IMG/VR virus record: IMGVR_UViG_2778261089_000004 | Length of the DNA stretch: 39,144 bases | Source: a virus | Lineage: Duplodnaviria > Heunggongvirae > Uroviricota > Caudoviricetes | Reading direction: 5' to 3' (one strand) | Shown: positions 1 through 39,144 of the stretch, piece by piece | How the letters are laid out: each line of letters starts with the position of its first letter | How positions within the stretch are numbered: the first letter of the stretch is position 1 | The notes under the pieces: model-generated | Told to the model about the DNA's origin: nothing | Databases searched by the model: none | Seen by the model: the letters and a program-made list of their open reading frames with translations, nothing else | Translations under genes and position numbers: made by a program

Positions 1-768
1 TTATTTTCCTGGTGATTCGGATGATGCGTCATACATCGCGCATAAACACTCATCAATTATCCAGTCATCTTCCCAGACCTGATATTCTGTCATTGGTTCG
101 GGCTGTTTTAGCGGGTTCTCAATCGCTTGCCGCGCTCTTTCTTTCAGTAAAGGATGATTATTTCTAGCCCAGGCATTGATTTGGGTGGTAATGACGTTAT
201 CGATATCGTCCTGGTTATCTCTGATATAATCCTCACAATATCTGTTCAATAAACAGGCAAGAGAAACGGTCGACCAAAAGCCGGGAACTGAATTAATGGC
301 ATCCAGCAATGGCGCAAGAGCGATATCGGCACGGAAAAACATTTCCAGCATATACTGTAATTCGACAGCTTCATCGCCGGATACCCAATCAGTCATATAC
401 TGGCAGGCAAATCGTTGCAAAATTTTCCATTCATCCTCACGCCAATTTTCTTTACTGGCAAGGTTTATACGCCGTAGAGAAAATACTTCGTGAATATTGT
501 CAAACTGCCCCTGTGCAACAAATTCCAGTAAACGCGGCAGAAAATAGCGGACCTCATCGCTATTTTGCGGATCAGGCCCTGGGCTACTATTCCATGCATT
601 GATTAAGGAATACGAGATCGCTCGTAACGATGTACTCCGTAATACCTTTTGTTCCTGCTGACTCAGGCAATATTCACAACAAACCACAAATTTCTGCGGC
701 ACCGGATAACGACGAAAAATATGATAAATCTGCTCAATTAATGCCTGCATGGCGGGGCTGGGTTGCAT
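1..768 (-). CDS. hypothetical protein (255 aa), last gene of a three-gene minus-strand cassette; stop codon is the first three bases of the window
   Basis: Complete ORF; its start lies 3 nt past the stop of the upstream gene (771). No recognisable domain; Cys pair near N-terminus (VVCCEYC). Confidence 0.55.
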   Translation of the reverse strand: MQPSPAMQALIEQIYHIFRRYPVPQKFVVCCEYCLSQQEQKVLRSTSLRAISYSLINAWNSSPGPDPQNSDEVRYFLPRLLEFVAQGQFDNIHEVFSLRRINLASKENWREDEWKILQRFACQYMTDWVSGDEAVELQYMLEMFFRADIALAPLLDAINSVPGFWSTVSLACLLNRYCEDYIRDNQDDIDNVITTQINAWARNNHPLLKERARQAIENPLKQPEPMTEYQVWEDDWIIDECLCAMYDASSESPGK

Positions 769-770
769 AA

Positions 771-1481
771 TTACCCCCTCGCCCGCTGATCGCGTGTAAA
801 CGGTTGATAGACAAAACGAGCATTCGCCGCGTTCAGGCGAATAAGGGCGCTACGCGAAAGGGAAAAGCTGGGGCGAATGCAACTATTGCAGTCTCGACAG
901 CTTTCCTCTGCGCAATTTTCCACTGAGTAATGACGCGTGTAGAGTTTCAGTTCGGCCTGCTTATCGCGAAATCCGCGTAAACTGTTATTGTTATGAAATT
1001 TCCAGGCATCTTTTAAGACCTGAAAGATATAGACATCCTCAATCCAGGAGTCACATTTTTTAAGCGGGCGCTTTGCTATTATCACCCGCTCATCCGGATT
1101 TAGCATCGCCGTAAATTGTACGGTGACGTCATTTGTCGTGTTCAGGTCACATTGAACATCTGGTACATCACTGATATAGGGGTCAAATCCAAAATCAGCA
1201 CCACAGGCACAAAGACGGCTAATGGTGGCGGTATCGAGGGAAAATCCCGGCCATACCTTGCTGGAGGTTAAGCCAATATTTAATGTGACATTATATCGAA
1301 GCAATCCCTCAAGACCGTCAGCACCGACGAACTTTTCCCCTTCATCCAGGGCCTGGTTAATGAGTTGCTGAACAATGCCTTCATCCCAGTATGCCGATTT
1401 GCAGTTGGCAATCGTAATATCCACGCCAGTGAATGGATCAGTACCGACAAGGCTTGCAAATAATGTATTAACTAATTCCAT
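771..1481 (-). CDS. hypothetical Cys-rich protein (236 aa), middle gene of cassette
   Basis: Complete ORF tightly packed between neighbours; C-terminal cluster C-x4-C-x2-C-x2-C (CAEESCRDCNSC) suggests metal binding. No family recognised. Confidence 0.55.
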   Translation of the reverse strand: MELVNTLFASLVGTDPFTGVDITIANCKSAYWDEGIVQQLINQALDEGEKFVGADGLEGLLRYNVTLNIGLTSSKVWPGFSLDTATISRLCACGADFGFDPYISDVPDVQCDLNTTNDVTVQFTAMLNPDERVIIAKRPLKKCDSWIEDVYIFQVLKDAWKFHNNNSLRGFRDKQAELKLYTRHYSVENCAEESCRDCNSCIRPSFSLSRSALIRLNAANARFVYQPFTRDQRARG

Positions 1482-1495
1482 TTTTATTATCCGCC

Positions 1496-3013
1496 TTAAT
1501 GCAACGTTTTATACATCGGCACATAACCTACATCTTCCACCAGGCTCTGCCCCTGCGGCGTTAAAAACCACTCCACCAATTTTTGTGTTTCTGACGTCAT
1601 ATTTTCCCGCGTTACCATAAAGGCATCGACGATATAGGGATATTTGCCGTTGCGAATGTTTTCGGCAGTCGGTGCAATACCGTTAATCGCTAGCAGTTTT
1701 ATATTTTTATCGGCGTTCATTTGTGTTGCGTAATAACGGAAGGTGTAACCTATTGCGTTGTTTGTATTACGGTATTCGGCAACGACTTTAATCATTCCCT
1801 CCATCATACTTGCCACTTCTGTTTCCTGCGGCGAGATCATGCGGACATTTTTCATGACCTGGGATTGCATCACCGTCTGGCTACCAGAGTCTTCCGGGCG
1901 TTGCCAGGTCTGGATCTCCTGATCGTTACCGCCAACCGTGCGCCAGTTGGTAATTGCACCACTGAAGATGTCACGCACTTGTTGTTCGGTCAGGGAATTA
2001 ACCGGGTTATCTACATTGACGATGAAAACAAACGCTTCACGGGCAAAAGGCGTGTAAATCAAAGTGACGCCCGATTCCTCCGCGCGTTTTTTCTGCCCAC
2101 CGGAAGGTTGAGCCACAAAGATAATATCGGCATTACCTTTAACAATCTTGTTATATGCTTCGGGAGTACGAGAGTTCGCCAGATATTCCCATTCGTGAAA
2201 ATCTTCCGGCAAAACGCTTAGTGCATAAAAGGCAGAGGCATAAATGGGGTACGCCGCCGTTGCGCCATCAAGTCGCGGCCAGTTTTGCGTGAACTGAATT
2301 TGCGGTTTACCACGCAGTGGTGTCAGTTGATTATTGAGTTTATCGGGTCGCCAGGCCCAGGTATCAATATTTTCACGCACACCGACGCCGGGATTAAGCT
2401 GTTTATATAAATAAGCCTGGTAACCGGCGACAAAACCAAGCATGAGAAGGATAAACAAGAGAGAATTACGGCAACGTAACCCGGACGTGCCCGTTAAAGG
2501 ATATCTGGTCGGCCAGCCGTACCCCAGCGAAAAACTGATATGCGCGCCAACAGGTATAATGACTAACCACCAGTACTCACCACCGACTAATGAGGCTAAC
2601 AAAACGCCCAGCCAGGGGAGCATAAGATCAGCCAACCAACCCGCTCCCATCTGGCGAAATTGATAATCTGCCAGATGCAGCGCGATTATCCAGACCCCCA
2701 GGGTTAATAATGCGGGTACTAAAAAAAGACATTGTCGCCAGACGGCTATTTCTCTTTTTTCTGGTGCACTATCGTCCGCCCACACTCGCCCCGAGAAAAA
2801 TAGCATTAATGCGCCCAGCGCCAGCATAAAAATGTTGAGCAGAAGGTAAATTGTTGGCGTGATAAAGATATTACAAACTTCAATAATACCGGCAAGTCCG
2901 ACACCCAGCATGGCAATAACCGCCGCCAAAAACTGCGCCAGAATGGGGATGCCGAAAAAAGTCATTACCAGCGAGGTCAAAATCCATTTTCTGTTTTGCA
3001 TTATTCTTTCCAT
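1496..3013 (-). CDS. integral membrane protein with C-terminal PstS-like (periplasmic phosphate-binding-protein-type) domain, 505 aa
   Basis: N-terminal about 230 aa with multiple hydrophobic helices; C-terminal half resembles type-2 periplasmic binding domains of the PstS family (e.g. FSGAITNWRTVGG). Start may be the Met at 3001. Domain call from memory. Confidence 0.6.
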   Translation of the reverse strand: MERIMQNRKWILTSLVMTFFGIPILAQFLAAVIAMLGVGLAGIIEVCNIFITPTIYLLLNIFMLALGALMLFFSGRVWADDSAPEKREIAVWRQCLFLVPALLTLGVWIIALHLADYQFRQMGAGWLADLMLPWLGVLLASLVGGEYWWLVIIPVGAHISFSLGYGWPTRYPLTGTSGLRCRNSLLFILLMLGFVAGYQAYLYKQLNPGVGVRENIDTWAWRPDKLNNQLTPLRGKPQIQFTQNWPRLDGATAAYPIYASAFYALSVLPEDFHEWEYLANSRTPEAYNKIVKGNADIIFVAQPSGGQKKRAEESGVTLIYTPFAREAFVFIVNVDNPVNSLTEQQVRDIFSGAITNWRTVGGNDQEIQTWQRPEDSGSQTVMQSQVMKNVRMISPQETEVASMMEGMIKVVAEYRNTNNAIGYTFRYYATQMNADKNIKLLAINGIAPTAENIRNGKYPYIVDAFMVTRENMTSETQKLVEWFLTPQGQSLVEDVGYVPMYKTLH

Positions 3014-3132
3014 TCTTTCTGAATGGCGAAATTATACTCCCCGAGTCCCCTTGCTGATGCGCCGCGCGATAAACGTACCTATTTCCGTGAGATAAATTAC
3101 ATCGCCGCGGCATTTCAATATCAGAAAAAGAA

Positions 3133-3705
3133 TTACAACTCAGCTTGAGTTTGAAGTTCCTCTACAGGGTGATAACGATAAATCGTCGATATACCGATAT
3201 CGTAAATAATTGCCAACTGTTTTCTGCTATAGCCATTTTTGATCAGCCTTGCTATTTGTTCATGTTGCTCTTTTGTCAGTTTCGGACGACGTCCACCAAT
3301 ACGCCCCTGTGCACGTGCTGCTTCAAGTCCGGCCAGTGTTCGTTCAACTATTAATTCACGCTCCATTTCCGCTAAAGCCCCCATGACGTGAAAAAAGAAA
3401 CGTCCCATGGGTGTTGACGTATCAATGCTGTCTGTAAGACTACGGAAGTTAACCCCTTTTTCCCGCAGTTCCTCAATAAGAGTGATGAGGTGTTTCATGC
3501 TTCTGCCCAGCCTGTCCAGCTTCCAGACAACGAGCGTATCTCCTTCTGATAACGTTCTGAGCAGCTTTTTCAATCCTGGTCTGGCTGACTTTGTTCCGCT
3601 GATTTTATCCTCAAAAATCAGTTCACATCCTGCGCAGTTCAGTGCGTTTCGTTGTAAATCTGTATTCTGGTCATTTGTTGACACACGAATGTAGCCAATT
3701 TGCAT
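3133..3705 (-). CDS. gin: Gin/Pin/Cin/Hin-family serine DNA invertase (190 aa)
   Basis: Start MQIGYIRVSTNDQNTDLQ with catalytic Ser in the RVSTNDQ motif, conserved LVVWKLDRLGRSMKHL and MGRFFFHVMGALAEMEREL, C-terminal HTH; RBS AAGAGGA upstream of ATG at 3705. Track ORF extends to 3840 but internal Met is the likely start. Confidence 0.9.
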   Translation of the reverse strand: MQIGYIRVSTNDQNTDLQRNALNCAGCELIFEDKISGTKSARPGLKKLLRTLSEGDTLVVWKLDRLGRSMKHLITLIEELREKGVNFRSLTDSIDTSTPMGRFFFHVMGALAEMERELIVERTLAGLEAARAQGRIGGRRPKLTKEQHEQIARLIKNGYSRKQLAIIYDIGISTIYRYHPVEELQTQAEL

Positions 3706-3759
3706 GAAAAATATCCTCTTTGTTTTGTTAAAAATACATAGCTGGTATAGGTGGGAGTT

Positions 3760-3785
3760 AAGACGAAAACGTTGGTTTGGGAGAA
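3760..3785. repeat. gix-like recombination site (aagacgaaaacg-tt-ggtttgggagaa)
   Basis: 12-2-12 bp architecture of Gin/Hin crossover sites; inner half ggtttgggagaa is the exact reverse complement of the ttctcccaaacc half of the partner site. Confidence 0.75.
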
Positions 3786-4130
3786 GCGGCGAAAAGGGAT
3801 GTGGGCACAGGAGATAATCAGATACCGGATATGGGAGCATTCGCTTCTGGTTCGGGATGGTTCAGGCTACCAGGTGGATATATTGTTCAGTTTGGCACTT
3901 TTGCAGGAAACACGACCCGCTTTATCAGTGGACACTTCCCTATACCATTCCCTAATCAGCCGATGGTTTCAGTCAGTGTTATGTCTGATGCCGTTCAGTC
4001 AGACCCGTCGATTCCTGCCCCGCAGGTTTTGTCTGTAAATTTTGAACATATCAGTAATTCAGCGTGGCGTGTGGCAACCAGTGATATCTCACAGCAATAC
4101 AGATTCAGTTATATTTCGATAGGATGGTAG
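3777..4130 (+). CDS. alternative tail-fibre C-terminal segment (Sv-prime-like), silent in the present orientation
   Basis: Reading frame runs through the gix site in frame; after inversion it would be fused to the constant N-terminal 162 aa of the tail fibre. No independent ATG or RBS. Confidence 0.6.
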   Translation: MGEAAKRDVGTGDNQIPDMGAFASGSGWFRLPGGYIVQFGTFAGNTTRFISGHFPIPFPNQPMVSVSVMSDAVQSDPSIPAPQVLSVNFEHISNSAWRVATSDISQQYRFSYISIGW

Positions 4131-4573
4131 AAATGCAGAAATATATTTTCAGTGCCGATAAAAATGCGTTTTTCCCTGTGGAGCTTAAAATCGCTTATCA
4201 GGAATCCGGCGAATGGCCCGATGATGGAATCAAAATTGACGACACTGTTGCTGCCGAATTTATGAAGGAAGCACCAGAAGGAAAATACAGAGGTGTCATC
4301 GACGGAATGCCTGCATGGATTGATATTCCACCGCCAACTCATGAGGAACAAATTGCCGCAGCCGAATTGGAAAAGCAGCAATTGATTAATCAGGTCAACG
4401 AATACATAAACAGTAAGCAATGGCCTGGTAAAGCGGCGATTGGTCGCCTGAAAGGTGAGGAACTGGCGCAATATAATTTGTGGCTGGATTATCTGGACGC
4501 ACTAGAACTGGTCGATACTTCCGGTGCGCCAGATATTGAATGGCCTACGCCTCCGGCAGTTCAGGCCAGATGA
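4124..4573 (+). CDS. tail fibre assembly chaperone, alternative copy (U-prime-like)
   Basis: 149 aa; C-terminus GAPDIEWPTPP matches the conserved Tfa C-terminal motif also present in the opposed copy (TAPDVIWPELP). Confidence 0.7.
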   Translation: MVEMQKYIFSADKNAFFPVELKIAYQESGEWPDDGIKIDDTVAAEFMKEAPEGKYRGVIDGMPAWIDIPPPTHEEQIAAAELEKQQLINQVNEYINSKQWPGKAAIGRLKGEELAQYNLWLDYLDALELVDTSGAPDIEWPTPPAVQAR

Positions 4574-5162
4574 CATCCGGCGCGGTTCTGGTATCTGTTG
4601 CCGTCACCGCATCAATGTAATCCAGCACAGCGTTTAGACGGGTTGTTTCTGCCTGCGTCAGCTTCCGTCCGGCCTGTAATTTCAGTTGAATCAGACTGAT
4701 GGAAGCCATTGCTGCATCAATCAGTGACTGGCGCTGTGCTTCTGCCGCTTCTACTGCGGCGCTATGCTGTGCCTCAGTATTCGTCACCCATTTCTCACCA
4801 TCCCATTTATCATATGGCGTTAACGGGGCGATAGTGGTTGTATTTTCAGGGTAATCACCCAGAGCTGTGATTTCTTTCGATTCTCCTGTTTCGGTGCTAT
4901 AGATGATTTCACCGCGATGGTCTGGCACATATTCCCATGAGTTAAAATCTGCAGAACGGCAGATTGCATAACCAGCTTTATGTGTAACTGGTGCATCTAA
5001 ACAAGAACATGCCGGGATGCCGACGCCAACCGCAAGATATTCAGTTGATGTGGAAAGATATTCCCGCGTCTTGCTGTCGTAGTTGTATATGACGACTTCA
5101 CCCGCGACAGTCGCCAGTAGGGCCTCATTCAGTGTGACTGTATTCATGGTATCCTCGCGCAT
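4545..5162 (-). CDS. tail fibre assembly chaperone (U-like), expressed orientation
   Basis: 205 aa; start ATG overlaps the tail fibre stop; conserved Tfa C-terminal motif. Confidence 0.75.
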   Translation of the reverse strand: MREDTMNTVTLNEALLATVAGEVVIYNYDSKTREYLSTSTEYLAVGVGIPACSCLDAPVTHKAGYAICRSADFNSWEYVPDHRGEIIYSTETGESKEITALGDYPENTTTIAPLTPYDKWDGEKWVTNTEAQHSAAVEAAEAQRQSLIDAAMASISLIQLKLQAGRKLTQAETTRLNAVLDYIDAVTATDTRTAPDVIWPELPEA

Positions 5163-6154
5163 TATGCCGCCCTCACGATGTAGTTGAATGCAATATTACG
5201 AGGTCTGTTTTCTGTCGCTGTAGGAACAACTCTTGAGACATCCAAATTAGCGTAAATATGACGATCTGTCATAGAAACTGATGACTTACCTGTAGATTCA
5301 GCTTTTATCACAACGGAATCATACATTCCCTCATCATTCCCAAAAAATGCACCAGAGCCATTGCCAAAAAAATACAGTGATGATATTTCATGCCTTGCAC
5401 CAATTGTCCCCGTGATATTTCTGATTGCATCTCCCTGAGAGTTCAATATAGTTCGGCCCGAATCAACTCCACGCCCGTCATCCCAGCCGCGAATAAATTC
5501 ACCGCGTAAATCAGGCAATTTATTTGTCGGGTAAGCCTTTGCCTGTTCCGGGTATTCTTCAGCAGAAAAAGCTGCACCGTTGCATTTCAGCCAGCCTGTT
5601 GGCGGAGTGGCTGAGGGCCACGGAACAGGCACCCCAACAGGTAATGCAGAGCCTTCTCCCAAACCAAGGTTTTTGACAAACAGCGCAGGCTCAGGAATAT
5701 CTGCGCCGTTCTGGTCTTTAGCCAGCTTTTCCGCCAGCTTGTTCAGTACCGTAGTCGCAAAGTTTGGATCATTACCGAGAGCGTCAGCCAGCTCTTTAAG
5801 CGTATCCAGTGTCTCAGGGGCGCTGCCTGCAAGTGCCGCAAGTGCTTTGGCCACAAACTCCGTCGTCGCCAGCTTTTTGCTGTTATCACCATTTGCAGGT
5901 GTAGGTGCTGTTGGTGTGCCGGTGAATGTCGGACTGGCTTTCGTCGCGTACTGGGTATGCGGGTCAACTGCCGCGATATGTGCAGCCAGGTCTGTTCCGC
6001 TTTTTTCGACCTTCTGTTTGAGGTATGACGTTCGGCTGGCCAGTTGTTTAGCCTGGCGGTTAGAAATTCCGTCAGGTCCGCCCAGAACGGGGTCAGAGAC
6101 CTCAATCTGGTAGATGCCGTCTTCCCACTGCGGGGTTTCGGGTAGATTTGCCAT
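5162..6154 (-). CDS. tail fibre protein (Mu S / P2 H-like), constant N-terminus plus invertible C-terminal domain
   Basis: N-terminal PETPQWEDGIYQIE motif typical of P2 H / Mu S tail fibres; gix site at codon 163. Confidence 0.85.
   Translation of the reverse strand: MANLPETPQWEDGIYQIEVSDPVLGGPDGISNRQAKQLASRTSYLKQKVEKSGTDLAAHIAAVDPHTQYATKASPTFTGTPTAPTPANGDNSKKLATTEFVAKALAALAGSAPETLDTLKELADALGNDPNFATTVLNKLAEKLAKDQNGADIPEPALFVKNLGLGEGSALPVGVPVPWPSATPPTGWLKCNGAAFSAEEYPEQAKAYPTNKLPDLRGEFIRGWDDGRGVDSGRTILNSQGDAIRNITGTIGARHEISSLYFFGNGSGAFFGNDEGMYDSVVIKAESTGKSSVSMTDRHIYANLDVSRVVPTATENRPRNIAFNYIVRAA
5654..5679. repeat. gix-like recombination site (ttctcccaaacc-aa-ggtttttgacaa) inside the tail fibre gene
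   Basis: Near-palindromic 26-mer closely resembling the hix/gix type (ttatcaaaaacc-aa-ggtttttgataa, from memory); lies at about codon 163 of the tail fibre ORF. Confidence 0.8.
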
Positions 6155-6156
6155 AA

Positions 6157-6735
6157 TTAACTGCTCCCGTGGTTGTAACTACCGTCATAACGGGTAGTAC
6201 TGTTGTATCGAATGGCGACAGACTGATATTCCAGACTTGCCAGATGACAGCGAGCCGGAGCAAAGGCAGCAAGCGTCTGACGTAACAGCGCCGCCTGATC
6301 GTTAGTGATGGGTTGTTGAAGGATGACGCGATAGACTGCCCAGGCTTGTGCATCACCATGGACGAAAAGCCCGTTGTACGTGTGTCTGCCGTCATAGCCA
6401 ATCTGCCCCGTACCTTCAATCAGATCCACTTCGCCGAAGCCAAAACGGCGGATAATTTCCCGGATTGACCACGGTGTTCCTTTATAGCGGTGTAGCTCGA
6501 TAGCGGATTTGATAAGCATGCGGCGTACATCGTCCGATTCCGCCAGTTCCCAGCCATCGCCGAACAGCGAGAACTGCTCGCCAAGCCATGGCAGCGCGGA
6601 ACTGTCGACAATATCGACGAGACCGACCATCAGTACGCTCAGGTCGATGTTATCCAGCCGTCCGGCCAGTCTTCCCAGCGTTCTGAGACTGATATCACCC
6701 TCAAGCGGTGGCGGGAGTTGTAGCACCTCAGCCAT
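6157..6735 (-). CDS. baseplate protein, P2 gpI-like / Mu gp48-like
   Basis: 192 aa, position between baseplate J-like gene and tail fibre. Confidence 0.6.
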   Translation of the reverse strand: MAEVLQLPPPLEGDISLRTLGRLAGRLDNIDLSVLMVGLVDIVDSSALPWLGEQFSLFGDGWELAESDDVRRMLIKSAIELHRYKGTPWSIREIIRRFGFGEVDLIEGTGQIGYDGRHTYNGLFVHGDAQAWAVYRVILQQPITNDQAALLRQTLAAFAPARCHLASLEYQSVAIRYNSTTRYDGSYNHGSS

Positions 6736-7831
6736 CGGACACCCCGGTCATGTTAAGAGTGATCGCCGTACAGTTTGCCCATTCGTTTTCTGCCACCACC
6801 CTCAGTGCCGGTGTCACCAGTTCGACCTGGTACACCCCGGAAACGGACAACACGCTGATAATCTGGCTGGGAACAATATCGCGCCCCAGCGTGGCGGTAC
6901 GGGATGCCACCCAGTTCTGTATGGCGCTGTTAGCGTTGTCCTTTACCAACCTTGCATCCTGATCACGATAGATCGTAATCCTGGCTTCAATGGTGTAATC
7001 CACCTGAACAGGTGTTTTAGCCCGCACGGTATCAGTGAGTGGTCTGACTTTTTCGTCAGAACAGAAACTCTCTACCAGAGTGAGGATACTGCTGTCCGGC
7101 AGACCAGTGCTGAGCAGCGGATACAGCTCGACAGTGCCGGGAACGGGAGAAAGAACAGCAACGTCGACAATGCCGGGATGCGCCCCCATAGCATGAAAAC
7201 GGTATGCACCACGGCTTCCGGCATTGGTGAATGACTCCGGGGCCAGCCTGATACGCTCCCGGAGCCGGTCATCGTCTTCCTGCTCTGAACCGCCAGAGCT
7301 GGCCGTCAGATTGGTCACCAGCAGGTCAATGTTATCAATCTCATCGAGTAACTGACTGACCTGCGCCGGTTGCCAGCCGTTGCCAGCGGTACCCGGCTCG
7401 GTACAGGTGGCCGTGACATTGACCAGCAGCAATCCGGCCTTCAGCACCACGTCTGTATCGGTGGCAAAAATAATACTGTCGGAAGCGCTGACGCGGGTGC
7501 CTGCCGGGATCAGCACATCAATGGCCAGTGCCTCATCCACAGAGAACTGAAGTGTGGTGGTGGCAGGCTGCGCGGCAAGGCGGTATACACCGACCAGTTC
7601 ACCGAGGTAATCAATCATCGGCTCACGGGAAAAAGCGACCAGATTCTGCTTCGCCGCCTCCTGTACTGCCACCCTGACCAGCATTTCGCGATAGGCCCAC
7701 AGGTCAATCAGCAGACGTTCAGCCTGTGCCGGGTACAGCGTTTTTCCGGTATCCGCTTCATACTTCGCAATCATTTCTGCCGTGATTTTATCGGCATCGC
7801 GTTCAATAAAATCGGGTTCTGTCAGCGCCAT
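6728..7831 (-). CDS. baseplate J-like protein (Mu gp47 / P2 gpJ-like)
   Basis: 367 aa, conserved position and size. Confidence 0.8.
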   Translation of the reverse strand: MALTEPDFIERDADKITAEMIAKYEADTGKTLYPAQAERLLIDLWAYREMLVRVAVQEAAKQNLVAFSREPMIDYLGELVGVYRLAAQPATTTLQFSVDEALAIDVLIPAGTRVSASDSIIFATDTDVVLKAGLLLVNVTATCTEPGTAGNGWQPAQVSQLLDEIDNIDLLVTNLTASSGGSEQEDDDRLRERIRLAPESFTNAGSRGAYRFHAMGAHPGIVDVAVLSPVPGTVELYPLLSTGLPDSSILTLVESFCSDEKVRPLTDTVRAKTPVQVDYTIEARITIYRDQDARLVKDNANSAIQNWVASRTATLGRDIVPSQIISVLSVSGVYQVELVTPALRVVAENEWANCTAITLNMTGVSDG

Positions 7832-8169
7832 AGCAGTTCCTGAGTACGGGGTTGTCCGTCTGAGCCTTTCCAGCTCACCCGGAGCGTAAGATGTTCGCCG
7901 TCGACGGCGGGTTTAACCGACATAAGCTGGCAGCGGGGTTCCCAGCGCCTGATGGCATCGACGGATTCGCGAACCACATGCGGAATGGCCCGGTCGACAG
8001 GCCAGTCGATATAAAGGTGCAGATTACTGCCGAACTCCGGGCGATGCGGGTCGCTGCCCCGGGGAGTCCGCAGGATGATTAGGATGGACTGCCGGATATC
8101 ATCCAGCCCCCGGACAATTTCGCCGGGAGCCTGCAGAGCCGGTTGCCAGAATACTGAGGTCGTTTTCAT
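7822..8169 (-). CDS. baseplate wedge protein, GPW/gp25-like (Mu gp46-like)
   Basis: 115 aa; overlaps downstream J-like gene; position. Confidence 0.7.
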   Translation of the reverse strand: MKTTSVFWQPALQAPGEIVRGLDDIRQSILIILRTPRGSDPHRPEFGSNLHLYIDWPVDRAIPHVVRESVDAIRRWEPRCQLMSVKPAVDGEHLTLRVSWKGSDGQPRTQELLWR

Positions 8170-8225
8170 GGAGGCAGTATTGCCCCCGGGAAGTAAGCGC
8201 CGATATTAAAGGCGTTTAAGAAGGT

Positions 8226-8753
8226 TCAATGGGAGTGGTGATTAGAGTTCTGACCATCAGCAAATATGTCACCCGTTGCATGGGCGCTTCCGTTGATTTC
8301 CAGATCACCATTGAGTGTCGCGGGACCGTTGATTGTGGTAACTCCCGTGAGGTCAATGTTTTTCCCTTTGAGAGAGATATCAGCGGCAACCTCCACCACG
8401 ATATGCTCAATACCTCCTCTGACCGTCAGCGTATGGGTCGCGCGGTTATAACTGAACTCCGCGCCATCAGCGTATTTCGTACCCCGGACGTTTTTATCAC
8501 TGAACGGCGGTTTATCGACGTCTGAGTACACCGCGCCCAGAATAACACCATCCTCGCCGTTGGCATCGAGCAGCACCTCAACCTGCTCCCCCACGTCAGG
8601 GAGCCAGTAATCCTTGTTATCCTGGGTATTGCGCTGTAGCACGTTAAGCCAGTTTGTGCGCAGATTATCGCATTCAGGCAGACGAACGCGGGCCTGAACC
8701 CTGTCGGCATCAACGGCACTGACCGTACCGACCTGACGGGTGACACCAGTCAT
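8226..8753 (-). CDS. baseplate assembly protein V-like / spike (Mu gp45-like)
   Basis: 175 aa, gpV-like N-terminal OB-fold sequence; position. Confidence 0.7.
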   Translation of the reverse strand: MTGVTRQVGTVSAVDADRVQARVRLPECDNLRTNWLNVLQRNTQDNKDYWLPDVGEQVEVLLDANGEDGVILGAVYSDVDKPPFSDKNVRGTKYADGAEFSYNRATHTLTVRGGIEHIVVEVAADISLKGKNIDLTGVTTINGPATLNGDLEINGSAHATGDIFADGQNSNHHSH

Positions 8754-9904
8754 TTTTTCTTCTCCTTAATCACCGTCGATGTACTGCCATCCGGGTGATA
8801 AACCGTGAGTTTCTGAGTTTTTTGTTTTTTCCCTCTTGTGACTGGCCCCCGTGCCACTTCCAGCTCTGTGGTGTAGCCGCTGTTACGCTCAAACGCATGG
8901 CGGGCAGTGATTATCAGCCATGGACCGGATAACTGTCCAAAGCCCACCAGTTCAATTTTGTTGCCTGCTGTCAGTTGAGGCGTTCCCGTCAGCGTCAGGG
9001 AGCCGTTCTGCTGGTATTCGTTATGTCTGGCCAGTGCTGAATCCGCTTTAATCCGGGCACTGTCCGGGTCGCTGACGCGGCTGTTAACTTTAAGTGAGTC
9101 AGCGCTGGTAACCTTACCACCTTTGAGCTTTTTGTCGCTTTCACGGGTACCACCATCAGCTTCGTAGACGATCAGTTTTTTACTGCTGCTTTTCTGGTGT
9201 TTTACCTTTGCAGATTTATAGACCCGGTTGATGGTGTCACGCAGGGAAAAGCGGGCCACATCCTGCGGTTTTAACTGCCTGACCGGCTCCTGACTGCGCA
9301 GTGTGGCCAGATGAGAAAAAATCAGCTGGTCACTGACCACTTTCACTGCATAACCATACTCGCTGGCCAGCCGGCGCAGAAAACCCACGTCGGTTTCAGC
9401 ATACTGGGTCACCCGGTCGATTCTGATGGACTCAATGCTGCCCACCAGTTTCAGCCGGTGCTTTCTGGCAATCCGCCCCGCAACAGCCGCCAGCGTGGTG
9501 TTCTCAAAACCACGGCTGGATTTAGTCCGCAGAGCACTGTTAACCGAGGTGGCCACCCCACGGATAGCGACAACGGACGCGGGCGAACTCACTTCGATCT
9601 CGTCTATTGAGAATGTACCGCAGGACAGCAGTTTCTCGCCCTGATAACCCATTTTCAGCGTCAGCGTGTCACCCTTGCCCGGATACCACTTATCCAGCCA
9701 GCGGCCATCGGTGTCGTCCAGCTCCACCTCAATGGTATCGGACTCATTTTTGATGTTATCGCTCCAGACCACACGGGTGACATAAGGCGCGATATCAGAG
9801 GTGATGTTTTTCTGCAGATACCACAGCGTGAACACCGGTGTCAGCACATCGCTGACGACGGTTAACGCTGATGCGGCCTGTGCAGTGCTGTTTATCTCAG
9901 CCAT
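8750..9904 (-). CDS. P2 gpD-like / Mu P-like tail or baseplate hub protein
   Basis: 384 aa, size and position match late control D family. Confidence 0.65.
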   Translation of the reverse strand: MAEINSTAQAASALTVVSDVLTPVFTLWYLQKNITSDIAPYVTRVVWSDNIKNESDTIEVELDDTDGRWLDKWYPGKGDTLTLKMGYQGEKLLSCGTFSIDEIEVSSPASVVAIRGVATSVNSALRTKSSRGFENTTLAAVAGRIARKHRLKLVGSIESIRIDRVTQYAETDVGFLRRLASEYGYAVKVVSDQLIFSHLATLRSQEPVRQLKPQDVARFSLRDTINRVYKSAKVKHQKSSSKKLIVYEADGGTRESDKKLKGGKVTSADSLKVNSRVSDPDSARIKADSALARHNEYQQNGSLTLTGTPQLTAGNKIELVGFGQLSGPWLIITARHAFERNSGYTTELEVARGPVTRGKKQKTQKLTVYHPDGSTSTVIKEKKK

Positions 9905-10107
9905 GGGGCAATATCCTCTTCTGTATGGGCATCTTCAGCCTCAATAACCGGGATCAGTAACAACAACCCGGAGGGCAGCACCGGCGTAATGGCCACGTGC
10001 GGATTGGCTGCAATAATCCGGGGATAGCCCAGCGGGTCACCGTAGTACTGCCATGCCAGCGAATCCCAGCGCTCTCCGTCACGGGTAATATGTTCAAGAA
10101 ACATCAC
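9892..10107 (-). CDS. small tail protein, P2 gpX-like
   Basis: 71 aa ORF between U-like and D-like genes; weak sequence support. Confidence 0.45.
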   Translation of the reverse strand: MMFLEHITRDGERWDSLAWQYYGDPLGYPRIIAANPHVAITPVLPSGLLLLIPVIEAEDAHTEEDIAPWLR

Positions 10108-10988
10108 ACACTCCTCGTCAGTATTCTGGCGGCCATTGCACTTAATCCCGGAGACATGCGGTTGAATGCTGTGCCGGCGGCGTTAAGCTGCCCGGAAACG
10201 GTATCCAGAGCACCTGCAATATTTCTTTTGTCCACACCACTCAGCGCCGACTGCGCCTGCTGTACATACGTGGCTGCCTCACTGGCTGTTCTGGCCAGAC
10301 TGATGGCATCGGGCATGGATTCAGAAAGTGCATTAAACGCCGGAACACTTTTCCCCAGAGCCCCGGATATATTACCCAGTCCGCTCATCAGTCCCGGCAC
10401 ACGGGTCAGCGCGACAACAGGGTTACCCTTCATTTTCTGCGCCACCCGAACGGCACTGATAGTGGTCTGTAGTACAGACTGCGCCTGTTTCGCATAGTTG
10501 ACGCCGTTACGGACGAACTGAGCCACCCCGGAAGGCGATGGAACAGCACCAGATATGGCCCCGGCACCGGGAACCTGCCTGCGTATTGCCGGCGGTTGCA
10601 GAGGATTTTTCGGGTCACCGGTGTATTCCCGGAGAGACACGGTGGCACTGACAGCCAGCACGTTACCGGTGCTGTCTGTCTGCTCGCTGGTTGCGGTCAC
10701 ATCGGTAATCACGAACCAGCCGCGATAGTCACCGTTGCCGAAGACCAGCGCCAGTGCCTGATGGGCCTTCATGGCTGTTCGCACTCTCGCCAGCTCCACG
10801 TCGGGCACACAATAATGCTGATGGAAGACCAGGCTTATCTGGATTTCGTCCAGCCTGTCGCCGACGAACTGCAGGCCGGGTTTACCCTCGATGCGGGCAT
10901 GCTCCGCATAATCGACGCCAAACGTGGCCTCGAAGCCGTCCCAGTAGGTAATCAGTTCAAACTCAATATCACCCAGTACGGCAAACAT
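10104..10988 (-). CDS. tail protein with gpU-like N-terminal domain (Mu N-like position)
   Basis: 294 aa; N-terminal GDYRGWFVITDV-type motif; Ala/Ser/Gly-rich C-terminal extension. Confidence 0.55.
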   Translation of the reverse strand: MFAVLGDIEFELITYWDGFEATFGVDYAEHARIEGKPGLQFVGDRLDEIQISLVFHQHYCVPDVELARVRTAMKAHQALALVFGNGDYRGWFVITDVTATSEQTDSTGNVLAVSATVSLREYTGDPKNPLQPPAIRRQVPGAGAISGAVPSPSGVAQFVRNGVNYAKQAQSVLQTTISAVRVAQKMKGNPVVALTRVPGLMSGLGNISGALGKSVPAFNALSESMPDAISLARTASEAATYVQQAQSALSGVDKRNIAGALDTVSGQLNAAGTAFNRMSPGLSAMAARILTRSV

Positions 10989-13453
10989 CAGCTGTACTCC
11001 TTACGTTGTTTCTGAGCCAGCAGACGCTCCAGCATTTTTTCCAGCTCATGCAGGCTCATATTCAGGGCACCAGCCAGCCCGGCAGGCGCTGCGGTTTCCT
11101 TACCATTGAGGAAAAACTGAGGATTAAAGCTGACCTGGATACCGCCAGACGCTCCACCGCCGGTTGCCGTTGCGCCACGGCCTGAATATCCGGCAGCCAT
11201 GATTTCCGGCGACGGGATACGGGGAACATCCGGTGTCATTTCAGCGGCCAGGCGCTGCCCGGCCAGTGCAGCAAGCGGAGTGGTTCGTTGCAGGCCAATG
11301 GCGGCACCCTGCGCGATATTGTCACCAAAGCCTATAAACACGCGACTCGGTGAATGGATGCCCAGCTTTTCGCTGAACCAGTCACTGATGCTGTCACCCA
11401 TTCCGGTTATGCTGGTTTTCAGTGACGCCCATTTGTTTCTGATGCCATTTATCAGCCCGTCAATAAGATGACCACCGAAGTCGGTGAATTTCGCCGGCAA
11501 ATCAACGCCGAGATATTTCAGCGCAGCCGCAAAGGCTTTATAAAGCAGACCTGCCGGAGACCAGTTAACCAGCAGTTTACCAGTTCCCGCGATACCGCCG
11601 TTAAAGGCTTCCTGAATGTCAGCCCAGCGCTGTTTAAACCAGCTACTGACCGCGCCCCAGTTGCGGTAGATAAGGTAAGCTGCTGCCGCGACGGCGGTGA
11701 TAGCGAGACCGATGGGATTCATCATCAGCGCCCGGCCAATCCAGAGAACGGCACGCCCGGCGCTCATAATTCCGCGAACCAGCCCCCCTGAGAGCACACC
11801 ACCCAGTGTTCTGGCTCCTCTGGCGACAGCACCAAAGCCTGTCACCAGCCAGCGGAGTTTACCGCCTTCCCCCAGTGCGAGCGTCAGACGAAGCCAGTTG
11901 GCCCGAAGTAAAACAGCATTTTTCCAGACGCTTACAAAGGGGGAAAGAAGGAGATTCAGCCCAAGCTTGAGACCGATAGTGGCCATCCTGAAAGCGAGTA
12001 ATGCGCCCACAACCTTTATGGTGCTGCTGACGAGCTGCGGATTTGCCGCTATCCATTTGCCAACACTGTCCATTAAAGGAATAAATGTTTCACCCAACTG
12101 GAGCAAAGCCGGACGCAAGGATTGCCCGATGCTGATAGCAGAATCATTAAAGCCGATCTGCATTCTGCGCCAGCGGCCTTCAAGCGTATCATTCTGCTTT
12201 GCAGCATCCTTATCCAGGGTAGAAATTGCAGCCGGAGCATTCATTTCCTGCTTACTGGAAAGGTATTTATCCCAGCCCTGTCGCATTGACAGTAAATGGT
12301 TGACAGTCTGAATATCGGTAAAGACCTCAGCCAGACCAAATGACTCCATGAGTTTCTGCTGACCTTCCTGATCGCCTCTTGCTCCTGCAGCTTTCCATTG
12401 CTGCAAGAACGCTTTGCCTTTACTGTCGATAAAACGGTTGGCAATCATCAGTGAAGCTTCGTACTGCGAAAAACCCTGAGCGACGTAATTCTGCATTGAC
12501 CCCTGGTAATCCACCCCGGCTTTAGCATATTTCTGGATGGTATCTCCGCGGCCCATTGCTGCCAGCCAGTTGGACATATTGGTGACCGCTTCCTCTGCAG
12601 AGCCACTACCTTTACCGACCTCCAGACTGGCAACAATCTGGGTAATCGCATCTTTTCCATAAATACCACGAGCAGCGAAGGCTTTAGCCATACCGGGTAA
12701 TGCTTTTGCCATATCCTTCAGCTCAAATGACCCAAGTTTGGCTCCTGTTGCCGCAATACCAAACGCCTGTTCAAGTTCTTTCGCATCAGTGATTCTGAGT
12801 GCATCGCTGAAGGCATAAGTCATTTTGGCAAGGTCGGTCATATCGGCTTTGGTTGCTGTAGCGGTCTTTCCAAGCATCTCTGCAAACGTTGCTGCCCGTT
12901 CGGGGGCCATACCATCAGCAACTAATTGTCCGACTCCCCCTAACAGAGACTCCTGCAGTTGGTTAACCTTCAGCGAGGCCTGTCTGATAGCCTGGCCAAT
13001 TGCACGTTCCTGTTTTGCATCCAGGTCTCCTGTGACACTGATATCCCGCAACTGTGATTCAAACGAGGCATATTGTTTAACCGAGGCCATGACCGGTGCG
13101 CCCAGCGTTCTGCCAATAGCATAGGTTTCTGCACCCTGACCATAGAGCGCCAGGCGGTTAGCCTTCAACGCATCACCGATGGCTGATACTGCTGACAGAC
13201 GGCGCTGCTGACGTTCAATTTGCTCCATGGTGCGGCTTACCCGCAGCAACTCGCTGTTGAGATGCAGCATCCGGGAAGAACCCAACTGACCATAACGTTC
13301 TGTTGCCCGGGTTAAGGCATTCTGGCGTTCCTGCAGACGGCGGGAGGTATCACCAAGGGAATCAAGGGCGCGTCGGGTGCCACTGACGGCTGAGCGGAAG
13401 CTGCTCCCGACAATGCCGCCAATAATGACGCCGACTGAAAATTCACTGGCCAC
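10988..13453 (-). CDS. tail tape measure protein
   Basis: 821 aa, alpha-helical Ala/Gly-rich, Gly-rich C-terminal tract; GTG start with RBS AGAGGA; position after the chaperone pair. Confidence 0.85.
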   Translation of the reverse strand: MASEFSVGVIIGGIVGSSFRSAVSGTRRALDSLGDTSRRLQERQNALTRATERYGQLGSSRMLHLNSELLRVSRTMEQIERQQRRLSAVSAIGDALKANRLALYGQGAETYAIGRTLGAPVMASVKQYASFESQLRDISVTGDLDAKQERAIGQAIRQASLKVNQLQESLLGGVGQLVADGMAPERAATFAEMLGKTATATKADMTDLAKMTYAFSDALRITDAKELEQAFGIAATGAKLGSFELKDMAKALPGMAKAFAARGIYGKDAITQIVASLEVGKGSGSAEEAVTNMSNWLAAMGRGDTIQKYAKAGVDYQGSMQNYVAQGFSQYEASLMIANRFIDSKGKAFLQQWKAAGARGDQEGQQKLMESFGLAEVFTDIQTVNHLLSMRQGWDKYLSSKQEMNAPAAISTLDKDAAKQNDTLEGRWRRMQIGFNDSAISIGQSLRPALLQLGETFIPLMDSVGKWIAANPQLVSSTIKVVGALLAFRMATIGLKLGLNLLLSPFVSVWKNAVLLRANWLRLTLALGEGGKLRWLVTGFGAVARGARTLGGVLSGGLVRGIMSAGRAVLWIGRALMMNPIGLAITAVAAAAYLIYRNWGAVSSWFKQRWADIQEAFNGGIAGTGKLLVNWSPAGLLYKAFAAALKYLGVDLPAKFTDFGGHLIDGLINGIRNKWASLKTSITGMGDSISDWFSEKLGIHSPSRVFIGFGDNIAQGAAIGLQRTTPLAALAGQRLAAEMTPDVPRIPSPEIMAAGYSGRGATATGGGASGGIQVSFNPQFFLNGKETAAPAGLAGALNMSLHELEKMLERLLAQKQRKEYS

Positions 13454-13546
13454 GGTGGCTATCCTCTGAAAGCAAAAAAAACGGAAGGGAAGTGTCTGAA
13501 ACCCATGCAGAACAGCCGCGACTGGCGGCTGTTAAGTGATACGTTG

Positions 13547-13804
13547 TTACTGATTGTCGCCGAACTCGCTTTTGATTTGCTCTTCAGCCTGCTCCAGCCA
13601 CATCTCCAGATCGTCAGTATCGAGGGCATCAATCTCCCCCGGCTGAAACCTGAACCATCTCGCCAGCAGGCCCTGCGCCTGCATCAGTGTTTTTGTCGCT
13701 CTTGCCCAGCCCAGTGATTTTCTGAAATCGTTTCTGCAGCTCCATATAGTCGGCAAGATCCATGTTATCGAGGTCTTCCGGGAGGATACCGGTGCTACGG
13801 GCAA
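13547..13804 (-). CDS. frameshift-extension reading frame of the tail assembly chaperone (E-prime / GT analogue)
   Basis: Overlaps the 3-prime part of the chaperone gene in another frame and ends 93 bp before the tape measure start; no own RBS. Requires programmed frameshift; not proven. Confidence 0.5.
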   Translation of the reverse strand: MPVAPVSSRKTSITWILPTIWSCRNDFRKSLGWARATKTLMQAQGLLARWFRFQPGEIDALDTDDLEMWLEQAEEQIKSEFGDNQ

Positions 13805-13964
13805 TCAGTGGTTCGTCCCAGTCTGCCGGGTCTTTGTTGATTTTGCGCACCTGCTTCAGGTCTTTTACTGTCAGGCGTTTCAGTTCAATCTGTTCAATTC
13901 TGGTACCTGCAGCAGTGGTGAAAGGATAAGACAGCGTAAAAGTATCTGGCTGGGTCTGTGACAT
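13629..13964 (-). CDS. tail assembly chaperone (gpE / lambda G analogue)
   Basis: 111 aa; motifs LTVKDLKQV and EDLDNMDLADYMEL; RBS AGGAG before ATG; followed by overlapping out-of-frame ORF. Confidence 0.7.
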   Translation of the reverse strand: MSQTQPDTFTLSYPFTTAAGTRIEQIELKRLTVKDLKQVRKINKDPADWDEPLIARSTGILPEDLDNMDLADYMELQKRFQKITGLGKSDKNTDAGAGPAGEMVQVSAGGD

Positions 13965-14040
13965 GATCGTGCTCCTGTGTAAGTTCAGGGCAGTATGTCT
14001 GGCGGTGGACGTAACGGATATTAAAGGAGATTAAGAAGAA

Positions 14041-14056
14041 AGGGGCCGGAGCCCCT
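14041..14056 (-). terminator. intrinsic terminator-like hairpin inside the tail operon
   Basis: 6-bp GC stem aggggc / gcccct with tetraloop, 6 nt after the stop of the small ORF, followed on the minus strand by U-rich UUCUUCUUAAUCUCC. Confidence 0.45.
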
Positions 14057-14062
14057 GTGATA

Positions 14063-14344
14063 TCAGCAAGTGCGAAACCCCTTGCAGTTACGCAGGAAAG
14101 CGATGAGAAGCGCCTTTCCCTCAGATTTGCCGGTGCCGGAGAACCAGTGGTCGGGCGGCTCCCATGCTTCAATCAAATCGGCCAGTTTGCGGGCCTTTGA
14201 ACGTGTGCAGTCAATCGGGTCATTGGTTTTACGGGTATTAAAAAGGTTTTCCACCCCCGGAATATCGAGAAGGGTAAACCACGTACCGTTCGACATGCCC
14301 AGTGCTGCACATCGACCTCCTTTATCAGTCAGTTCAACACTCAC
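14063..14344 (-). CDS. small hypothetical protein (93 aa, or 77 aa from internal ATG) between tail tube and chaperone genes
   Basis: ORF begins 2 nt after tube stop (GTG) and is followed by a GC hairpin; no family recognised. Confidence 0.4.
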   Translation of the reverse strand: MSVELTDKGGRCAALGMSNGTWFTLLDIPGVENLFNTRKTNDPIDCTRSKARKLADLIEAWEPPDHWFSGTGKSEGKALLIAFLRNCKGFRTC

Positions 14345-14346
14345 TG

Positions 14347-14871
14347 TCAGCCCCCGATATTGATGCGGTAGTCGGTCAGTTGATCAACGCCACCGACGCG
14401 GAAGATGTTGGCCAGATAGTCCAGCTCCAGCAGCTCTTCACCATCCAGTACCTGTTTTATATACGTGCAGGTGAAGCTACTGGAGAACTCGGCGTTCTCG
14501 TGCTGTTTGAACGTTCCCATCGGGTTCTTCTTGAACATAATTGTCAGGAAGGTGACCAGCGGGATTTCGTCAATCAGCCCCTGCGAGCTGTAGCGCTGGA
14601 CGCTGGAACGACACTGCAGTGCCAGCGACTTATACGGGTTCGCGGCAGACAGCATCGCATCGCGGTAAAAGCTGTTCCATTTGATTTCGCCTTCCAGTTT
14701 GTCGAAGCCAGCCGGGAGCTCCACCTTACCCACCATTCCCAGCGCTTTATGTTCCTGCATAATCATGGAGACATCGGGGAGTTTAACCTCCTCAGCCCGT
14801 CCCAGCAGGTTTACACCATCCAGATAGATGTTGGCATTCGTGATCCGGTTTATCTCAATCTTTGACATCAA
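14347..14871 (-). CDS. tail tube protein (Mu M / P2 FII-like)
   Basis: 174 aa, directly downstream of sheath gene with 4-nt overlap. Confidence 0.8.
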   Translation of the reverse strand: MMSKIEINRITNANIYLDGVNLLGRAEEVKLPDVSMIMQEHKALGMVGKVELPAGFDKLEGEIKWNSFYRDAMLSAANPYKSLALQCRSSVQRYSSQGLIDEIPLVTFLTIMFKKNPMGTFKQHENAEFSSSFTCTYIKQVLDGEELLELDYLANIFRVGGVDQLTDYRINIGG

Positions 14872-16295
14872 CTGGTCCCCTTCAGGGTTAACAGATATTC
14901 CGAGGTGATTTCAGTCTCAAACGTCAGTCGCTCCAGCGGCGGTGGTGGCGTGTATTTGTAGCTCAGCAACAGGTGCCCGGCGGCCAGCTCCGTCTCCGGA
15001 TTGCGGGCCGGATCAAACCAGCAACGGAAGCCCAGTACCGCACCATCACCAGTCATTTTGCGACCGTAAGCGTTGACTGACTCCGTCAGTGCATCAATCA
15101 GCGCCTGAGTAATCGGCATGTCGATGTACTGCTGGCTGAAGTAACGAATGGACTCATTGATCACATCACCGGTGCGGCGAACGTTCTCAAAGTTACGCAT
15201 ATGGGTGACCGTTGGCCATGCTGCCATCCGGTTACCCCACAGACGAAGGCCGCTACCGTAACTGCTGAATACCGTGGTGATCCCCTGTTCGTTAAGCAGG
15301 TTAACCTCGCTCTGCGGATCGTCAATCATTGCCGACAGCTGGCGCTCCACGCCGGTGATCCCCAGAATTTCCTGATTGGAGGATGACCACCAGTACCCTT
15401 TGTCCAGGTCGACTTTGGCACGCAGGCCCGCCGCACGCTGGCTCAGTGGCTCCAGACGCTCCGTGTTCGTCACCGGGTCATATACCTTCACATGCGGGTA
15501 GCACAGGCGGACACGGTCAGAGCTGGTATTAAAGTTAATGGTGCCTTCCGGGCCACGTCCCGCCAGAGCCTGCGCAAAAGTGGTACCAACCGGCGCATCA
15601 ATATAGGTTACTGCTCCCAGTTTCTCAGCCATGGCGATAAGCTCAACCGAGACGCTGTTCTGGGTGCAGAATACCGGAGCAATCAGGATTTTGGCGAAGT
15701 AGCCAAACAGGTTAAAACTGTCGTTAAGCAGCTTCATGCCGGTACGGTTGCCTGCAGCGTTAACGGTACCGATGATATCAGCCGGGGTGACTTTGGTCGG
15801 ATCAGCATAGTTATAGCTGGCCTTCACCGTTGCATCTGCAGCAATGCTTTTGCCCAGGTTAGTAATCACCCCGGTCTGTGCATCAAGCAAGTAGTCCTGA
15901 CCTTCAACATAAGGCTGACCGTCGCTGTCCGGTTTCAGTACCAGCTGCGCGACCACCGGATTAGCCAGCCGGGCTCTGCCTGTCGCCTTGTCGAACGACA
16001 CATTCTCACTGACCACAGCGGTTTTATGCACAGACGGATCGAGTACGTTAATGACCAGAACGGTGCCTGCACCATGGTCATAAATCGCATCCAGCGCCTG
16101 CGGAATGGTAAAGCCGGTGAACTGGCTGCCAAATGCCGCTGCGTCTTTCTCAGACAGGCACTGTACCAGCGTATTGACATCCCCCATCGGGGCGGTACCA
16201 ATCAGGCCAATAACGGCAGATTTCACCGTTTTAACCGGGCGGGCTCCGTTTTCCACCTCAATGGTTTCGACGCCATGCAGATAGTTAGCTGCCAT
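14868..16295 (-). CDS. contractile tail sheath protein (Mu L / P2 FI-like)
   Basis: 475 aa; RBS GGAGG 7 nt upstream of ATG at 16295. Confidence 0.9.
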   Translation of the reverse strand: MAANYLHGVETIEVENGARPVKTVKSAVIGLIGTAPMGDVNTLVQCLSEKDAAAFGSQFTGFTIPQALDAIYDHGAGTVLVINVLDPSVHKTAVVSENVSFDKATGRARLANPVVAQLVLKPDSDGQPYVEGQDYLLDAQTGVITNLGKSIAADATVKASYNYADPTKVTPADIIGTVNAAGNRTGMKLLNDSFNLFGYFAKILIAPVFCTQNSVSVELIAMAEKLGAVTYIDAPVGTTFAQALAGRGPEGTINFNTSSDRVRLCYPHVKVYDPVTNTERLEPLSQRAAGLRAKVDLDKGYWWSSSNQEILGITGVERQLSAMIDDPQSEVNLLNEQGITTVFSSYGSGLRLWGNRMAAWPTVTHMRNFENVRRTGDVINESIRYFSQQYIDMPITQALIDALTESVNAYGRKMTGDGAVLGFRCWFDPARNPETELAAGHLLLSYKYTPPPPLERLTFETEITSEYLLTLKGTS

Positions 16296-16539
16296 GGGAG
16301 TCCTCCGTTTTCACTTCGCTGTCACTGCTGCTTCTGCGCTTTGGTGACTGCACAGCCGGTGTGACGGCGGGTTTAGTATCTTCTGGTACCGGCGTCAGAT
16401 GCTTCAGCGCCACCAGTACCTTCACGTAGTCATGCTCCTCCGGCAGGGAAACCGTCTTCCCCGGCCAGAGCAGGATTTCGGTTCCGTCCGACAGCGTGAC
16501 GCCGCTGGCCGGGCCGGAATAGCGGTATGCTTTCATCAC
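16285..16539 (-). CDS. small protein, Mu gp38-like position
   Basis: 84 aa ORF between gp37-like gene and sheath. Confidence 0.5.
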   Translation of the reverse strand: MMKAYRYSGPASGVTLSDGTEILLWPGKTVSLPEEHDYVKVLVALKHLTPVPEDTKPAVTPAVQSPKRRSSSDSEVKTEDSHGS

Positions 16540-17000
16540 TCGCTTTCCTCATAGTTCACTTCGGTTAACAGCGGGCCGGACGGTAAATCGCTGTCTTCGA
16601 TAAAGACGCTTTCAGTCGCGAAGTCGAGGGCGTACTGCCACAGCCCCCTGACTTCACCGATAAACACCTCGCGGGTCAGCCAGATACGGCGGCGGCACCC
16701 GGGCGGGGTGTGGCCACCGAGAATGCGGCGGACAGCATCCAGGACATTAATCGCCCCTTTTTTACCGTTGAGCTGGCGGAAGACCACCGTGACGCAGAGC
16801 TGGATGGTCTGAGGCTGGATCACCGCACCGGTATCATCCGGCCTGTCAAAGCGCGAACCAGCATAGCTCAGCAGCAACGCGCCGACAGAATGATTGAGGC
16901 GATATTCGGACGGCTTTTCCGGGAAGTACTCCACCTGCAGTTGAGGCAGCTTCTCGCGCAACCGGGTCAGCACCGCATCAAGGACGGGCAGAACGTTCAT
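16536..17000 (-). CDS. Mu gp37-like virion protein
   Basis: 154 aa; position in head-tail joining region. Confidence 0.55.
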   Translation of the reverse strand: MNVLPVLDAVLTRLREKLPQLQVEYFPEKPSEYRLNHSVGALLLSYAGSRFDRPDDTGAVIQPQTIQLCVTVVFRQLNGKKGAINVLDAVRRILGGHTPPGCRRRIWLTREVFIGEVRGLWQYALDFATESVFIEDSDLPSGPLLTEVNYEESE

Positions 17001-17446
17001 CAGTATTTCTCCAGTAAGCCGTCACGACCGCCGAAAGTGGCCGGGCGGCTGCGTACACGAAACTCGCCAGGCTCAGGCACATCTTTCTGAGTGGACGGCA
17101 GCCCCAGCGTGAGCCTGTTATCACGTAACTCCTTCAGTTGCCGCAGCGCTTCTTTGTGGTCATCCTTCACTGTATCCGGGAGGTCACCTTCCGGGCGGCG
17201 GGCGTAGAGCCGGTAACGGACCAGCGTGATGGCAATGTCCCGCAGAACGGTCGGTATCTCCGCCAGCGGCAGGATATAGCGTCCGCGCAGATGGGCATCA
17301 ATCAGCTCGTCGGCATAGCGGATACAGCTCTCCACCACTCTGGTATTCACTGCCGCAGGCGAGTCGAAGTCGATCTCTTCACTGGTGAGCTCGATCAGCG
17401 TTCGTTCCGGCACCTGCTCAAGCAAATCCTCCAGGGTGCAGTACAT
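17000..17446 (-). CDS. Mu gp36-like protein (putative head-tail connector component)
   Basis: Likely start at internal Met MYCTLEDLLEQ (17446), abutting the upstream stop at 17448; track ORF extends to 17557. Confidence 0.55.
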   Translation of the reverse strand: MYCTLEDLLEQVPERTLIELTSEEIDFDSPAAVNTRVVESCIRYADELIDAHLRGRYILPLAEIPTVLRDIAITLVRYRLYARRPEGDLPDTVKDDHKEALRQLKELRDNRLTLGLPSTQKDVPEPGEFRVRSRPATFGGRDGLLEKY

Positions 17447-17447
17447 G

Positions 17448-17786
17448 TCACACCCCTCGCAGGATACGAATGACATCACCTTCTGCTGTGGCTTCATCCA
17501 GTGCAATACCACAGGATTTACCGTCGCCGCTCTGAGGTACTGCTCTGGCACTGGCATCAGACTGTACAGCTACCCCACGGCTGACAGCGGCCCCGGCCTC
17601 GATGGCAATAATGCCCAGAACGCTCACCGGCGTGCTGTCGCCGGTAACAGCATCCACTTCGGCAACCCCGAGCGCTGCGGCACCGGCCTGACAGGGGGTA
17701 TTATCTGCCCCGACAAAACGCTGCTGTGTCAGTGGTGCCCCTGCCGTTATGGTCGTGGTCAGAATGACCTGCTGAGTGGTTCCCAT
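17448..17786 (-). CDS. hypothetical head protein, Ala/Gly/Val-rich (Mu gp35 position)
   Basis: Probable start MGTTQQVIL at 17786, just downstream of major capsid gene. Confidence 0.5.
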   Translation of the reverse strand: MGTTQQVILTTTITAGAPLTQQRFVGADNTPCQAGAAALGVAEVDAVTGDSTPVSVLGIIAIEAGAAVSRGVAVQSDASARAVPQSGDGKSCGIALDEATAEGDVIRILRGV

Positions 17787-17796
17787 AACGCCCTCC

Positions 17797-18750
17797 TTAT
17801 TTACTGATACCGGTGATGAGATACCCTGCATCGCCACCCACCACGGCGACTTTGTAGATATCGGTATAACGGCAGTACTTCACCTTGCCGCCGGCTCCGT
17901 CGTATTTGTCGGCAACAGGCATTCCCTTACGACGCAGGGTGTAGCCGAAGGACGGCTCGTTCTCGTCCGCGCTGTCCGCCCCCGGCTGCGGCTTGCCGAC
18001 GTAGTGCAGCATCAGGTTGTCTCCCCAGATATCCGTCGGCACGCTGTCCTTATCCATTGCCGTTTTCATGGACGGCAGGGAGACAGGGGCACCGATGACG
18101 ATCTCTTCGATCTGAAAGAGGTCCCGCAGGATCTCAGTGGTGATGCGCTTGCGCTCGTTGGCTCCGATGGCAGCCTGAATTGCCGGGTGGAACTTCAGCA
18201 GCGCCATCACGCTGGCCCCCATGGTCATCAGGTTAGGACGCAGCCCCGTGGCAGTACGGACCGCTTCCATACCGGCTTCAATCACCCCGATGGGGTCACC
18301 TTTACCACCGGCCCAGCGGTCGCCGGACGTCAGTTTTTTGACGTGCCCGGTACGGTAGACCTTTTCATCCTGGGCCAGACGGGCAGCGATAAGTTCACGG
18401 CGCAGGTTCACGCCATTCGTGGCGCGACGGATGGCCTTGCTCTCTTCGTTAAACATGGACTCCGCCTGCTCGCGATAGTCCACCGGCGCAGCCAGATCGT
18501 GCTCACCCAGTACCAGGTCCAGCGTGCCGGTTTTCTCACGGACCAGAACATTGCTGTCCGCCCCGACAGCACGCTCAGTGTCATATTCCACAAAGGCGGT
18601 TTTTCCGAAGGTCGGTACACGCACGCCTTCCTTGTCCGTCAGTACGACGGGGAAAATACGTTCGCCGATGAATGCAGCATTTTTATAGCCACGGGCGATA
18701 CTGGTCAGTACAGGATCAACGACACGTTTACCTTTTAAGTAATCAGACAT
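17797..18750 (-). CDS. major capsid protein (Mu T-like)
   Basis: 317 aa; RBS AAGGAG before ATG; follows protease/scaffold gene as in Mu. Confidence 0.85.
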   Translation of the reverse strand: MSDYLKGKRVVDPVLTSIARGYKNAAFIGERIFPVVLTDKEGVRVPTFGKTAFVEYDTERAVGADSNVLVREKTGTLDLVLGEHDLAAPVDYREQAESMFNEESKAIRRATNGVNLRRELIAARLAQDEKVYRTGHVKKLTSGDRWAGGKGDPIGVIEAGMEAVRTATGLRPNLMTMGASVMALLKFHPAIQAAIGANERKRITTEILRDLFQIEEIVIGAPVSLPSMKTAMDKDSVPTDIWGDNLMLHYVGKPQPGADSADENEPSFGYTLRRKGMPVADKYDGAGGKVKYCRYTDIYKVAVVGGDAGYLITGISK

Positions 18751-18764
18751 GCTCTCTCCTTAAA

Positions 18765-19880
18765 TTACAGGCAGCGTGCGACAGCAGCCTCATAGCTGAT
18801 GCCTTCTTTTTTCGACAGGGCCACTGCTTTCTGATGCAGGGCCAGACGCTCAGGATCGGCTTCCGCAAACTCCGCCACATCCACCTTCACCGCGTCGCCA
18901 ACACGATCCTTTGTGGCCTGTTCGGCGAAGTTCATCACCGGCTCCCCGTCGGAGAGCAGCGAACGGAAGGCGGTGGCCAGCGGTGTACGGTTTTCTCCCT
19001 CGGCAAACTCCACCGGTTTGTCGCCACCGGCGACGGCATCCAGCAGGGCAACCACCACGGAAGAGGCGCGGGGAGCCAGACGGCCCTCTGCGACCAGTTT
19101 TTCTGCAAAGGCCACATTGTCCTTATGCAGTTGCTCCTGTCTGACCTGTGCATCACGCGCATCGCGATCAGCAGCCTGCTGCTTCAGGCGGCGGTTCTCC
19201 TCCTGAAGGGCTTCAATCTCTTCTTTTGTCATCGATGATTCCTCGTTACTTTTGGAAGACGGCACCCGGCCTGTCTCACTGAATTGCGCACCTGCAGCAT
19301 CCTGCGACGCTGTGTCGCGGTACGCCTCTTCGCGCAGATTGTTGAGCTGCCATTCCGGCAGGACTTTTTCTGCCTCGTCCAGACTGAAGCGGGCGATCAG
19401 AAAATCGCGCAGCTTTCCCCACAGGGAGGCATTCGTGATGGCCTGCCAGTCGGCGAACTCCACCACACCTTCTTCCTGCTCACTGAAGGACACCTGTTTC
19501 AGCCCTTTGACGGAAGGTGGCTGTGCCCCGAGAAAGCCCACATGGCGAAGGTAGAGCACGCCGGGCTTCGGATTGGACGGTGAATCCGGGAGGTAGAAAG
19601 AGGCGGACACTTTTTTGAATCGTCCGTCGGTGACCATCTCAGCAAACTGCGGGTCCAACTGGGCAGGCTCTGCCATCAGATCGACGCCGCTGAGCGACAG
19701 GGCTTTCACCCAGCCCCACGCCGGGTCTTCCGTTCTGGGATGACCAATCACGAGTGGTGCTTCATGGACGGACGGGTCATAGGCTTTCACGCAGGCGGCA
19801 AGATCGTCTGGCGTGAACGGCAGTTTTTTGCCGTGCATATCGGTATGAGTACCGGCTTTAAAAATGTGAATGGCTGACAT
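18765..19880 (-). CDS. head protease / scaffold protein (Mu I-like)
   Basis: 371 aa; N-terminal protease-like region and acidic coiled-coil C-terminal scaffold-like region (EEIEALQEENRRLKQQ). Confidence 0.85.
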   Translation of the reverse strand: MSAIHIFKAGTHTDMHGKKLPFTPDDLAACVKAYDPSVHEAPLVIGHPRTEDPAWGWVKALSLSGVDLMAEPAQLDPQFAEMVTDGRFKKVSASFYLPDSPSNPKPGVLYLRHVGFLGAQPPSVKGLKQVSFSEQEEGVVEFADWQAITNASLWGKLRDFLIARFSLDEAEKVLPEWQLNNLREEAYRDTASQDAAGAQFSETGRVPSSKSNEESSMTKEEIEALQEENRRLKQQAADRDARDAQVRQEQLHKDNVAFAEKLVAEGRLAPRASSVVVALLDAVAGGDKPVEFAEGENRTPLATAFRSLLSDGEPVMNFAEQATKDRVGDAVKVDVAEFAEADPERLALHQKAVALSKKEGISYEAAVARCL

Positions 19881-20094
19881 TTTGCTGTCCCGCGTTATGT
19901 TGTCGGAGACAGTTTGTGAGAAATGCAGGCCCGGCGATTTTAATCTGCTTTAGAAAACATCAGGGGAGAAGGACAGGGAAAGCAATGCGGTGAACCGGAG
20001 GCGGTTATAAAACAGAGGCTGTAAAGCCTTTATAAAGGTAATACAGCCCCTCATTCGCTGGCAATGATAAATCACCCGCCTGAAGAGAGAAACC

Positions 20095-20556
20095 TCAGCG
20101 ACGGGCCGCTGATTCAAGATGGCGGACAATGGTATCGAGGATGGGGATTACCACTTCAGGCTGTAGTTCTCCATCCCCCGTCACCGGCAGGAACGGGCGG
20201 GCCGGAAGTTCAACAGACTCATTACGCCCCGTTTTACCCCCGAACTGGTGAATGGCACCGTAAACAACGTTGGTCCCCACAAGAGCCTGCCGGTCGTCAT
20301 GGTCGGTTGATACTGACCCCATCAGACGCCCGGTATCCTGCAGTGTCTGCCCGTCACGTTCTTCCGCTGCCAGCGAGGGTATCCACCCCGGACGCCCCTC
20401 ATCAAGAAAGTTAAACTGTGTTTCCGCCAGCAGGGTTCCGGCAATTTTGCGCATCGCGGGTTCCAGATCTGTGGCAGAGAGCTCCAGTGCGCGGAGACTC
20501 CGGCGCAGGGATTTATCGTTAATGGTGATATTGACCAGTTTATCGGAAGCCATCAT
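20095..20556 (-). CDS. virion morphogenesis protein (Mu G-like)
   Basis: 153 aa; position between F-like and I-like genes. Confidence 0.75.
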   Translation of the reverse strand: MMASDKLVNITINDKSLRRSLRALELSATDLEPAMRKIAGTLLAETQFNFLDEGRPGWIPSLAAEERDGQTLQDTGRLMGSVSTDHDDRQALVGTNVVYGAIHQFGGKTGRNESVELPARPFLPVTGDGELQPEVVIPILDTIVRHLESAARR

Positions 20557-21377
20557 TATCCTCTCAGTTCCTGCTGTGCCAGTGGCTGAAGCGCACCCTG
20601 ATAACGGGCAAGGTCAGGACGGTATGCCGCCCCCGGCGCATAAGACCAGCCGACGTCGGTGGCCACCTTCGTGGTACCGGTATTAAAAGTGGCCACGTTC
20701 CGCATTTCGCCGGTTTTCTCTGAGACCAGTTTCAGTTCCTGGCTCATGGCAGAGCCGGAGCGGATAACCTTCAGGCCACGGGCACGTACATCCGCCGCAC
20801 TCAGGGCAATCACACTACAGCGGCAGCGCCAGCCGTTCGGCGGGTAAAACGCCTGCCAGAACGGGTCATCCCAGCGCAGCACCAGACCATGCAGCGCCAG
20901 ATGGCTCCTGCGGGTATGGCTGTCGTTGATGCCGGTATACATCCAGTACGGCCTGTCGTCGACGTTTTCCATCTGCTCCGCCCAACGACCGGCGCTGTAG
21001 AGTACGGACATATTGGTGCGAAAGATGGTATCGAGCCGCCACGGACTGCCCTGCTGAATGGTGACCGGTTCACCCGTTACCGGGTCAGTCGTGTCACGCG
21101 GTCCCCACCATCCCCTGCGCTTCAGCGCCGGCTCCAGCTCCTGCCGGAACCAGCGATCGGTTTTTCCTTCATCGACAGCCTGCTGCAGTGCCCCGCGAAT
21201 ATCTTCCAGAATATCCAGGCGGGTCACTTTAGCGACGGTAAAGGCGCGGGCATGGGCTTCCTGCCACATTTCTTCCCAGTCCCAGGTAATCTGATACCCT
21301 TTGGACTTCAGGTAACTGACTGCCCGCTTCGGGGGAAGCGTCATGCAGTACGCCAGTTCAGCCGTTGTCACGCTCAT
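20556..21377 (-). CDS. head morphogenesis protein (Mu F-like / SPP1 gp7 family)
   Basis: Conserved segment YWMYTGINDSHTRRSHLALHGLVLRWDDPFWQAFYPPNGWRCRC; start probably internal Met at 21377. Confidence 0.8.
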   Translation of the reverse strand: MSVTTAELAYCMTLPPKRAVSYLKSKGYQITWDWEEMWQEAHARAFTVAKVTRLDILEDIRGALQQAVDEGKTDRWFRQELEPALKRRGWWGPRDTTDPVTGEPVTIQQGSPWRLDTIFRTNMSVLYSAGRWAEQMENVDDRPYWMYTGINDSHTRRSHLALHGLVLRWDDPFWQAFYPPNGWRCRCSVIALSAADVRARGLKVIRSGSAMSQELKLVSEKTGEMRNVATFNTGTTKVATDVGWSYAPGAAYRPDLARYQGALQPLAQQELRG

Positions 21378-22854
21378 GCAGACGCCCCCAGATATTTGCC
21401 ACAAAGAGAATGCGGGCCAGCCGTTCCTGCAGATCGTCCGTGTTCATCTGAGGGTAGAGCTCCGCCAGTTCGCCCAGCAGCTCAGACGGGTTAACCCCGT
21501 TTTCGACCCGCTTAAACAGAGGTGCCAGGACGGGTTCCAGCGTGCCATTTAACACACCTCCGTTCATCAGAATGTCCAGCGCGTCGTCAAGCTGCTGTTG
21601 AGCCTGAATATCGGCATCAATCGCCTCGGCAAATGACAGCGGCAGCATGTTCTTCTCGCGTTCTGACGGTGGTGTCTCGTCAATATCGCCGTCCTGCAAC
21701 TGGTACTCACGCTTGAAGTATTGCGGGGTCAGACGCAGACCCGCCCGGGTGAGTTTTTCGTCGCGGGTGGCACGGGTGTCATCAATGGCCTCCTGTTCCC
21801 ACATGGCCCAGACCGGACACGGCACATCGCCGAAGTTCAGGGTGACCACCGTTCTTATGACCTGATTCACTGCCGCCTGAATGATGTCCGCATCCGCATC
21901 GCGGATATCAGCCGTCACCTCCAGCCCGGCCTGTGCAGAGGCCTTGTTACTGTTCGCTTCCGTGGTCTGATTCTGACCCAGTAATGCAATGGAGATCTCA
22001 CTGCGTGACAGTGTGATCAACTCGCGGAATACCTCGCTGCTGTCTGCCTTGCCATCCGCTGCTTTGAGTTCGATGCTGCTGTCATCAGGGATGGCGGCCA
22101 CCGCGTCCTCCACCATCTGCTCCATGGAGTCCAGCAGTTTTTCAATCTCTGCATCATTTGCACCCCTCGGGTGCTTACCGATCACCCATGGGGAGCCAAA
22201 CTTTTCGGCAAAGCGGAGCCAGAATTTCATCCCGCCTTTCTTGAAGGCGACCGGCCAGAAGCACATGGACAGGTCAGGGAAACCGTAAGGATTGTCATAC
22301 GAGGCATCCTGTGCCGGCACCACGAATTTTGACGGTGACAGCAGCTCACCCTCCACACCCGCATCACGAGCCCGGAAGCGCAGGCAGTTGTCCGTATCAA
22401 ACTGAAACCACTCAGGCGGTTTGCCGACAATATCCGTCACCGCCCACGCCCTGACCGAACGGCCCCACATGATTTCACAGGGCTGATACCCGTAGAGCAC
22501 GGCATCGCTCATCTCACCGATGATACGGGACAGATCCAGATCGTCGAGCATGTCGCGGATGAAACGGAAGACCCGGGCAGAAGCGTGACCGCGCTCCAGT
22601 CCACGCTCCAGCGATTTGAGCGCTGCTTTACGTCTGCGGATACAGCCCCCGACCAGCGGGTCGGTGCGCAGTTCGCGGTAGATACGGATATCCCGTCCCT
22701 GAGCCTTGAGAATGGGATCAGGATTGGGCAGATACATGCCCAGAGCGTAAAAGTCGATCGCGCGGCTGCGGGAGGCAATCTGCGCGGTCAGTGATTTTTG
22801 GGGTTCGGCGAACGCCACGAACTCATCGGGTGAAACCCAGATACCCCTCGCCAT
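21358..22854 (-). CDS. portal protein (Mu gp29 H-like)
   Basis: 498 aa; position between terminase and F-like gene. Confidence 0.85.
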   Translation of the reverse strand: MARGIWVSPDEFVAFAEPQKSLTAQIASRSRAIDFYALGMYLPNPDPILKAQGRDIRIYRELRTDPLVGGCIRRRKAALKSLERGLERGHASARVFRFIRDMLDDLDLSRIIGEMSDAVLYGYQPCEIMWGRSVRAWAVTDIVGKPPEWFQFDTDNCLRFRARDAGVEGELLSPSKFVVPAQDASYDNPYGFPDLSMCFWPVAFKKGGMKFWLRFAEKFGSPWVIGKHPRGANDAEIEKLLDSMEQMVEDAVAAIPDDSSIELKAADGKADSSEVFRELITLSRSEISIALLGQNQTTEANSNKASAQAGLEVTADIRDADADIIQAAVNQVIRTVVTLNFGDVPCPVWAMWEQEAIDDTRATRDEKLTRAGLRLTPQYFKREYQLQDGDIDETPPSEREKNMLPLSFAEAIDADIQAQQQLDDALDILMNGGVLNGTLEPVLAPLFKRVENGVNPSELLGELAELYPQMNTDDLQERLARILFVANIWGRLHERDNG

Positions 22855-24449
22855 CAGAATCCCTCCAGTATACGGACCGCCTGACGACGACGTCGTGAGC
22901 TTGCCTTCACCGGCCCTTTGTTAATTTCACGGCTGGCGAAATACGCCAGCGCCAGTGCGATGGCTGAATCCCCGTGGCGTTTACCACCATCAGCCTTTGC
23001 TTTTGAGCGTTGCTCCGGCACGCGGGGGACACCGTTCACCACCTGAACGGCCCGCAGGTCATCCAGTGTGTCTTCATCTTTTGGTAAGTCCACCAGGTTA
23101 CCGTCTTCCAGTGCAGCTTTGACCGGAGGCATATGCTCCCGGTACCAGCCTTCGGTTGGCATCACCTGCTGAACCCGGCTGGAGCCGTAGCGCTGCATGG
23201 CGTATTCAGCCAGATAGGCACCATTACCACGGGCATCAAACGCTGCACCCAGCAGACCAGGCAGTCCATCCATCAGATACCAGGTGATTTGCTCCTGCTG
23301 TCTGAACGGCACGTTACGCAGCTCCAGTACGAATGGCACGCGTCGTACCAGGTTCTTCTCCTGGAGCAGTGGATAGTCCACTGACAAATCACCACTGCGG
23401 CCAAAGTCGCGCCCCAGGAAAGAGCGGGCACCAGCGGGGAGTGCCTCCAGTAATGGTTTCAGATGCTCATCAAGCCAGTCCTGCGTCTCGCGGAAGCGAA
23501 CCTCATCAGACAGCAGTTCATAACCTTCCTTGCAGGTCAGACGCAATACCGGCGTATCAGCGGACATGCGGGACTCTATCAGGGCACGGGACAGCCAGGC
23601 ACCGCCACCGTTGGCCGGAATACAGTCAAGCTCTTCGGATGCGCCGGCACCGTAGAATTTGTACACCGATGCCATCCAGGCCTGCTCGGATGCCTCCGAC
23701 CATTCCTTCCCGGTGCGCAGACAGACGCGCCGGAACAGCCCCTCAGATACGGCTTCCCGGAAAGTGATGCGATGTATGCTGCCTCCCTGACGTCCGGCAC
23801 GGATATCCCCGATAAGCGTATTGAACGGATTGTCGTCACCGTTATGGGTGGAGATAACGCGTACCTTTCCCCCCCAGATAAGCATCGCCAGCGCCGCTTT
23901 CAGCAGTTCGTCCAGTTGCTCATGGAACGCCGCTTCGTCGATAACAATAATACCCTGACGGCCACGCAGGTTAGACGGGCGGCTGGAGAGCGCAACAATA
24001 CGAAAGTCGGAGTCAGGAAATTTGATGGTGTAAGTCCTGATGTGTTTGTCGTCGTCGTCCTCTTCCCAGAATCCTTCTTCAATTTCACTGGCCGCATAGT
24101 TGAATGCCCGTGCCCACATCGCACACGCCTGAATGTATTCGACGGTCATGTCCTGGTTATAAGCGATGTAATACACATTCATCCCGCCTGCTGGCGCAGA
24201 AGAGGCGGCGGTCAGTACGTTATCGGATGCCTCAGCCCATGTAATACCGGTACGACGGCTCTTTTCTATCACCTTAAGCGGAGAGGTGTCTGCCACCCAG
24301 CGCTGCTGGTAAGGCAACAGAACGGGAGGGGCATCCAGCGCCGAGGTATCAGGCAAAACGGGAGCAAGGTTATTCCTCCCGTCCATGGGACTCATCCCTT
24401 CGGGGCCGCCGCCAGCGGCGTTTAAAATCACTCCGGATGATTTTGTCAT
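22854..24449 (-). CDS. terminase large subunit (Mu gp28-like)
   Basis: 531 aa; ATG overlaps stop of upstream small-subunit-like gene (ATGA); ATPase-like N-terminus and nuclease-like C-terminus. Confidence 0.85.
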   Translation of the reverse strand: MTKSSGVILNAAGGGPEGMSPMDGRNNLAPVLPDTSALDAPPVLLPYQQRWVADTSPLKVIEKSRRTGITWAEASDNVLTAASSAPAGGMNVYYIAYNQDMTVEYIQACAMWARAFNYAASEIEEGFWEEDDDDKHIRTYTIKFPDSDFRIVALSSRPSNLRGRQGIIVIDEAAFHEQLDELLKAALAMLIWGGKVRVISTHNGDDNPFNTLIGDIRAGRQGGSIHRITFREAVSEGLFRRVCLRTGKEWSEASEQAWMASVYKFYGAGASEELDCIPANGGGAWLSRALIESRMSADTPVLRLTCKEGYELLSDEVRFRETQDWLDEHLKPLLEALPAGARSFLGRDFGRSGDLSVDYPLLQEKNLVRRVPFVLELRNVPFRQQEQITWYLMDGLPGLLGAAFDARGNGAYLAEYAMQRYGSSRVQQVMPTEGWYREHMPPVKAALEDGNLVDLPKDEDTLDDLRAVQVVNGVPRVPEQRSKAKADGGKRHGDSAIALALAYFASREINKGPVKASSRRRRQAVRILEGF

Positions 24450-24991
24450 GTGGCAATCCCCAGAATCTCGCGACGAAGCGCCTGTACTGCGTCGCTTGAC
24501 AGTCCCCCCTTACGGGCAATTTTCTCGGCGTTGCTGGCTGCCTGCTGCGCTCTGGCCCGTACTTCAGACTGGAACTTTTTGAGGTTGACGGACGCGCGGG
24601 ACAGCGTAGCCACATTCTTCGCCACCTTCGACAGCAGGGCCACGCGTTCTTTAGGATCGACTTCACCTTCTTCCGCCTCCTGCAACTGGACAATACTCTC
24701 GAACAGCTCGGTCTGAATAAGGGCTATCACAGCCTCCGAACGCGCATCCTGATCGTCTGCTGCGCCTTCGGTCAGCATGCGGGCCGCTTCTGTTGCCGCA
24801 CGGATAGCACCATAGCGGCGCTCAATCTTCTGTCCATAGCGATGGATAGCGGATTTGCTGATGACGTACCCCCGCTCACGCAGCAGGGACTCCAGCTCGT
24901 TATACCCGCTGAAGCCGGATTCAGTCAGCGCCCGTTCAAGCCAGCGGCGCACGTCTTCCGGCAGCTTTTCTATTGTGCTGCGTCTGGCCAT
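24446..24991 (-). CDS. Mu gp27-like protein, putative terminase small subunit
   Basis: 181 aa, N-terminal HTH-like region, immediately upstream of and overlapping terminase large subunit. Confidence 0.65.
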   Translation of the reverse strand: MARRSTIEKLPEDVRRWLERALTESGFSGYNELESLLRERGYVISKSAIHRYGQKIERRYGAIRAATEAARMLTEGAADDQDARSEAVIALIQTELFESIVQLQEAEEGEVDPKERVALLSKVAKNVATLSRASVNLKKFQSEVRARAQQAASNAEKIARKGGLSSDAVQALRREILGIAT

Positions 24992-25302
24992 TATTCACTC
25001 CAGTACTTTTCCGGGCGGGCAATACCCGGACCACATTCCACGGTGTATTCCACCAGGTCTACGCCGAGGCGGGTCAGGTCAGCAAACCAGTCGCCAGAAG
25101 GTTTTTTCTCCAGCTCAACCATTTTACGGTCAGCCAGATAATCCAGTTCGCGGCGCAGTTCCAGCGGTGTGGTGTCCGGGTAGATGGCGCGGGACACGTC
25201 CAGCAGCAACGTTTCACTGGCGGTGTAAGGGCGGGTTTTGTTCAGGGCAACCAGCAAACTCCAGCGCAGGGATTCGCGGCGTACCCGGGTAATATCGACC
25301 AT
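24991..25302 (-). CDS. hypothetical protein (Mu gp26 position)
   Basis: 103 aa ORF, tight packing with neighbours. Confidence 0.45.
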   Translation of the reverse strand: MVDITRVRRESLRWSLLVALNKTRPYTASETLLLDVSRAIYPDTTPLELRRELDYLADRKMVELEKKPSGDWFADLTRLGVDLVEYTVECGPGIARPEKYWSE

Positions 25303-25628
25303 TATTGACCTCCGGTATTGCGGTACTGCTGTACCACTTCCAGTTTGTTATAAAGCGCGTCCAGTTTGGCCTCGATGACTGTCTGGCCACGGATATAATC
25401 CTCGCGACGGACATAATTCAGCGGTAAATCCGCTTTAAATCGCATAAATTCTTTTTCCAGCTCGCCCCAGTTGGATGCGGACTGTTGCAGGGCCTGTTCA
25501 AGAGAGGCGAATCGTGCCGCCTGGCGTTCTTCTGTTTTACTGAACAACCATTTGGCGAGCCCTCCCACAAACCCCATGAAGGTGAGCAAAAAACTCACCA
25601 CCGTCCAGAATTCAACCTGCAGTGTCAT
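25302..25628 (-). CDS. small membrane protein (Mu gp25 position)
   Basis: 108 aa, N-terminal transmembrane helix then coiled coil. Confidence 0.5.
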   Translation of the reverse strand: MTLQVEFWTVVSFLLTFMGFVGGLAKWLFSKTEERQAARFASLEQALQQSASNWGELEKEFMRFKADLPLNYVRREDYIRGQTVIEAKLDALYNKLEVVQQYRNTGGQ

Positions 25629-26278
25629 TTCTGTAATCCTTCCCGTTCATCCAGTAGCGCGTTTATCTGGTTCCGCCAGCGACGACATTGCCCTGCGTTG
25701 TCGATGATGTTGGCGAGAACGTCACGCTGGGAGACGCCTGAGTCGCGTAGCCAGGCGTCAGCGGTTTCAGGTTGCCCGGTCGCTGCGCCAGTGCCGGTGC
25801 CAGTGGCGGCAGTTGCGTCTGAATGACCGGTGTCGACGGATGCGTTGTCATATCCGAGTGCGGCGTTGTACTGGCGCACGAAACCGCGAGTAAACACGCA
25901 CTCAATGGGATGGCTCTTACCTTTTTCATCAATCCAGCGCTGTGTGACATCGTTAATTTGCCCCTGTAGTTGTTTATTCCGGCTCTCCAGTTGAGCAATC
26001 TGCTCAAGGTAACTGGCTTCAGCCTGCTGCCCGGCGGCCACCTGCTCCTGATACCGTTTTGCCCAGGCCCGCAACGCAGCATTCTCAAGCGTTGCCTGCT
26101 CCGTTTTGTATTTGTCGAATGCTGACTGCAACTCACTGATCGCCTTATCGCCGTCGCGCGTGGCGTTTTCATGCCCGCTTTTGTAGCCCAGGTAATAAAG
26201 TCCAATCAGAAAAGCATTTATGAGCACAGCCAGCAGCAGACTGCGCCACGGCAGATTTTTTAGCAGGTTAGTCCACAC
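25625..26278 (-). CDS. i-spanin (Rz-like)
   Basis: 217 aa; N-terminal TM helix, coiled-coil periplasmic domain; GTG start overlapping endolysin stop; contains embedded lipoprotein ORF in another frame. Confidence 0.65.
   Translation of the reverse strand: MWTNLLKNLPWRSLLLAVLINAFLIGLYYLGYKSGHENATRDGDKAISELQSAFDKYKTEQATLENAALRAWAKRYQEQVAAGQQAEASYLEQIAQLESRNKQLQGQINDVTQRWIDEKGKSHPIECVFTRGFVRQYNAALGYDNASVDTGHSDATAATGTGTGAATGQPETADAWLRDSGVSQRDVLANIIDNAGQCRRWRNQINALLDEREGLQK
25663..25929 (-). CDS. o-spanin (Rz1-like lipoprotein) embedded within the Rz-like gene
   Basis: 88 aa in a different frame, fully inside the Rz-like gene; signal peptide with lipobox AVSC and Pro-rich mature part. RBS weak. 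Confidence 0.55.
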   Translation of the reverse strand: MKKVRAIPLSACLLAVSCASTTPHSDMTTHPSTPVIQTQLPPLAPALAQRPGNLKPLTPGYATQASPSVTFSPTSSTTQGNVVAGGTR

Positions 26279-27002
26279 AGCTGCCGCCCCCCCATGTCAG
26301 ATAACGGGGGGCCAGTTCGTGCAGGATGCGCTGCGGATAATGGCGGTTCTCCCGCCAGCTGGCAGTGCTGCGTCCGGCATTCACCGTGGCGACATGACCA
26401 AACCAGCGGGTGCTGTCCAGCCCTTTTTGTGATGCAAGCCGCCTGTCCCGCTGTACCCAGCCCAGACCACCGTTATAGCCCGACAGTGTCATGGCCATAC
26501 GCTCGCAGTCACTGGCGGCGCTGACGCGCTGCCACAGCCAGCGGTCATAGCTGACCAGCGCCCGGATGGCCCATGCCGGATTAAATGGCTCACGGCTGTT
26601 AAGCCCCGGCATCAACTGACTTATCCAGTCGGCGGTGGCGGGCATGAACTGCGCTAGTCCCTGAGCGCCAACCGGCGAGATCGCATCAGGTCGCCAGCCG
26701 CTTTCCTGATGCAGTTGCGCAGCGAAATCAGCCACCGGCGCAGACAGTCCCCATTCAAGCCGGGCATTACGGATCACATCATCGCGATACTGCAGCGCTG
26801 CCTGCGGAGGCTGCGCTGCGCGGGCCTGACTGAAGAAGCCGCCACACCAGAGCAACATTGCGACAAAGAATACCCGTGCCATATGAACCAGAAAGGTCCC
26901 GGCGCGGACTGACAGGCGTTCGGTTCTGATGAAGACCCGAAAGGCTTCGAAAGCCAGTTTCAGGGACATGCATACAATCCAGGTGATCTGCGGCCAGTTC
27001 AT
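26268..27002 (-). CDS. endolysin, lytic transglycosylase (SLT domain)
   Basis: SLT motif GAQGLAQFMP with catalytic-type Glu (QESGW); N-terminal hydrophobic stretch suggests signal or signal-anchor; alternative start at 26882 lacks an RBS. Confidence 0.8.
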   Translation of the reverse strand: MNWPQITWIVCMSLKLAFEAFRVFIRTERLSVRAGTFLVHMARVFFVAMLLWCGGFFSQARAAQPPQAALQYRDDVIRNARLEWGLSAPVADFAAQLHQESGWRPDAISPVGAQGLAQFMPATADWISQLMPGLNSREPFNPAWAIRALVSYDRWLWQRVSAASDCERMAMTLSGYNGGLGWVQRDRRLASQKGLDSTRWFGHVATVNAGRSTASWRENRHYPQRILHELAPRYLTWGGGSCVD

Positions 27003-27004
27003 GA

Positions 27005-27355
27005 TTAAAGCCCCATCGCAACAGCCAGACAGACCGCTGCAACAATCAGTGCACGGCGGATTAACGCAGCAGAAAACACCAGGTGAAGGCCGGTCTGTAC
27101 CGGGAAACGCCCATCAGCCATCAGTCTGTCGTCATGTTTCAGGTACTGACCGGGACGGGCTTTGGGGAAGAGCGAACGGTCAAGCCAGTAACCCAGCACT
27201 GCTGCCAGCGTGATGAGTGCCAGCTTGTAGATCACAACAGGCAACTGCTGTGGCGAGACCAGAGCGATGGTGCCCAGCAACAGCACTGAGGTCAGCAGCC
27301 AGCCGCTGAGGCGAGGTTTTTTAACAGGGGGAATGAATTTTTTCAGGTTTTTCAT
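27005..27355 (-). CDS. putative holin (three predicted TM segments)
   Basis: First gene of late operon; RBS AAGGAGA 6 nt before ATG at 27355; precedes endolysin. Confidence 0.55.
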   Translation of the reverse strand: MKNLKKFIPPVKKPRLSGWLLTSVLLLGTIALVSPQQLPVVIYKLALITLAAVLGYWLDRSLFPKARPGQYLKHDDRLMADGRFPVQTGLHLVFSAALIRRALIVAAVCLAVAMGL

Positions 27356-27485
27356 GTGTGTCTCCTTGTCTGGTGGAGACAGCATCACAAATACAGGGCG
27401 CGAAGGATTTTAAAGCGCGTTAAGAGAGCCGGGGATACGGGATGTGCAGGATAAACGATGAATTATTCACAGAGGAGAATACGAT
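27356..27485. promoter_or_regulatory. divergent intergenic region: presumed late-operon promoter (minus) and accessory-operon promoter (plus)
   Basis: 130-bp gap between two divergently oriented first genes, each with a strong RBS; no sigma70 consensus confidently identified. Confidence 0.4.
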
Positions 27486-28229
27486 ATGACGCAGACACTG
27501 AATCCGGTCATCACTGTCACTGTGTCCGGTCCTGTGGGCAGCGGTAAAAGTTACGTACTGGCGCGGATAGAAGAGATGGTGAAACAGGAACTCGGAAACA
27601 GCGTCATTGTCGATGCTGCTGACGTGGAGAATGAGCGCCGTATGAGTGGCGATGATCTGACGACCTGGCAGAAGCCACGGGGTGGCACAGTGATCAGGCT
27701 GGAGGAATACACGGGACAGGGCCTGTTGTCATACGGCGAGGAGCGTATCTGTCGGACGAATGAGCTGCTGGATGTTATATGCCCCACGGGCCGGCAACCC
27801 TGGATACTGCCCGATGCACTGCATGCCACCATTGCGGCACTGATGACAGTTTACGATCAGGAACTGCTCATGAAGGAGTTACGTAAACTCACCGGTCAGC
27901 CAACAGAATGTTTTTCGGCCCCGAAGTACGGGAAGCAGGAACACCTCCCGGTGAACACAATCCCCGTTAACCAGCCTCCCCGGTTCTTCGACGAATACAT
28001 TCTGACACCGGAAAATAAAGCTGAGCACGAAGAGATCAAAGCGGCGTTGTTCCGGGAAATCAGGAAGATTGCTGAAATGCAACTGGGGGGCGGGCTGGAC
28101 AGAGTGATAGCGAGAGGAGAATGGGAGTCGCTGTTTGAAAGAGTTTCCCCGGAATTACTGCCCCTCGCACTGGCTATCGGGATTATGCAGACAGCAGATA
28201 AACCTCACTTACGTTCATCAAACACGTAG
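27486..28229 (+). CDS. P-loop NTPase of unknown function (247 aa), possibly kinase-like
   Basis: Walker A GPVGSGKS at residues 14-21; RBS GAGGAG before ATG; transcribed divergently from the late operon. Confidence 0.7.
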   Translation: MTQTLNPVITVTVSGPVGSGKSYVLARIEEMVKQELGNSVIVDAADVENERRMSGDDLTTWQKPRGGTVIRLEEYTGQGLLSYGEERICRTNELLDVICPTGRQPWILPDALHATIAALMTVYDQELLMKELRKLTGQPTECFSAPKYGKQEHLPVNTIPVNQPPRFFDEYILTPENKAEHEEIKAALFREIRKIAEMQLGGGLDRVIARGEWESLFERVSPELLPLALAIGIMQTADKPHLRSSNT

Positions 28230-28282
28230 CGCAGAATATTTTGCCGGTGAGTACATAAAAATCATCATTTAAGGAGTGCATC

Positions 28283-28498
28283 ATGAATCCCCGATTAACG
28301 TTAACAGAACATCAGCGCCGTGCTGAAGCAGTGAACAATGTTCTGGAAGATATTATCCGGTTATACCGCGGAGAACTGAGTGTCTGTCGTGCCGCTTTTC
28401 ATTTTCAGGGAATACAAAAGCAGTTTGATACTTCTGTTTTTGCAGAAGGTATTACTTATGCCCTGGACCGGATAAGGTCAGAAAATCGCCCCGGATAA
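28283..28498 (+). CDS. small hypothetical protein (71 aa)
   Basis: RBS AAGGAG before ATG, 53 bp after the P-loop gene; no family recognised. Confidence 0.55.
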   Translation: MNPRLTLTEHQRRAEAVNNVLEDIIRLYRGELSVCRAAFHFQGIQKQFDTSVFAEGITYALDRIRSENRPG

Positions 28499-28552
28499 TC
28501 CCTAAACCACATTAACAGAAATCCCGCCATCCCTGCCGCATCATGAAAGAAC

Positions 28553-28584
28553 GACCAGCCCGGCACCCGAAAGCCGGGCTGGTC
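28553..28584. terminator. strong GC-rich stem-loop between the 71-aa gene and dam
   Basis: Perfect 11-12-bp stem accagcccggc / gccgggctggt with 8-nt loop; no clean U-tract on the plus strand. Confidence 0.4.
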
Positions 28585-28688
28585 ATCGCCCCACAGGAAT
28601 GCGCTGTGAGCCGACCAAGGTTCAGTCAGTCTCGCGAGACCTGACCAGACTGCCATATTTTTTAATAATTGTAAAAGGCTTACAGATT

Positions 28689-29453
28689 ATGAAAATGCAG
28701 ACATTACCCATCGTGCCGTGGATTGGTGGCAAACGTCGCCTTGCAAAACACATTCTGCCGCTGTTTCCGGCGCATGAATGTTATGTGGAGCCGTTTTGTG
28801 GGGCAGCAGCGCTCTATTTTCTTAAGACACCTGGTAAGCTCGAAGTCATTAACGATATCAATGGTGAACTGGTGAATCTGTACCGGGTGGTAAAGCATCA
28901 CCTGGAAGAATTTGTCCGCCAGTTCAAATGGGCGCTGGTCAGCCGTCAGATCTACAAATGGCTGCAAATCACCCCGGAAGAAACACTGACGGATATCCAG
29001 CGTGCAGCACGGTTCTACTACCTTCAGAAGCAGGCGTTTGGCGGCAAGGTGGCAGAGCACAGCTTCGGTACCTCCACCACATCCCCGCCACGCTTCAACT
29101 TGCTGCGTATTGAAGAAGAACTGTCAGCGGCACACCTGCGACTTTCCAGAACAGTCATAGAACACATGGACTGGCAACAGTGCATTGAGCGTTATGACCG
29201 CCCGCACACGCTGTTCTACTGCGACCCGCCGTATCTGGGTACGGAAGGCTATGGTGTGGATTTTCCTGAAGGGAACTACTCGCGGCTGGCAGAGCTGGCC
29301 CGGTGCATCAGAGGAAAAATGATAATTTCGGTGAACGACATCCCGCAGATGCGCGAGGTGTTCACTGGACTGAACATACAGACAGTGAATATCAACTACA
29401 GTCTGGCGGGCAAATCAACGCCGCGCCGTGAGCTGGTGATTTGCAATTTTTAA
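28689..29453 (+). CDS. dam: DNA adenine methyltransferase, Dam family (orphan, no cognate nuclease seen)
   Basis: PWIGGKRRL, VEPFCGAAALYF, DINGELVNLY and catalytic DPPY motifs match Dam-type N6-adenine methyltransferases; start at internal Met MKMQTLPI. Confidence 0.9.
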   Translation: MKMQTLPIVPWIGGKRRLAKHILPLFPAHECYVEPFCGAAALYFLKTPGKLEVINDINGELVNLYRVVKHHLEEFVRQFKWALVSRQIYKWLQITPEETLTDIQRAARFYYLQKQAFGGKVAEHSFGTSTTSPPRFNLLRIEEELSAAHLRLSRTVIEHMDWQQCIERYDRPHTLFYCDPPYLGTEGYGVDFPEGNYSRLAELARCIRGKMIISVNDIPQMREVFTGLNIQTVNINYSLAGKSTPRRELVICNF

Positions 29454-29466
29454 AAGAGGTAGTTAA

Positions 29467-29491
29467 AGGTGGTGCATCTGCAGCACCACCT
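29467..29491. terminator. stem-loop between convergent dam and lipoprotein genes, putative bidirectional terminator
   Basis: Perfect 9-bp stem aggtggtgc / gcaccacct with 7-nt loop between the two stop codons; flanking U-tracts are weak. Confidence 0.45.
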
Positions 29492-29497
29492 AAACAT

Positions 29498-30025
29498 TTA
29501 ATCCAGCCTTGGACAAGTCCAATAATCATTATCTGGATCAGGTGAATAAACCTTCAAACAACCCGCTCGCGGGGGCTTATCATCATCTGTCATCGGAACA
29601 TTTTCTTTATCCAGTTTCACAGTCAAGTCTCCACCGGGAACATCCGTTTTATCAAAAAAAACAGCCTGACATGCTGATTTAGGTATTTTCACTTCATGGG
29701 CATTATTGGATATGAACAAATAACAATTATTGCCAGAAGCTATGTAGTCACTTGGAATGTTATTTTCGTCTTTAATATGAAACTGCACAGTTGTCACCGG
29801 GCGTTCGCTATCCTTGGATACTTCAATTTTTTCAAAACTGCCCGCGTACTTATCTAGGCCGGGGAGTTGTTGGCGAATAAATTGTAATTCACGATTTACA
29901 ACAGGATTATCTGTTTCAACGCTAAAAACATCGTGCTCCTTAGTTGTGGTGGACATATCAGCTGGGGCAGTATTATCTCCACAGCCAGATAAAACAAATA
30001 TCAACGGTATAAATAATTTACGCAT
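29498..30025 (-). CDS. lipoprotein (putative superinfection-exclusion or lysogenic-conversion factor)
   Basis: Signal peptide MRKLFIPLIFVLSGC with lipobox LSGC; RBS AAGGA 7 nt upstream of the Met at 30025; AT-rich gene directly downstream of and co-oriented with the repressor gene. Confidence 0.7.
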   Translation of the reverse strand: MRKLFIPLIFVLSGCGDNTAPADMSTTTKEHDVFSVETDNPVVNRELQFIRQQLPGLDKYAGSFEKIEVSKDSERPVTTVQFHIKDENNIPSDYIASGNNCYLFISNNAHEVKIPKSACQAVFFDKTDVPGGDLTVKLDKENVPMTDDDKPPRAGCLKVYSPDPDNDYWTCPRLD

Positions 30026-30066
30026 CGTCATGTCCTTATACATTTAGTGTTCTTAATAGGAACAGA

Positions 30067-30477
30067 TTAACCCGTATTTTTTAATCTCTCGAACTCTGCG
30101 GACAGCTCCTTAAGCTGTTTTTCCATATTAATCATTCGCTGTTTTTCTTCAGCGCCTCGCAGTAACTCTTTCCGCACTTCTGGATCCAGTTGGTTGAGCA
30201 ACTCTAATAACTTCAGGTCAGATTGGCTGAAATGCTGCTCTTGATTAGTCAACTGTACTTTCTCTACTCCCACAGTTTCCCCTTTACCAGTAAGTAGCCA
30301 ATCTATCGATATGTTCAAATGAGCACTCAATGCAACAAGAGCTTCTGCATTAGGCTCTCGCTCTCCACGTAGATAATTTTGAAGTGAGCGATATGGAATT
30401 TTCGATAAATCAGATAATGCCTTGATTGTCAGACCTTTAGCAACCATCGCTTCGCGCAATCTCTCTTTTATACTCAT
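30067..30477 (-). CDS. prophage repressor, XRE/Cro-C1-type HTH (c-repressor analogue)
   Basis: HTH LTIKALSDLSKIPYRSLQNYLRGEREP near N-terminus, C-terminal coiled coil; divergent from early operon across an operator-like region. Start taken as MSIKERL at 30477. Confidence 0.75.
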   Translation of the reverse strand: MSIKERLREAMVAKGLTIKALSDLSKIPYRSLQNYLRGEREPNAEALVALSAHLNISIDWLLTGKGETVGVEKVQLTNQEQHFSQSDLKLLELLNQLDPEVRKELLRGAEEKQRMINMEKQLKELSAEFERLKNTG

Positions 30478-30565
30478 TTGAACACATCTCAATTTGACAC
30501 ACTCATTCGGGTGTGTACAATAGACCCAATAGAGTACATCATAACCCAACAGGAACACGGTGCAT
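30478..30565. promoter_or_regulatory. divergent repressor / early-operon promoter-operator region
   Basis: Plus strand TTGACA (30494-30499), 16-bp spacer, TACAAT (30516-30521) upstream of the ner-like gene; inverted repeat ACACAC-N8-GTGTGT (30497-30516) overlaps the spacer. Confidence 0.55.
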
Positions 30566-30790
30566 ATGAACAAACAACAAGTTCGAGCACGACTGGTTGA
30601 ACGAGGCAGTAGCCTGCGCCAGTTTGCGCTTAACGCGGGCTATGAGCCACGAACTGTTACCCAGGCTGTTAGCCGCTGGGCAGGCAAAAGTGAACTTCCA
30701 CGCGGTCGTTTGACTTATCGGATTTTGCGAGACCTTTCTGTTGCAATAGGTAAGGAAGTTACCCCCGGTATCCTCAAGGAGGCGTCATGA
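30566..30790 (+). CDS. ner: Ner-like DNA-binding protein (Ner/Nlp family)
   Basis: 74 aa, first gene of early operon divergent from repressor; pattern LRQFALNAGYEPRTVTQAVSR resembles Ner-family proteins. Family call from memory. Confidence 0.6.
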   Translation: MNKQQVRARLVERGSSLRQFALNAGYEPRTVTQAVSRWAGKSELPRGRLTYRILRDLSVAIGKEVTPGILKEAS

Positions 30791-31095
30791 GTAAACCAAA
30801 TACATCAAGCTCAGGTACTCGTATTTTGCGTGTTCTTAAGGCCTTACGTGGTCACACTCTGAATGGTGTTTCTAATGGTGAATTGGCATTAGCTCTTGGT
30901 GAGTCCCCGGCGAATATCAATCGGGCACTAAATACCCTTATCGAAGAGGGACTAGCCCTAAAACTGGAGAACGGACGTTTTGCGCCAGGCATCCAGTTAC
31001 TGCAGATCGCCATGGCTCACAGTAACGAGATGGCGCGAGCACAGGATCGTATTAACGAAATCAATCAGCGAGTTATATCAGGTAGCTACCTGTAA
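30787..31095 (+). CDS. small winged-helix DNA-binding protein (IclR-type HTH-like)
   Basis: RILRVLKAL...NGELALALGESPANINRALNTLIEEGLA resembles IclR N-terminal HTH domains. Confidence 0.5.
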   Translation: MSKPNTSSSGTRILRVLKALRGHTLNGVSNGELALALGESPANINRALNTLIEEGLALKLENGRFAPGIQLLQIAMAHSNEMARAQDRINEINQRVISGSYL

Positions 31096-31105
31096 GGAGT
31101 GATTA

Positions 31106-32023
31106 ATGGGACGCACCAAATCACCGGTTAACACTGAACTGAACGCCGAGGTACCGCTGTCGGATGATCTCAACGTCAGCCTGAATGCCATGACACAGCA
31201 TCGTATGGAGATCATGCAGCAGTTCGGCGACGGCCTGCCCTATGAACGTGAACGCATCGTTCACGAGGCTCGATTTTATATGGACCAGAGTGCGGAGGCT
31301 ATGCTGGAGGCAGGTAAGCGTTTGGTTATCCTGAAAGAAAATGAACCTCATGGAGAATACGTACAAATCGTCAAAGAACAGTTGAACCTTGAACCACGCA
31401 TAGCCCAAAAAATGGCCCAAGCTGCTCTGAAGTTTTTATCTCCAGAACTGACATCAAAAGCGAAAACGTTTTCGCATTTGGGAAGATCAAAACTGTACGA
31501 ATTGATGTTAGAGGATGACGAAGATCTTGCTGAACTGGCCGACGGCGGCACAGTCGCCGGCCTGACGCTTGACGACGTTGATCGCATGTCAGTACGTGAA
31601 TTGCGTCAGGCCCTGCGCGAAGCGCGCGAAACCAACGCAGCACAACAGCGCGTACTCGCCGACAAAAATGAAAAAATCGACTCACTTTCCACCAGACTGG
31701 AGAAGAAATCCCGTATTCAGCCACCCGAGCCTGATGAAGAGGTGAAGAAGCTGCGGGCGGAAGTGACGGCATTAGCGGTTGAGGCGGAATCTGCCATCGC
31801 CGTCCGGCTGTCCGGTGCCTTTGAAACCCTGTGTGAATACTGCAGTAAAAACATGATTGATACCCCCAGAAATTTCATGGCTGGTCTGGTCTGCCAGATT
31901 GAACGCAGTGTTCATGCATTGCGTGAGACGTTTGACCTTGATGCCGCACCATCGGGTAACGATGTCCCCGCCTGGCTGACCGAACCGGAGCCTGAAATCA
32001 ACCGACCGGAGGGCATGCGTTAA
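31106..32023 (+). CDS. early-region protein with coiled coil (possibly DUF3102-like)
   Basis: 305 aa; family recollection only. Confidence 0.45.
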   Translation: MGRTKSPVNTELNAEVPLSDDLNVSLNAMTQHRMEIMQQFGDGLPYERERIVHEARFYMDQSAEAMLEAGKRLVILKENEPHGEYVQIVKEQLNLEPRIAQKMAQAALKFLSPELTSKAKTFSHLGRSKLYELMLEDDEDLAELADGGTVAGLTLDDVDRMSVRELRQALREARETNAAQQRVLADKNEKIDSLSTRLEKKSRIQPPEPDEEVKKLRAEVTALAVEAESAIAVRLSGAFETLCEYCSKNMIDTPRNFMAGLVCQIERSVHALRETFDLDAAPSGNDVPAWLTEPEPEINRPEGMR

Positions 32024-32340
32024 TGAACACGAATAACACACAAAATATCCTGATGGACAGCCCGGAGGCACTGGGGCACGCACTGTGTAATCTGCTGCCG
32101 GAGATGGTGCAGGGTTTCCGCGTGGTGACCCCTTCCGGTGAAATCTGCGTACCCGCACAGGAGACGCACCCGTTTGTACTGACGATGGAGGTGATGCTGA
32201 TGCAGCAGATAAGACGTCTGCAGAATCAGTCAGCATTACGCCCGGTAGTTGCACCGCAACCGGTAAATACCGTGGTGAAAACCTGCGATGGCGAAACACT
32301 GTGCGACCTCGCCAGAAAAATTGCCGCCAGAATCGGATAA
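32023..32340 (+). CDS. hypothetical protein (105 aa)
   Basis: ORF tightly packed between neighbours upstream of transposase. Confidence 0.45.
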   Translation: MNTNNTQNILMDSPEALGHALCNLLPEMVQGFRVVTPSGEICVPAQETHPFVLTMEVMLMQQIRRLQNQSALRPVVAPQPVNTVVKTCDGETLCDLARKIAARIG

Positions 32341-32355
32341 CAGGGAAGACAAGCT

Positions 32356-34125
32356 ATGACCCCGGCACTGACTGAAAAACTGGTTGAAACAGCCCGCGCG
32401 GCACGTGACGCGGGGCATGGTAAACGCGGTGCAATATACGACGCTGCCTGTGCTGAACTTGGCATGTCCCGCGCCACTCTGCTGCGCAGGCTGAAGGAGG
32501 TCTCTGTGACTGATAAACGCAAAAAACGCGCCGATGCCGGGCGCAGCGCCCTGACCCGCGACGAAGCCGCGCTGATATCTGCCACACTGCGTGAGGCCAC
32601 CCGCAAGAACGGTAAGCGTCTCTATTCCATCGCAGATGCAGTGGAAACCCTGCGGGCTAACGGCTTTATCACCGCAGGCAGAACAGATGAAACCACCGGT
32701 GAGTTTTTCCCGTTGTCTGAAGATGCCATCAGCCGTGCTCTGCGTAACTATGGCCTGCACCCGGAACAACTGGATGCCCCTGCACCACATACCGAAGTGG
32801 CCAGTCTGCATCCCAATCATGTCTGGCAGATTGACGCCTCACTCTGCACGCTTTACTACCTGAGCAATGGACATAAAGGGCTGCAGGTGATGGACAGCGC
32901 GAAGTTCTACAAGAACAAGCCCGCTAACCTTGCCCGTATCGCCAGTGACCGCGTGTGGAGTTACGAGATTACCGACCATGCCAGCGGCTGGATTTACGTT
33001 GAGTATGTGACGGGCGCGGAATCAGGTGAGAACCTGTGTTCTGTGCTTATCAACGCCATGCAGGAGCGTGGCGGCGCAGACGTGCTGCACGGCGTGCCGA
33101 AAATACTCTATCTCGACCCCGGCTCGGCAAACACCGCGGGTATGACGAAAAACATGTGCCGCTCACTGGGCATCGACCTGATAGCGCACAAGCCGCATAA
33201 CGCCCGCGCCACCGGACAGGTGGAAAAGGCGCGTGACATTATCGAACGCAAGCTGGAGCCGGGTCTGAAGTTCCGGCCGGTTCACAGCCTGGAAGAACTC
33301 AACGCGCTGGCCGCGAAATGGCGCAGCCACTTTAACGCCACGGCTGTTCACAGCCGCCACGGTAAAACCCGCACGGATATCTGGCTGAAGATTACTGCTG
33401 AGCAGCTGAAAAAAGCGCCTTCCGTTGAGGTATGTCGTGAACTGGCTGTGGCGGCACCAGAACTCCGCAAAGTCACGCCAAAACTTCGTGTCTCGTTCCG
33501 GGGCACTGAATTTGACGTATCAACGGTACCGGGCGTACTGGTTGGTGAAAAACTGATGATTACCCGTAACCCATGGCGCAGCGATGTGGCACAGGTGGTT
33601 CTGACCGGTGAGGACGGCCACGAGACGTTCTTCCTGGTCGAAGAGGTCAGAAAGAACGAGTTTGGCTTTGCTGAAGGCGCGGCGGTATTTGGCGAAAGTT
33701 ACAAAGCCCTGCCGGAAACCCCGGCACAGACGGCGGCAAAAGAAACTGAAGCGCTGGTTACCGGTACAGACAACGCCGCAGATGCAGCCGCCGCACGCAA
33801 GGCGAAGGCGCTGCCGTTCGGCGGGCGGCTTGACCCGTATAAACATATCGACGACACCACACTTCCGGCCTATATGCCGAAGCGTGGTCAGGCCTCTGAC
33901 GTACGCGGGCCGCGCACTGAACAACGTCCCATGACTCATGTGGAGGCCGCGAAAGCCCTGCGCGATAAGTTCAGCGCCGACGGCCTTACCTGGACGCCGG
34001 AACATTACCGCCAGTTAACGGCACAGTACCCGGACGGCGTACCGGAAGCCGCACTGGATGAAGTCATGGCCACGCTGACCACACCGGCCAGCAGCAGTGT
34101 TATCAGCATTGTTAACGGCAACTGA
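32356..34125 (+). CDS. DDE transposase, retroviral-integrase superfamily (MuA analogue; TniA/Tn552-like)
   Basis: 589 aa; catalytic-core signatures HVWQID, YLDPGSANTAG and HNARATGQVEKARDIIE; N-terminal DNA-binding region; followed by AAA+ ATPase. Confidence 0.85.
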   Translation: MTPALTEKLVETARAARDAGHGKRGAIYDAACAELGMSRATLLRRLKEVSVTDKRKKRADAGRSALTRDEAALISATLREATRKNGKRLYSIADAVETLRANGFITAGRTDETTGEFFPLSEDAISRALRNYGLHPEQLDAPAPHTEVASLHPNHVWQIDASLCTLYYLSNGHKGLQVMDSAKFYKNKPANLARIASDRVWSYEITDHASGWIYVEYVTGAESGENLCSVLINAMQERGGADVLHGVPKILYLDPGSANTAGMTKNMCRSLGIDLIAHKPHNARATGQVEKARDIIERKLEPGLKFRPVHSLEELNALAAKWRSHFNATAVHSRHGKTRTDIWLKITAEQLKKAPSVEVCRELAVAAPELRKVTPKLRVSFRGTEFDVSTVPGVLVGEKLMITRNPWRSDVAQVVLTGEDGHETFFLVEEVRKNEFGFAEGAAVFGESYKALPETPAQTAAKETEALVTGTDNAADAAAARKAKALPFGGRLDPYKHIDDTTLPAYMPKRGQASDVRGPRTEQRPMTHVEAAKALRDKFSADGLTWTPEHYRQLTAQYPDGVPEAALDEVMATLTTPASSSVISIVNGN

Positions 34126-34135
34126 GGAGGGAAAC

Positions 34136-35302
34136 ATGCTGGTACTGAAGCAGCAACTGAAAGAGGCCCGTATTCCACAGGCGGTGGTGGCGAGAGCTGT
34201 CGATGTTTCTGAGGCCACGCTGGCCCAGATTGTGAATCATAACGCGTGGCCCCGCACCAGTCCCGGAGAAGTACGCCGGCGTCTTGCGTCCTGGCTGGAA
34301 AGTCAGGGGATTGATACAACGAAGAGTTTTGATGCTGTACAGGGCGCGGCCACGCCCCGTACAGCGGGTACCACAGATAAAACGAGCCTCAGTGAGGAAG
34401 AGAATATGTTACTCAAAAAACAGGTGTTATTTCCAGCAACCAAAAAAGCGTTTGGTCTTTTCCGTGACCCGTTCGCCGACGAAGCCATGCAGGGTTCTGA
34501 TGATGTGTTCACCACCCCGGACATCCGCTATGTGCGTGAGGCGCTGTACCAGACAGCCCGTCATGGTGGATTTATGGCCGTCATCGGTGAGTCCGGTGCG
34601 GGTAAATCCACGCTGCGCCGCGACCTGACTGAACGTATCAACCGCGAGAATGCGCCGGTAATTGTTATCGAGCCATATGTCATCGCCATGGAAGACAACG
34701 ATGTGAAAGGGAAAACCCTGAAGGCAGCAGCGATTGCCGAAGCCATTATCAGTACCATCGCACCACTGGAAAGCATCAGACGCAGTCAGGATGCCCGCTT
34801 TCGCCAGCTGCATCGCGTCCTGAAAGACAGCAGCCAGGCGGGGTTCAGCCACGTTCTGGTGATTGAGGAGGCCCACAGCCTGCCCATTCCGACACTGAAA
34901 CACCTCAAACGCTTTTTTGAGCTGGAGTCCGGTTTCAAAAAACTGCTGTCCATCGTGCTGATTGGCCAGCCGGAACTGGCGACAAAACTGTCTGAACGCA
35001 ATATGGAAGTCCGTGAAGTCGTTCAGCGCTGTGAGGTGGTCGAACTTCTGCCTCTCGACAATAACCTTGAAGAGTTTCTGACGTTCAAACTGCAACGGGC
35101 CGGTAAACAACTGACGGACATTATGGACGCCGGCGCAGTGGATGCCATACGTGCCCGCCTGAGCAATCCGGGAAGTCACCGTAAAAACAGGGTCAGCCTG
35201 CTGTATCCGCTGGCCGTCAGTAACCTGGTAATAGCCGCCATGAATCTGGCCGCTGAAATCGGGGTTCCACAGGTCAACGCTGACGTTGTCAAAGGGGTTT
35301 AA
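34136..35302 (+). CDS. AAA+ transposition ATPase (MuB analogue; TniB/ExeA-like)
   Basis: Walker A GESGAGKST, Walker B-like VLVIEEAH; RBS GGAGGG before ATG at 34136; N-terminal HTH. Confidence 0.8.
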   Translation: MLVLKQQLKEARIPQAVVARAVDVSEATLAQIVNHNAWPRTSPGEVRRRLASWLESQGIDTTKSFDAVQGAATPRTAGTTDKTSLSEEENMLLKKQVLFPATKKAFGLFRDPFADEAMQGSDDVFTTPDIRYVREALYQTARHGGFMAVIGESGAGKSTLRRDLTERINRENAPVIVIEPYVIAMEDNDVKGKTLKAAAIAEAIISTIAPLESIRRSQDARFRQLHRVLKDSSQAGFSHVLVIEEAHSLPIPTLKHLKRFFELESGFKKLLSIVLIGQPELATKLSERNMEVREVVQRCEVVELLPLDNNLEEFLTFKLQRAGKQLTDIMDAGAVDAIRARLSNPGSHRKNRVSLLYPLAVSNLVIAAMNLAAEIGVPQVNADVVKGV

Positions 35303-35304
35303 TA

Positions 35305-35574
35305 ATGAAATCCATCACAGGTATCAACCAGCAAATCAGCAAAGTGCAGTCAGCCATTATGGCGCTTATGGCGACGAACACGGATGTACAAAGCATCACC
35401 ATCAGGGGCAATAAACCTGTCATCCGCGTTTCCCGGAGTGCGCATTGCATGCGCATGCTTGAACAGGGGAAAGCCAGTTATCTGTATACCGGTCATGACC
35501 ACAGGGGACATTTCCGTCAGGGCGTTTTCGAACTGCACGGCTGTCGCGTCGTGTGGCCGGAATCTTTGTGGTAA
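35305..35574 (+). CDS. hypothetical early protein (89 aa)
   Basis: ORF 2 nt after B-like stop. Confidence 0.5.
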   Translation: MKSITGINQQISKVQSAIMALMATNTDVQSITIRGNKPVIRVSRSAHCMRMLEQGKASYLYTGHDHRGHFRQGVFELHGCRVVWPESLW

Positions 35575-35601
35575 TCAGCACAACCGGAGAAATCATAAAA
35601 T

Positions 35602-36132
35602 ATGGCAAAAAGTACAAAAGGGGCAAAACGTATCAAGTCCGCAGCGGCACTCTGGGTACCGGGGACACGCGAAGAGGTCATTGAGGGCATCAGACTGCTC
35701 GGTGACGCACAACGTGAACTGGTCAGGGCTGAAACAGAAATGAATGACGCCATTGGCGATATCACCGCACGTTATGCCCCGCTCACCGAGAGCCTGAAAA
35801 AACGCATGTCAGAACTGCAGTCCGGTATCCAGACATGGTGTGAGGCACACCGTGATGAACTGACCGGCAACGGGAAGGTGAAGTTCGCTAACCTCACCAC
35901 CGGCGAGGTGCAGTGGCGAAACCGTCCGCCATCAGTCAGTATCCGTGGAGCGGATAATGTTATTGAACTACTGAGACGTCTGGGGCTTGAGCGCTTTATT
36001 CGTGTAAAAGAGGAAATAAATAAAGATGCCATTCTGAATGAAAAAGAGGCCGTGAAAAATATTCCCGGCATTACCATAAAAAGTGATATTGAGGATTTTT
36101 CAATAATTCCTTTTGAGCAGGATGTGCAGTAA
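35602..36132 (+). CDS. gam: Gam, host-nuclease inhibitor (Ku-like DNA end-binding protein)
   Basis: Strong match to Mu Gam: KRIKSAAA, WCEANRDELT, VRPPSVSIRG, LGLERFIR and C-terminal GITIKSDIEDFSIIPFEQ. Confidence 0.9.
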   Translation: MAKSTKGAKRIKSAAALWVPGTREEVIEGIRLLGDAQRELVRAETEMNDAIGDITARYAPLTESLKKRMSELQSGIQTWCEAHRDELTGNGKVKFANLTTGEVQWRNRPPSVSIRGADNVIELLRRLGLERFIRVKEEINKDAILNEKEAVKNIPGITIKSDIEDFSIIPFEQDVQ

Positions 36133-36229
36133 ACACACCACGTTAATTATTTAATAAAAACATTTTCTTTTTTATTCCGGCGTCAGCGCCGTGGGCTTCT
36201 GCACGCCGGAAACAGAGGAGAATTAAATT

Positions 36230-36424
36230 ATGATATTTAAATGTATTCAGTGCGAGAGGGATATAACAGCCCTGCGTTTTCACAGCGCCATCGCCGTGAT
36301 GTCCGGTAAATACCACGTACCTGCAGTACGCGTCACCCTGGTCTGTCCGTACTGCAGTCAGCATTTTTCGGCAGATGTGCCCGTTATGGAATTCTCCCGC
36401 CCTGACAGGGAGGAAGCGCAATGA
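36230..36424 (+). CDS. small zinc-ribbon protein (CxxC...CxxC), Com-like architecture
   Basis: 64 aa with CIQC and CPYC pairs; RBS GAGGAG before ATG. Confidence 0.5.
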   Translation: MIFKCIQCERDITALRFHSAIAVMSGKYHVPAVRVTLVCPYCSQHFSADVPVMEFSRPDREEAQ

Positions 36425-36693
36425 TTACCCCACAGGAAGCACATCAGCGCACCCGCGCCCTTGTTGAACGGTATCTCAACGAGTGTGAATGCCGTGACCT
36501 CACCGATATCATGTGCGCCCTGACGGCGTTAATCAGCATGGCCACGCAGGCCATTGTGGCGACTAACGGAAAGGAGGCCGCCCTGCAGATACTAGTGAAC
36601 ACACTCACCCACGCGGCAGAGCACGAGGTGCCGTACCGGATGGAAATCACTGCAGAAGGCGACCTGCACATCATTGTTGACCGGAAGCACTGA
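36421..36693 (+). CDS. hypothetical early protein (90 aa)
   Basis: ORF overlapping upstream stop (ATGA). Confidence 0.5.
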   Translation: MITPQEAHQRTRALVERYLNECECRDLTDIMCALTALISMATQAIVATNGKEAALQILVNTLTHAAEHEVPYRMEITAEGDLHIIVDRKH

Positions 36694-36702
36694 GGGCGCG
36701 GT

Positions 36703-36999
36703 ATGACACGGAACACCGTACACACCCGCGCCGCCCTCTACCGTCTGGCCCTGCAGCGTTTCGGGCCGGACGCACAGGCCCTGAAACTGACAGAAGAGGC
36801 CGCTGAACTGGCGGCCAGTGCCGCCCGCAATCTGAACGGACAGGGCAGCGAAAGTGACCTCGCGGCAGAGCTGGCAGACGTGGAAATCATGACAGAGCAA
36901 TTGCGCCTTCAGGGGATGGACCGGCTGATTGACTTCCACAAACAGAAAAAACTGGAACGTCTGGCTGCACGACTGGGCGTGATTTACACGAACGAGTAA
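36703..36999 (+). CDS. small all-alpha protein, possibly MazG-like nucleotide pyrophosphohydrolase domain
   Basis: 98 aa; EEAAELAASA ... ELADVEIM pattern resembles MazG/HisE-type metal-binding helices; weak. Confidence 0.4.
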   Translation: MTRNTVHTRAALYRLALQRFGPDAQALKLTEEAAELAASAARNLNGQGSESDLAAELADVEIMTEQLRLQGMDRLIDFHKQKKLERLAARLGVIYTNE

Positions 37000-37013
37000 C
37001 CGGGAGGCATTCA

Positions 37014-37229
37014 ATGGCTGACATACTCAGGGAAATCACCGCATGGACACTGATTCTTACTGGCCTGGCGACATGCCTCAGTGCGGGGGCAGCCCTGGCT
37101 GCCCTGCTGATGCACATAACAACACAGTGGTTATGGGAAAAGCTTAAAGCAGCATACAGCCTGAAAGAGCTGTCCGACGCTGTCCGGGCATGGAAACGGC
37201 AGAAAAATACCGGAGATACAGAACAATGA
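37014..37229 (+). CDS. small membrane protein (71 aa)
   Basis: Single hydrophobic helix; stop overlaps next start. Confidence 0.4.
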   Translation: MADILREITAWTLILTGLATCLSAGAALAALLMHITTQWLWEKLKAAYSLKELSDAVRAWKRQKNTGDTEQ

Positions 37230-37909
37230 CAGACCAGAATAAACACATTGAGAAACTGAAAAAGTTGCTGGCGCTGGCCGCATCCGGCAACCCGCACGAG
37301 GCCGCTCTGGCACTGCGCCGAGCCCGTAAACTGATGGATGTTCACGGCATCACACATTCCGACATTGCTATGAGTGATATTGATGAAACCATCAGTCATT
37401 ACTGGCCGACAGGCAGTCTCCGTCCACCGCGCTACATGCTGGGCCTGATGAACATCATCCGCGAGGCATTTGGTGTTAACTCCATCATTCACCCCGGCAC
37501 GCATCCGTCTGTGGGGTTCTACGGCAACCGGGAACGTACGGCACTGGCTGCATACACCTGGGAAGTGCTGGCCCGTCAGCTGAAAAAGGCGCGTCAGCAG
37601 TATATCAGTGCACAGAACAAAAGAATAAAAACCGCCACCCGCACCAGCCGTGGAGACCAGTTTGCCGAAGGCTGGGTGCTGGCCGTTATCAGTGAAATAC
37701 AGTCCTTCGCCCTGACCGATGACGAACGTGAACTGATGCAGCAGTGGCTGGAACATAAATACCCGCAGACGCAAACCACCAGGGCGCGTAAACCGGGAAG
37801 AAGCCGCAATGGCGACGCCTCGCGCTATGCGGGGTTTCGTGAAGGGCAGAACGTCAGACTGCACCGCCCGGTCAGTGGGCAGGAACAACAGAAACTGGAG
37901 GCCAGATGA
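37226..37909 (+). CDS. early protein, possibly DUF2786-like
   Basis: Start MTDQNKHIEKLKKLLALAAS overlapping upstream stop; family from memory. Confidence 0.5.
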   Translation: MTDQNKHIEKLKKLLALAASGNPHEAALALRRARKLMDVHGITHSDIAMSDIDETISHYWPTGSLRPPRYMLGLMNIIREAFGVNSIIHPGTHPSVGFYGNRERTALAAYTWEVLARQLKKARQQYISAQNKRIKTATRTSRGDQFAEGWVLAVISEIQSFALTDDERELMQQWLEHKYPQTQTTRARKPGRSRNGDASRYAGFREGQNVRLHRPVSGQEQQKLEAR

Positions 37910-38136
37910 TTACGCTATCAGGTAACAGCCGGAAATTAAAAGCCTGCCGAATATCTGCCAGATACCTTTTTGCCCGCGCCTTTTTTAAGAACGTCAGGCC
38001 GGGGATCACAATTGGTGTTATTGCCGGACGCGAACAGGTTGAAAAATACATGTCAGGTGCATGGTGGAATAACGACCCTGTCATTGCTGCCCGTAATATT
38101 CATATCAGTTGGGGGGATATTCAGAATGACTGCTGA
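37906..38136 (+). CDS. hypothetical protein (76 aa)
   Basis: ORF in operon context. Confidence 0.4.
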   Translation: MITLSGNSRKLKACRISARYLFARAFFKNVRPGITIGVIAGREQVEKYMSGAWWNNDPVIAARNIHISWGDIQNDC

Positions 38137-38341
38137 ATCTGTTGTATGTGCCCTGTTCTGGTATTGTTTTGTCGGTTGGTGTACTGCTGAACTGCACCGC
38201 CGTTCAGGGTTTTATTCACGTTACAGTGGTGCTGGCTACTGGATTAGTTGGTCGGTGATGTTCCTGTGCTGGCCTGTGGCGCTTCCTTTATATGTCGATT
38301 ATATCGGTGGCGCAGGTAAAAGGAGCAACGATGATGACTAA
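38126..38341 (+). CDS. small membrane protein (71 aa)
   Basis: RBS GGGGGGA before ATG at 38126; two hydrophobic segments. Confidence 0.4.
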   Translation: MTAESVVCALFWYCFVGWCTAELHRRSGFYSRYSGAGYWISWSVMFLCWPVALPLYVDYIGGAGKRSNDDD

Positions 38342-38783
38342 ACAACGTCTTATCCAGCTCATTCATATTGCCCGTAATGAACTGGGTATGGATGAAGACA
38401 CCTACCGCCAGATGTTACAGGGGCTGACCGGTAAAGCCTCAACCAAAGGAATGGATACCACACAACTAAACTGCGTGCTGGAATCCATGAAAAGGAAAGG
38501 CTTTCGCGTTAAGCCTGCCGGAAAAGCCAGCTCCGGTTTACCGCTGGATAACCATCCGCAGTCCAGGAAAATCCGTGCGCTATGGCTTGAAATGGCTGCT
38601 GCCGGCATTGTTCGTGACCGTTCAGAAAATGCATTAGCGCGGTGGATCAAGCGGGAAACGGGCATCAGCGCCCTGCGCTGGCTCAATACTGAACAGGCAA
38701 GTAGTGTTATTGAGAAACTGAAGAAGTGGCAGCGCAGAGCTGCGGGAGTAAAACATGAGCGACCTGAATCAGTTTCGAAGTAA
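38331..38783 (+). CDS. gemA: GemA-like protein (Mu gp16 family)
   Basis: RBS AAAGGAG before ATG; N-terminal KQRLIQLIHIARNELGMDEDTYRQML pattern typical of GemA-family proteins; directly precedes Mor-like gene as in Mu. Confidence 0.7.
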   Translation: MMTKQRLIQLIHIARNELGMDEDTYRQMLQGLTGKASTKGMDTTQLNCVLESMKRKGFRVKPAGKASSGLPLDNHPQSRKIRALWLEMAAAGIVRDRSENALARWIKRETGISALRWLNTEQASSVIEKLKKWQRRAAGVKHERPESVSK

Positions 38784-39144
38784 AGGGCCGGAACTCCTGG
38801 TGGAACTGGCACAGCATACCTCTGAGACCGTTCGCGAGATTATTGATATTGAGCCCGCAATTGCCGACCAGATTGGTCAGGCCGTCGCGAACCGCATGAT
38901 GCAGGTCTGGGGCGGGCAAAACGTTTATTTCCCGATGGGCATGGTATGGAAGGTCAGTCAGCGCGACCGGGAAATCTTCAGGGAGTTTAACGGACGTAAC
39001 CACCATGAACTGGCCCGCAAATTTGGTGTTTCGCTTCAGTGGGTCTACAGCGTGGTTAAGCGGGTAAGAAAAGAAGAACTGGATCGGATGCAGGGCAAGC
39101 TATTTGCTGATGAACCCGATGTAGATACGGAGAAAAAAGAGTAA
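38755..39144 (+). CDS. mor: Mor/C-family transcriptional activator of middle/late genes
   Basis: 129 aa; C-terminal HTH HELARKFGVSLQWVYSVVKR as in Mu Mor and C; RBS GGGAG; stop codon ends the window. Confidence 0.8.
   Translation: MSDLNQFRSKGPELLVELAQHTSETVREIIDIEPAIADQIGQAVANRMMQVWGGQNVYFPMGMVWKVSQRDREIFREFNGRNHHELARKFGVSLQWVYSVVKRVRKEELDRMQGKLFADEPDVDTEKKE

Follow-up and report, generated by a model that had tools for sequence, protein, structure and literature searches.

A probable two-state Pin/Gin-type inversion switch of tail-fibre ends at the right end of a Mu-type Escherichia coli prophage

Introduction

The serine invertases Gin, Hin, Cin and Pin are Fis/enhancer-dependent enzymes, and inversion by them requires Fis and a supercoiled substrate. 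In phage Mu, Gin acts on the G segment (S-U / S'-U'), which, as the final module, adjoins the right end of this transposable phage. The Cin enzyme with the C segment of P1, as well as the Min system of p15B, belong to the same enzyme family and carry out the same swap of fibre C-termini together with their chaperones. Hin of Salmonella acts on the H segment in flagellar phase variation, where it flips a promoter and not coding cassettes. The e14 element of E. coli K-12 carries pinE beside the P segment (stfP-tfaP / tfaE-stfE), and the inversion of this segment by PinE, PinQ, and PinR was demonstrated experimentally (PMC12529663).

Here, we analyzed a stretch of DNA of 39,144 nucleotides (IMG/VR record IMGVR_UViG_2778261089_000004), referred to below as the window, which holds an intact example of a textbook phage device in which a small recombinase swaps the receptor-binding ends of the tail fibre. 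The 1.9-kb segment is very probably a functional site-specific inversion switch of the Pin/Gin type with two states, and it lies at the right end of a transposable E. coli prophage of the Mu type. A sequence-only reading of the same DNA had called the switch Gin-type; its placement in the Gin/Hin/Cin/Pin group holds, while identity values class the system as Pin-type; it resembles e14 Pin and its P segment more than it does Mu Gin, because the invertase is 79% identical to PinE as compared to 70% to Gin, and because the inner half-site and core are the same as in e14.

Results

The serine invertase gene, which the earlier reading had placed beside the 1.9-kb segment, is intact and lies at 3133-3705 on the minus strand. 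The mechanically called open reading frame (3133-3840) runs beyond the gene, which begins at the ATG at 3705. The resulting protein of 190 aa has a Resolvase domain at residues 3-135 (Pfam, 1.7e-51) followed by HTH_7 at residues 138-180, a size and domain order that fit a small serine recombinase (about 185-195 aa, with an N-terminal catalytic domain and a C-terminal HTH). The catalytic Ser9 is kept within the motif YIRVSTNDQ and aligns with Ser9 of Gin. The protein is 78.9% identical to e14 PinE and 69.9% identical to Mu Gin, and it matches the solved structure of Gin (4m6f, E=6e-91, 306 bits) far better than that of gamma-delta resolvase (3e-32, 115 bits), which places it much nearer to known invertases than to resolvases. 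Its numbering presumably differs from that of Hin by one residue, an offset based on the Hin N-terminus. Residues R42, K46, K47, R50, Q150, R153, and L154 form the set of the Fis/enhancer-dependent subclass, whose Fis or enhancer contacts in Hin are reported as R43, K47, K/R48, K/R51, Q151, R154, and L155 (PMC3798978). NCBIfam supplied no curated name, as neither the invertase nor the fibre nor either chaperone had a match above its cut-offs.

The two inverted 26-bp sites with matching TT and AA cores proposed by the sequence-only reading were recovered by repeat finding and by pattern search. The left, invertase-side site occupies 3760-3785 on the minus strand, with its core TT at 3772-3773, and reads TTCTCCCAAACC.AA.CGTTTTCGTCTT on that strand. 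The right, fibre-side site lies inside the fibre open reading frame at 5654-5679 on the plus strand, with its core AA at 5666-5667, and reads TTCTCCCAAACC.AA.GGTTTTTGACAA. The sites are imperfectly palindromic and inverted with respect to each other, agree at 21 of 26 positions including the central dinucleotide, and enclose a segment of 1,894 bp. The repeat finder returned arms at 3766-3786 and 5653-5673 (21 nt, 95% complementary). When the whole 39-kb window was searched with a 20-nt site pattern allowing up to three mismatches, exactly two matches were found, as compared to 0.01 expected from shuffles, and two matches did not occur in any of 100 shuffles. On this search we reject further sites (a third or fourth), as in multiple inversion of the Min kind, for the window, which has two sites and two states, unlike p15B Min.

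Among known crossover sites, the e14 P-segment repeats have exactly the same inner half-site and core, TTCTCCCAAACC.AA, and comparison with these experimentally recombining repeats gave agreement at 16/16 and 15/16 positions; the outer half-sites differ from those of e14. The match to the Mu sites is lower (19/26), and the core is AA/TT in the window but GA/TC in Mu. The Hin sites share both the length of 26 bp and the AA/TT core, and the right site agrees at 22 of 26 positions with what we take to be hixL. The left site has a degenerate outer half, which shares 7/12 positions with its counterpart in the right site; the same outer half-site, CGTTTTCGTCTT, recurs unchanged in sibling prophages, and the outermost sites of these siblings have recombined. 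The right site codes for ...VKNLGLGE; going outward from 5652, one relative (L002) shows 100% homology, which disappears in the inward direction. The left site lies 55 bp from the invertase start codon, with an in-frame stop at 3759-3761, and, unlike its e14 counterpart, is not inside an open reading frame.

A stretch at 3621-3683, within the 5' portion of the invertase gene, is a candidate recombinational enhancer. It is made up of two 15-mers that resemble the Fis consensus (3669-3683 and 3621-3635). These fit 6/7 and 7/7 of the specified consensus positions, are conserved in gin and pinE, and have centres 48 bp apart. Johnson et al. in 1987 reportedly gave a 48-bp spacing rule for the two Fis sites of an enhancer, and our placement draws on the consensus, on this rule, and on homology to gin and pinE, with the candidate sites at homologous positions in Mu gin. 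Synonymous divergence is also lower in codons 9-40 of the invertase (0.38 vs 0.52, p=0.005). The nearer 15-mer lies 96.5 bp from the left crossover core, which reproduces the geometry of the Hin enhancer, where about 100 bp separate the site from the proximal Fis site (PMC3798978). Judged by sequence, a Fis-bound enhancer in this part of the gene most probably assists inversion.

The segment carries two opposed cassettes, each consisting of a fibre C-terminus and a Tfa chaperone, as the earlier reading had described. The present fibre of 330 aa is encoded at 5162-6154 on the minus strand, and this length, too, agrees with that reading. Its constant N-terminal part (5667-6154) is 99-100% identical in siblings that carry different cassettes, and its presently expressed C-terminus (5162-5653, minus strand) is of the Collar type (Pfam, 2e-13), 57% identical to e14 stfE. 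The chaperone of this cassette (4545-5162, minus strand; Caudo_TAP, 2e-31) has 205 aa, or 200 aa if translation begins at the second ATG, and is 87.5% identical to e14 TfaE; the start of its gene overlaps the fibre stop codon (TAATG). The silent alternative C-terminus (3786-4130, plus strand) belongs to Gp53-like_C (PF21882) and has no start codon or promoter of its own. It is followed by a second Tfa gene (4133-4573, plus strand; Caudo_TAP, 5e-34), whose product of 146 aa is 55% identical to e14 TfaP; this exact protein occurs in 216 blocks of the collection, in several phage backbones. The sequence-only reading had this chaperone begin at 4124. The gene itself is there, but the exact look-up found no 149-aa form starting at this ATG, while the 146-aa form is on record in public gene calls, so that a start at 4133 is more probable.

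Simulated inversion at the core replaces the present fibre with an in-frame fibre of 281 aa, in which the constant part is fused to the segment at 3786-4130 as had been foreseen, and the fibre is therefore complete and in frame in both orientations. The crossover falls in fibre codon 163, at the border between the constant and variable parts, as compared to about codon 170 in Mu S, and in both phages the site encodes (Q/K)NLGL(Q/G)E. A common N-terminus and two ends that differ in length and sequence were part of the earlier description, which gave them as 162 aa and about 168 and 115 aa; we find that the two fibres share 167 aa, because the repeat itself encodes ...NLGLGE, and have unique ends of 163 and 114 aa. 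The 281-aa form is present as a full fibre, annotated as an intact gene, in three relatives (L004-L006), whose Hin-like invertases are only about 70% identical to that of the window at the nucleotide level. BLASTP at E<=1e-3 detects no similarity between the two ends, which fall into different Pfam families, and these unrelated C-terminal domains suggest two receptor specificities.

The layout of the segment is that of the e14 P segment, including convergent tfa genes that overlap by 29 nt in the window as in e14. The differences are that e14 is a defective lambdoid remnant with stfE as a pseudogene, whereas the segment of the window forms the right-end module of a Mu-type transposable prophage that appears complete, and that the second cassette of the window is Gp53-like_C and has no BLASTP match to StfP. 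As compared to Mu, the segment is shorter (1.9 kb vs 3 kb), the fibres are shorter with unrelated variable parts, no com/mom follows the invertase gene, and early and late genes are transcribed in divergent directions.

As in Mu, the switch is the last module of the element, with the invertase as its terminal gene. The right end of the prophage (TGATGCGCCGCGCGATAAACG, 3055-3075) was located by three approaches: homology with three relatives in different host contexts begins at 3054/3055, E. coli 13P460A has an empty site with its break at precisely 3054|3055, and the terminus agrees with the Mu right end at 17/21 positions. The early region has the domains rve, AAA_22, Phage_Mu_Gam, and GemA, and the prophage has a complete complement of genes for early functions, lysis, head, and tail. 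Relatives are inserted beside proY, rcsC, yahJ, csgC, and other genes. A DDE transposase, a MuB-like ATPase, Gam, GemA, a Mu-like terminus, and varied insertion together identify a transposable phage of the Mu type, whose left end lies outside the window.

The sequence-only reading had named a single orientation and the lack of an in-frame junction as signs against a switch. Neither sign applies: the simulated junction preserves the frame, and public genomes contain the segment in either orientation, the breakpoints lying inside the sites. In other prophage backbones both orientations occur with 99.5-99.8% identity; closely related P2-like prophages, for example, carry the segment flipped relative to one another (99.5-99.9% identical), with breakpoints that fall inside the 15-18 bp of the sites. 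Relatives of the window's own backbone express the Gp53-like form of the fibre. The exact combination seen in the window is on record in one assembly and one orientation. Siblings with an identical invertase protein and identical outer half-sites have cassette orders that can be interconverted by single inversions. These siblings carry permuted versions with multiple cassettes. The sibling prophages L007-L016 have two to six sites and shuffled cassettes, and in this they behave like Min.

Discussion

The anatomy of the locus, the in-frame fusion, the family membership of the enzyme and its sites, and the natural occurrence of both segment orientations are established. From these we infer the following course of events. 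The 190-aa invertase would bind both 26-bp sites, one inside the fibre open reading frame and the other just upstream of its own gene, and, most probably with host Fis on the enhancer, would cut at the central AA/TT dinucleotide and rotate the strands, which would invert the 1,894-bp segment. The fibre promoter, the start codon, and the first 167 codons lie outside the invertible segment, and therefore each orientation would express one set of constant part, end, and Tfa. The present state would combine the constant part with the Collar-type end and the 205-aa Tfa and yield the 330-aa fibre, while the flipped state would combine it with the Gp53-like end and the 146-aa Tfa and yield the 281-aa fibre. 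If the switch is active in the present lysogen, as we infer, the virions released by a lysogen population would be of two kinds, distinguished by their receptor-binding tips, and may differ in host range.

It is improbable that the architecture is merely inherited and that the segment no longer inverts, either because the invertase is unexpressed or because the left site is too degenerate, leaving the 330-aa Collar-type fibre as the only product. Such a loss would agree with the single recorded orientation of the exact element and with a simple promoter/terminator scan of 3000-6300, which gave no convincing sigma-70 promoter for the invertase and nothing above shuffle expectation. Decay also occurs in this prophage lineage, since a sibling in E. 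coli O68:H12 97.3 has a frameshifted invertase. However, the invertase of the window is an intact open reading frame, and its product is identical to that of siblings with permuted cassettes, among whose inversions are some at this same degenerate outer site. Both the silent cassette and its chaperone gene are likewise intact and 99-100% identical to copies that are expressed elsewhere.

Even less probable is that inversion serves mainly as an anti-phage device of the host or prophage, in which a chimeric fibre fragment made after inversion would block receptors, as reported for StfE2 of e14. The e14 P segment, a close relative, was shown to have this role, its inversion being driven by invertases in trans (PMC12529663), and the inner half-site and core are common to e14 and the window. 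But e14 is cryptic, whereas the prophage of the window has its early, lysis, head, and tail genes. Inversion in e14 creates two chimeric genes because both sites lie inside open reading frames; the silent cassette of the window has no upstream open reading frame to fuse with, because of the short distance between the left site and the invertase start and the in-frame stop in front of it, so that a defence fusion resembling StfE2 is unlikely. That the inverted repeat is a mere by-product of paralogous fibre fragments sharing the coding motif NLGLGE, and no recombination site, is effectively refuted by the flipped segments with breakpoints inside the sites and by the breaks in homology between relatives exactly at the sites, and it also conflicts with the identical cores and with the non-coding outer half of the left copy, which is conserved with e14-type sites, even though the motif is conserved in Mu S as well (constant part 68% identical over 25 aa at the repeat position).

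The functional two-state switch is the best reading of the locus, and its segment also occurs outside the Mu-type lineage. Copies with 99.5-99.8% identity are found in at least five backbones, namely the Mu-type phage of the window, two P2-like lineages, a phage with a Mu gp45-48-type tail, and a Wedge1-type myovirus. Across these backbones, identity between the neighbouring invertase genes is only 76-88%, the constant parts of the fibre cannot be aligned, and the near-identity of the segment ends inside the 26-bp sites. One tentative explanation is that the segment is a portable host-range module, which would move between unrelated co-resident prophages by site-specific recombination at the crossover sites, with Pin-type invertases as the catalysts in trans. 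Alternatively, ordinary homologous recombination in short conserved stretches might account for the sharing.

The mechanistic weight of the finding is small, because inversion by Gin, Cin, Pin, and Hin is textbook knowledge and systematic surveys of inversions already include invertible tail-fibre cassettes (PMC9881135). Its value lies partly in annotation. A 99-aa "gp53-like" open reading frame and a second tfa gene can be recognized as the silent half of a switch, the invertase is more than a generic "recombinase family protein", and an inversion of 1.9 kb is a legitimate difference between assemblies of such strains. The comparative data further provide a clean case of host-range cassettes that are traded among unrelated prophages exactly at recombination sites.

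The switch within a Mu-type prophage

Positions 1-3054 belong to the E. coli chromosome and are shared at 100% identity by many strains; genes for a PstS-family protein and two hypothetical proteins lie there, on the side of glpD. The two hypothetical proteins (771-1481 and 1-768; 236 and 255 aa), for which no Pfam match was found, are conserved in E. coli and adjoin the membrane-anchored PstS-family protein. In E. coli 13P460A the uninterrupted site continues toward glgP, and the break falls exactly at 3054|3055; the prophage is inserted between the PstS-family gene and glgP. The sequence from 3055, TGATGCGCCGCGCGATAAACG, matches the right end of phage Mu at 17/21 positions, and homology to three E. 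coli relatives begins at exactly 3055, with proY, rcsC, or IS elements as neighbours. The far part of the window encodes a DDE (rve) transposase (32356-34125), an AAA_22 MuB-like ATPase (34097-35302), Gam (35602-36132), and GemA (38292-38783), as well as a repressor-like HTH protein (30067-30573, minus strand) between the early and late genes, and P2/Mu-type head and tail genes lie between the early region and the switch. Based on the Mu-like end, the varied insertion sites of the relatives, and the gene content, 3055-39144 is therefore one Mu-type transposable prophage, whose left end lies beyond the window and whose last gene is the invertase, at the same genome position as gin in Mu.

Early and late genes are transcribed in divergent directions, the arrangement of BcepMu. 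This layout is consistent with the relatives of the constant fibre part, with identities of 55% for those from Burkholderia cenocepacia and of 89-98% for those from Erwinia, Pantoea, Mixta, and other Enterobacterales; several of them carry an invertase and two sites. A D12-class N6-adenine DNA methyltransferase gene (28599-29453), located between the lysis/late region and the repressor on the strand opposite the late genes, may be a moron or have an anti-restriction function. A related prophage of E. coli JCH8249 (NZ_CP132021.1, “plasmid unnamed”) was deposited as a 40,540-bp circle. It includes fragments of the host genes flanking the prophage in the GON1437 chromosome (carbamate kinase and yahJ amidohydrolase), and has the look of Mu-type DNA, packaged or replicating, that the assembler circularised together with its host flanks, not of a true plasmid.

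Crossover sites, invertase, and candidate enhancer

Between 2500 and 7500, the repeat finder returned one inverted repeat that stands out, with 21-nt arms at 3766-3786 and 5653-5673 that are 95% complementary and 1,866 nt apart. The 26-bp crossover sites are TTCTCCCAAACC.AA.CGTTTTCGTCTT on the left (3760-3785, minus strand) and TTCTCCCAAACC.AA.GGTTTTTGACAA on the right (5654-5679, plus strand); they are identical at 21/26 positions and share the central dinucleotide, which on the plus strand is TT in the left site (3772-3773) and AA in the right (5666-5667). A 20-nt site pattern, allowing at most three mismatches, occurs exactly twice in the 39-kb window, against 0.01 expected from shuffles, and the sites are therefore two only and not due to chance. 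In its inner half-site and core, the site does not differ from the P segment of e14, the cryptic prophage of E. coli K-12, and the window 16-mers at 5652-5667 and 3772-3787 match the recombining e14 repeats at 16/16 and 15/16 positions, respectively; inversion of the e14 repeats by PinE, PinQ, and PinR was shown experimentally (PMC12529663). The gix sites in the Mu record match at 19/26 positions, but their core is GA/TC instead of AA/TT. Mu gix falls at the same position in the fibre protein; the residues of Mu S there are ...IQNLGLQE.

The gene adjoining the left site encodes a 190-aa serine recombinase (3133-3705, minus strand; Pfam Resolvase, 1.7e-51, and HTH_7). The mechanical ORF (3133-3840) is longer than the gene, whose real start is the ATG at 3705, preceded by AAGAGGA. 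Among solved structures, the protein matches Gin at 6e-91 and gamma-delta resolvase at only 3e-32, and the catalytic Ser9 is present. Residues conserved only in Fis/enhancer-dependent invertases, as listed by McLean et al. (PMC3798978), are also kept, namely R42 and, in helix B, the basic residues K46, K47, and R50, along with Q150, R153, and L154 of the helix-1 patch. An invertase beside a segment with inverted 26-bp sites and matching cores had been proposed from the sequence-only reading, and the Pfam domains agree with the repeat and pattern searches on this point. The label “Gin-type” was right as to family and wrong as to type, since the enzyme is 78.9% identical to e14 PinE and 69.9% identical to Mu Gin.

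In the Gin/Hin/Cin/Pin family, the Fis-bound enhancer sits within the 5' part of the invertase gene. Its two Fis sites are spaced 48 bp, as Johnson and colleagues reportedly described in 1987. Two candidate Fis 15-mers, a proximal one at 3669-3683 (TGTCAACAAATGACC, 6/7 specified consensus positions) and a distal one at 3621-3635 (GCGCAGGATGTGAAC, 7/7), are 48 bp apart centre to centre and are also conserved in gin, pinE, and a further nine invertase genes. From the left core to the proximal 15-mer the distance is 96.5 bp; the hin enhancer is ~100 bp from its nearer crossover site (PMC3798978). Among eleven diverse invertase genes, codons 9-40 showed fewer synonymous differences than codons 41-135 (0.38 versus 0.52, Mann-Whitney p=0.005), as an embedded DNA element would predict. 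The support for the enhancer is at the level of sequence, and the catalytic motif and 5'-end effects could account for part of this conservation.

Two fibre forms

The segment carries two opposed cassettes, each a fibre C-terminus with its assembly chaperone, as had been claimed earlier and as the Pfam families Collar, Gp53-like_C, and Caudo_TAP bear out. On the plus strand, a 114-aa Gp53-like_C end (3786-4130) is followed by the first Caudo_TAP chaperone (4133-4573). On the minus strand, the 330-aa fibre (5162-6154), whose Collar-type end lies in the segment, is followed by the second (4545-5162), the fibre stop overlapping the chaperone start in TAATG at 5162-5164. The e14 counterparts of this 205-aa Tfa and of the Collar end are TfaE (87.5% identical) and stfE (57% identical), respectively. 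In-silico inversion at the core gave an uninterrupted 281-aa fibre, in line with the predicted in-frame fusion. The forms have their first 167 residues in common, ending in ...VKNLGLGE, which the repeat itself encodes, and differ in unique ends of 163 aa (330-aa form) and 114 aa (281-aa form), between which BLASTP detected no similarity; the structure described earlier stands, with its lengths (162 shared, about 168 and 115 unique residues) slightly corrected. Two receptor specificities may be implied by analogy with Mu and P1, because the ends belong to different Pfam families, each with its own chaperone.

Inversion in nature

Strong comparative evidence from three sources argues for inversion. 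Near-identical copies of the segment (3769-5672; 99.5-99.8%) are present in a Wedge1-type myovirus, a Mu gp45-48-type prophage, and two P2-like lineages. Within pairs of P2-like prophages whose flanks are 94-99% identical, this 1.9-kb block, itself 99.5-99.9% identical, is inverted in one member relative to the other, and the breakpoints fall in the 15-18 bp of the sites. Among the fetched loci holding both cassettes beside an invertase, the Gp53-like cassette is next to the invertase, the state of the window, in nine (the source contig, L017=L033, and L022, L027, L028, L029, L032, L034, L035, and L036), and the Collar cassette in seven (L019, L020, L021, L023, L026, L030, and L031). Three E. 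coli genomes with the same backbone (~90% identical) have the 281-aa fusion annotated intact, then a 146-aa chaperone, with the other cassette silent beside the invertase. Whether only one orientation is ever seen had been raised as a check: both occur in other backbones and relatives, and the exact fibre of the window is recorded in one assembly (GCA_002486995.1), in one orientation.

Sibling prophages, in which the invertase protein, the constant region (100%), and the outer half-sites are identical to those of the window, have two to six sites and several Collar cassettes. At one chromosomal insertion site, their cassette orders are C A B D, C B' A' D, and D' B' A' C' (prime, inverted), which single inversions interconvert, one of them between the outermost sites, the sites present in the window. 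These permuted siblings indicate that the enzyme and both outer half-sites are competent in nature. The sibling loci (L007-L016, including CP029915.1, CP057281.1, CP083411.1, LT904878.1, CP030936.1, and LT905062.1; region ~8050-12600 in locus coordinates) have one tfa gene, 2-6 crossover sites, and as many as five Collar-type cassettes, and, as the permutations differ at one insertion site, behave like a Min or shufflon-type multiple-inversion system. All but one block was lost in L015, and an IS (DDE_Tnp_1) interrupts the fibre region in L008. A sibling prophage in E. coli O68:H12 strain 97.3 (NZ_CP061758.1) agrees with the window at 100% identity outward of 5652. Its invertase is frameshifted (locus positions 6001-6574), its right end adjoins Tn3 and IS4321 fragments and a second recombinase gene, and its switch is probably locked.

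Discussion

Most likely, the invertase and Fis would form an invertasome on the two sites and the candidate enhancer; the invertase would make staggered cuts at the AA/TT core, and subunit rotation would invert the segment. The promoter and the first 167 codons are not part of the segment, so expression would be limited to whichever cassette is joined to them, together with the chaperone translationally coupled to it. With enzyme and cassettes intact, a frozen switch is unlikely, although possible. A receptor-blocking defence role, as in e14 StfE2, is unlikely here: the silent cassette carries an in-frame stop at 3759-3761, there is no ORF upstream with which it could fuse, and the prophage seems to be complete. 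The breakpoint data rule out a coding repeat that arose by coincidence.

The switch is a Pin-type member of the Gin/Hin/Cin/Pin invertible-segment family, and the e14 P segment is the closest system by enzyme, sites, and one cassette. Of 5,426 complete E. coli genomes, 3,115 contain matches to parts of the 3-kb region; several papers call prophage fibre-cassette inversions well known, and a specialist would find nothing surprising in the switch. The by-product of most interest is how sharply the near-identical segment is set off from surroundings that have diverged. Among loci L019-L037, at least four other phage backbones, all unrelated, share the segment; the adjacent invertase genes there are only 76-88% identical, and near-identity ends inside the 26-bp sites. 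A second exchange point, or mosaic breakpoint, falls near 4826, where the tfa gene encodes its conserved C-terminal part. Such module exchange may be the work of trans-acting invertases, and homologous recombination is also a possible cause. The discordance between the segment and its surroundings fits the old idea that the sites double as joints for the horizontal exchange of host-range modules.

Follow-up and report, generated by a model that had tools for sequence, protein, structure and literature searches.

A probable junction between two late transcription units in the G-I gap of a BcepMu-like prophage, with a conserved palindromic element and an accessory-gene slot

The 214-bp gap between the G-like and I-like genes of the DNA analysed here is probably the place where two late transcription units of a transposable, BcepMu-like prophage (Bcepmuvirus) meet. 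The window, which is the whole stretch of 39,144 nucleotides that was analysed, is a BcepMu-like prophage carried by ~12% of complete E. coli genomes (639 of 5426), many ST131 strains among them, and its closest phage record is PhiKM, classed as Bcepmuvirus. Read in the direction of the minus strand, the gap would consist of an end-of-operon module, a 49-nt spacer, a late promoter, and a leader of 24 nt, in this order. For this division, the end-of-operon module was taken as the 5' 90 nt of the gap and the late promoter as its 3' 77 nt. The gap would mostly be an ordinary regulatory junction, plus one conserved element for which this reading does not account.

Anatomy of the gap

The original prediction had placed a non-coding gap of 214 bp between the two genes, and its boundaries were reproduced exactly (19881-20094, among late genes on the minus strand). 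The gap has a GC content of ~0.48 versus 0.58-0.62 in its flanks and is the longest non-coding stretch in the late-gene block, the others being 56, 98, 130, and 175 bp long. PGAP (NCBI) made no gene calls in the gap in identical or near-identical E. coli prophages. The features of the gap and the genes that bear on it are as follows.

20556 to 20095, minus strand: G-like ORF, 153 aa; Pfam Phage_tail_S, E 6e-23; stop codon TGA at 20097-20095
20095-20112, minus strand: hairpin TCAGCGGCCCGTCGCTGA, then GGTTTCTCTC; overlaps the G stop codon and was terminator-like in the scan
20060-20080, minus strand: element S, GGCGGGTGATTTATCATTGCC; conserved DNA block 14-34 nt after the G stop
19950-20054, minus strand: 34-codon ORF from ATG 20054 to the stop at 19950 (59 codons from TTG 20129); not a gene
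20015-20050, minus strand: hairpin GGGGCTGTA-TTA-CCTT-TATA-AAGG-CTT-TACAGCCTC, built around element A
20019-20038, no strand assigned: element A, the palindrome CCTTTATAAAGG with flank GCTTTACAG; array of TAAAG/CTTTA pentamers
20007-20014, minus strand: U-tract TGTTTTAT after the hairpin; with the hairpin, candidate intrinsic terminator of the lysis/head-1 operon
19958-20006, minus strand: variable spacer of 49 nt with a CT-rich tract at 19963-19985; cargo insertion point in relatives
19936-19957, minus strand: box B, TTTTCTAAAGCAGATTAAAATC; predicted site for a Mor-family activator, centred near -43
19911-19916, minus strand: -10 hexamer CAAACT, 19 nt after box B; predicted start at ~19904
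19885-19912, minus strand: inverted repeat CTGTCTCCG..CGGGACAG, -10.7 kcal/mol, z -4.3
19880-19878, minus strand: ATG of the I-like ORF, 371 aa; 48-52% identity to BcepMu gp32 ('Mu I equivalent')
38755-39144, strand not given: the one Mor-family gene of the window; PF08765 (Mor), E 1e-43

A G-I gap of similar size is common in this group. It measured 185-250 bp in about 60 of the 75 related loci, and a gap was also present in Mu (196 bp), BcepMu (202 bp), B3 (190 bp), RcapMu, and phiSHP3. Compared with relatives of the KP12 type, blocks within the gap had an identity of 0.88-0.92, against 0.72-0.79 at the synonymous and third codon positions of the flanking genes. Because these blocks are more conserved than the flanking synonymous sites, the gap appears to be a cis-acting region and not junk, as the original prediction had proposed when it called the gap a candidate cis-acting site. 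That part of the earlier reading and its statement about cargo genes at this junction stood; the predicted Mor-dependent late promoter and the end-of-operon module had been missed.

A predicted Mor-type late promoter for gene I

The pattern TTAA-N5-TTTAAWATC-N20/21-AnnCTGyC occurs exactly at 27423, 14034, and 8219, in each case on the minus strand, in an intergenic position and ahead of a late operon. The scoring pattern for box B was defined from these three other late-operon sites. The gap site scored 17 out of 19, with two mismatches in the box; every other site in the window scored below 16, and no site of 17 or higher appeared in 200 shuffles. Box and -10 are conserved across about 55 of 65 related gaps, spanning E. 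coli to Burkholderia, and in about 55 of 65 relatives the box keeps a fixed distance from the start of I. The box consensus TAAA-N3-GATTAAAAG holds in 44 distinct relatives, the last box bases being AAG in most relatives and not ATC, and A..CTG at the -10 distance is at least 90% conserved. The identity of box B to the KP12 type was 0.92, versus 0.72-0.79 at third codon positions. In BcepMu, an identical 19-mer box is found only upstream of the holin and I genes.

The protein encoded by the Mor-family gene of the window shares 54% identity and a near-identical helix-turn-helix with BcepMu gp01, which is annotated as a late transcriptional activator, and is 31% identical to Mu Mor and 37% identical to Mu C. 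A consensus scan found no sigma-70 consensus promoter on the minus strand of the gap, which is expected because the promoter would be activator-dependent. Together with the end-of-operon module, a Mor-type late promoter for gene I in the 3' 77 nt appears to be the best-supported content of the gap. We infer that the phage's single Mor-family activator would bind box B, and that the promoter, an analogue of Mu P_I without a usable -35, would drive the protease/scaffold, capsid, and downstream genes from the predicted start. For the four promoters of the window, starts are predicted near 19904, 27371, 13982, and 8166, each 11 nt downstream of the conserved A in its -10.

The C-dependent promoter P_I of Mu is documented (PMC4461284), and the resemblance extends to several points. 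Both promoters lie between G and I, both phages encode an activator of the Mor/C family, and in both an upstream box stands ~20 nt before a weak -10 without a -35, with four such promoters per genome. The -10 of Mu P_I, as located in the Mu record, is CAAACT, identical in hexamer and in box spacing to that of the gap promoter; it belongs to the nAnACT type, and Mu late promoters have a -10 of similar flavour (TAGACTGCC, CAAACTGAC) at an equal distance from the upstream box. The window's holin promoter contains TGTGATG, a likeness to Pm, the Mor-dependent middle promoter of Mu, and the Mor site of Mu Pm (GTAAAGCCG.TTAA) resembles the window box. The two systems differ in the box itself, which is CCATAACCCC for Mu C and TAAA-N3-GATTAAAAG / TTAA-N5-TTTAAWATC in the window. 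In addition, one activator appears to serve all late promoters here, with no separate Mor-then-C cascade; the early region of the window is inverted relative to the late genes; and activation of the promoter is a prediction. The four predicted late promoters and the likely single Mor-type activator provide an operon map for an otherwise unannotated prophage.

Probable end of the upstream operon

The operon of lysis, terminase, portal, F, and G genes would end in the 5' part of the gap, with the hairpin at the G stop, element S, the element-A hairpin, and UGUUUUAU following each other. GC-rich hairpins stand right after the G stop in BcepMu (GCGCGCCTC..GAGGCGCGC) as well, and Pseudomonas relatives have the GC-rich hairpin GGAGCGC..GCGCTCC at this place. 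As RNA, the element-A hairpin had a folding energy of -19.3 kcal/mol (z -4.4), and none of 200 shuffles folded as well. The hairpin at 20050-20015 followed by UGUUUUAU has the form of an intrinsic terminator, with a GC-containing stem and a U-tract, and most likely terminates or attenuates transcription in this phage. The promoter at 14034 is also directly preceded by a canonical terminator, and a terminator followed by a Mor box therefore seems to be the junction design of this phage.

This function is not a property of the family. Among 39 distinct relatives, a strong or significant fold around the palindrome was found in only 9, and U-rich tails after the palindrome were found in 11-17; in the KP12 type, the U-tract is degraded to CCCGCTTTGC. 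Element A as a conserved terminator was therefore rejected for the family and retained for this phage. With a hairpin that is not conserved in the family and a U-tract that the KP12 type has lost, termination cannot explain the invariant palindrome. Elements S and A fall outside the junction reading, which counts against it.

Leader of gene I

The 5' arm of the inverted repeat in the leader spans -8 to +1 of the promoter, and its 3' arm spans the Shine-Dalgarno region of I. A hairpin (z below -2) was present at the leader in 37 of 54 distinct relatives, with unrelated stem sequences. Only RNA that reads through from upstream would be able to form the pairing between the promoter and the Shine-Dalgarno region, and the predicted mean pairing probability of the Shine-Dalgarno sequence was 0.78 in read-through RNA versus 0.44 in RNA starting from the predicted +1. 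The likely effect would be that transcripts initiated at the promoter allow translation of gene I whereas read-through RNA does not, although a pairing probability of still 0.44 in the predicted promoter-initiated RNA counts against this.

Late-operon starts may in this way let only promoter-initiated RNA be translated, through fold-back pairing. If true, such a design would shield a randomly inserted prophage from host read-through transcription. In the transposase gene of IS10/Tn10, fold-back inhibits the translation of read-through transcripts. The likeness is that sequence upstream of the own start complements the ribosome-binding region, so that only incoming transcripts form the hairpin. 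The difference is that the leader described here belongs to the late-operon starts of a transposable phage, and that its effect is predicted from sequence, covariation, and predicted starts.

Elements S and A and the question of a strong gyrase site

Element S is invariant between the window type and the KP12 type. Photorhabdus, Xenorhabdus, and Erwinia relatives, all of them Enterobacterales, share its core, GCGGGTGATTTAyC, which Burkholderia and Pseudomonas relatives have not kept. The palindrome of element A reaches further. The 75 related loci (449 kb) contain the sequence yTTTATAAAr at 50 places, each of them in the G-I gap; it is present once in the BcepMu genome, and phage B3 carries it as GTTTATAAAC. 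Its distance from the G stop is 48-91 nt across relatives, and some Pseudomonas lineages have it in inverted orientation. In the window, S and A together occupy 14-87 nt after the G stop, and the distance from S to A differs by one helical turn between lineages (41 versus 30-31 nt). A second copy of the palindrome at 11536 of the window, in the tape-measure gene, is missing in the ST131 variant and is probably due to chance.

Two roles for these elements were tried and set aside. Element S includes GATAAATCAC, in common with the transposase-binding repeat of the left end, and GATAAATNAC is confined to the left-end repeat and S; as an internal transposase-binding site, S is a weak lead, only the 7-mer GATAAAT fitting the end-repeat consensus G(C/A)GATAWWT. 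The idea that cargo genes are transcribed from a sigma-70 or Mor-type promoter in element A was rejected as a general function as well: TTTACA-N17-TCTAAT/TTTAAT is present in the Photorhabdus and Erwinia types and absent in the window and most other lineages.

The original prediction had stated that the G-I region of Mu holds the strong gyrase site, and the Mu record does place the gyrase cut site there, with a predicted terminator and the late promoter P_I, all in the 196-bp gap. It is possible, though we would not expect it, that S and the palindrome A (20007-20080) are a functional equivalent of this site besides the functions of the junction. Gyrase or an architectural factor might then, on the same tentative footing, loop the ~36-kb prophage so that its ends synapse for replicative transposition. 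Such a role is compatible with the junction reading, because Mu packs the gyrase site, the terminator, and P_I in one gap. Gyrase sites are expected in other transposable phages, where similarity searches have failed to locate them (PMC2628397). In the Pseudomonas phage Ab30, no self-insertions occur in the 37 bp that directly follow the G stop, a stretch which its authors have proposed as the gyrase site (PMC5977238).

The arrangement in the window resembles that of Mu, where the gap holds first the cut site, at a distance of 20 nt from the G stop, and then the terminator and P_I; S begins 14 nt behind the G stop. The prophage ends are at 3055 of the window and 163 nt beyond it (39307-equivalent), which places the gap at 46.7% of 36,253 bp; in the ST131 version it is at 48.4% of the prophage length. 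The corresponding values are 51.0% for BcepMu, ~51% for B3, and 48.7% for the strong gyrase site of Mu, although a central position follows anyway from the conserved gene order. The palindrome has one place per genome, is kept across hosts of very different GC content and in both orientations, and remains beside G in loci that have taken up cargo. Because it is independent of GC content, orientation, and cargo, its behaviour would fit a site that a conserved host enzyme recognises at the level of DNA; against this, it is missing from RcapMu and phiSHP3.

As a proxy for bending signals, A/T phasing at 10-11 bp was scored, and the first 130 nt of the gap ranked high within the window (p 0.012-0.031), but the spectrum is not specific to 10.5 bp and has other peaks. 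The Mu control ranked similarly, with p 0.032-0.066, at the 97th-99th percentile, and 30 of 61 relatives were below 0.05, whereas BcepMu itself gave no signal.

The search for sequence similarity did not favour a gyrase site. Local alignments to the Mu and Sp18 sites, a check that had been suggested earlier for Mu, were not significant (p 0.06-0.48), while the right arm of Sp18 aligned to Mu with p ~0.002. A profile built from the S/A module matched, in nhmmer, the window (E 9e-12) and BcepMu (E 1e-6), and had no match in Mu or Sp18. A consensus-match surrogate for the published 130-bp gyrase motif ranked the true Mu site 214th in Mu, so that its positive control failed. With the position matrix of Sutormin et al. 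2018, the Mu site has a score of 14.3 against a genome mean of -2.7. S resembles the gyrase cleavage core of Mu (GCGGcTGATTT, in inverted orientation); this by-eye match of GCGGGTGATTT to GCGGCTGATTT of the Mu core had p 0.44 against dinucleotide shuffles and was dropped as not significant, as was CTTCAGGCG.GTG, in common with Sp18 (p 0.09 against dinucleotide shuffles). The cleavage core is not conserved between Mu and Sp18 either.

What points to a gyrase site is, by analogy with Mu, position and centrality only. The module of the window and the Mu site both come a few nucleotides behind G in the G-I gap, ahead of a terminator and P_I and near the midpoint, and each is a unique conserved A/T-rich element in a GC-richer genome. 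They differ in that the elements described here have no detectable similarity to the sites of Mu and Sp18, even in the essential right arm, and that the conserved core is a short palindrome and not extended phased bending signals. We only tentatively suggest that S with yTTTATAAAr may be the long-missing equivalent of the strong gyrase site in non-Mu transposable phages, marking the centre of the prophage; the palindrome stands at the midpoint in BcepMu-like and B3-like phages. A centre-marking site, whether through gyrase, another factor, or a property of the DNA, could conceivably pin the apex of a supercoiled loop and join the prophage ends, a suggestion we hold equally loosely. The palindrome is a short and concrete candidate for the central site expected in non-Mu transposable phages, and, if the suggestion is true, the central site would have a sequence signature unrelated to that of Mu and recognisable by eye.

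A role of element A as a site for a sequence-specific protein other than gyrase, such as extra Mor dimers or another DNA-binding protein of the phage or host, seems unlikely. Bound in this way, A would serve the operon boundary as a roadblock, an insulator, or an architectural element, which we consider just as doubtful. Its TAAAG/CTTTA pentamers do recall the activator sites, as TAAAG is also present in box B and in the Mor site of Mu Pm. The reverse complement of A, GTAAAGCCTTTATAAAGG, shares 13 of 18 positions with box B of BcepMu, GTAAAGCCGATTAAAAGA, and both resemble AGTAAAGCCGGTTAATCC of Mu Pm. Conservation of A at the DNA level irrespective of orientation and the change of S-to-A distance by one helical turn also suit a bound protein. 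However, the other three Mor-type promoters have no such palindrome. B3 keeps the palindrome without a recognisable box B, so that A and Mor specificity are uncoupled. In loci with cargo, A can be 0.4-2 kb away from box B, and it is therefore not a proximal upstream activator site.

Small open reading frame and small RNA

It is very improbable that the gap encodes a small protein, from the minus-strand ORF of 34, 41, or 59 codons, or a small regulatory RNA. The ORF exists, and a 41-aa counterpart was called as a hypothetical protein, only in the RAST annotation of Klebsiella phage KP12. However, relatives of the KP12 type (86% identical) lack the ATG at 20054 (QRMRG to QPLRG), and their C-terminal half is unrelated because of offsetting indels; in Photorhabdus and Xenorhabdus relatives the frame is closed by a stop. 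Conservation is concentrated in the palindromic blocks without a codon pattern, and PGAP leaves the ORF unannotated. The ORF was therefore rejected as a gene, in agreement with the doubt expressed about it in the original prediction. A short RNA could have its 3' end at the hairpin and U-tract, but a scan found no minus-strand promoter for such an RNA upstream of the hairpin, and the suggestion of a small RNA found no Rfam family match in the gap, at gathering or at permissive thresholds (E up to 1).

Accessory genes at the junction

The spacer between the two parts of the junction is unconstrained: its identity to the KP12 type was 0.51, with offsetting 1-nt indels. This 49-nt spacer is the place where relatives carry accessory genes. 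In Pseudomonas Mu-like phages, anti-CRISPR genes are located between G and the protease/scaffold gene (PMC3993853), which bears out the earlier statement about this junction. When relatives of the window were compared, accessory genes were inserted at the junction in 11 of 75 related loci, with ORF-containing gaps of 356-2260 bp.

The cargo in relatives comprised an EEP nuclease, HNH, DUF5677, a PAAR toxin cassette, Bro-N, or genes without a match (Pfam, PADLOC). Among the inserted genes examined with Pfam and PADLOC, there was no known defence family and no recognisable acr or aca gene. PADLOC applied to the cargo and three non-phage ORFs gave no matches.

The junction is the same as that of the Pseudomonas anti-CRISPR locus, and the BcepMu-like relatives carry 0.3-2.2 kb of unrelated genes there. 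The differences from that locus are that the gap of the window is empty of cargo and that the conserved sequences flanking the cargo are not the Aca1-controlled acr promoter. The G-I junction is a general accessory-gene slot in BcepMu-like phages, and its use as such is not limited to the anti-CRISPR phages of Pseudomonas, which makes it a promising place to seek new counter-defence or toxin genes. The cargo of BcepMu-like phages is bracketed by element A on the G side and box B on the I side: the inserted genes of loci L044, L060, L061, L068, L078, and L081 lie between the two, and element A remains beside G.

The junction between the G-like and I-like genes

The non-coding gap was confirmed at exactly 19881-20094: the G-like gene (Pfam Phage_tail_S) ends at 20095, the I-like gene starts at 19880, and the 214 bp between them have a GC content of about 0.48, against about 0.6 in the surroundings. 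The window encodes its late genes on the minus strand, and the gap is the longest non-coding stretch among them. G-I gaps of about 190-250 bp are typical of 75 related loci, fetched with a profile of the I protein, and of Mu, BcepMu, B3, RcapMu and phiSHP3. PGAP annotated no feature in the gap, and an Rfam search of it matched no family. The 34-codon ORF, already doubted in the original prediction, was rejected as a gene: the KP12 type (relatives 86% identical to the window type) lacks its ATG and is unrelated in the C-terminal half, and a stop closes the frame in Photorhabdus.

The gap can probably be explained, for the most part, as an ordinary late-operon junction of the Mu type. In the Mu record, the 196-bp G-I gap contains, in this order, a gyrase cut site 20 nt past the G stop, a predicted terminator and P_I. 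The original prediction named the gyrase site correctly and omitted P_I, one of the four C-dependent late promoters of Mu (PMC4461284).

A probable late promoter in the 3' part of the gap

Inspection of the intergenic sequences on the minus strand showed that four of them contain TTAA-N5-TTTAAWATC, followed after 20-21 nt by AnnCTGyC.

Predicted Mor-type late promoters, all on the minus strand
27375-27427, box at 27423: ahead of the holin gene, exact pattern
13986-14038, box at 14034: ahead of the tail-assembly gene, exact pattern
8170-8223, box at 8219: ahead of the gp25/W-like baseplate gene, exact pattern
Box at 19953: in the gap, ahead of I, 17/19 against the pattern of the other three

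No further site scoring at least 16 was present in 78 kb of both strands, and no shuffle out of 200 reached 17. The implied -10 hexamers of the four promoters are GATGCT, CAAACT, CATACT and AATACT; that of the gap, CAAACT, is the hexamer of Mu P_I, and the Mu late promoters have theirs (TAGACT and CAAACT) at an equal distance from their own upstream box. The two TTAA half-sites are centred near -43, the position at which Mor is reported to bind Pm, the Mor-dependent middle promoter of Mu, and the box resembles the Mor site of Pm (Mu, AGTAAAGCCGGTTAATCC; BcepMu, CGTAAAGCCGATTAAAAG). A scan of the minus strand of the gap for sigma-70 consensus promoters found none, as expected if the promoter depends on an activator.

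The single Mor-family protein of the phage (E 1e-43) is 54% identical to BcepMu gp01, with a nearly identical helix-turn-helix region, and far less similar to Mu Mor or Mu C. A protein that is BcepMu-like rather than Mu-like fits a box that is kept from E. coli to Burkholderia yet differs from that of Mu. Among the relatives, TAAA-N3-GATTAAAAG followed after 21 nt by A..CTG was found in about 55 of 65 gaps, and the distance from the box to the I start is fixed (49-62 nt in gamma-proteobacterial lineages, 33-34 nt in beta lineages). The BcepMu genome contains the identical 19-mer TAAAGCCGATTAAAAGACC exactly twice, ahead of the holin gene and ahead of gene 32 (I), and the box of its baseplate promoter is conserved too. 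Judged by its sequence, the 3' part of the gap is probably a late promoter.

Two further features were seen around these promoters. The predicted start of the 8219 promoter falls on the ATG, so that its mRNA would be leaderless. A pyrimidine-rich tract immediately precedes the activator box in the window (19963-19985, TTGCTTTCCCTGTCCTTCTCC) and in Mu (17954-17975, TTCCTTTCACTTTCTTTCTCC); no other same-strand stretch of the two gaps aligned better locally (p ~0.06).

Inverted repeats in the late leaders

The leader of the gap promoter contains an inverted repeat, CTGTCTCCG..CGGGACAG (19912-19885, minus strand; -10.7 kcal/mol, z -4.3). Leader hairpins were present in 37 of 54 distinct relatives, with stems that are unrelated (Photorhabdus, CTGCCTCTAT/ATAGAGGCAG; Pseudomonas, GCTGTGCGC/GCGCACAGC) and that covary between lineages (loci L011-L090 of the relatives). 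The holin leader of the window (27357-27379, minus strand) also has an inverted repeat, as does the Mu P_I leader (CTGCTCA/TGAGCAG). Provided that the -10 assignment is correct, the 5' arm of the repeat corresponds to -8 to +1, and the hairpin could therefore be formed only by RNA reading through from upstream. The 3' arm spans the Shine-Dalgarno region of I. By prediction, this region is paired with a probability of 0.78 if transcription reads through from upstream and of 0.44 if it begins at the promoter, and 24 of 32 lineages show a decrease of more than 0.2. The repeat in the holin leader pairs the equivalent regions of its own promoter and first gene. This design resembles the fold-back inhibition known from IS10, and the late leaders may use such inhibition as protection against outside transcription.

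Conserved DNA in the 5' part of the gap

The 5' part contains two features ahead of the promoter.

20080-20060, minus: element S, GGCGGGTGATTTATCATTGCC, just past the G stop codon
20050-20015, minus: 36-nt hairpin (-19.3 kcal/mol, z -4.4), followed by UGUUUUAU

The hairpin together with UGUUUUAU is plausibly an intrinsic terminator. The arrangement agrees with that at 14034, where the box comes immediately after a canonical terminator (GGGGCTCCGGCCCC and a run of T). At the top of the hairpin is element A, the palindrome CCTTTATAAAGG with its flank GCTTTACAG. All 50 copies of this palindrome (yTTTATAAAr) in the 449 kb of the 75 loci are located in the G-I gap; the palindrome is unique in the BcepMu genome, is present in B3 as GTTTATAAAC despite the missing box, and is absent from RcapMu and phiSHP3. 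It is found 48-91 nt past the G stop, inverted in some relatives, and stays by G when other genes are inserted. An RNA hairpin around it is formed in only 9 of 39 relatives; therefore the DNA sequence is what is kept, and termination does not explain it. The profile of the 5' module (about 70 nt) matched the window (E 9e-12) and BcepMu (E 1e-6), with nothing else comparable in those genomes. Element S does not vary among enterobacterial relatives whose proteins are as little as about 65% identical, and the Burkholderia and Pseudomonas lineages lack it. In the literature searched, which left the original BcepMu paper outside, the box motif, the palindrome and the leader design were undescribed for BcepMu-like phages.

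The 10-mer GATAAATNAC occurs twice on the plus strand of the window, in the left-end transposase-binding repeat (3091-3100) and in element S (20066-20075), where 0.16 is expected; 3 of 100 shuffles had at least two copies, and a 7-mer of it alone fits the end-repeat consensus G(C/A)GATAWWT. The tape-measure gene contains the palindrome once more (11530-11546, GCTTTATAAAGCCTTTG); this copy is present in strain 97.3 and is probably due to chance, since the ST131 variant of the prophage lacks it.

A strong gyrase site in the 5' module, in addition to the promoter and terminator rather than in place of them, seems possible but doubtful. The module occupies the place of the strong gyrase site of Mu, and it behaves as an orientation-independent DNA element retained across hosts. 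The gap is also central, at 46.7% of 36,253 bp (48.4% in the ST131 version, 51% in BcepMu and B3, 48.7% for the Mu site), but this position follows from gene order anyway. In 10-11-bp A/T phasing the gap is about level with the Mu control, although the periodicity spectrum is unspecific and BcepMu gave no signal. The right arm is the essential determinant of the Mu site (PMC10052514, PMC13284261). Mu and Sp18, the Mu-like prophage of E. coli O157:H7, have this arm in common at the same offset (p ~0.002), whereas alignment of the gap, suggested for the Mu site in the original prediction, gave no significant match to either site, and the module profile matched neither Mu nor Sp18. A surrogate for the published gyrase matrix did not pass its control. 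In Pseudomonas phage Ab30 (L097), self-insertions spare the 37 bp directly past the G stop, where its authors proposed the gyrase site (PMC5977238). This segment (L097 837-873, record 18736-18772) begins at the G stop codon and overlaps the inverted repeats GGCACATTGTGCC and TAGGCACAATGTGCCTA. These repeats correspond to the operators for Aca1 in the anti-CRISPR promoter, and this would give an alternative explanation for the protection from self-insertion.

A variable spacer and an insertion slot

Between the window and the KP12 type, identity is 0.72-0.79 at third codon positions in G and I, 0.88-0.90 in the first 86 nt of the gap, 0.92 in the box and 0.51, with offsetting 1-nt indels, in the 46-nt middle of the gap. 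Comparison of the junction across related prophages revealed inserted genes in 11 of the 75, with gaps of 356-2260 bp. Loci L032, L036, L044, L060, L061, L068, L078, L081 and L084 (junction at roughly 750-2500 of each locus) are such relatives.

Genes inserted at the G-I junction of relatives
EEP-family nuclease with a 177-aa partner
HNH endonuclease
DUF5677 protein
PAAR toxin cassette, with two small ORFs
Bro-N/HTH protein
Uncharacterised proteins of 275-285 aa, in Pseudomonas

The insertions lie exactly between element A and the activator box in six of those loci and upstream of element A in two; PADLOC gave no match for these genes. The junction is therefore a landing pad in the family, as had been supposed, while the gap of the window itself is empty. 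This parallels the anti-CRISPR region which Pseudomonas Mu-like phages carry, as the original prediction stated, between G and the protease/scaffold gene (PMC3993853).

The prophage and its ends

The window matched Escherichia phage PhiKM (classified in Bcepmuvirus) at 99.7% and Klebsiella phage KP12 at 86%, and 639 of 5426 complete E. coli genomes carry the same prophage. Its layout is like that of BcepMu: lysis, terminase, portal, F, G, I, capsid and P2-like tail genes are ordered on one strand, and a divergent early region encodes transposase, B-like ATPase, Gam and GemA, with the Mor-family activator last. The ends were set by comparing two insertion sites; in an ST131 strain, the prophage lies between aroA and ycaL with a 5-6-bp target duplication.

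Left prophage end: window 3055, TGATGCGCC...
Right prophage end: 163 nt past the window, ...TCTAATCA

Window 1-3054 is therefore non-phage and contains three ORFs, the first two without a Pfam match and all three without a PADLOC match.

1-768, minus: ORF of 255 aa
771-1481, minus: ORF of 236 aa
1496-3013, minus: ORF of 505 aa with a C-terminal PBP_like_2 domain

Compared with the ST131 variant (L091), the immunity/early-regulatory region (28230-31400) showed about 83% identity or no match and the tail-fibre/invertase end also differed, against 90-98% identity in the remainder of the prophage, which indicates modular exchange. In the Mu-like, Sp18-like prophage of E. coli O157:H7, the RefSeq record has an opposite-strand feature named 'tRNA-OTHER' (L093, 464-543) that separates the F-like gene from the G-like one.

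Follow-up and report, generated by a model that had tools for sequence, protein, structure and literature searches.

The window analysed here, a stretch of 39,144 nucleotides, belongs to a BcepMu-like transposable prophage and shares the BcepMu-type gene order; over the stretch compared (27400-28600) it is 100% identical to Escherichia coli O68:H12 97.3. As the original prediction had proposed, positions 27356-29497 form a slot between divergent modules, with minus-strand lysis and late genes on one flank, including the holin gene (27005-27355, minus strand), and the immunity/early region on the other, where the repressor gene (30067-30477, minus strand) and an early promoter-like site (30494-30521, plus strand) are located. 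The slot contains three plus-strand genes, which encode a 247-aa accessory protein (27486..28229; PHROG 3787), preceded by a GAGGAG ribosome-binding site, a 71-aa orphan protein (28283..28498; PHROG 4490), and an orphan D12-class N6-adenine DNA methyltransferase of the B3 ORF48 type (Dam; 28689..29453). These open reading frames, the Walker A motif in the first product, and both inverted repeats of the region were all found at the predicted positions, and the genes are accessory, not core Mu-like functions, as had also been anticipated. Next to them, a lipoprotein-like gene (29498..30043, minus strand; lipobox LSGC) runs in the same orientation as the repressor gene and is likewise cargo of the slot; in other prophages its position is taken by varied cargo, e.g., YecR-like, DUF7424, and DUF2441 proteins, other lipoproteins included. 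The segment 27356-29497 is a variable accessory slot with the lysis cassette on one side and the immunity repressor on the other. The possibility that this slot is a known defence hotspot was rejected, since PADLOC gave no significant match for ten alternative cargo proteins of the slot.

The intergenic region that separates the divergent holin and 247-aa genes (27356..27485) contains a late-promoter-like motif, CTTAACGCGCTTTAAAATC (27406-27424), which lies on the minus strand and serves the lysis operon. Four copies of this motif are present in the window, against 0.79 expected by chance, all of them on the minus strand and 5' of late operons. No plus-strand copy was found ahead of the three accessory genes, no sigma-70-like site was detected on the plus strand of 27356..27485, and no plus-strand promoter could be assigned to the trio. 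At the opposite end, a 9-bp hairpin (29467-29475/29483-29491; 100% complementary, with a 7-nt loop) is located between the convergent dam and lipoprotein genes, and is probably a weak bidirectional transcript end. Neither this inverted repeat nor the one at 28553-28584 is followed by a T-run on the plus strand, and neither was called by the terminator scan.

The dam frame is open from 28599, the true start being 28689, which is likewise the RefSeq start; the stretch 5' of this position is non-coding, since relatives differ there by 1-nt and 12-nt indels. The predicted product matched PF02086 (E 5.7e-29; 102 bits vs. a cut-off of 22) and TIGR00571 (117.5 bits vs. a cut-off of 114.85), and harbors the SAM-binding motif I FCGAA (residues 36-40; nt 28794-28808) and the catalytic motif IV DPPY (residues 179-182; nt 29223-29234). 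It reached 67.7 bits with the E. coli Dam equivalog model, for which the cut-off is 441, and matched canonical Dam at E 5e-17 and DpnM at E 3e-14, while it is 63.4% identical to ORF48 of phage B3 over residues 3-254 (99% of its length). No nuclease domain was found among the neighboring genes, in agreement with the earlier view of an orphan enzyme.

Directly 5' of dam, a conserved structured leader of 158 nt (28537..28694, plus strand) was identified, scoring 138.7 bits with its covariance model. The leader is composed of a long-range helix P1 (28549-28552/28620-28623), with strands ~70 nt apart; P2 (28553-28564/28573-28584), a stem of 12 nt with 100% complementarity and an 8-nt loop; P3 (28592-28596/28604-28608); the P4 palindrome (28629-28640), usually with zero spacer; and a helix in which an anti-Shine-Dalgarno (anti-SD) segment (28647-28651) pairs with the Shine-Dalgarno (SD) region (28676-28680) ahead of the start codon at 28689. 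The hairpin at 28553-28584, formerly regarded as separating the first two genes from dam, is in fact helix P2 of this covarying RNA. Its candidacy as a Rho-independent terminator was rejected, as the stem is followed by AUCGCCCC, with no U-tract, and was passed over by the terminator scan. With regard to P4, a shared late-gene operator was considered and discarded on account of its single occurrence in the window; a palindrome with zero spacer would, moreover, be expected of a DNA site bound by a dimeric protein more than of an RNA hairpin.

In the leader alignment, 95.1% of cells were paired, compared with 23-42% in slid controls, and compensatory changes were present in 20 of the 23 pairs; 271 cells were doubly changed, and the folding-energy z-score was -4.9. 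The SD helix is conserved across leaders; with AGACU as its anti-SD, the window has one mismatch in this helix. Model R1 placed the leader directly ahead of dam or com in at least 62 loci, and further matches were obtained in B3 (44.1 bits, E 2e-10, ending at the com start) and in a Burkholderia phage. Moreover, a protein-independent DNA pattern search recovered 48 further leaders, 41 abutting a dam start and 4 abutting a com-like ORF. Altogether, the leader is found directly 5' of dam or com in ~110 viral loci. At gathering thresholds, no Rfam family matched anywhere in the window, and the region 27300-30700 gave chance-level matches only (E values of at least 1.8); the leader was not found in phage Mu. 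Judged by sequence comparison, the leader is a well-supported and widely distributed structured RNA motif, uncatalogued in RNA family databases, which appears to hide the dam ribosome-binding site.

It could be argued that the conserved region 5' of dam acts as DNA, i.e., as a promoter and an operator for a dimeric regulator, and not as an RNA switch. Indeed, of the 27 distinct versions of P4, 15 are perfect palindromes without a spacer, and the sequence differs from lineage to lineage as would that of a co-evolving operator; besides, a weak promoter-like site at 28641-28669 would leave P1-P4 upstream of the transcript. However, P1 covaries in spite of the ~70 nt between its strands, and G-U pairs in the leader helices are tolerated solely in the plus-strand sense (as in the SD helix, with 19 G-U and 10 U-G cells), whereas the -10-like hexamer varies across loci and the P4 palindrome is repeated nowhere else in the window. 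In addition, whichever ORF follows, dam or com, its SD is always included in the 3' helix. On this balance, a purely DNA-level role seems to us fairly unlikely, and we retain the interpretation of the region as a leader RNA.

Structured RNA upstream of a DNA-modification gene has a precedent in the com-mom operon of phage Mu, where the start of mom is masked by a translation-inhibition structure until Com opens it. As in Mu, the window carries a modification gene of a transposable phage, with a ribosome-binding site predicted to be sequestered in RNA structure, and relatives of the window cassette possess Com. In contrast, Mom is an unrelated enzyme, Mu lacks this leader, and the structured element lies between com and the modification gene in Mu, whereas in the window and its relatives it lies 5' of com or dam. 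The resemblance to the com-dam pair of B3 (ORF47-ORF48), which replaces com-mom, extends to the Dam protein itself, the structured leader, and the transposable-phage context. Unlike the window, B3 has a Com zinc-finger gene between leader and dam, while the leader of the window abuts dam directly; furthermore, the cassette is placed inside the late tail operon in B3, and in the central accessory slot, facing away from the late genes, in the window. Com-like ORFs are present 5' of dam in several IMG/VR loci, and many dam copies lie at the very end of Mu-like contigs, a location that matches that of mom in Mu. Regarding the window, no small CxxC...CxxC ORF was found in a plausible frame; Com, by which mom-type control is known to be activated, is therefore absent from it.

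Other methylases are known from comparable positions. Hia5, Hin1523, and Nma1821, from FluMu-type prophages, are orphan DPPY adenine methylases encoded at the mom position behind com, which are silent in lysogens and confer broad protection from restriction (PMC3299994). The window Dam is, like them, an orphan DPPY adenine methylase of a Mu-like prophage, but probably of a different subfamily: B3 ORF48 is reported to fall outside the 1000 proteins most similar to Hia5 (PMC3299994), which makes it unlikely, indirectly, that the window Dam is a member of the Hia5 subfamily. On the other hand, the same prophage family and slot are found in Phi2 of the ST131 strain EC958, where the Dam (WP_000783854.1) is 98.8% identical to that of the window. 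Unlike the window, the EC958 prophage has an extra minus-strand gene between the 247-aa and 71-aa genes, and no lipoprotein gene. Within the 20 kb of this prophage that were examined, no other D12-class methylase is annotated; WP_000783854.1 is probably M.EcoMIV, the old locus tag EC958_1101 having been mapped to it by position. In lysogens, M.EcoMIV is transcribed well below the host dam and no methylation motif could be attributed to it (PMC4659465); as of that study, none of the homologues sharing over 65% identity with M.EcoMIV had a determined recognition site (PMC4659465, 2015). The methylation profiling of lysogen versus cured strain proposed in the original prediction has in effect been performed on the ST131 copy, as identified by position, with a negative outcome because the gene is poorly transcribed in lysogens (PMC4659465).

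The anti-restriction function formerly suggested for Dam stands insofar as this family takes the place of mom in Mu-like phages, as illustrated by the relative in B3 encoded behind com (PMC3299994), but not as a component of one trio module. Conversely, Dam might serve the biology of the phage itself, acting on phage promoters, on transposition, or on the epigenetics of host genes in the lysogen, rather than evading restriction. Both the Mu mom promoter and IS10 are Dam-regulated, and GATC is strongly depleted in the window (83 observed vs. 175 expected); moreover, E. coli hosts already methylate GATC with their own Dam, and therefore an additional GATC enzyme would add little. Nevertheless, transcription of the EC958 copy is low and lysogens display no motif from it, members of the family follow com at the mom position in B3 and other phages, and the mom-position methylases of Mu-like prophages, although of a different Dam subfamily, protect from many restriction enzymes (PMC3299994). 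For these reasons, we regard a role confined to phage biology as unlikely, and continue with restriction evasion as the preferred function of Dam.

Whether the three genes work together was addressed through their distribution. In the synteny table, all three are present in 15 loci, while the first gene is found shortened and alone in 7 loci; the sequence coding for its N-terminal domain accompanies dam, with the 71-aa gene absent, in 4 loci, of which 3 are distinct (L006/L027, L028, and L030), as L006 and L027 are one Citrobacter prophage. L029 has the N-terminal domain gene only, and KP12 has dam only. Among 5426 complete E. coli genomes, the 247-aa gene was present in 584, the 71-aa gene in 499, and dam in 526; in most E. 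coli copies, the 247-aa and 71-aa genes are separated by an inserted minus-strand gene. The 71-aa protein, with homologues in E. coli only, shows an identity of at least 99% in 447 of these 499 genomes; its matches to HTH_psq and DUF7938 were weak and sub-threshold, and PADLOC gave none. Dam keeps its own conserved leader irrespective of the upstream genes. The 247-aa, 71-aa, and dam genes are independently exchangeable modules and not a fixed operon. The 71-aa gene and the first gene travel together in most E. coli copies, and a functional link between these two is possible.

A single functional system, whether for defence, for abortive infection, or of toxin-antitoxin-like nature, would combine a P-loop effector or sensor with the 71-aa protein as its partner and Dam for self-protection. 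Such a system would be in line with the adjacency of three genes on the same strand, with their co-occurrence in most E. coli copies, with their residence in a variable slot of a prophage, a frequent site of defence genes, and with the mosaic C-terminus of the first product, as expected from arms-race proteins. Yet every partial combination of the genes exists in nature, a gene on the opposite strand splits the first two in most copies, and dam, besides its own leader, has unrelated neighbors in B3, Burkholderia, and Klebsiella phages; nor did PADLOC detect anything significant for the 247-aa protein, the 71-aa protein, or the alternative slot cargo. Accordingly, the single operon and the defence or abortive-infection module of the original prediction are not sustained, and we consider a unified system quite improbable compared with separate modules.

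The 247-aa protein is built of a phage-only mini P-loop N-terminal domain of ~75 aa (residues 1 to ~76; 27486..27713, plus strand), which is conserved, and a mosaic C-terminus of shuffled short helical blocks, with variants of 182, 158, and 141 aa in which internal or C-terminal blocks are missing. Close homologues are confined to E. coli, and an exhaustive HMMER search returned 54 representatives that, beyond these homologues and their fragments, have essentially residues 1-75 alone in common. Stand-alone versions of the N-terminal domain (70-90 aa) are encoded among small accessory genes of unrelated phages, and at least one Citrobacter locus was recovered by searching genome contigs with the domain alignment, whereas no homologue of the domain was found in BcepMu. 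The neighbors of the stand-alone members showed nothing function-specific. The Walker A motif GPVGSGKS corresponds to residues 15-22 (nt 27528-27551) and is retained in relatives as low as 32% identity; across 22 diverse members, G20 and K21 are invariant, and G15, G18, S22, I28, E50, and W61 are conserved in at least 90%. As for a Walker B acidic residue, relatives have E, T, V, I, or K in place of D43 (VIVD), which is not among the conserved columns, and no complete alpha/beta NTPase core was recognizable by profile or fold.

The AlphaFold model of the N-terminal domain (pLDDT 89.4) had no fold match in the PDB and matched one viral predicted structure (TM 0.71); two structure models of the domain conflict at residues 41-54, and the full-length model (pLDDT 46.5) was too poor for use. 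Over the element formed by strand, Walker A, and helix, profile matches (E 2e-4 to 3e-5) were obtained to the phosphate-loop protein 6c2u, the designed ATPase 9jix, and the N-terminal strand-loop-helix of ABC ATPases. The domain thereby resembles minimal P-loop constructs, its natural size of ~75 aa being close to theirs, but unlike 6c2u, 9jix, and ABC ATPases the match is at the motif level only, with no match of fold, and the sequences contain neither the ABC signature LSGGQ nor a Walker B nor an H-loop. The name ABC transporter ATPase, given by RefSeq to truncated alleles, was rejected, as PF00005 covers only the first ~50 residues, below threshold. When 26 distant relatives were scanned against Pfam and PHROG, sub-threshold P-loop matches and PHROGs of unknown function were all that appeared, a profile search of a 5.8-billion-protein set returned automatic P-loop names only, and the best PADLOC E-value for the 247-aa protein was 0.011, over the P-loop portion only.

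From the earlier description of a kinase-like P-loop protein, the Walker A motif is real and conserved, but the kinase or NTPase assignment does not hold, given the lack of both a conserved Walker B and a complete NTPase core; the 247-aa protein is not a kinase. That it could be an enzymatic P-loop kinase or NTPase partnering Dam in hypermodification of DNA bases is highly improbable, despite the conserved Walker A and weak profile matches that include cytidylate, uridine, and guanylate kinases. Instead, the mini P-loop domain may bind nucleotides, and the protein, being neither kinase nor motor, would serve in conflict between phage and host or between phages, as an adaptor that binds nucleotides or phosphate.

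Taken as a whole, the explanation that we favor, and hold to be reasonably probable, is a variable slot with three modules, in which a mini P-loop adaptor is accompanied by an RNA-gated, lytic-phase Dam of mom type. The dam cassette would consist of the 158-nt leader RNA and a B3-type Dam, as the substitute for mom in Mu-like phages. Expression would be off in the lysogen and switched to synthesis during lytic growth, and in this way progeny DNA would be adenine-methylated before packaging and might escape restriction in the next host. The leader would gate translation by pairing a conserved AGCCU-type segment with AGGCU of the SD region, for which the upstream three-way junction P1-P2-P3 could supply a competing partner. 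Of this picture, the anatomy, the modularity, the Dam family assignment, the covariation of the leader, and its linkage to dam and com were established by the analysis, whereas expression timing, restriction evasion, the switch, and nucleotide binding by the mini P-loop domain are inferred. More tentatively, and with clearly less confidence, it is possible that two further proposals hold jointly: that the leader represents a new cis-regulatory RNA class of Mu-like phages, in which a three-way-junction sensor with conserved junction nucleotides and an SD-sequestering helix would respond to a protein or small molecule and limit production of a potentially harmful DNA methylase, or of Com as its activator, to the lytic cycle; and that the N-terminal domain is a natural stand-alone minimal P-loop protein, which would lack the usual NTPase core and yet bind nucleic acid or nucleotides.

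In brief, the cassette is harbored by about one in ten complete E. coli genomes, the pandemic ST131 clone included. Methylome studies of lysogens are blind to this methylase, which a lytic-phase, mom-type function behind an RNA gate would explain, and the enzyme could be approached through leaderless expression or sequencing of virion DNA. Furthermore, the leader offers a tractable system for understanding how phages may time a dangerous DNA-modifying enzyme without the classical activator Com. Finally, the minimal phosphate-binding proteins used in protein-origins work may have a natural counterpart in the mini P-loop domain, whose mosaic partners suggest a role in phage-host conflict.

The gene order around the plus-strand trio was that of BcepMu-type transposable phages. 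The late genes (terminase, membrane protein, Rz-like protein, SLT transglycosylase, and holin) lie on the minus strand and end at 27355, the repressor gene occupies 30067-30477 on the same strand, and the plus-strand early operon, encoding a Ner-like protein, an HTH protein, a DUF3102 protein, a DDE transposase, an ExeA-like TnpB, and Gam, starts near 30560, with a near-consensus promoter (TTGACA-16-TACAAT, 30494-30521, plus strand) upstream of the Ner-like gene. A lipoprotein-like gene with the lipobox LSGC (29498-30043, minus strand) points the same way as the repressor gene, and lysogens probably express it. The nearest deposited phage was Escherichia phage PhiKM (genus Bcepmuvirus), with 96% identity, and the stretch used as query (27400-28600) matched the E. 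coli O68:H12 strain 97.3 chromosome at 100% identity. Among related loci, GenBank OM835952 (L002, 'Klebsiella phage KP12 clone KP12_2') is filed under Vequintavirinae, yet has the gene content of a BcepMu-like transposable phage, and is probably a co-assembled prophage sequence.

The three open reading frames of the trio, for the 247-aa protein (27486-28229, served by a GAGGAG ribosome-binding site), the 71-aa protein (28283-28498), and the Dam homologue (28689-29453), were all present. The original prediction treated them as one operon and one system, which was not borne out when the window proteins were run by tblastn against 37 related loci (tallies are per fetched locus, a few prophages being counted twice). 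The full 247-aa gene, the 71-aa gene, and dam occurred together in 15 loci, and the first gene occurred alone, in a truncated 157-aa form followed by unrelated minus-strand genes, in 7. A gene for the N-domain (residues 1 to ~75 of the 247-aa protein) was found with dam and without the 71-aa gene in L006 and L027 (one Citrobacter braakii prophage), L028, and L030, and dam alone in the Klebsiella record KP12. Among 5426 complete E. coli genomes, 584 carried the 247-aa gene, 499 the 71-aa gene, and 526 dam, and in most E. coli copies a minus-strand 134-aa gene is interposed between the first two genes. In BcepMu, the equivalent slot is filled by three unrelated, oppositely oriented genes; elsewhere, YecR-like or DUF7424 lipoproteins and a DUF2441 protein are among the alternative cargo, none of it matching a PADLOC model. 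Given these partial combinations, the opposite-strand insert, and the unrelated cargo elsewhere, the slot is a variable accessory region and the trio consists of three separate modules. The 247-aa and 71-aa genes may be functionally linked, because both usually travel together in E. coli, but such a link is not obligatory.

In locus L029, where the N-domain gene is alone, the dam leader (6885-7034, 53 bits) is kept directly 3' of that gene, but dam has given way to a DUF7424 lipoprotein gene on the minus strand; the leader remnant thus marks an exchange of cargo in the slot.

The motif CTTAA-N5-TTTAAWATC had five matches in the window against 0.79 expected by chance, four of them on the minus strand upstream of four late operons (8202-8220, 14017-14035, 19936-19954, and 27406-27424, the last preceding the holin gene), and a fifth, with two mismatches, at 36232-36250. 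It may serve the Mor/C-type late activator of this phage group as a binding site or promoter element. The window scan found no copy facing the trio, and a consensus scan turned up no convincing candidate for a plus-strand promoter of the 247-aa gene.

The Walker A motif of the 247-aa protein, GPVGSGKS, was confirmed at residues 15-22 (nt 27528-27551). The kinase reading attached to it found no support, since matches to Pfam, NCBIfam, and PDB profiles were all sub-threshold and confined to the strand-loop-helix element, the top PDB ones being ABC transporter domains, cytidylate kinase, and two minimal or designed P-loop proteins, and since the candidate Walker B residue, D43, was not conserved among 22 N-domain members. 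In these members, down to 32% identity, G20 and K21 were invariant, and G15, G18, S22, I28, E50, and W61 were conserved in at least 90%. Among 1.84 billion representatives searched exhaustively with HMMER, 54 proteins matched. Close homologues occurred in E. coli only, with variants of 182 aa (without residues 53-124) and of 141 and 158 aa (with different C-termini); beyond these and fragments, relatives have residues 1-75 alone in common, followed by short helical blocks that are unrelated or reshuffled, some recurring in different orders. Stand-alone N-domain proteins of 70-90 aa occur in unrelated phages and prophages, surrounded by small accessory genes. The conclusion drawn is that the 247-aa protein joins a mini P-loop domain specific to phages to a mosaic of C-terminal modules; this domain family was undescribed in the libraries searched. 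RefSeq names on fragments ('ABC transporter ATPase', 'KAP family NTPase') were rejected as motif artefacts, and the full-length structure model was unreliable, conflicting with the N-domain model at residues 41-54. Motif conservation suggests that the N-domain may bind phosphate or nucleotide, and mosaicism and location would be consistent with a conflict-related role.

The 71-aa protein belongs to PHROG 4490, a function-unknown group; its homologues were E. coli-type sequences only, and defence models, Pfam, and NCBIfam gave no assignment. Its gene was at least 99% identical in 447 of the 499 E. coli genomes, against mostly 95-99% for the 247-aa gene and dam, denoting either unusually high conservation or a recent sweep.

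The proposal that this accessory DNA carries an orphan Dam of the phage anti-restriction type was upheld. The protein matched PF02086 and TIGR00571 above cut-offs, with motif I and DPPY present, and lay far under the E. coli Dam equivalog cut-off. It shared 63.4% identity (tblastn) with Pseudomonas phage B3 ORF48, annotated downstream of a Com translational regulator; several IMG/VR loci likewise have a Com-like zinc-finger ORF ahead of dam, and many dam copies lie at the extreme end of Mu-like contigs, the position of mom in Mu. Adenine methylases have replaced mom in Mu-like prophages, and the FluMu-type enzymes, which stay silent in lysogens, shield DNA against many restriction enzymes; B3 ORF48 is uncharacterised and of another subfamily (Drozdz et al., PMC3299994). 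The window Dam itself lies nearer to canonical Dam and DpnM (E values 3e-14 and 5e-17). In ST131 strain EC958, a prophage of the window's family (located at 1.02-1.04 Mb) encodes a 98.8% identical Dam (WP_000783854.1), probably M.EcoMIV of prophage Phi2 by position and domain, whose gene is transcribed significantly less than host dam and to which no methylation motif could be assigned (Forde et al., PMC4659465). A lytic-phase, mom-like anti-restriction role agrees with these data, a lysogen-expressed one does not, and the window Dam is a further member of an already known kind.

GATC occurred 83 times in the whole window against 175 expected (Markov estimate; ratio 0.47), being the most depleted 4-base palindrome, slightly beyond CTAG (0.53), and is likewise under-represented in ST131 prophages (PMC4659465).

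Both predicted inverted repeats were exact (12 bp at 28553-28584 and 9 bp at 29467-29491); neither is followed by a plus-strand T-run or was called by a terminator scan. The first, taken originally for a gene separator, is part of a conserved leader RNA. About 150 nt 5' of dam are conserved across loci with differing upstream genes, with compensatory changes in this hairpin. In an RNAalifold consensus built from 17 diverse sequences, an outer helix P1 (28549-28552/28620-28623) encloses the hairpin, P2, and a second one, P3 (CACAG/CUGUG, 28592-28596/28604-28608), and a 3' helix pairs AGCCU with AGGCU of the AAAGGCUU Shine-Dalgarno (SD) region, 9-13 nt upstream of the start codon. The window has AGACU at the anti-SD (28647-28651), giving one mismatch with the SD (28676-28680). 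An upstream dam start at ATG 28599 (284 aa; PhiKM record PQ738613, CDS 29908-30762) was rejected, as relatives differ by 1-nt and 12-nt indels; the RefSeq start is 28689, and the 28599-28688 extension lies within the non-coding leader, its reading frame not conserved.

Comparative data demonstrate the leader structure and the pairing of the SD region. In the model-fitted alignment, 95.1% of cells were paired (a fraction inflated by fitting to the structure) against 23-42% with partners slid 1-3 columns; 20 of 23 pairs had two-sided changes (271 cells), and 0/500 shuffles reached the observed values. The long-range P1 covariation was visible already in a MAFFT alignment, G-U pairs had the plus-strand sense, and the window leader folded with z = -4.9 relative to shuffles. 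An alternative pairing of the same AGCCU segment with an AGGCU overlapping the P1 3' strand reached 85.8% pairing, with compensation at one position in 19 sequences. The segment would then alternate between the SD region and P1 as a three-partner switch, which is plausible, with weaker support than the SD pairing. Between P1 and the anti-SD lies P4 (28629-28640), at an equivalent position in ~60 related loci, with 27 distinct sequences, 15 of them perfect palindromes with zero spacer, such as GUCUCGCGAGAC (window), GUCAUCGAUGAC, and ACUGAUGGCCAUCAGU. It varies by lineage (GTCTCGCGAGAC, GTCATCGATGAC, and ACTGATGGCCATCAGT, among others). Because a simple hairpin needs no self-complementary loop, P4 may instead be bound as DNA by a dimeric protein or engage in RNA-RNA pairing.

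The covariance model of the leader (R1) matched the window once (28537-28694, 138.7 bits) and, across 76 sources, placed the leader directly 5' of dam, or of com where present, in at least 62 loci, without exception on the dam strand. Burkholderia phage vB_HM795 and B3 both carry the leader, and the B3 copy ends where com begins; none was found in phage Mu, and the window has no Com gene. No Rfam 15 family matched, and this dam/com leader RNA, even more notably than the mini P-loop domain, was undescribed in the libraries searched. In a Dam-independent check, viral contigs were searched with a DNA pattern from P3 and its 5' flank, and the full leader was present at E <=0.001 in 50 loci among the 80 matches listed; of 48 examined, 41 were directly followed by a Dam homologue and four by a Com-like ORF. 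One of these four, locus L200 (leader 1772-1921, minus strand; genes read from reoriented downstream sequence), continues with an unrelated DPPY methylase (containing ATDPPYYKV) and no Dam homologue. The leader therefore accompanies com and DNA-modification modules more generally.
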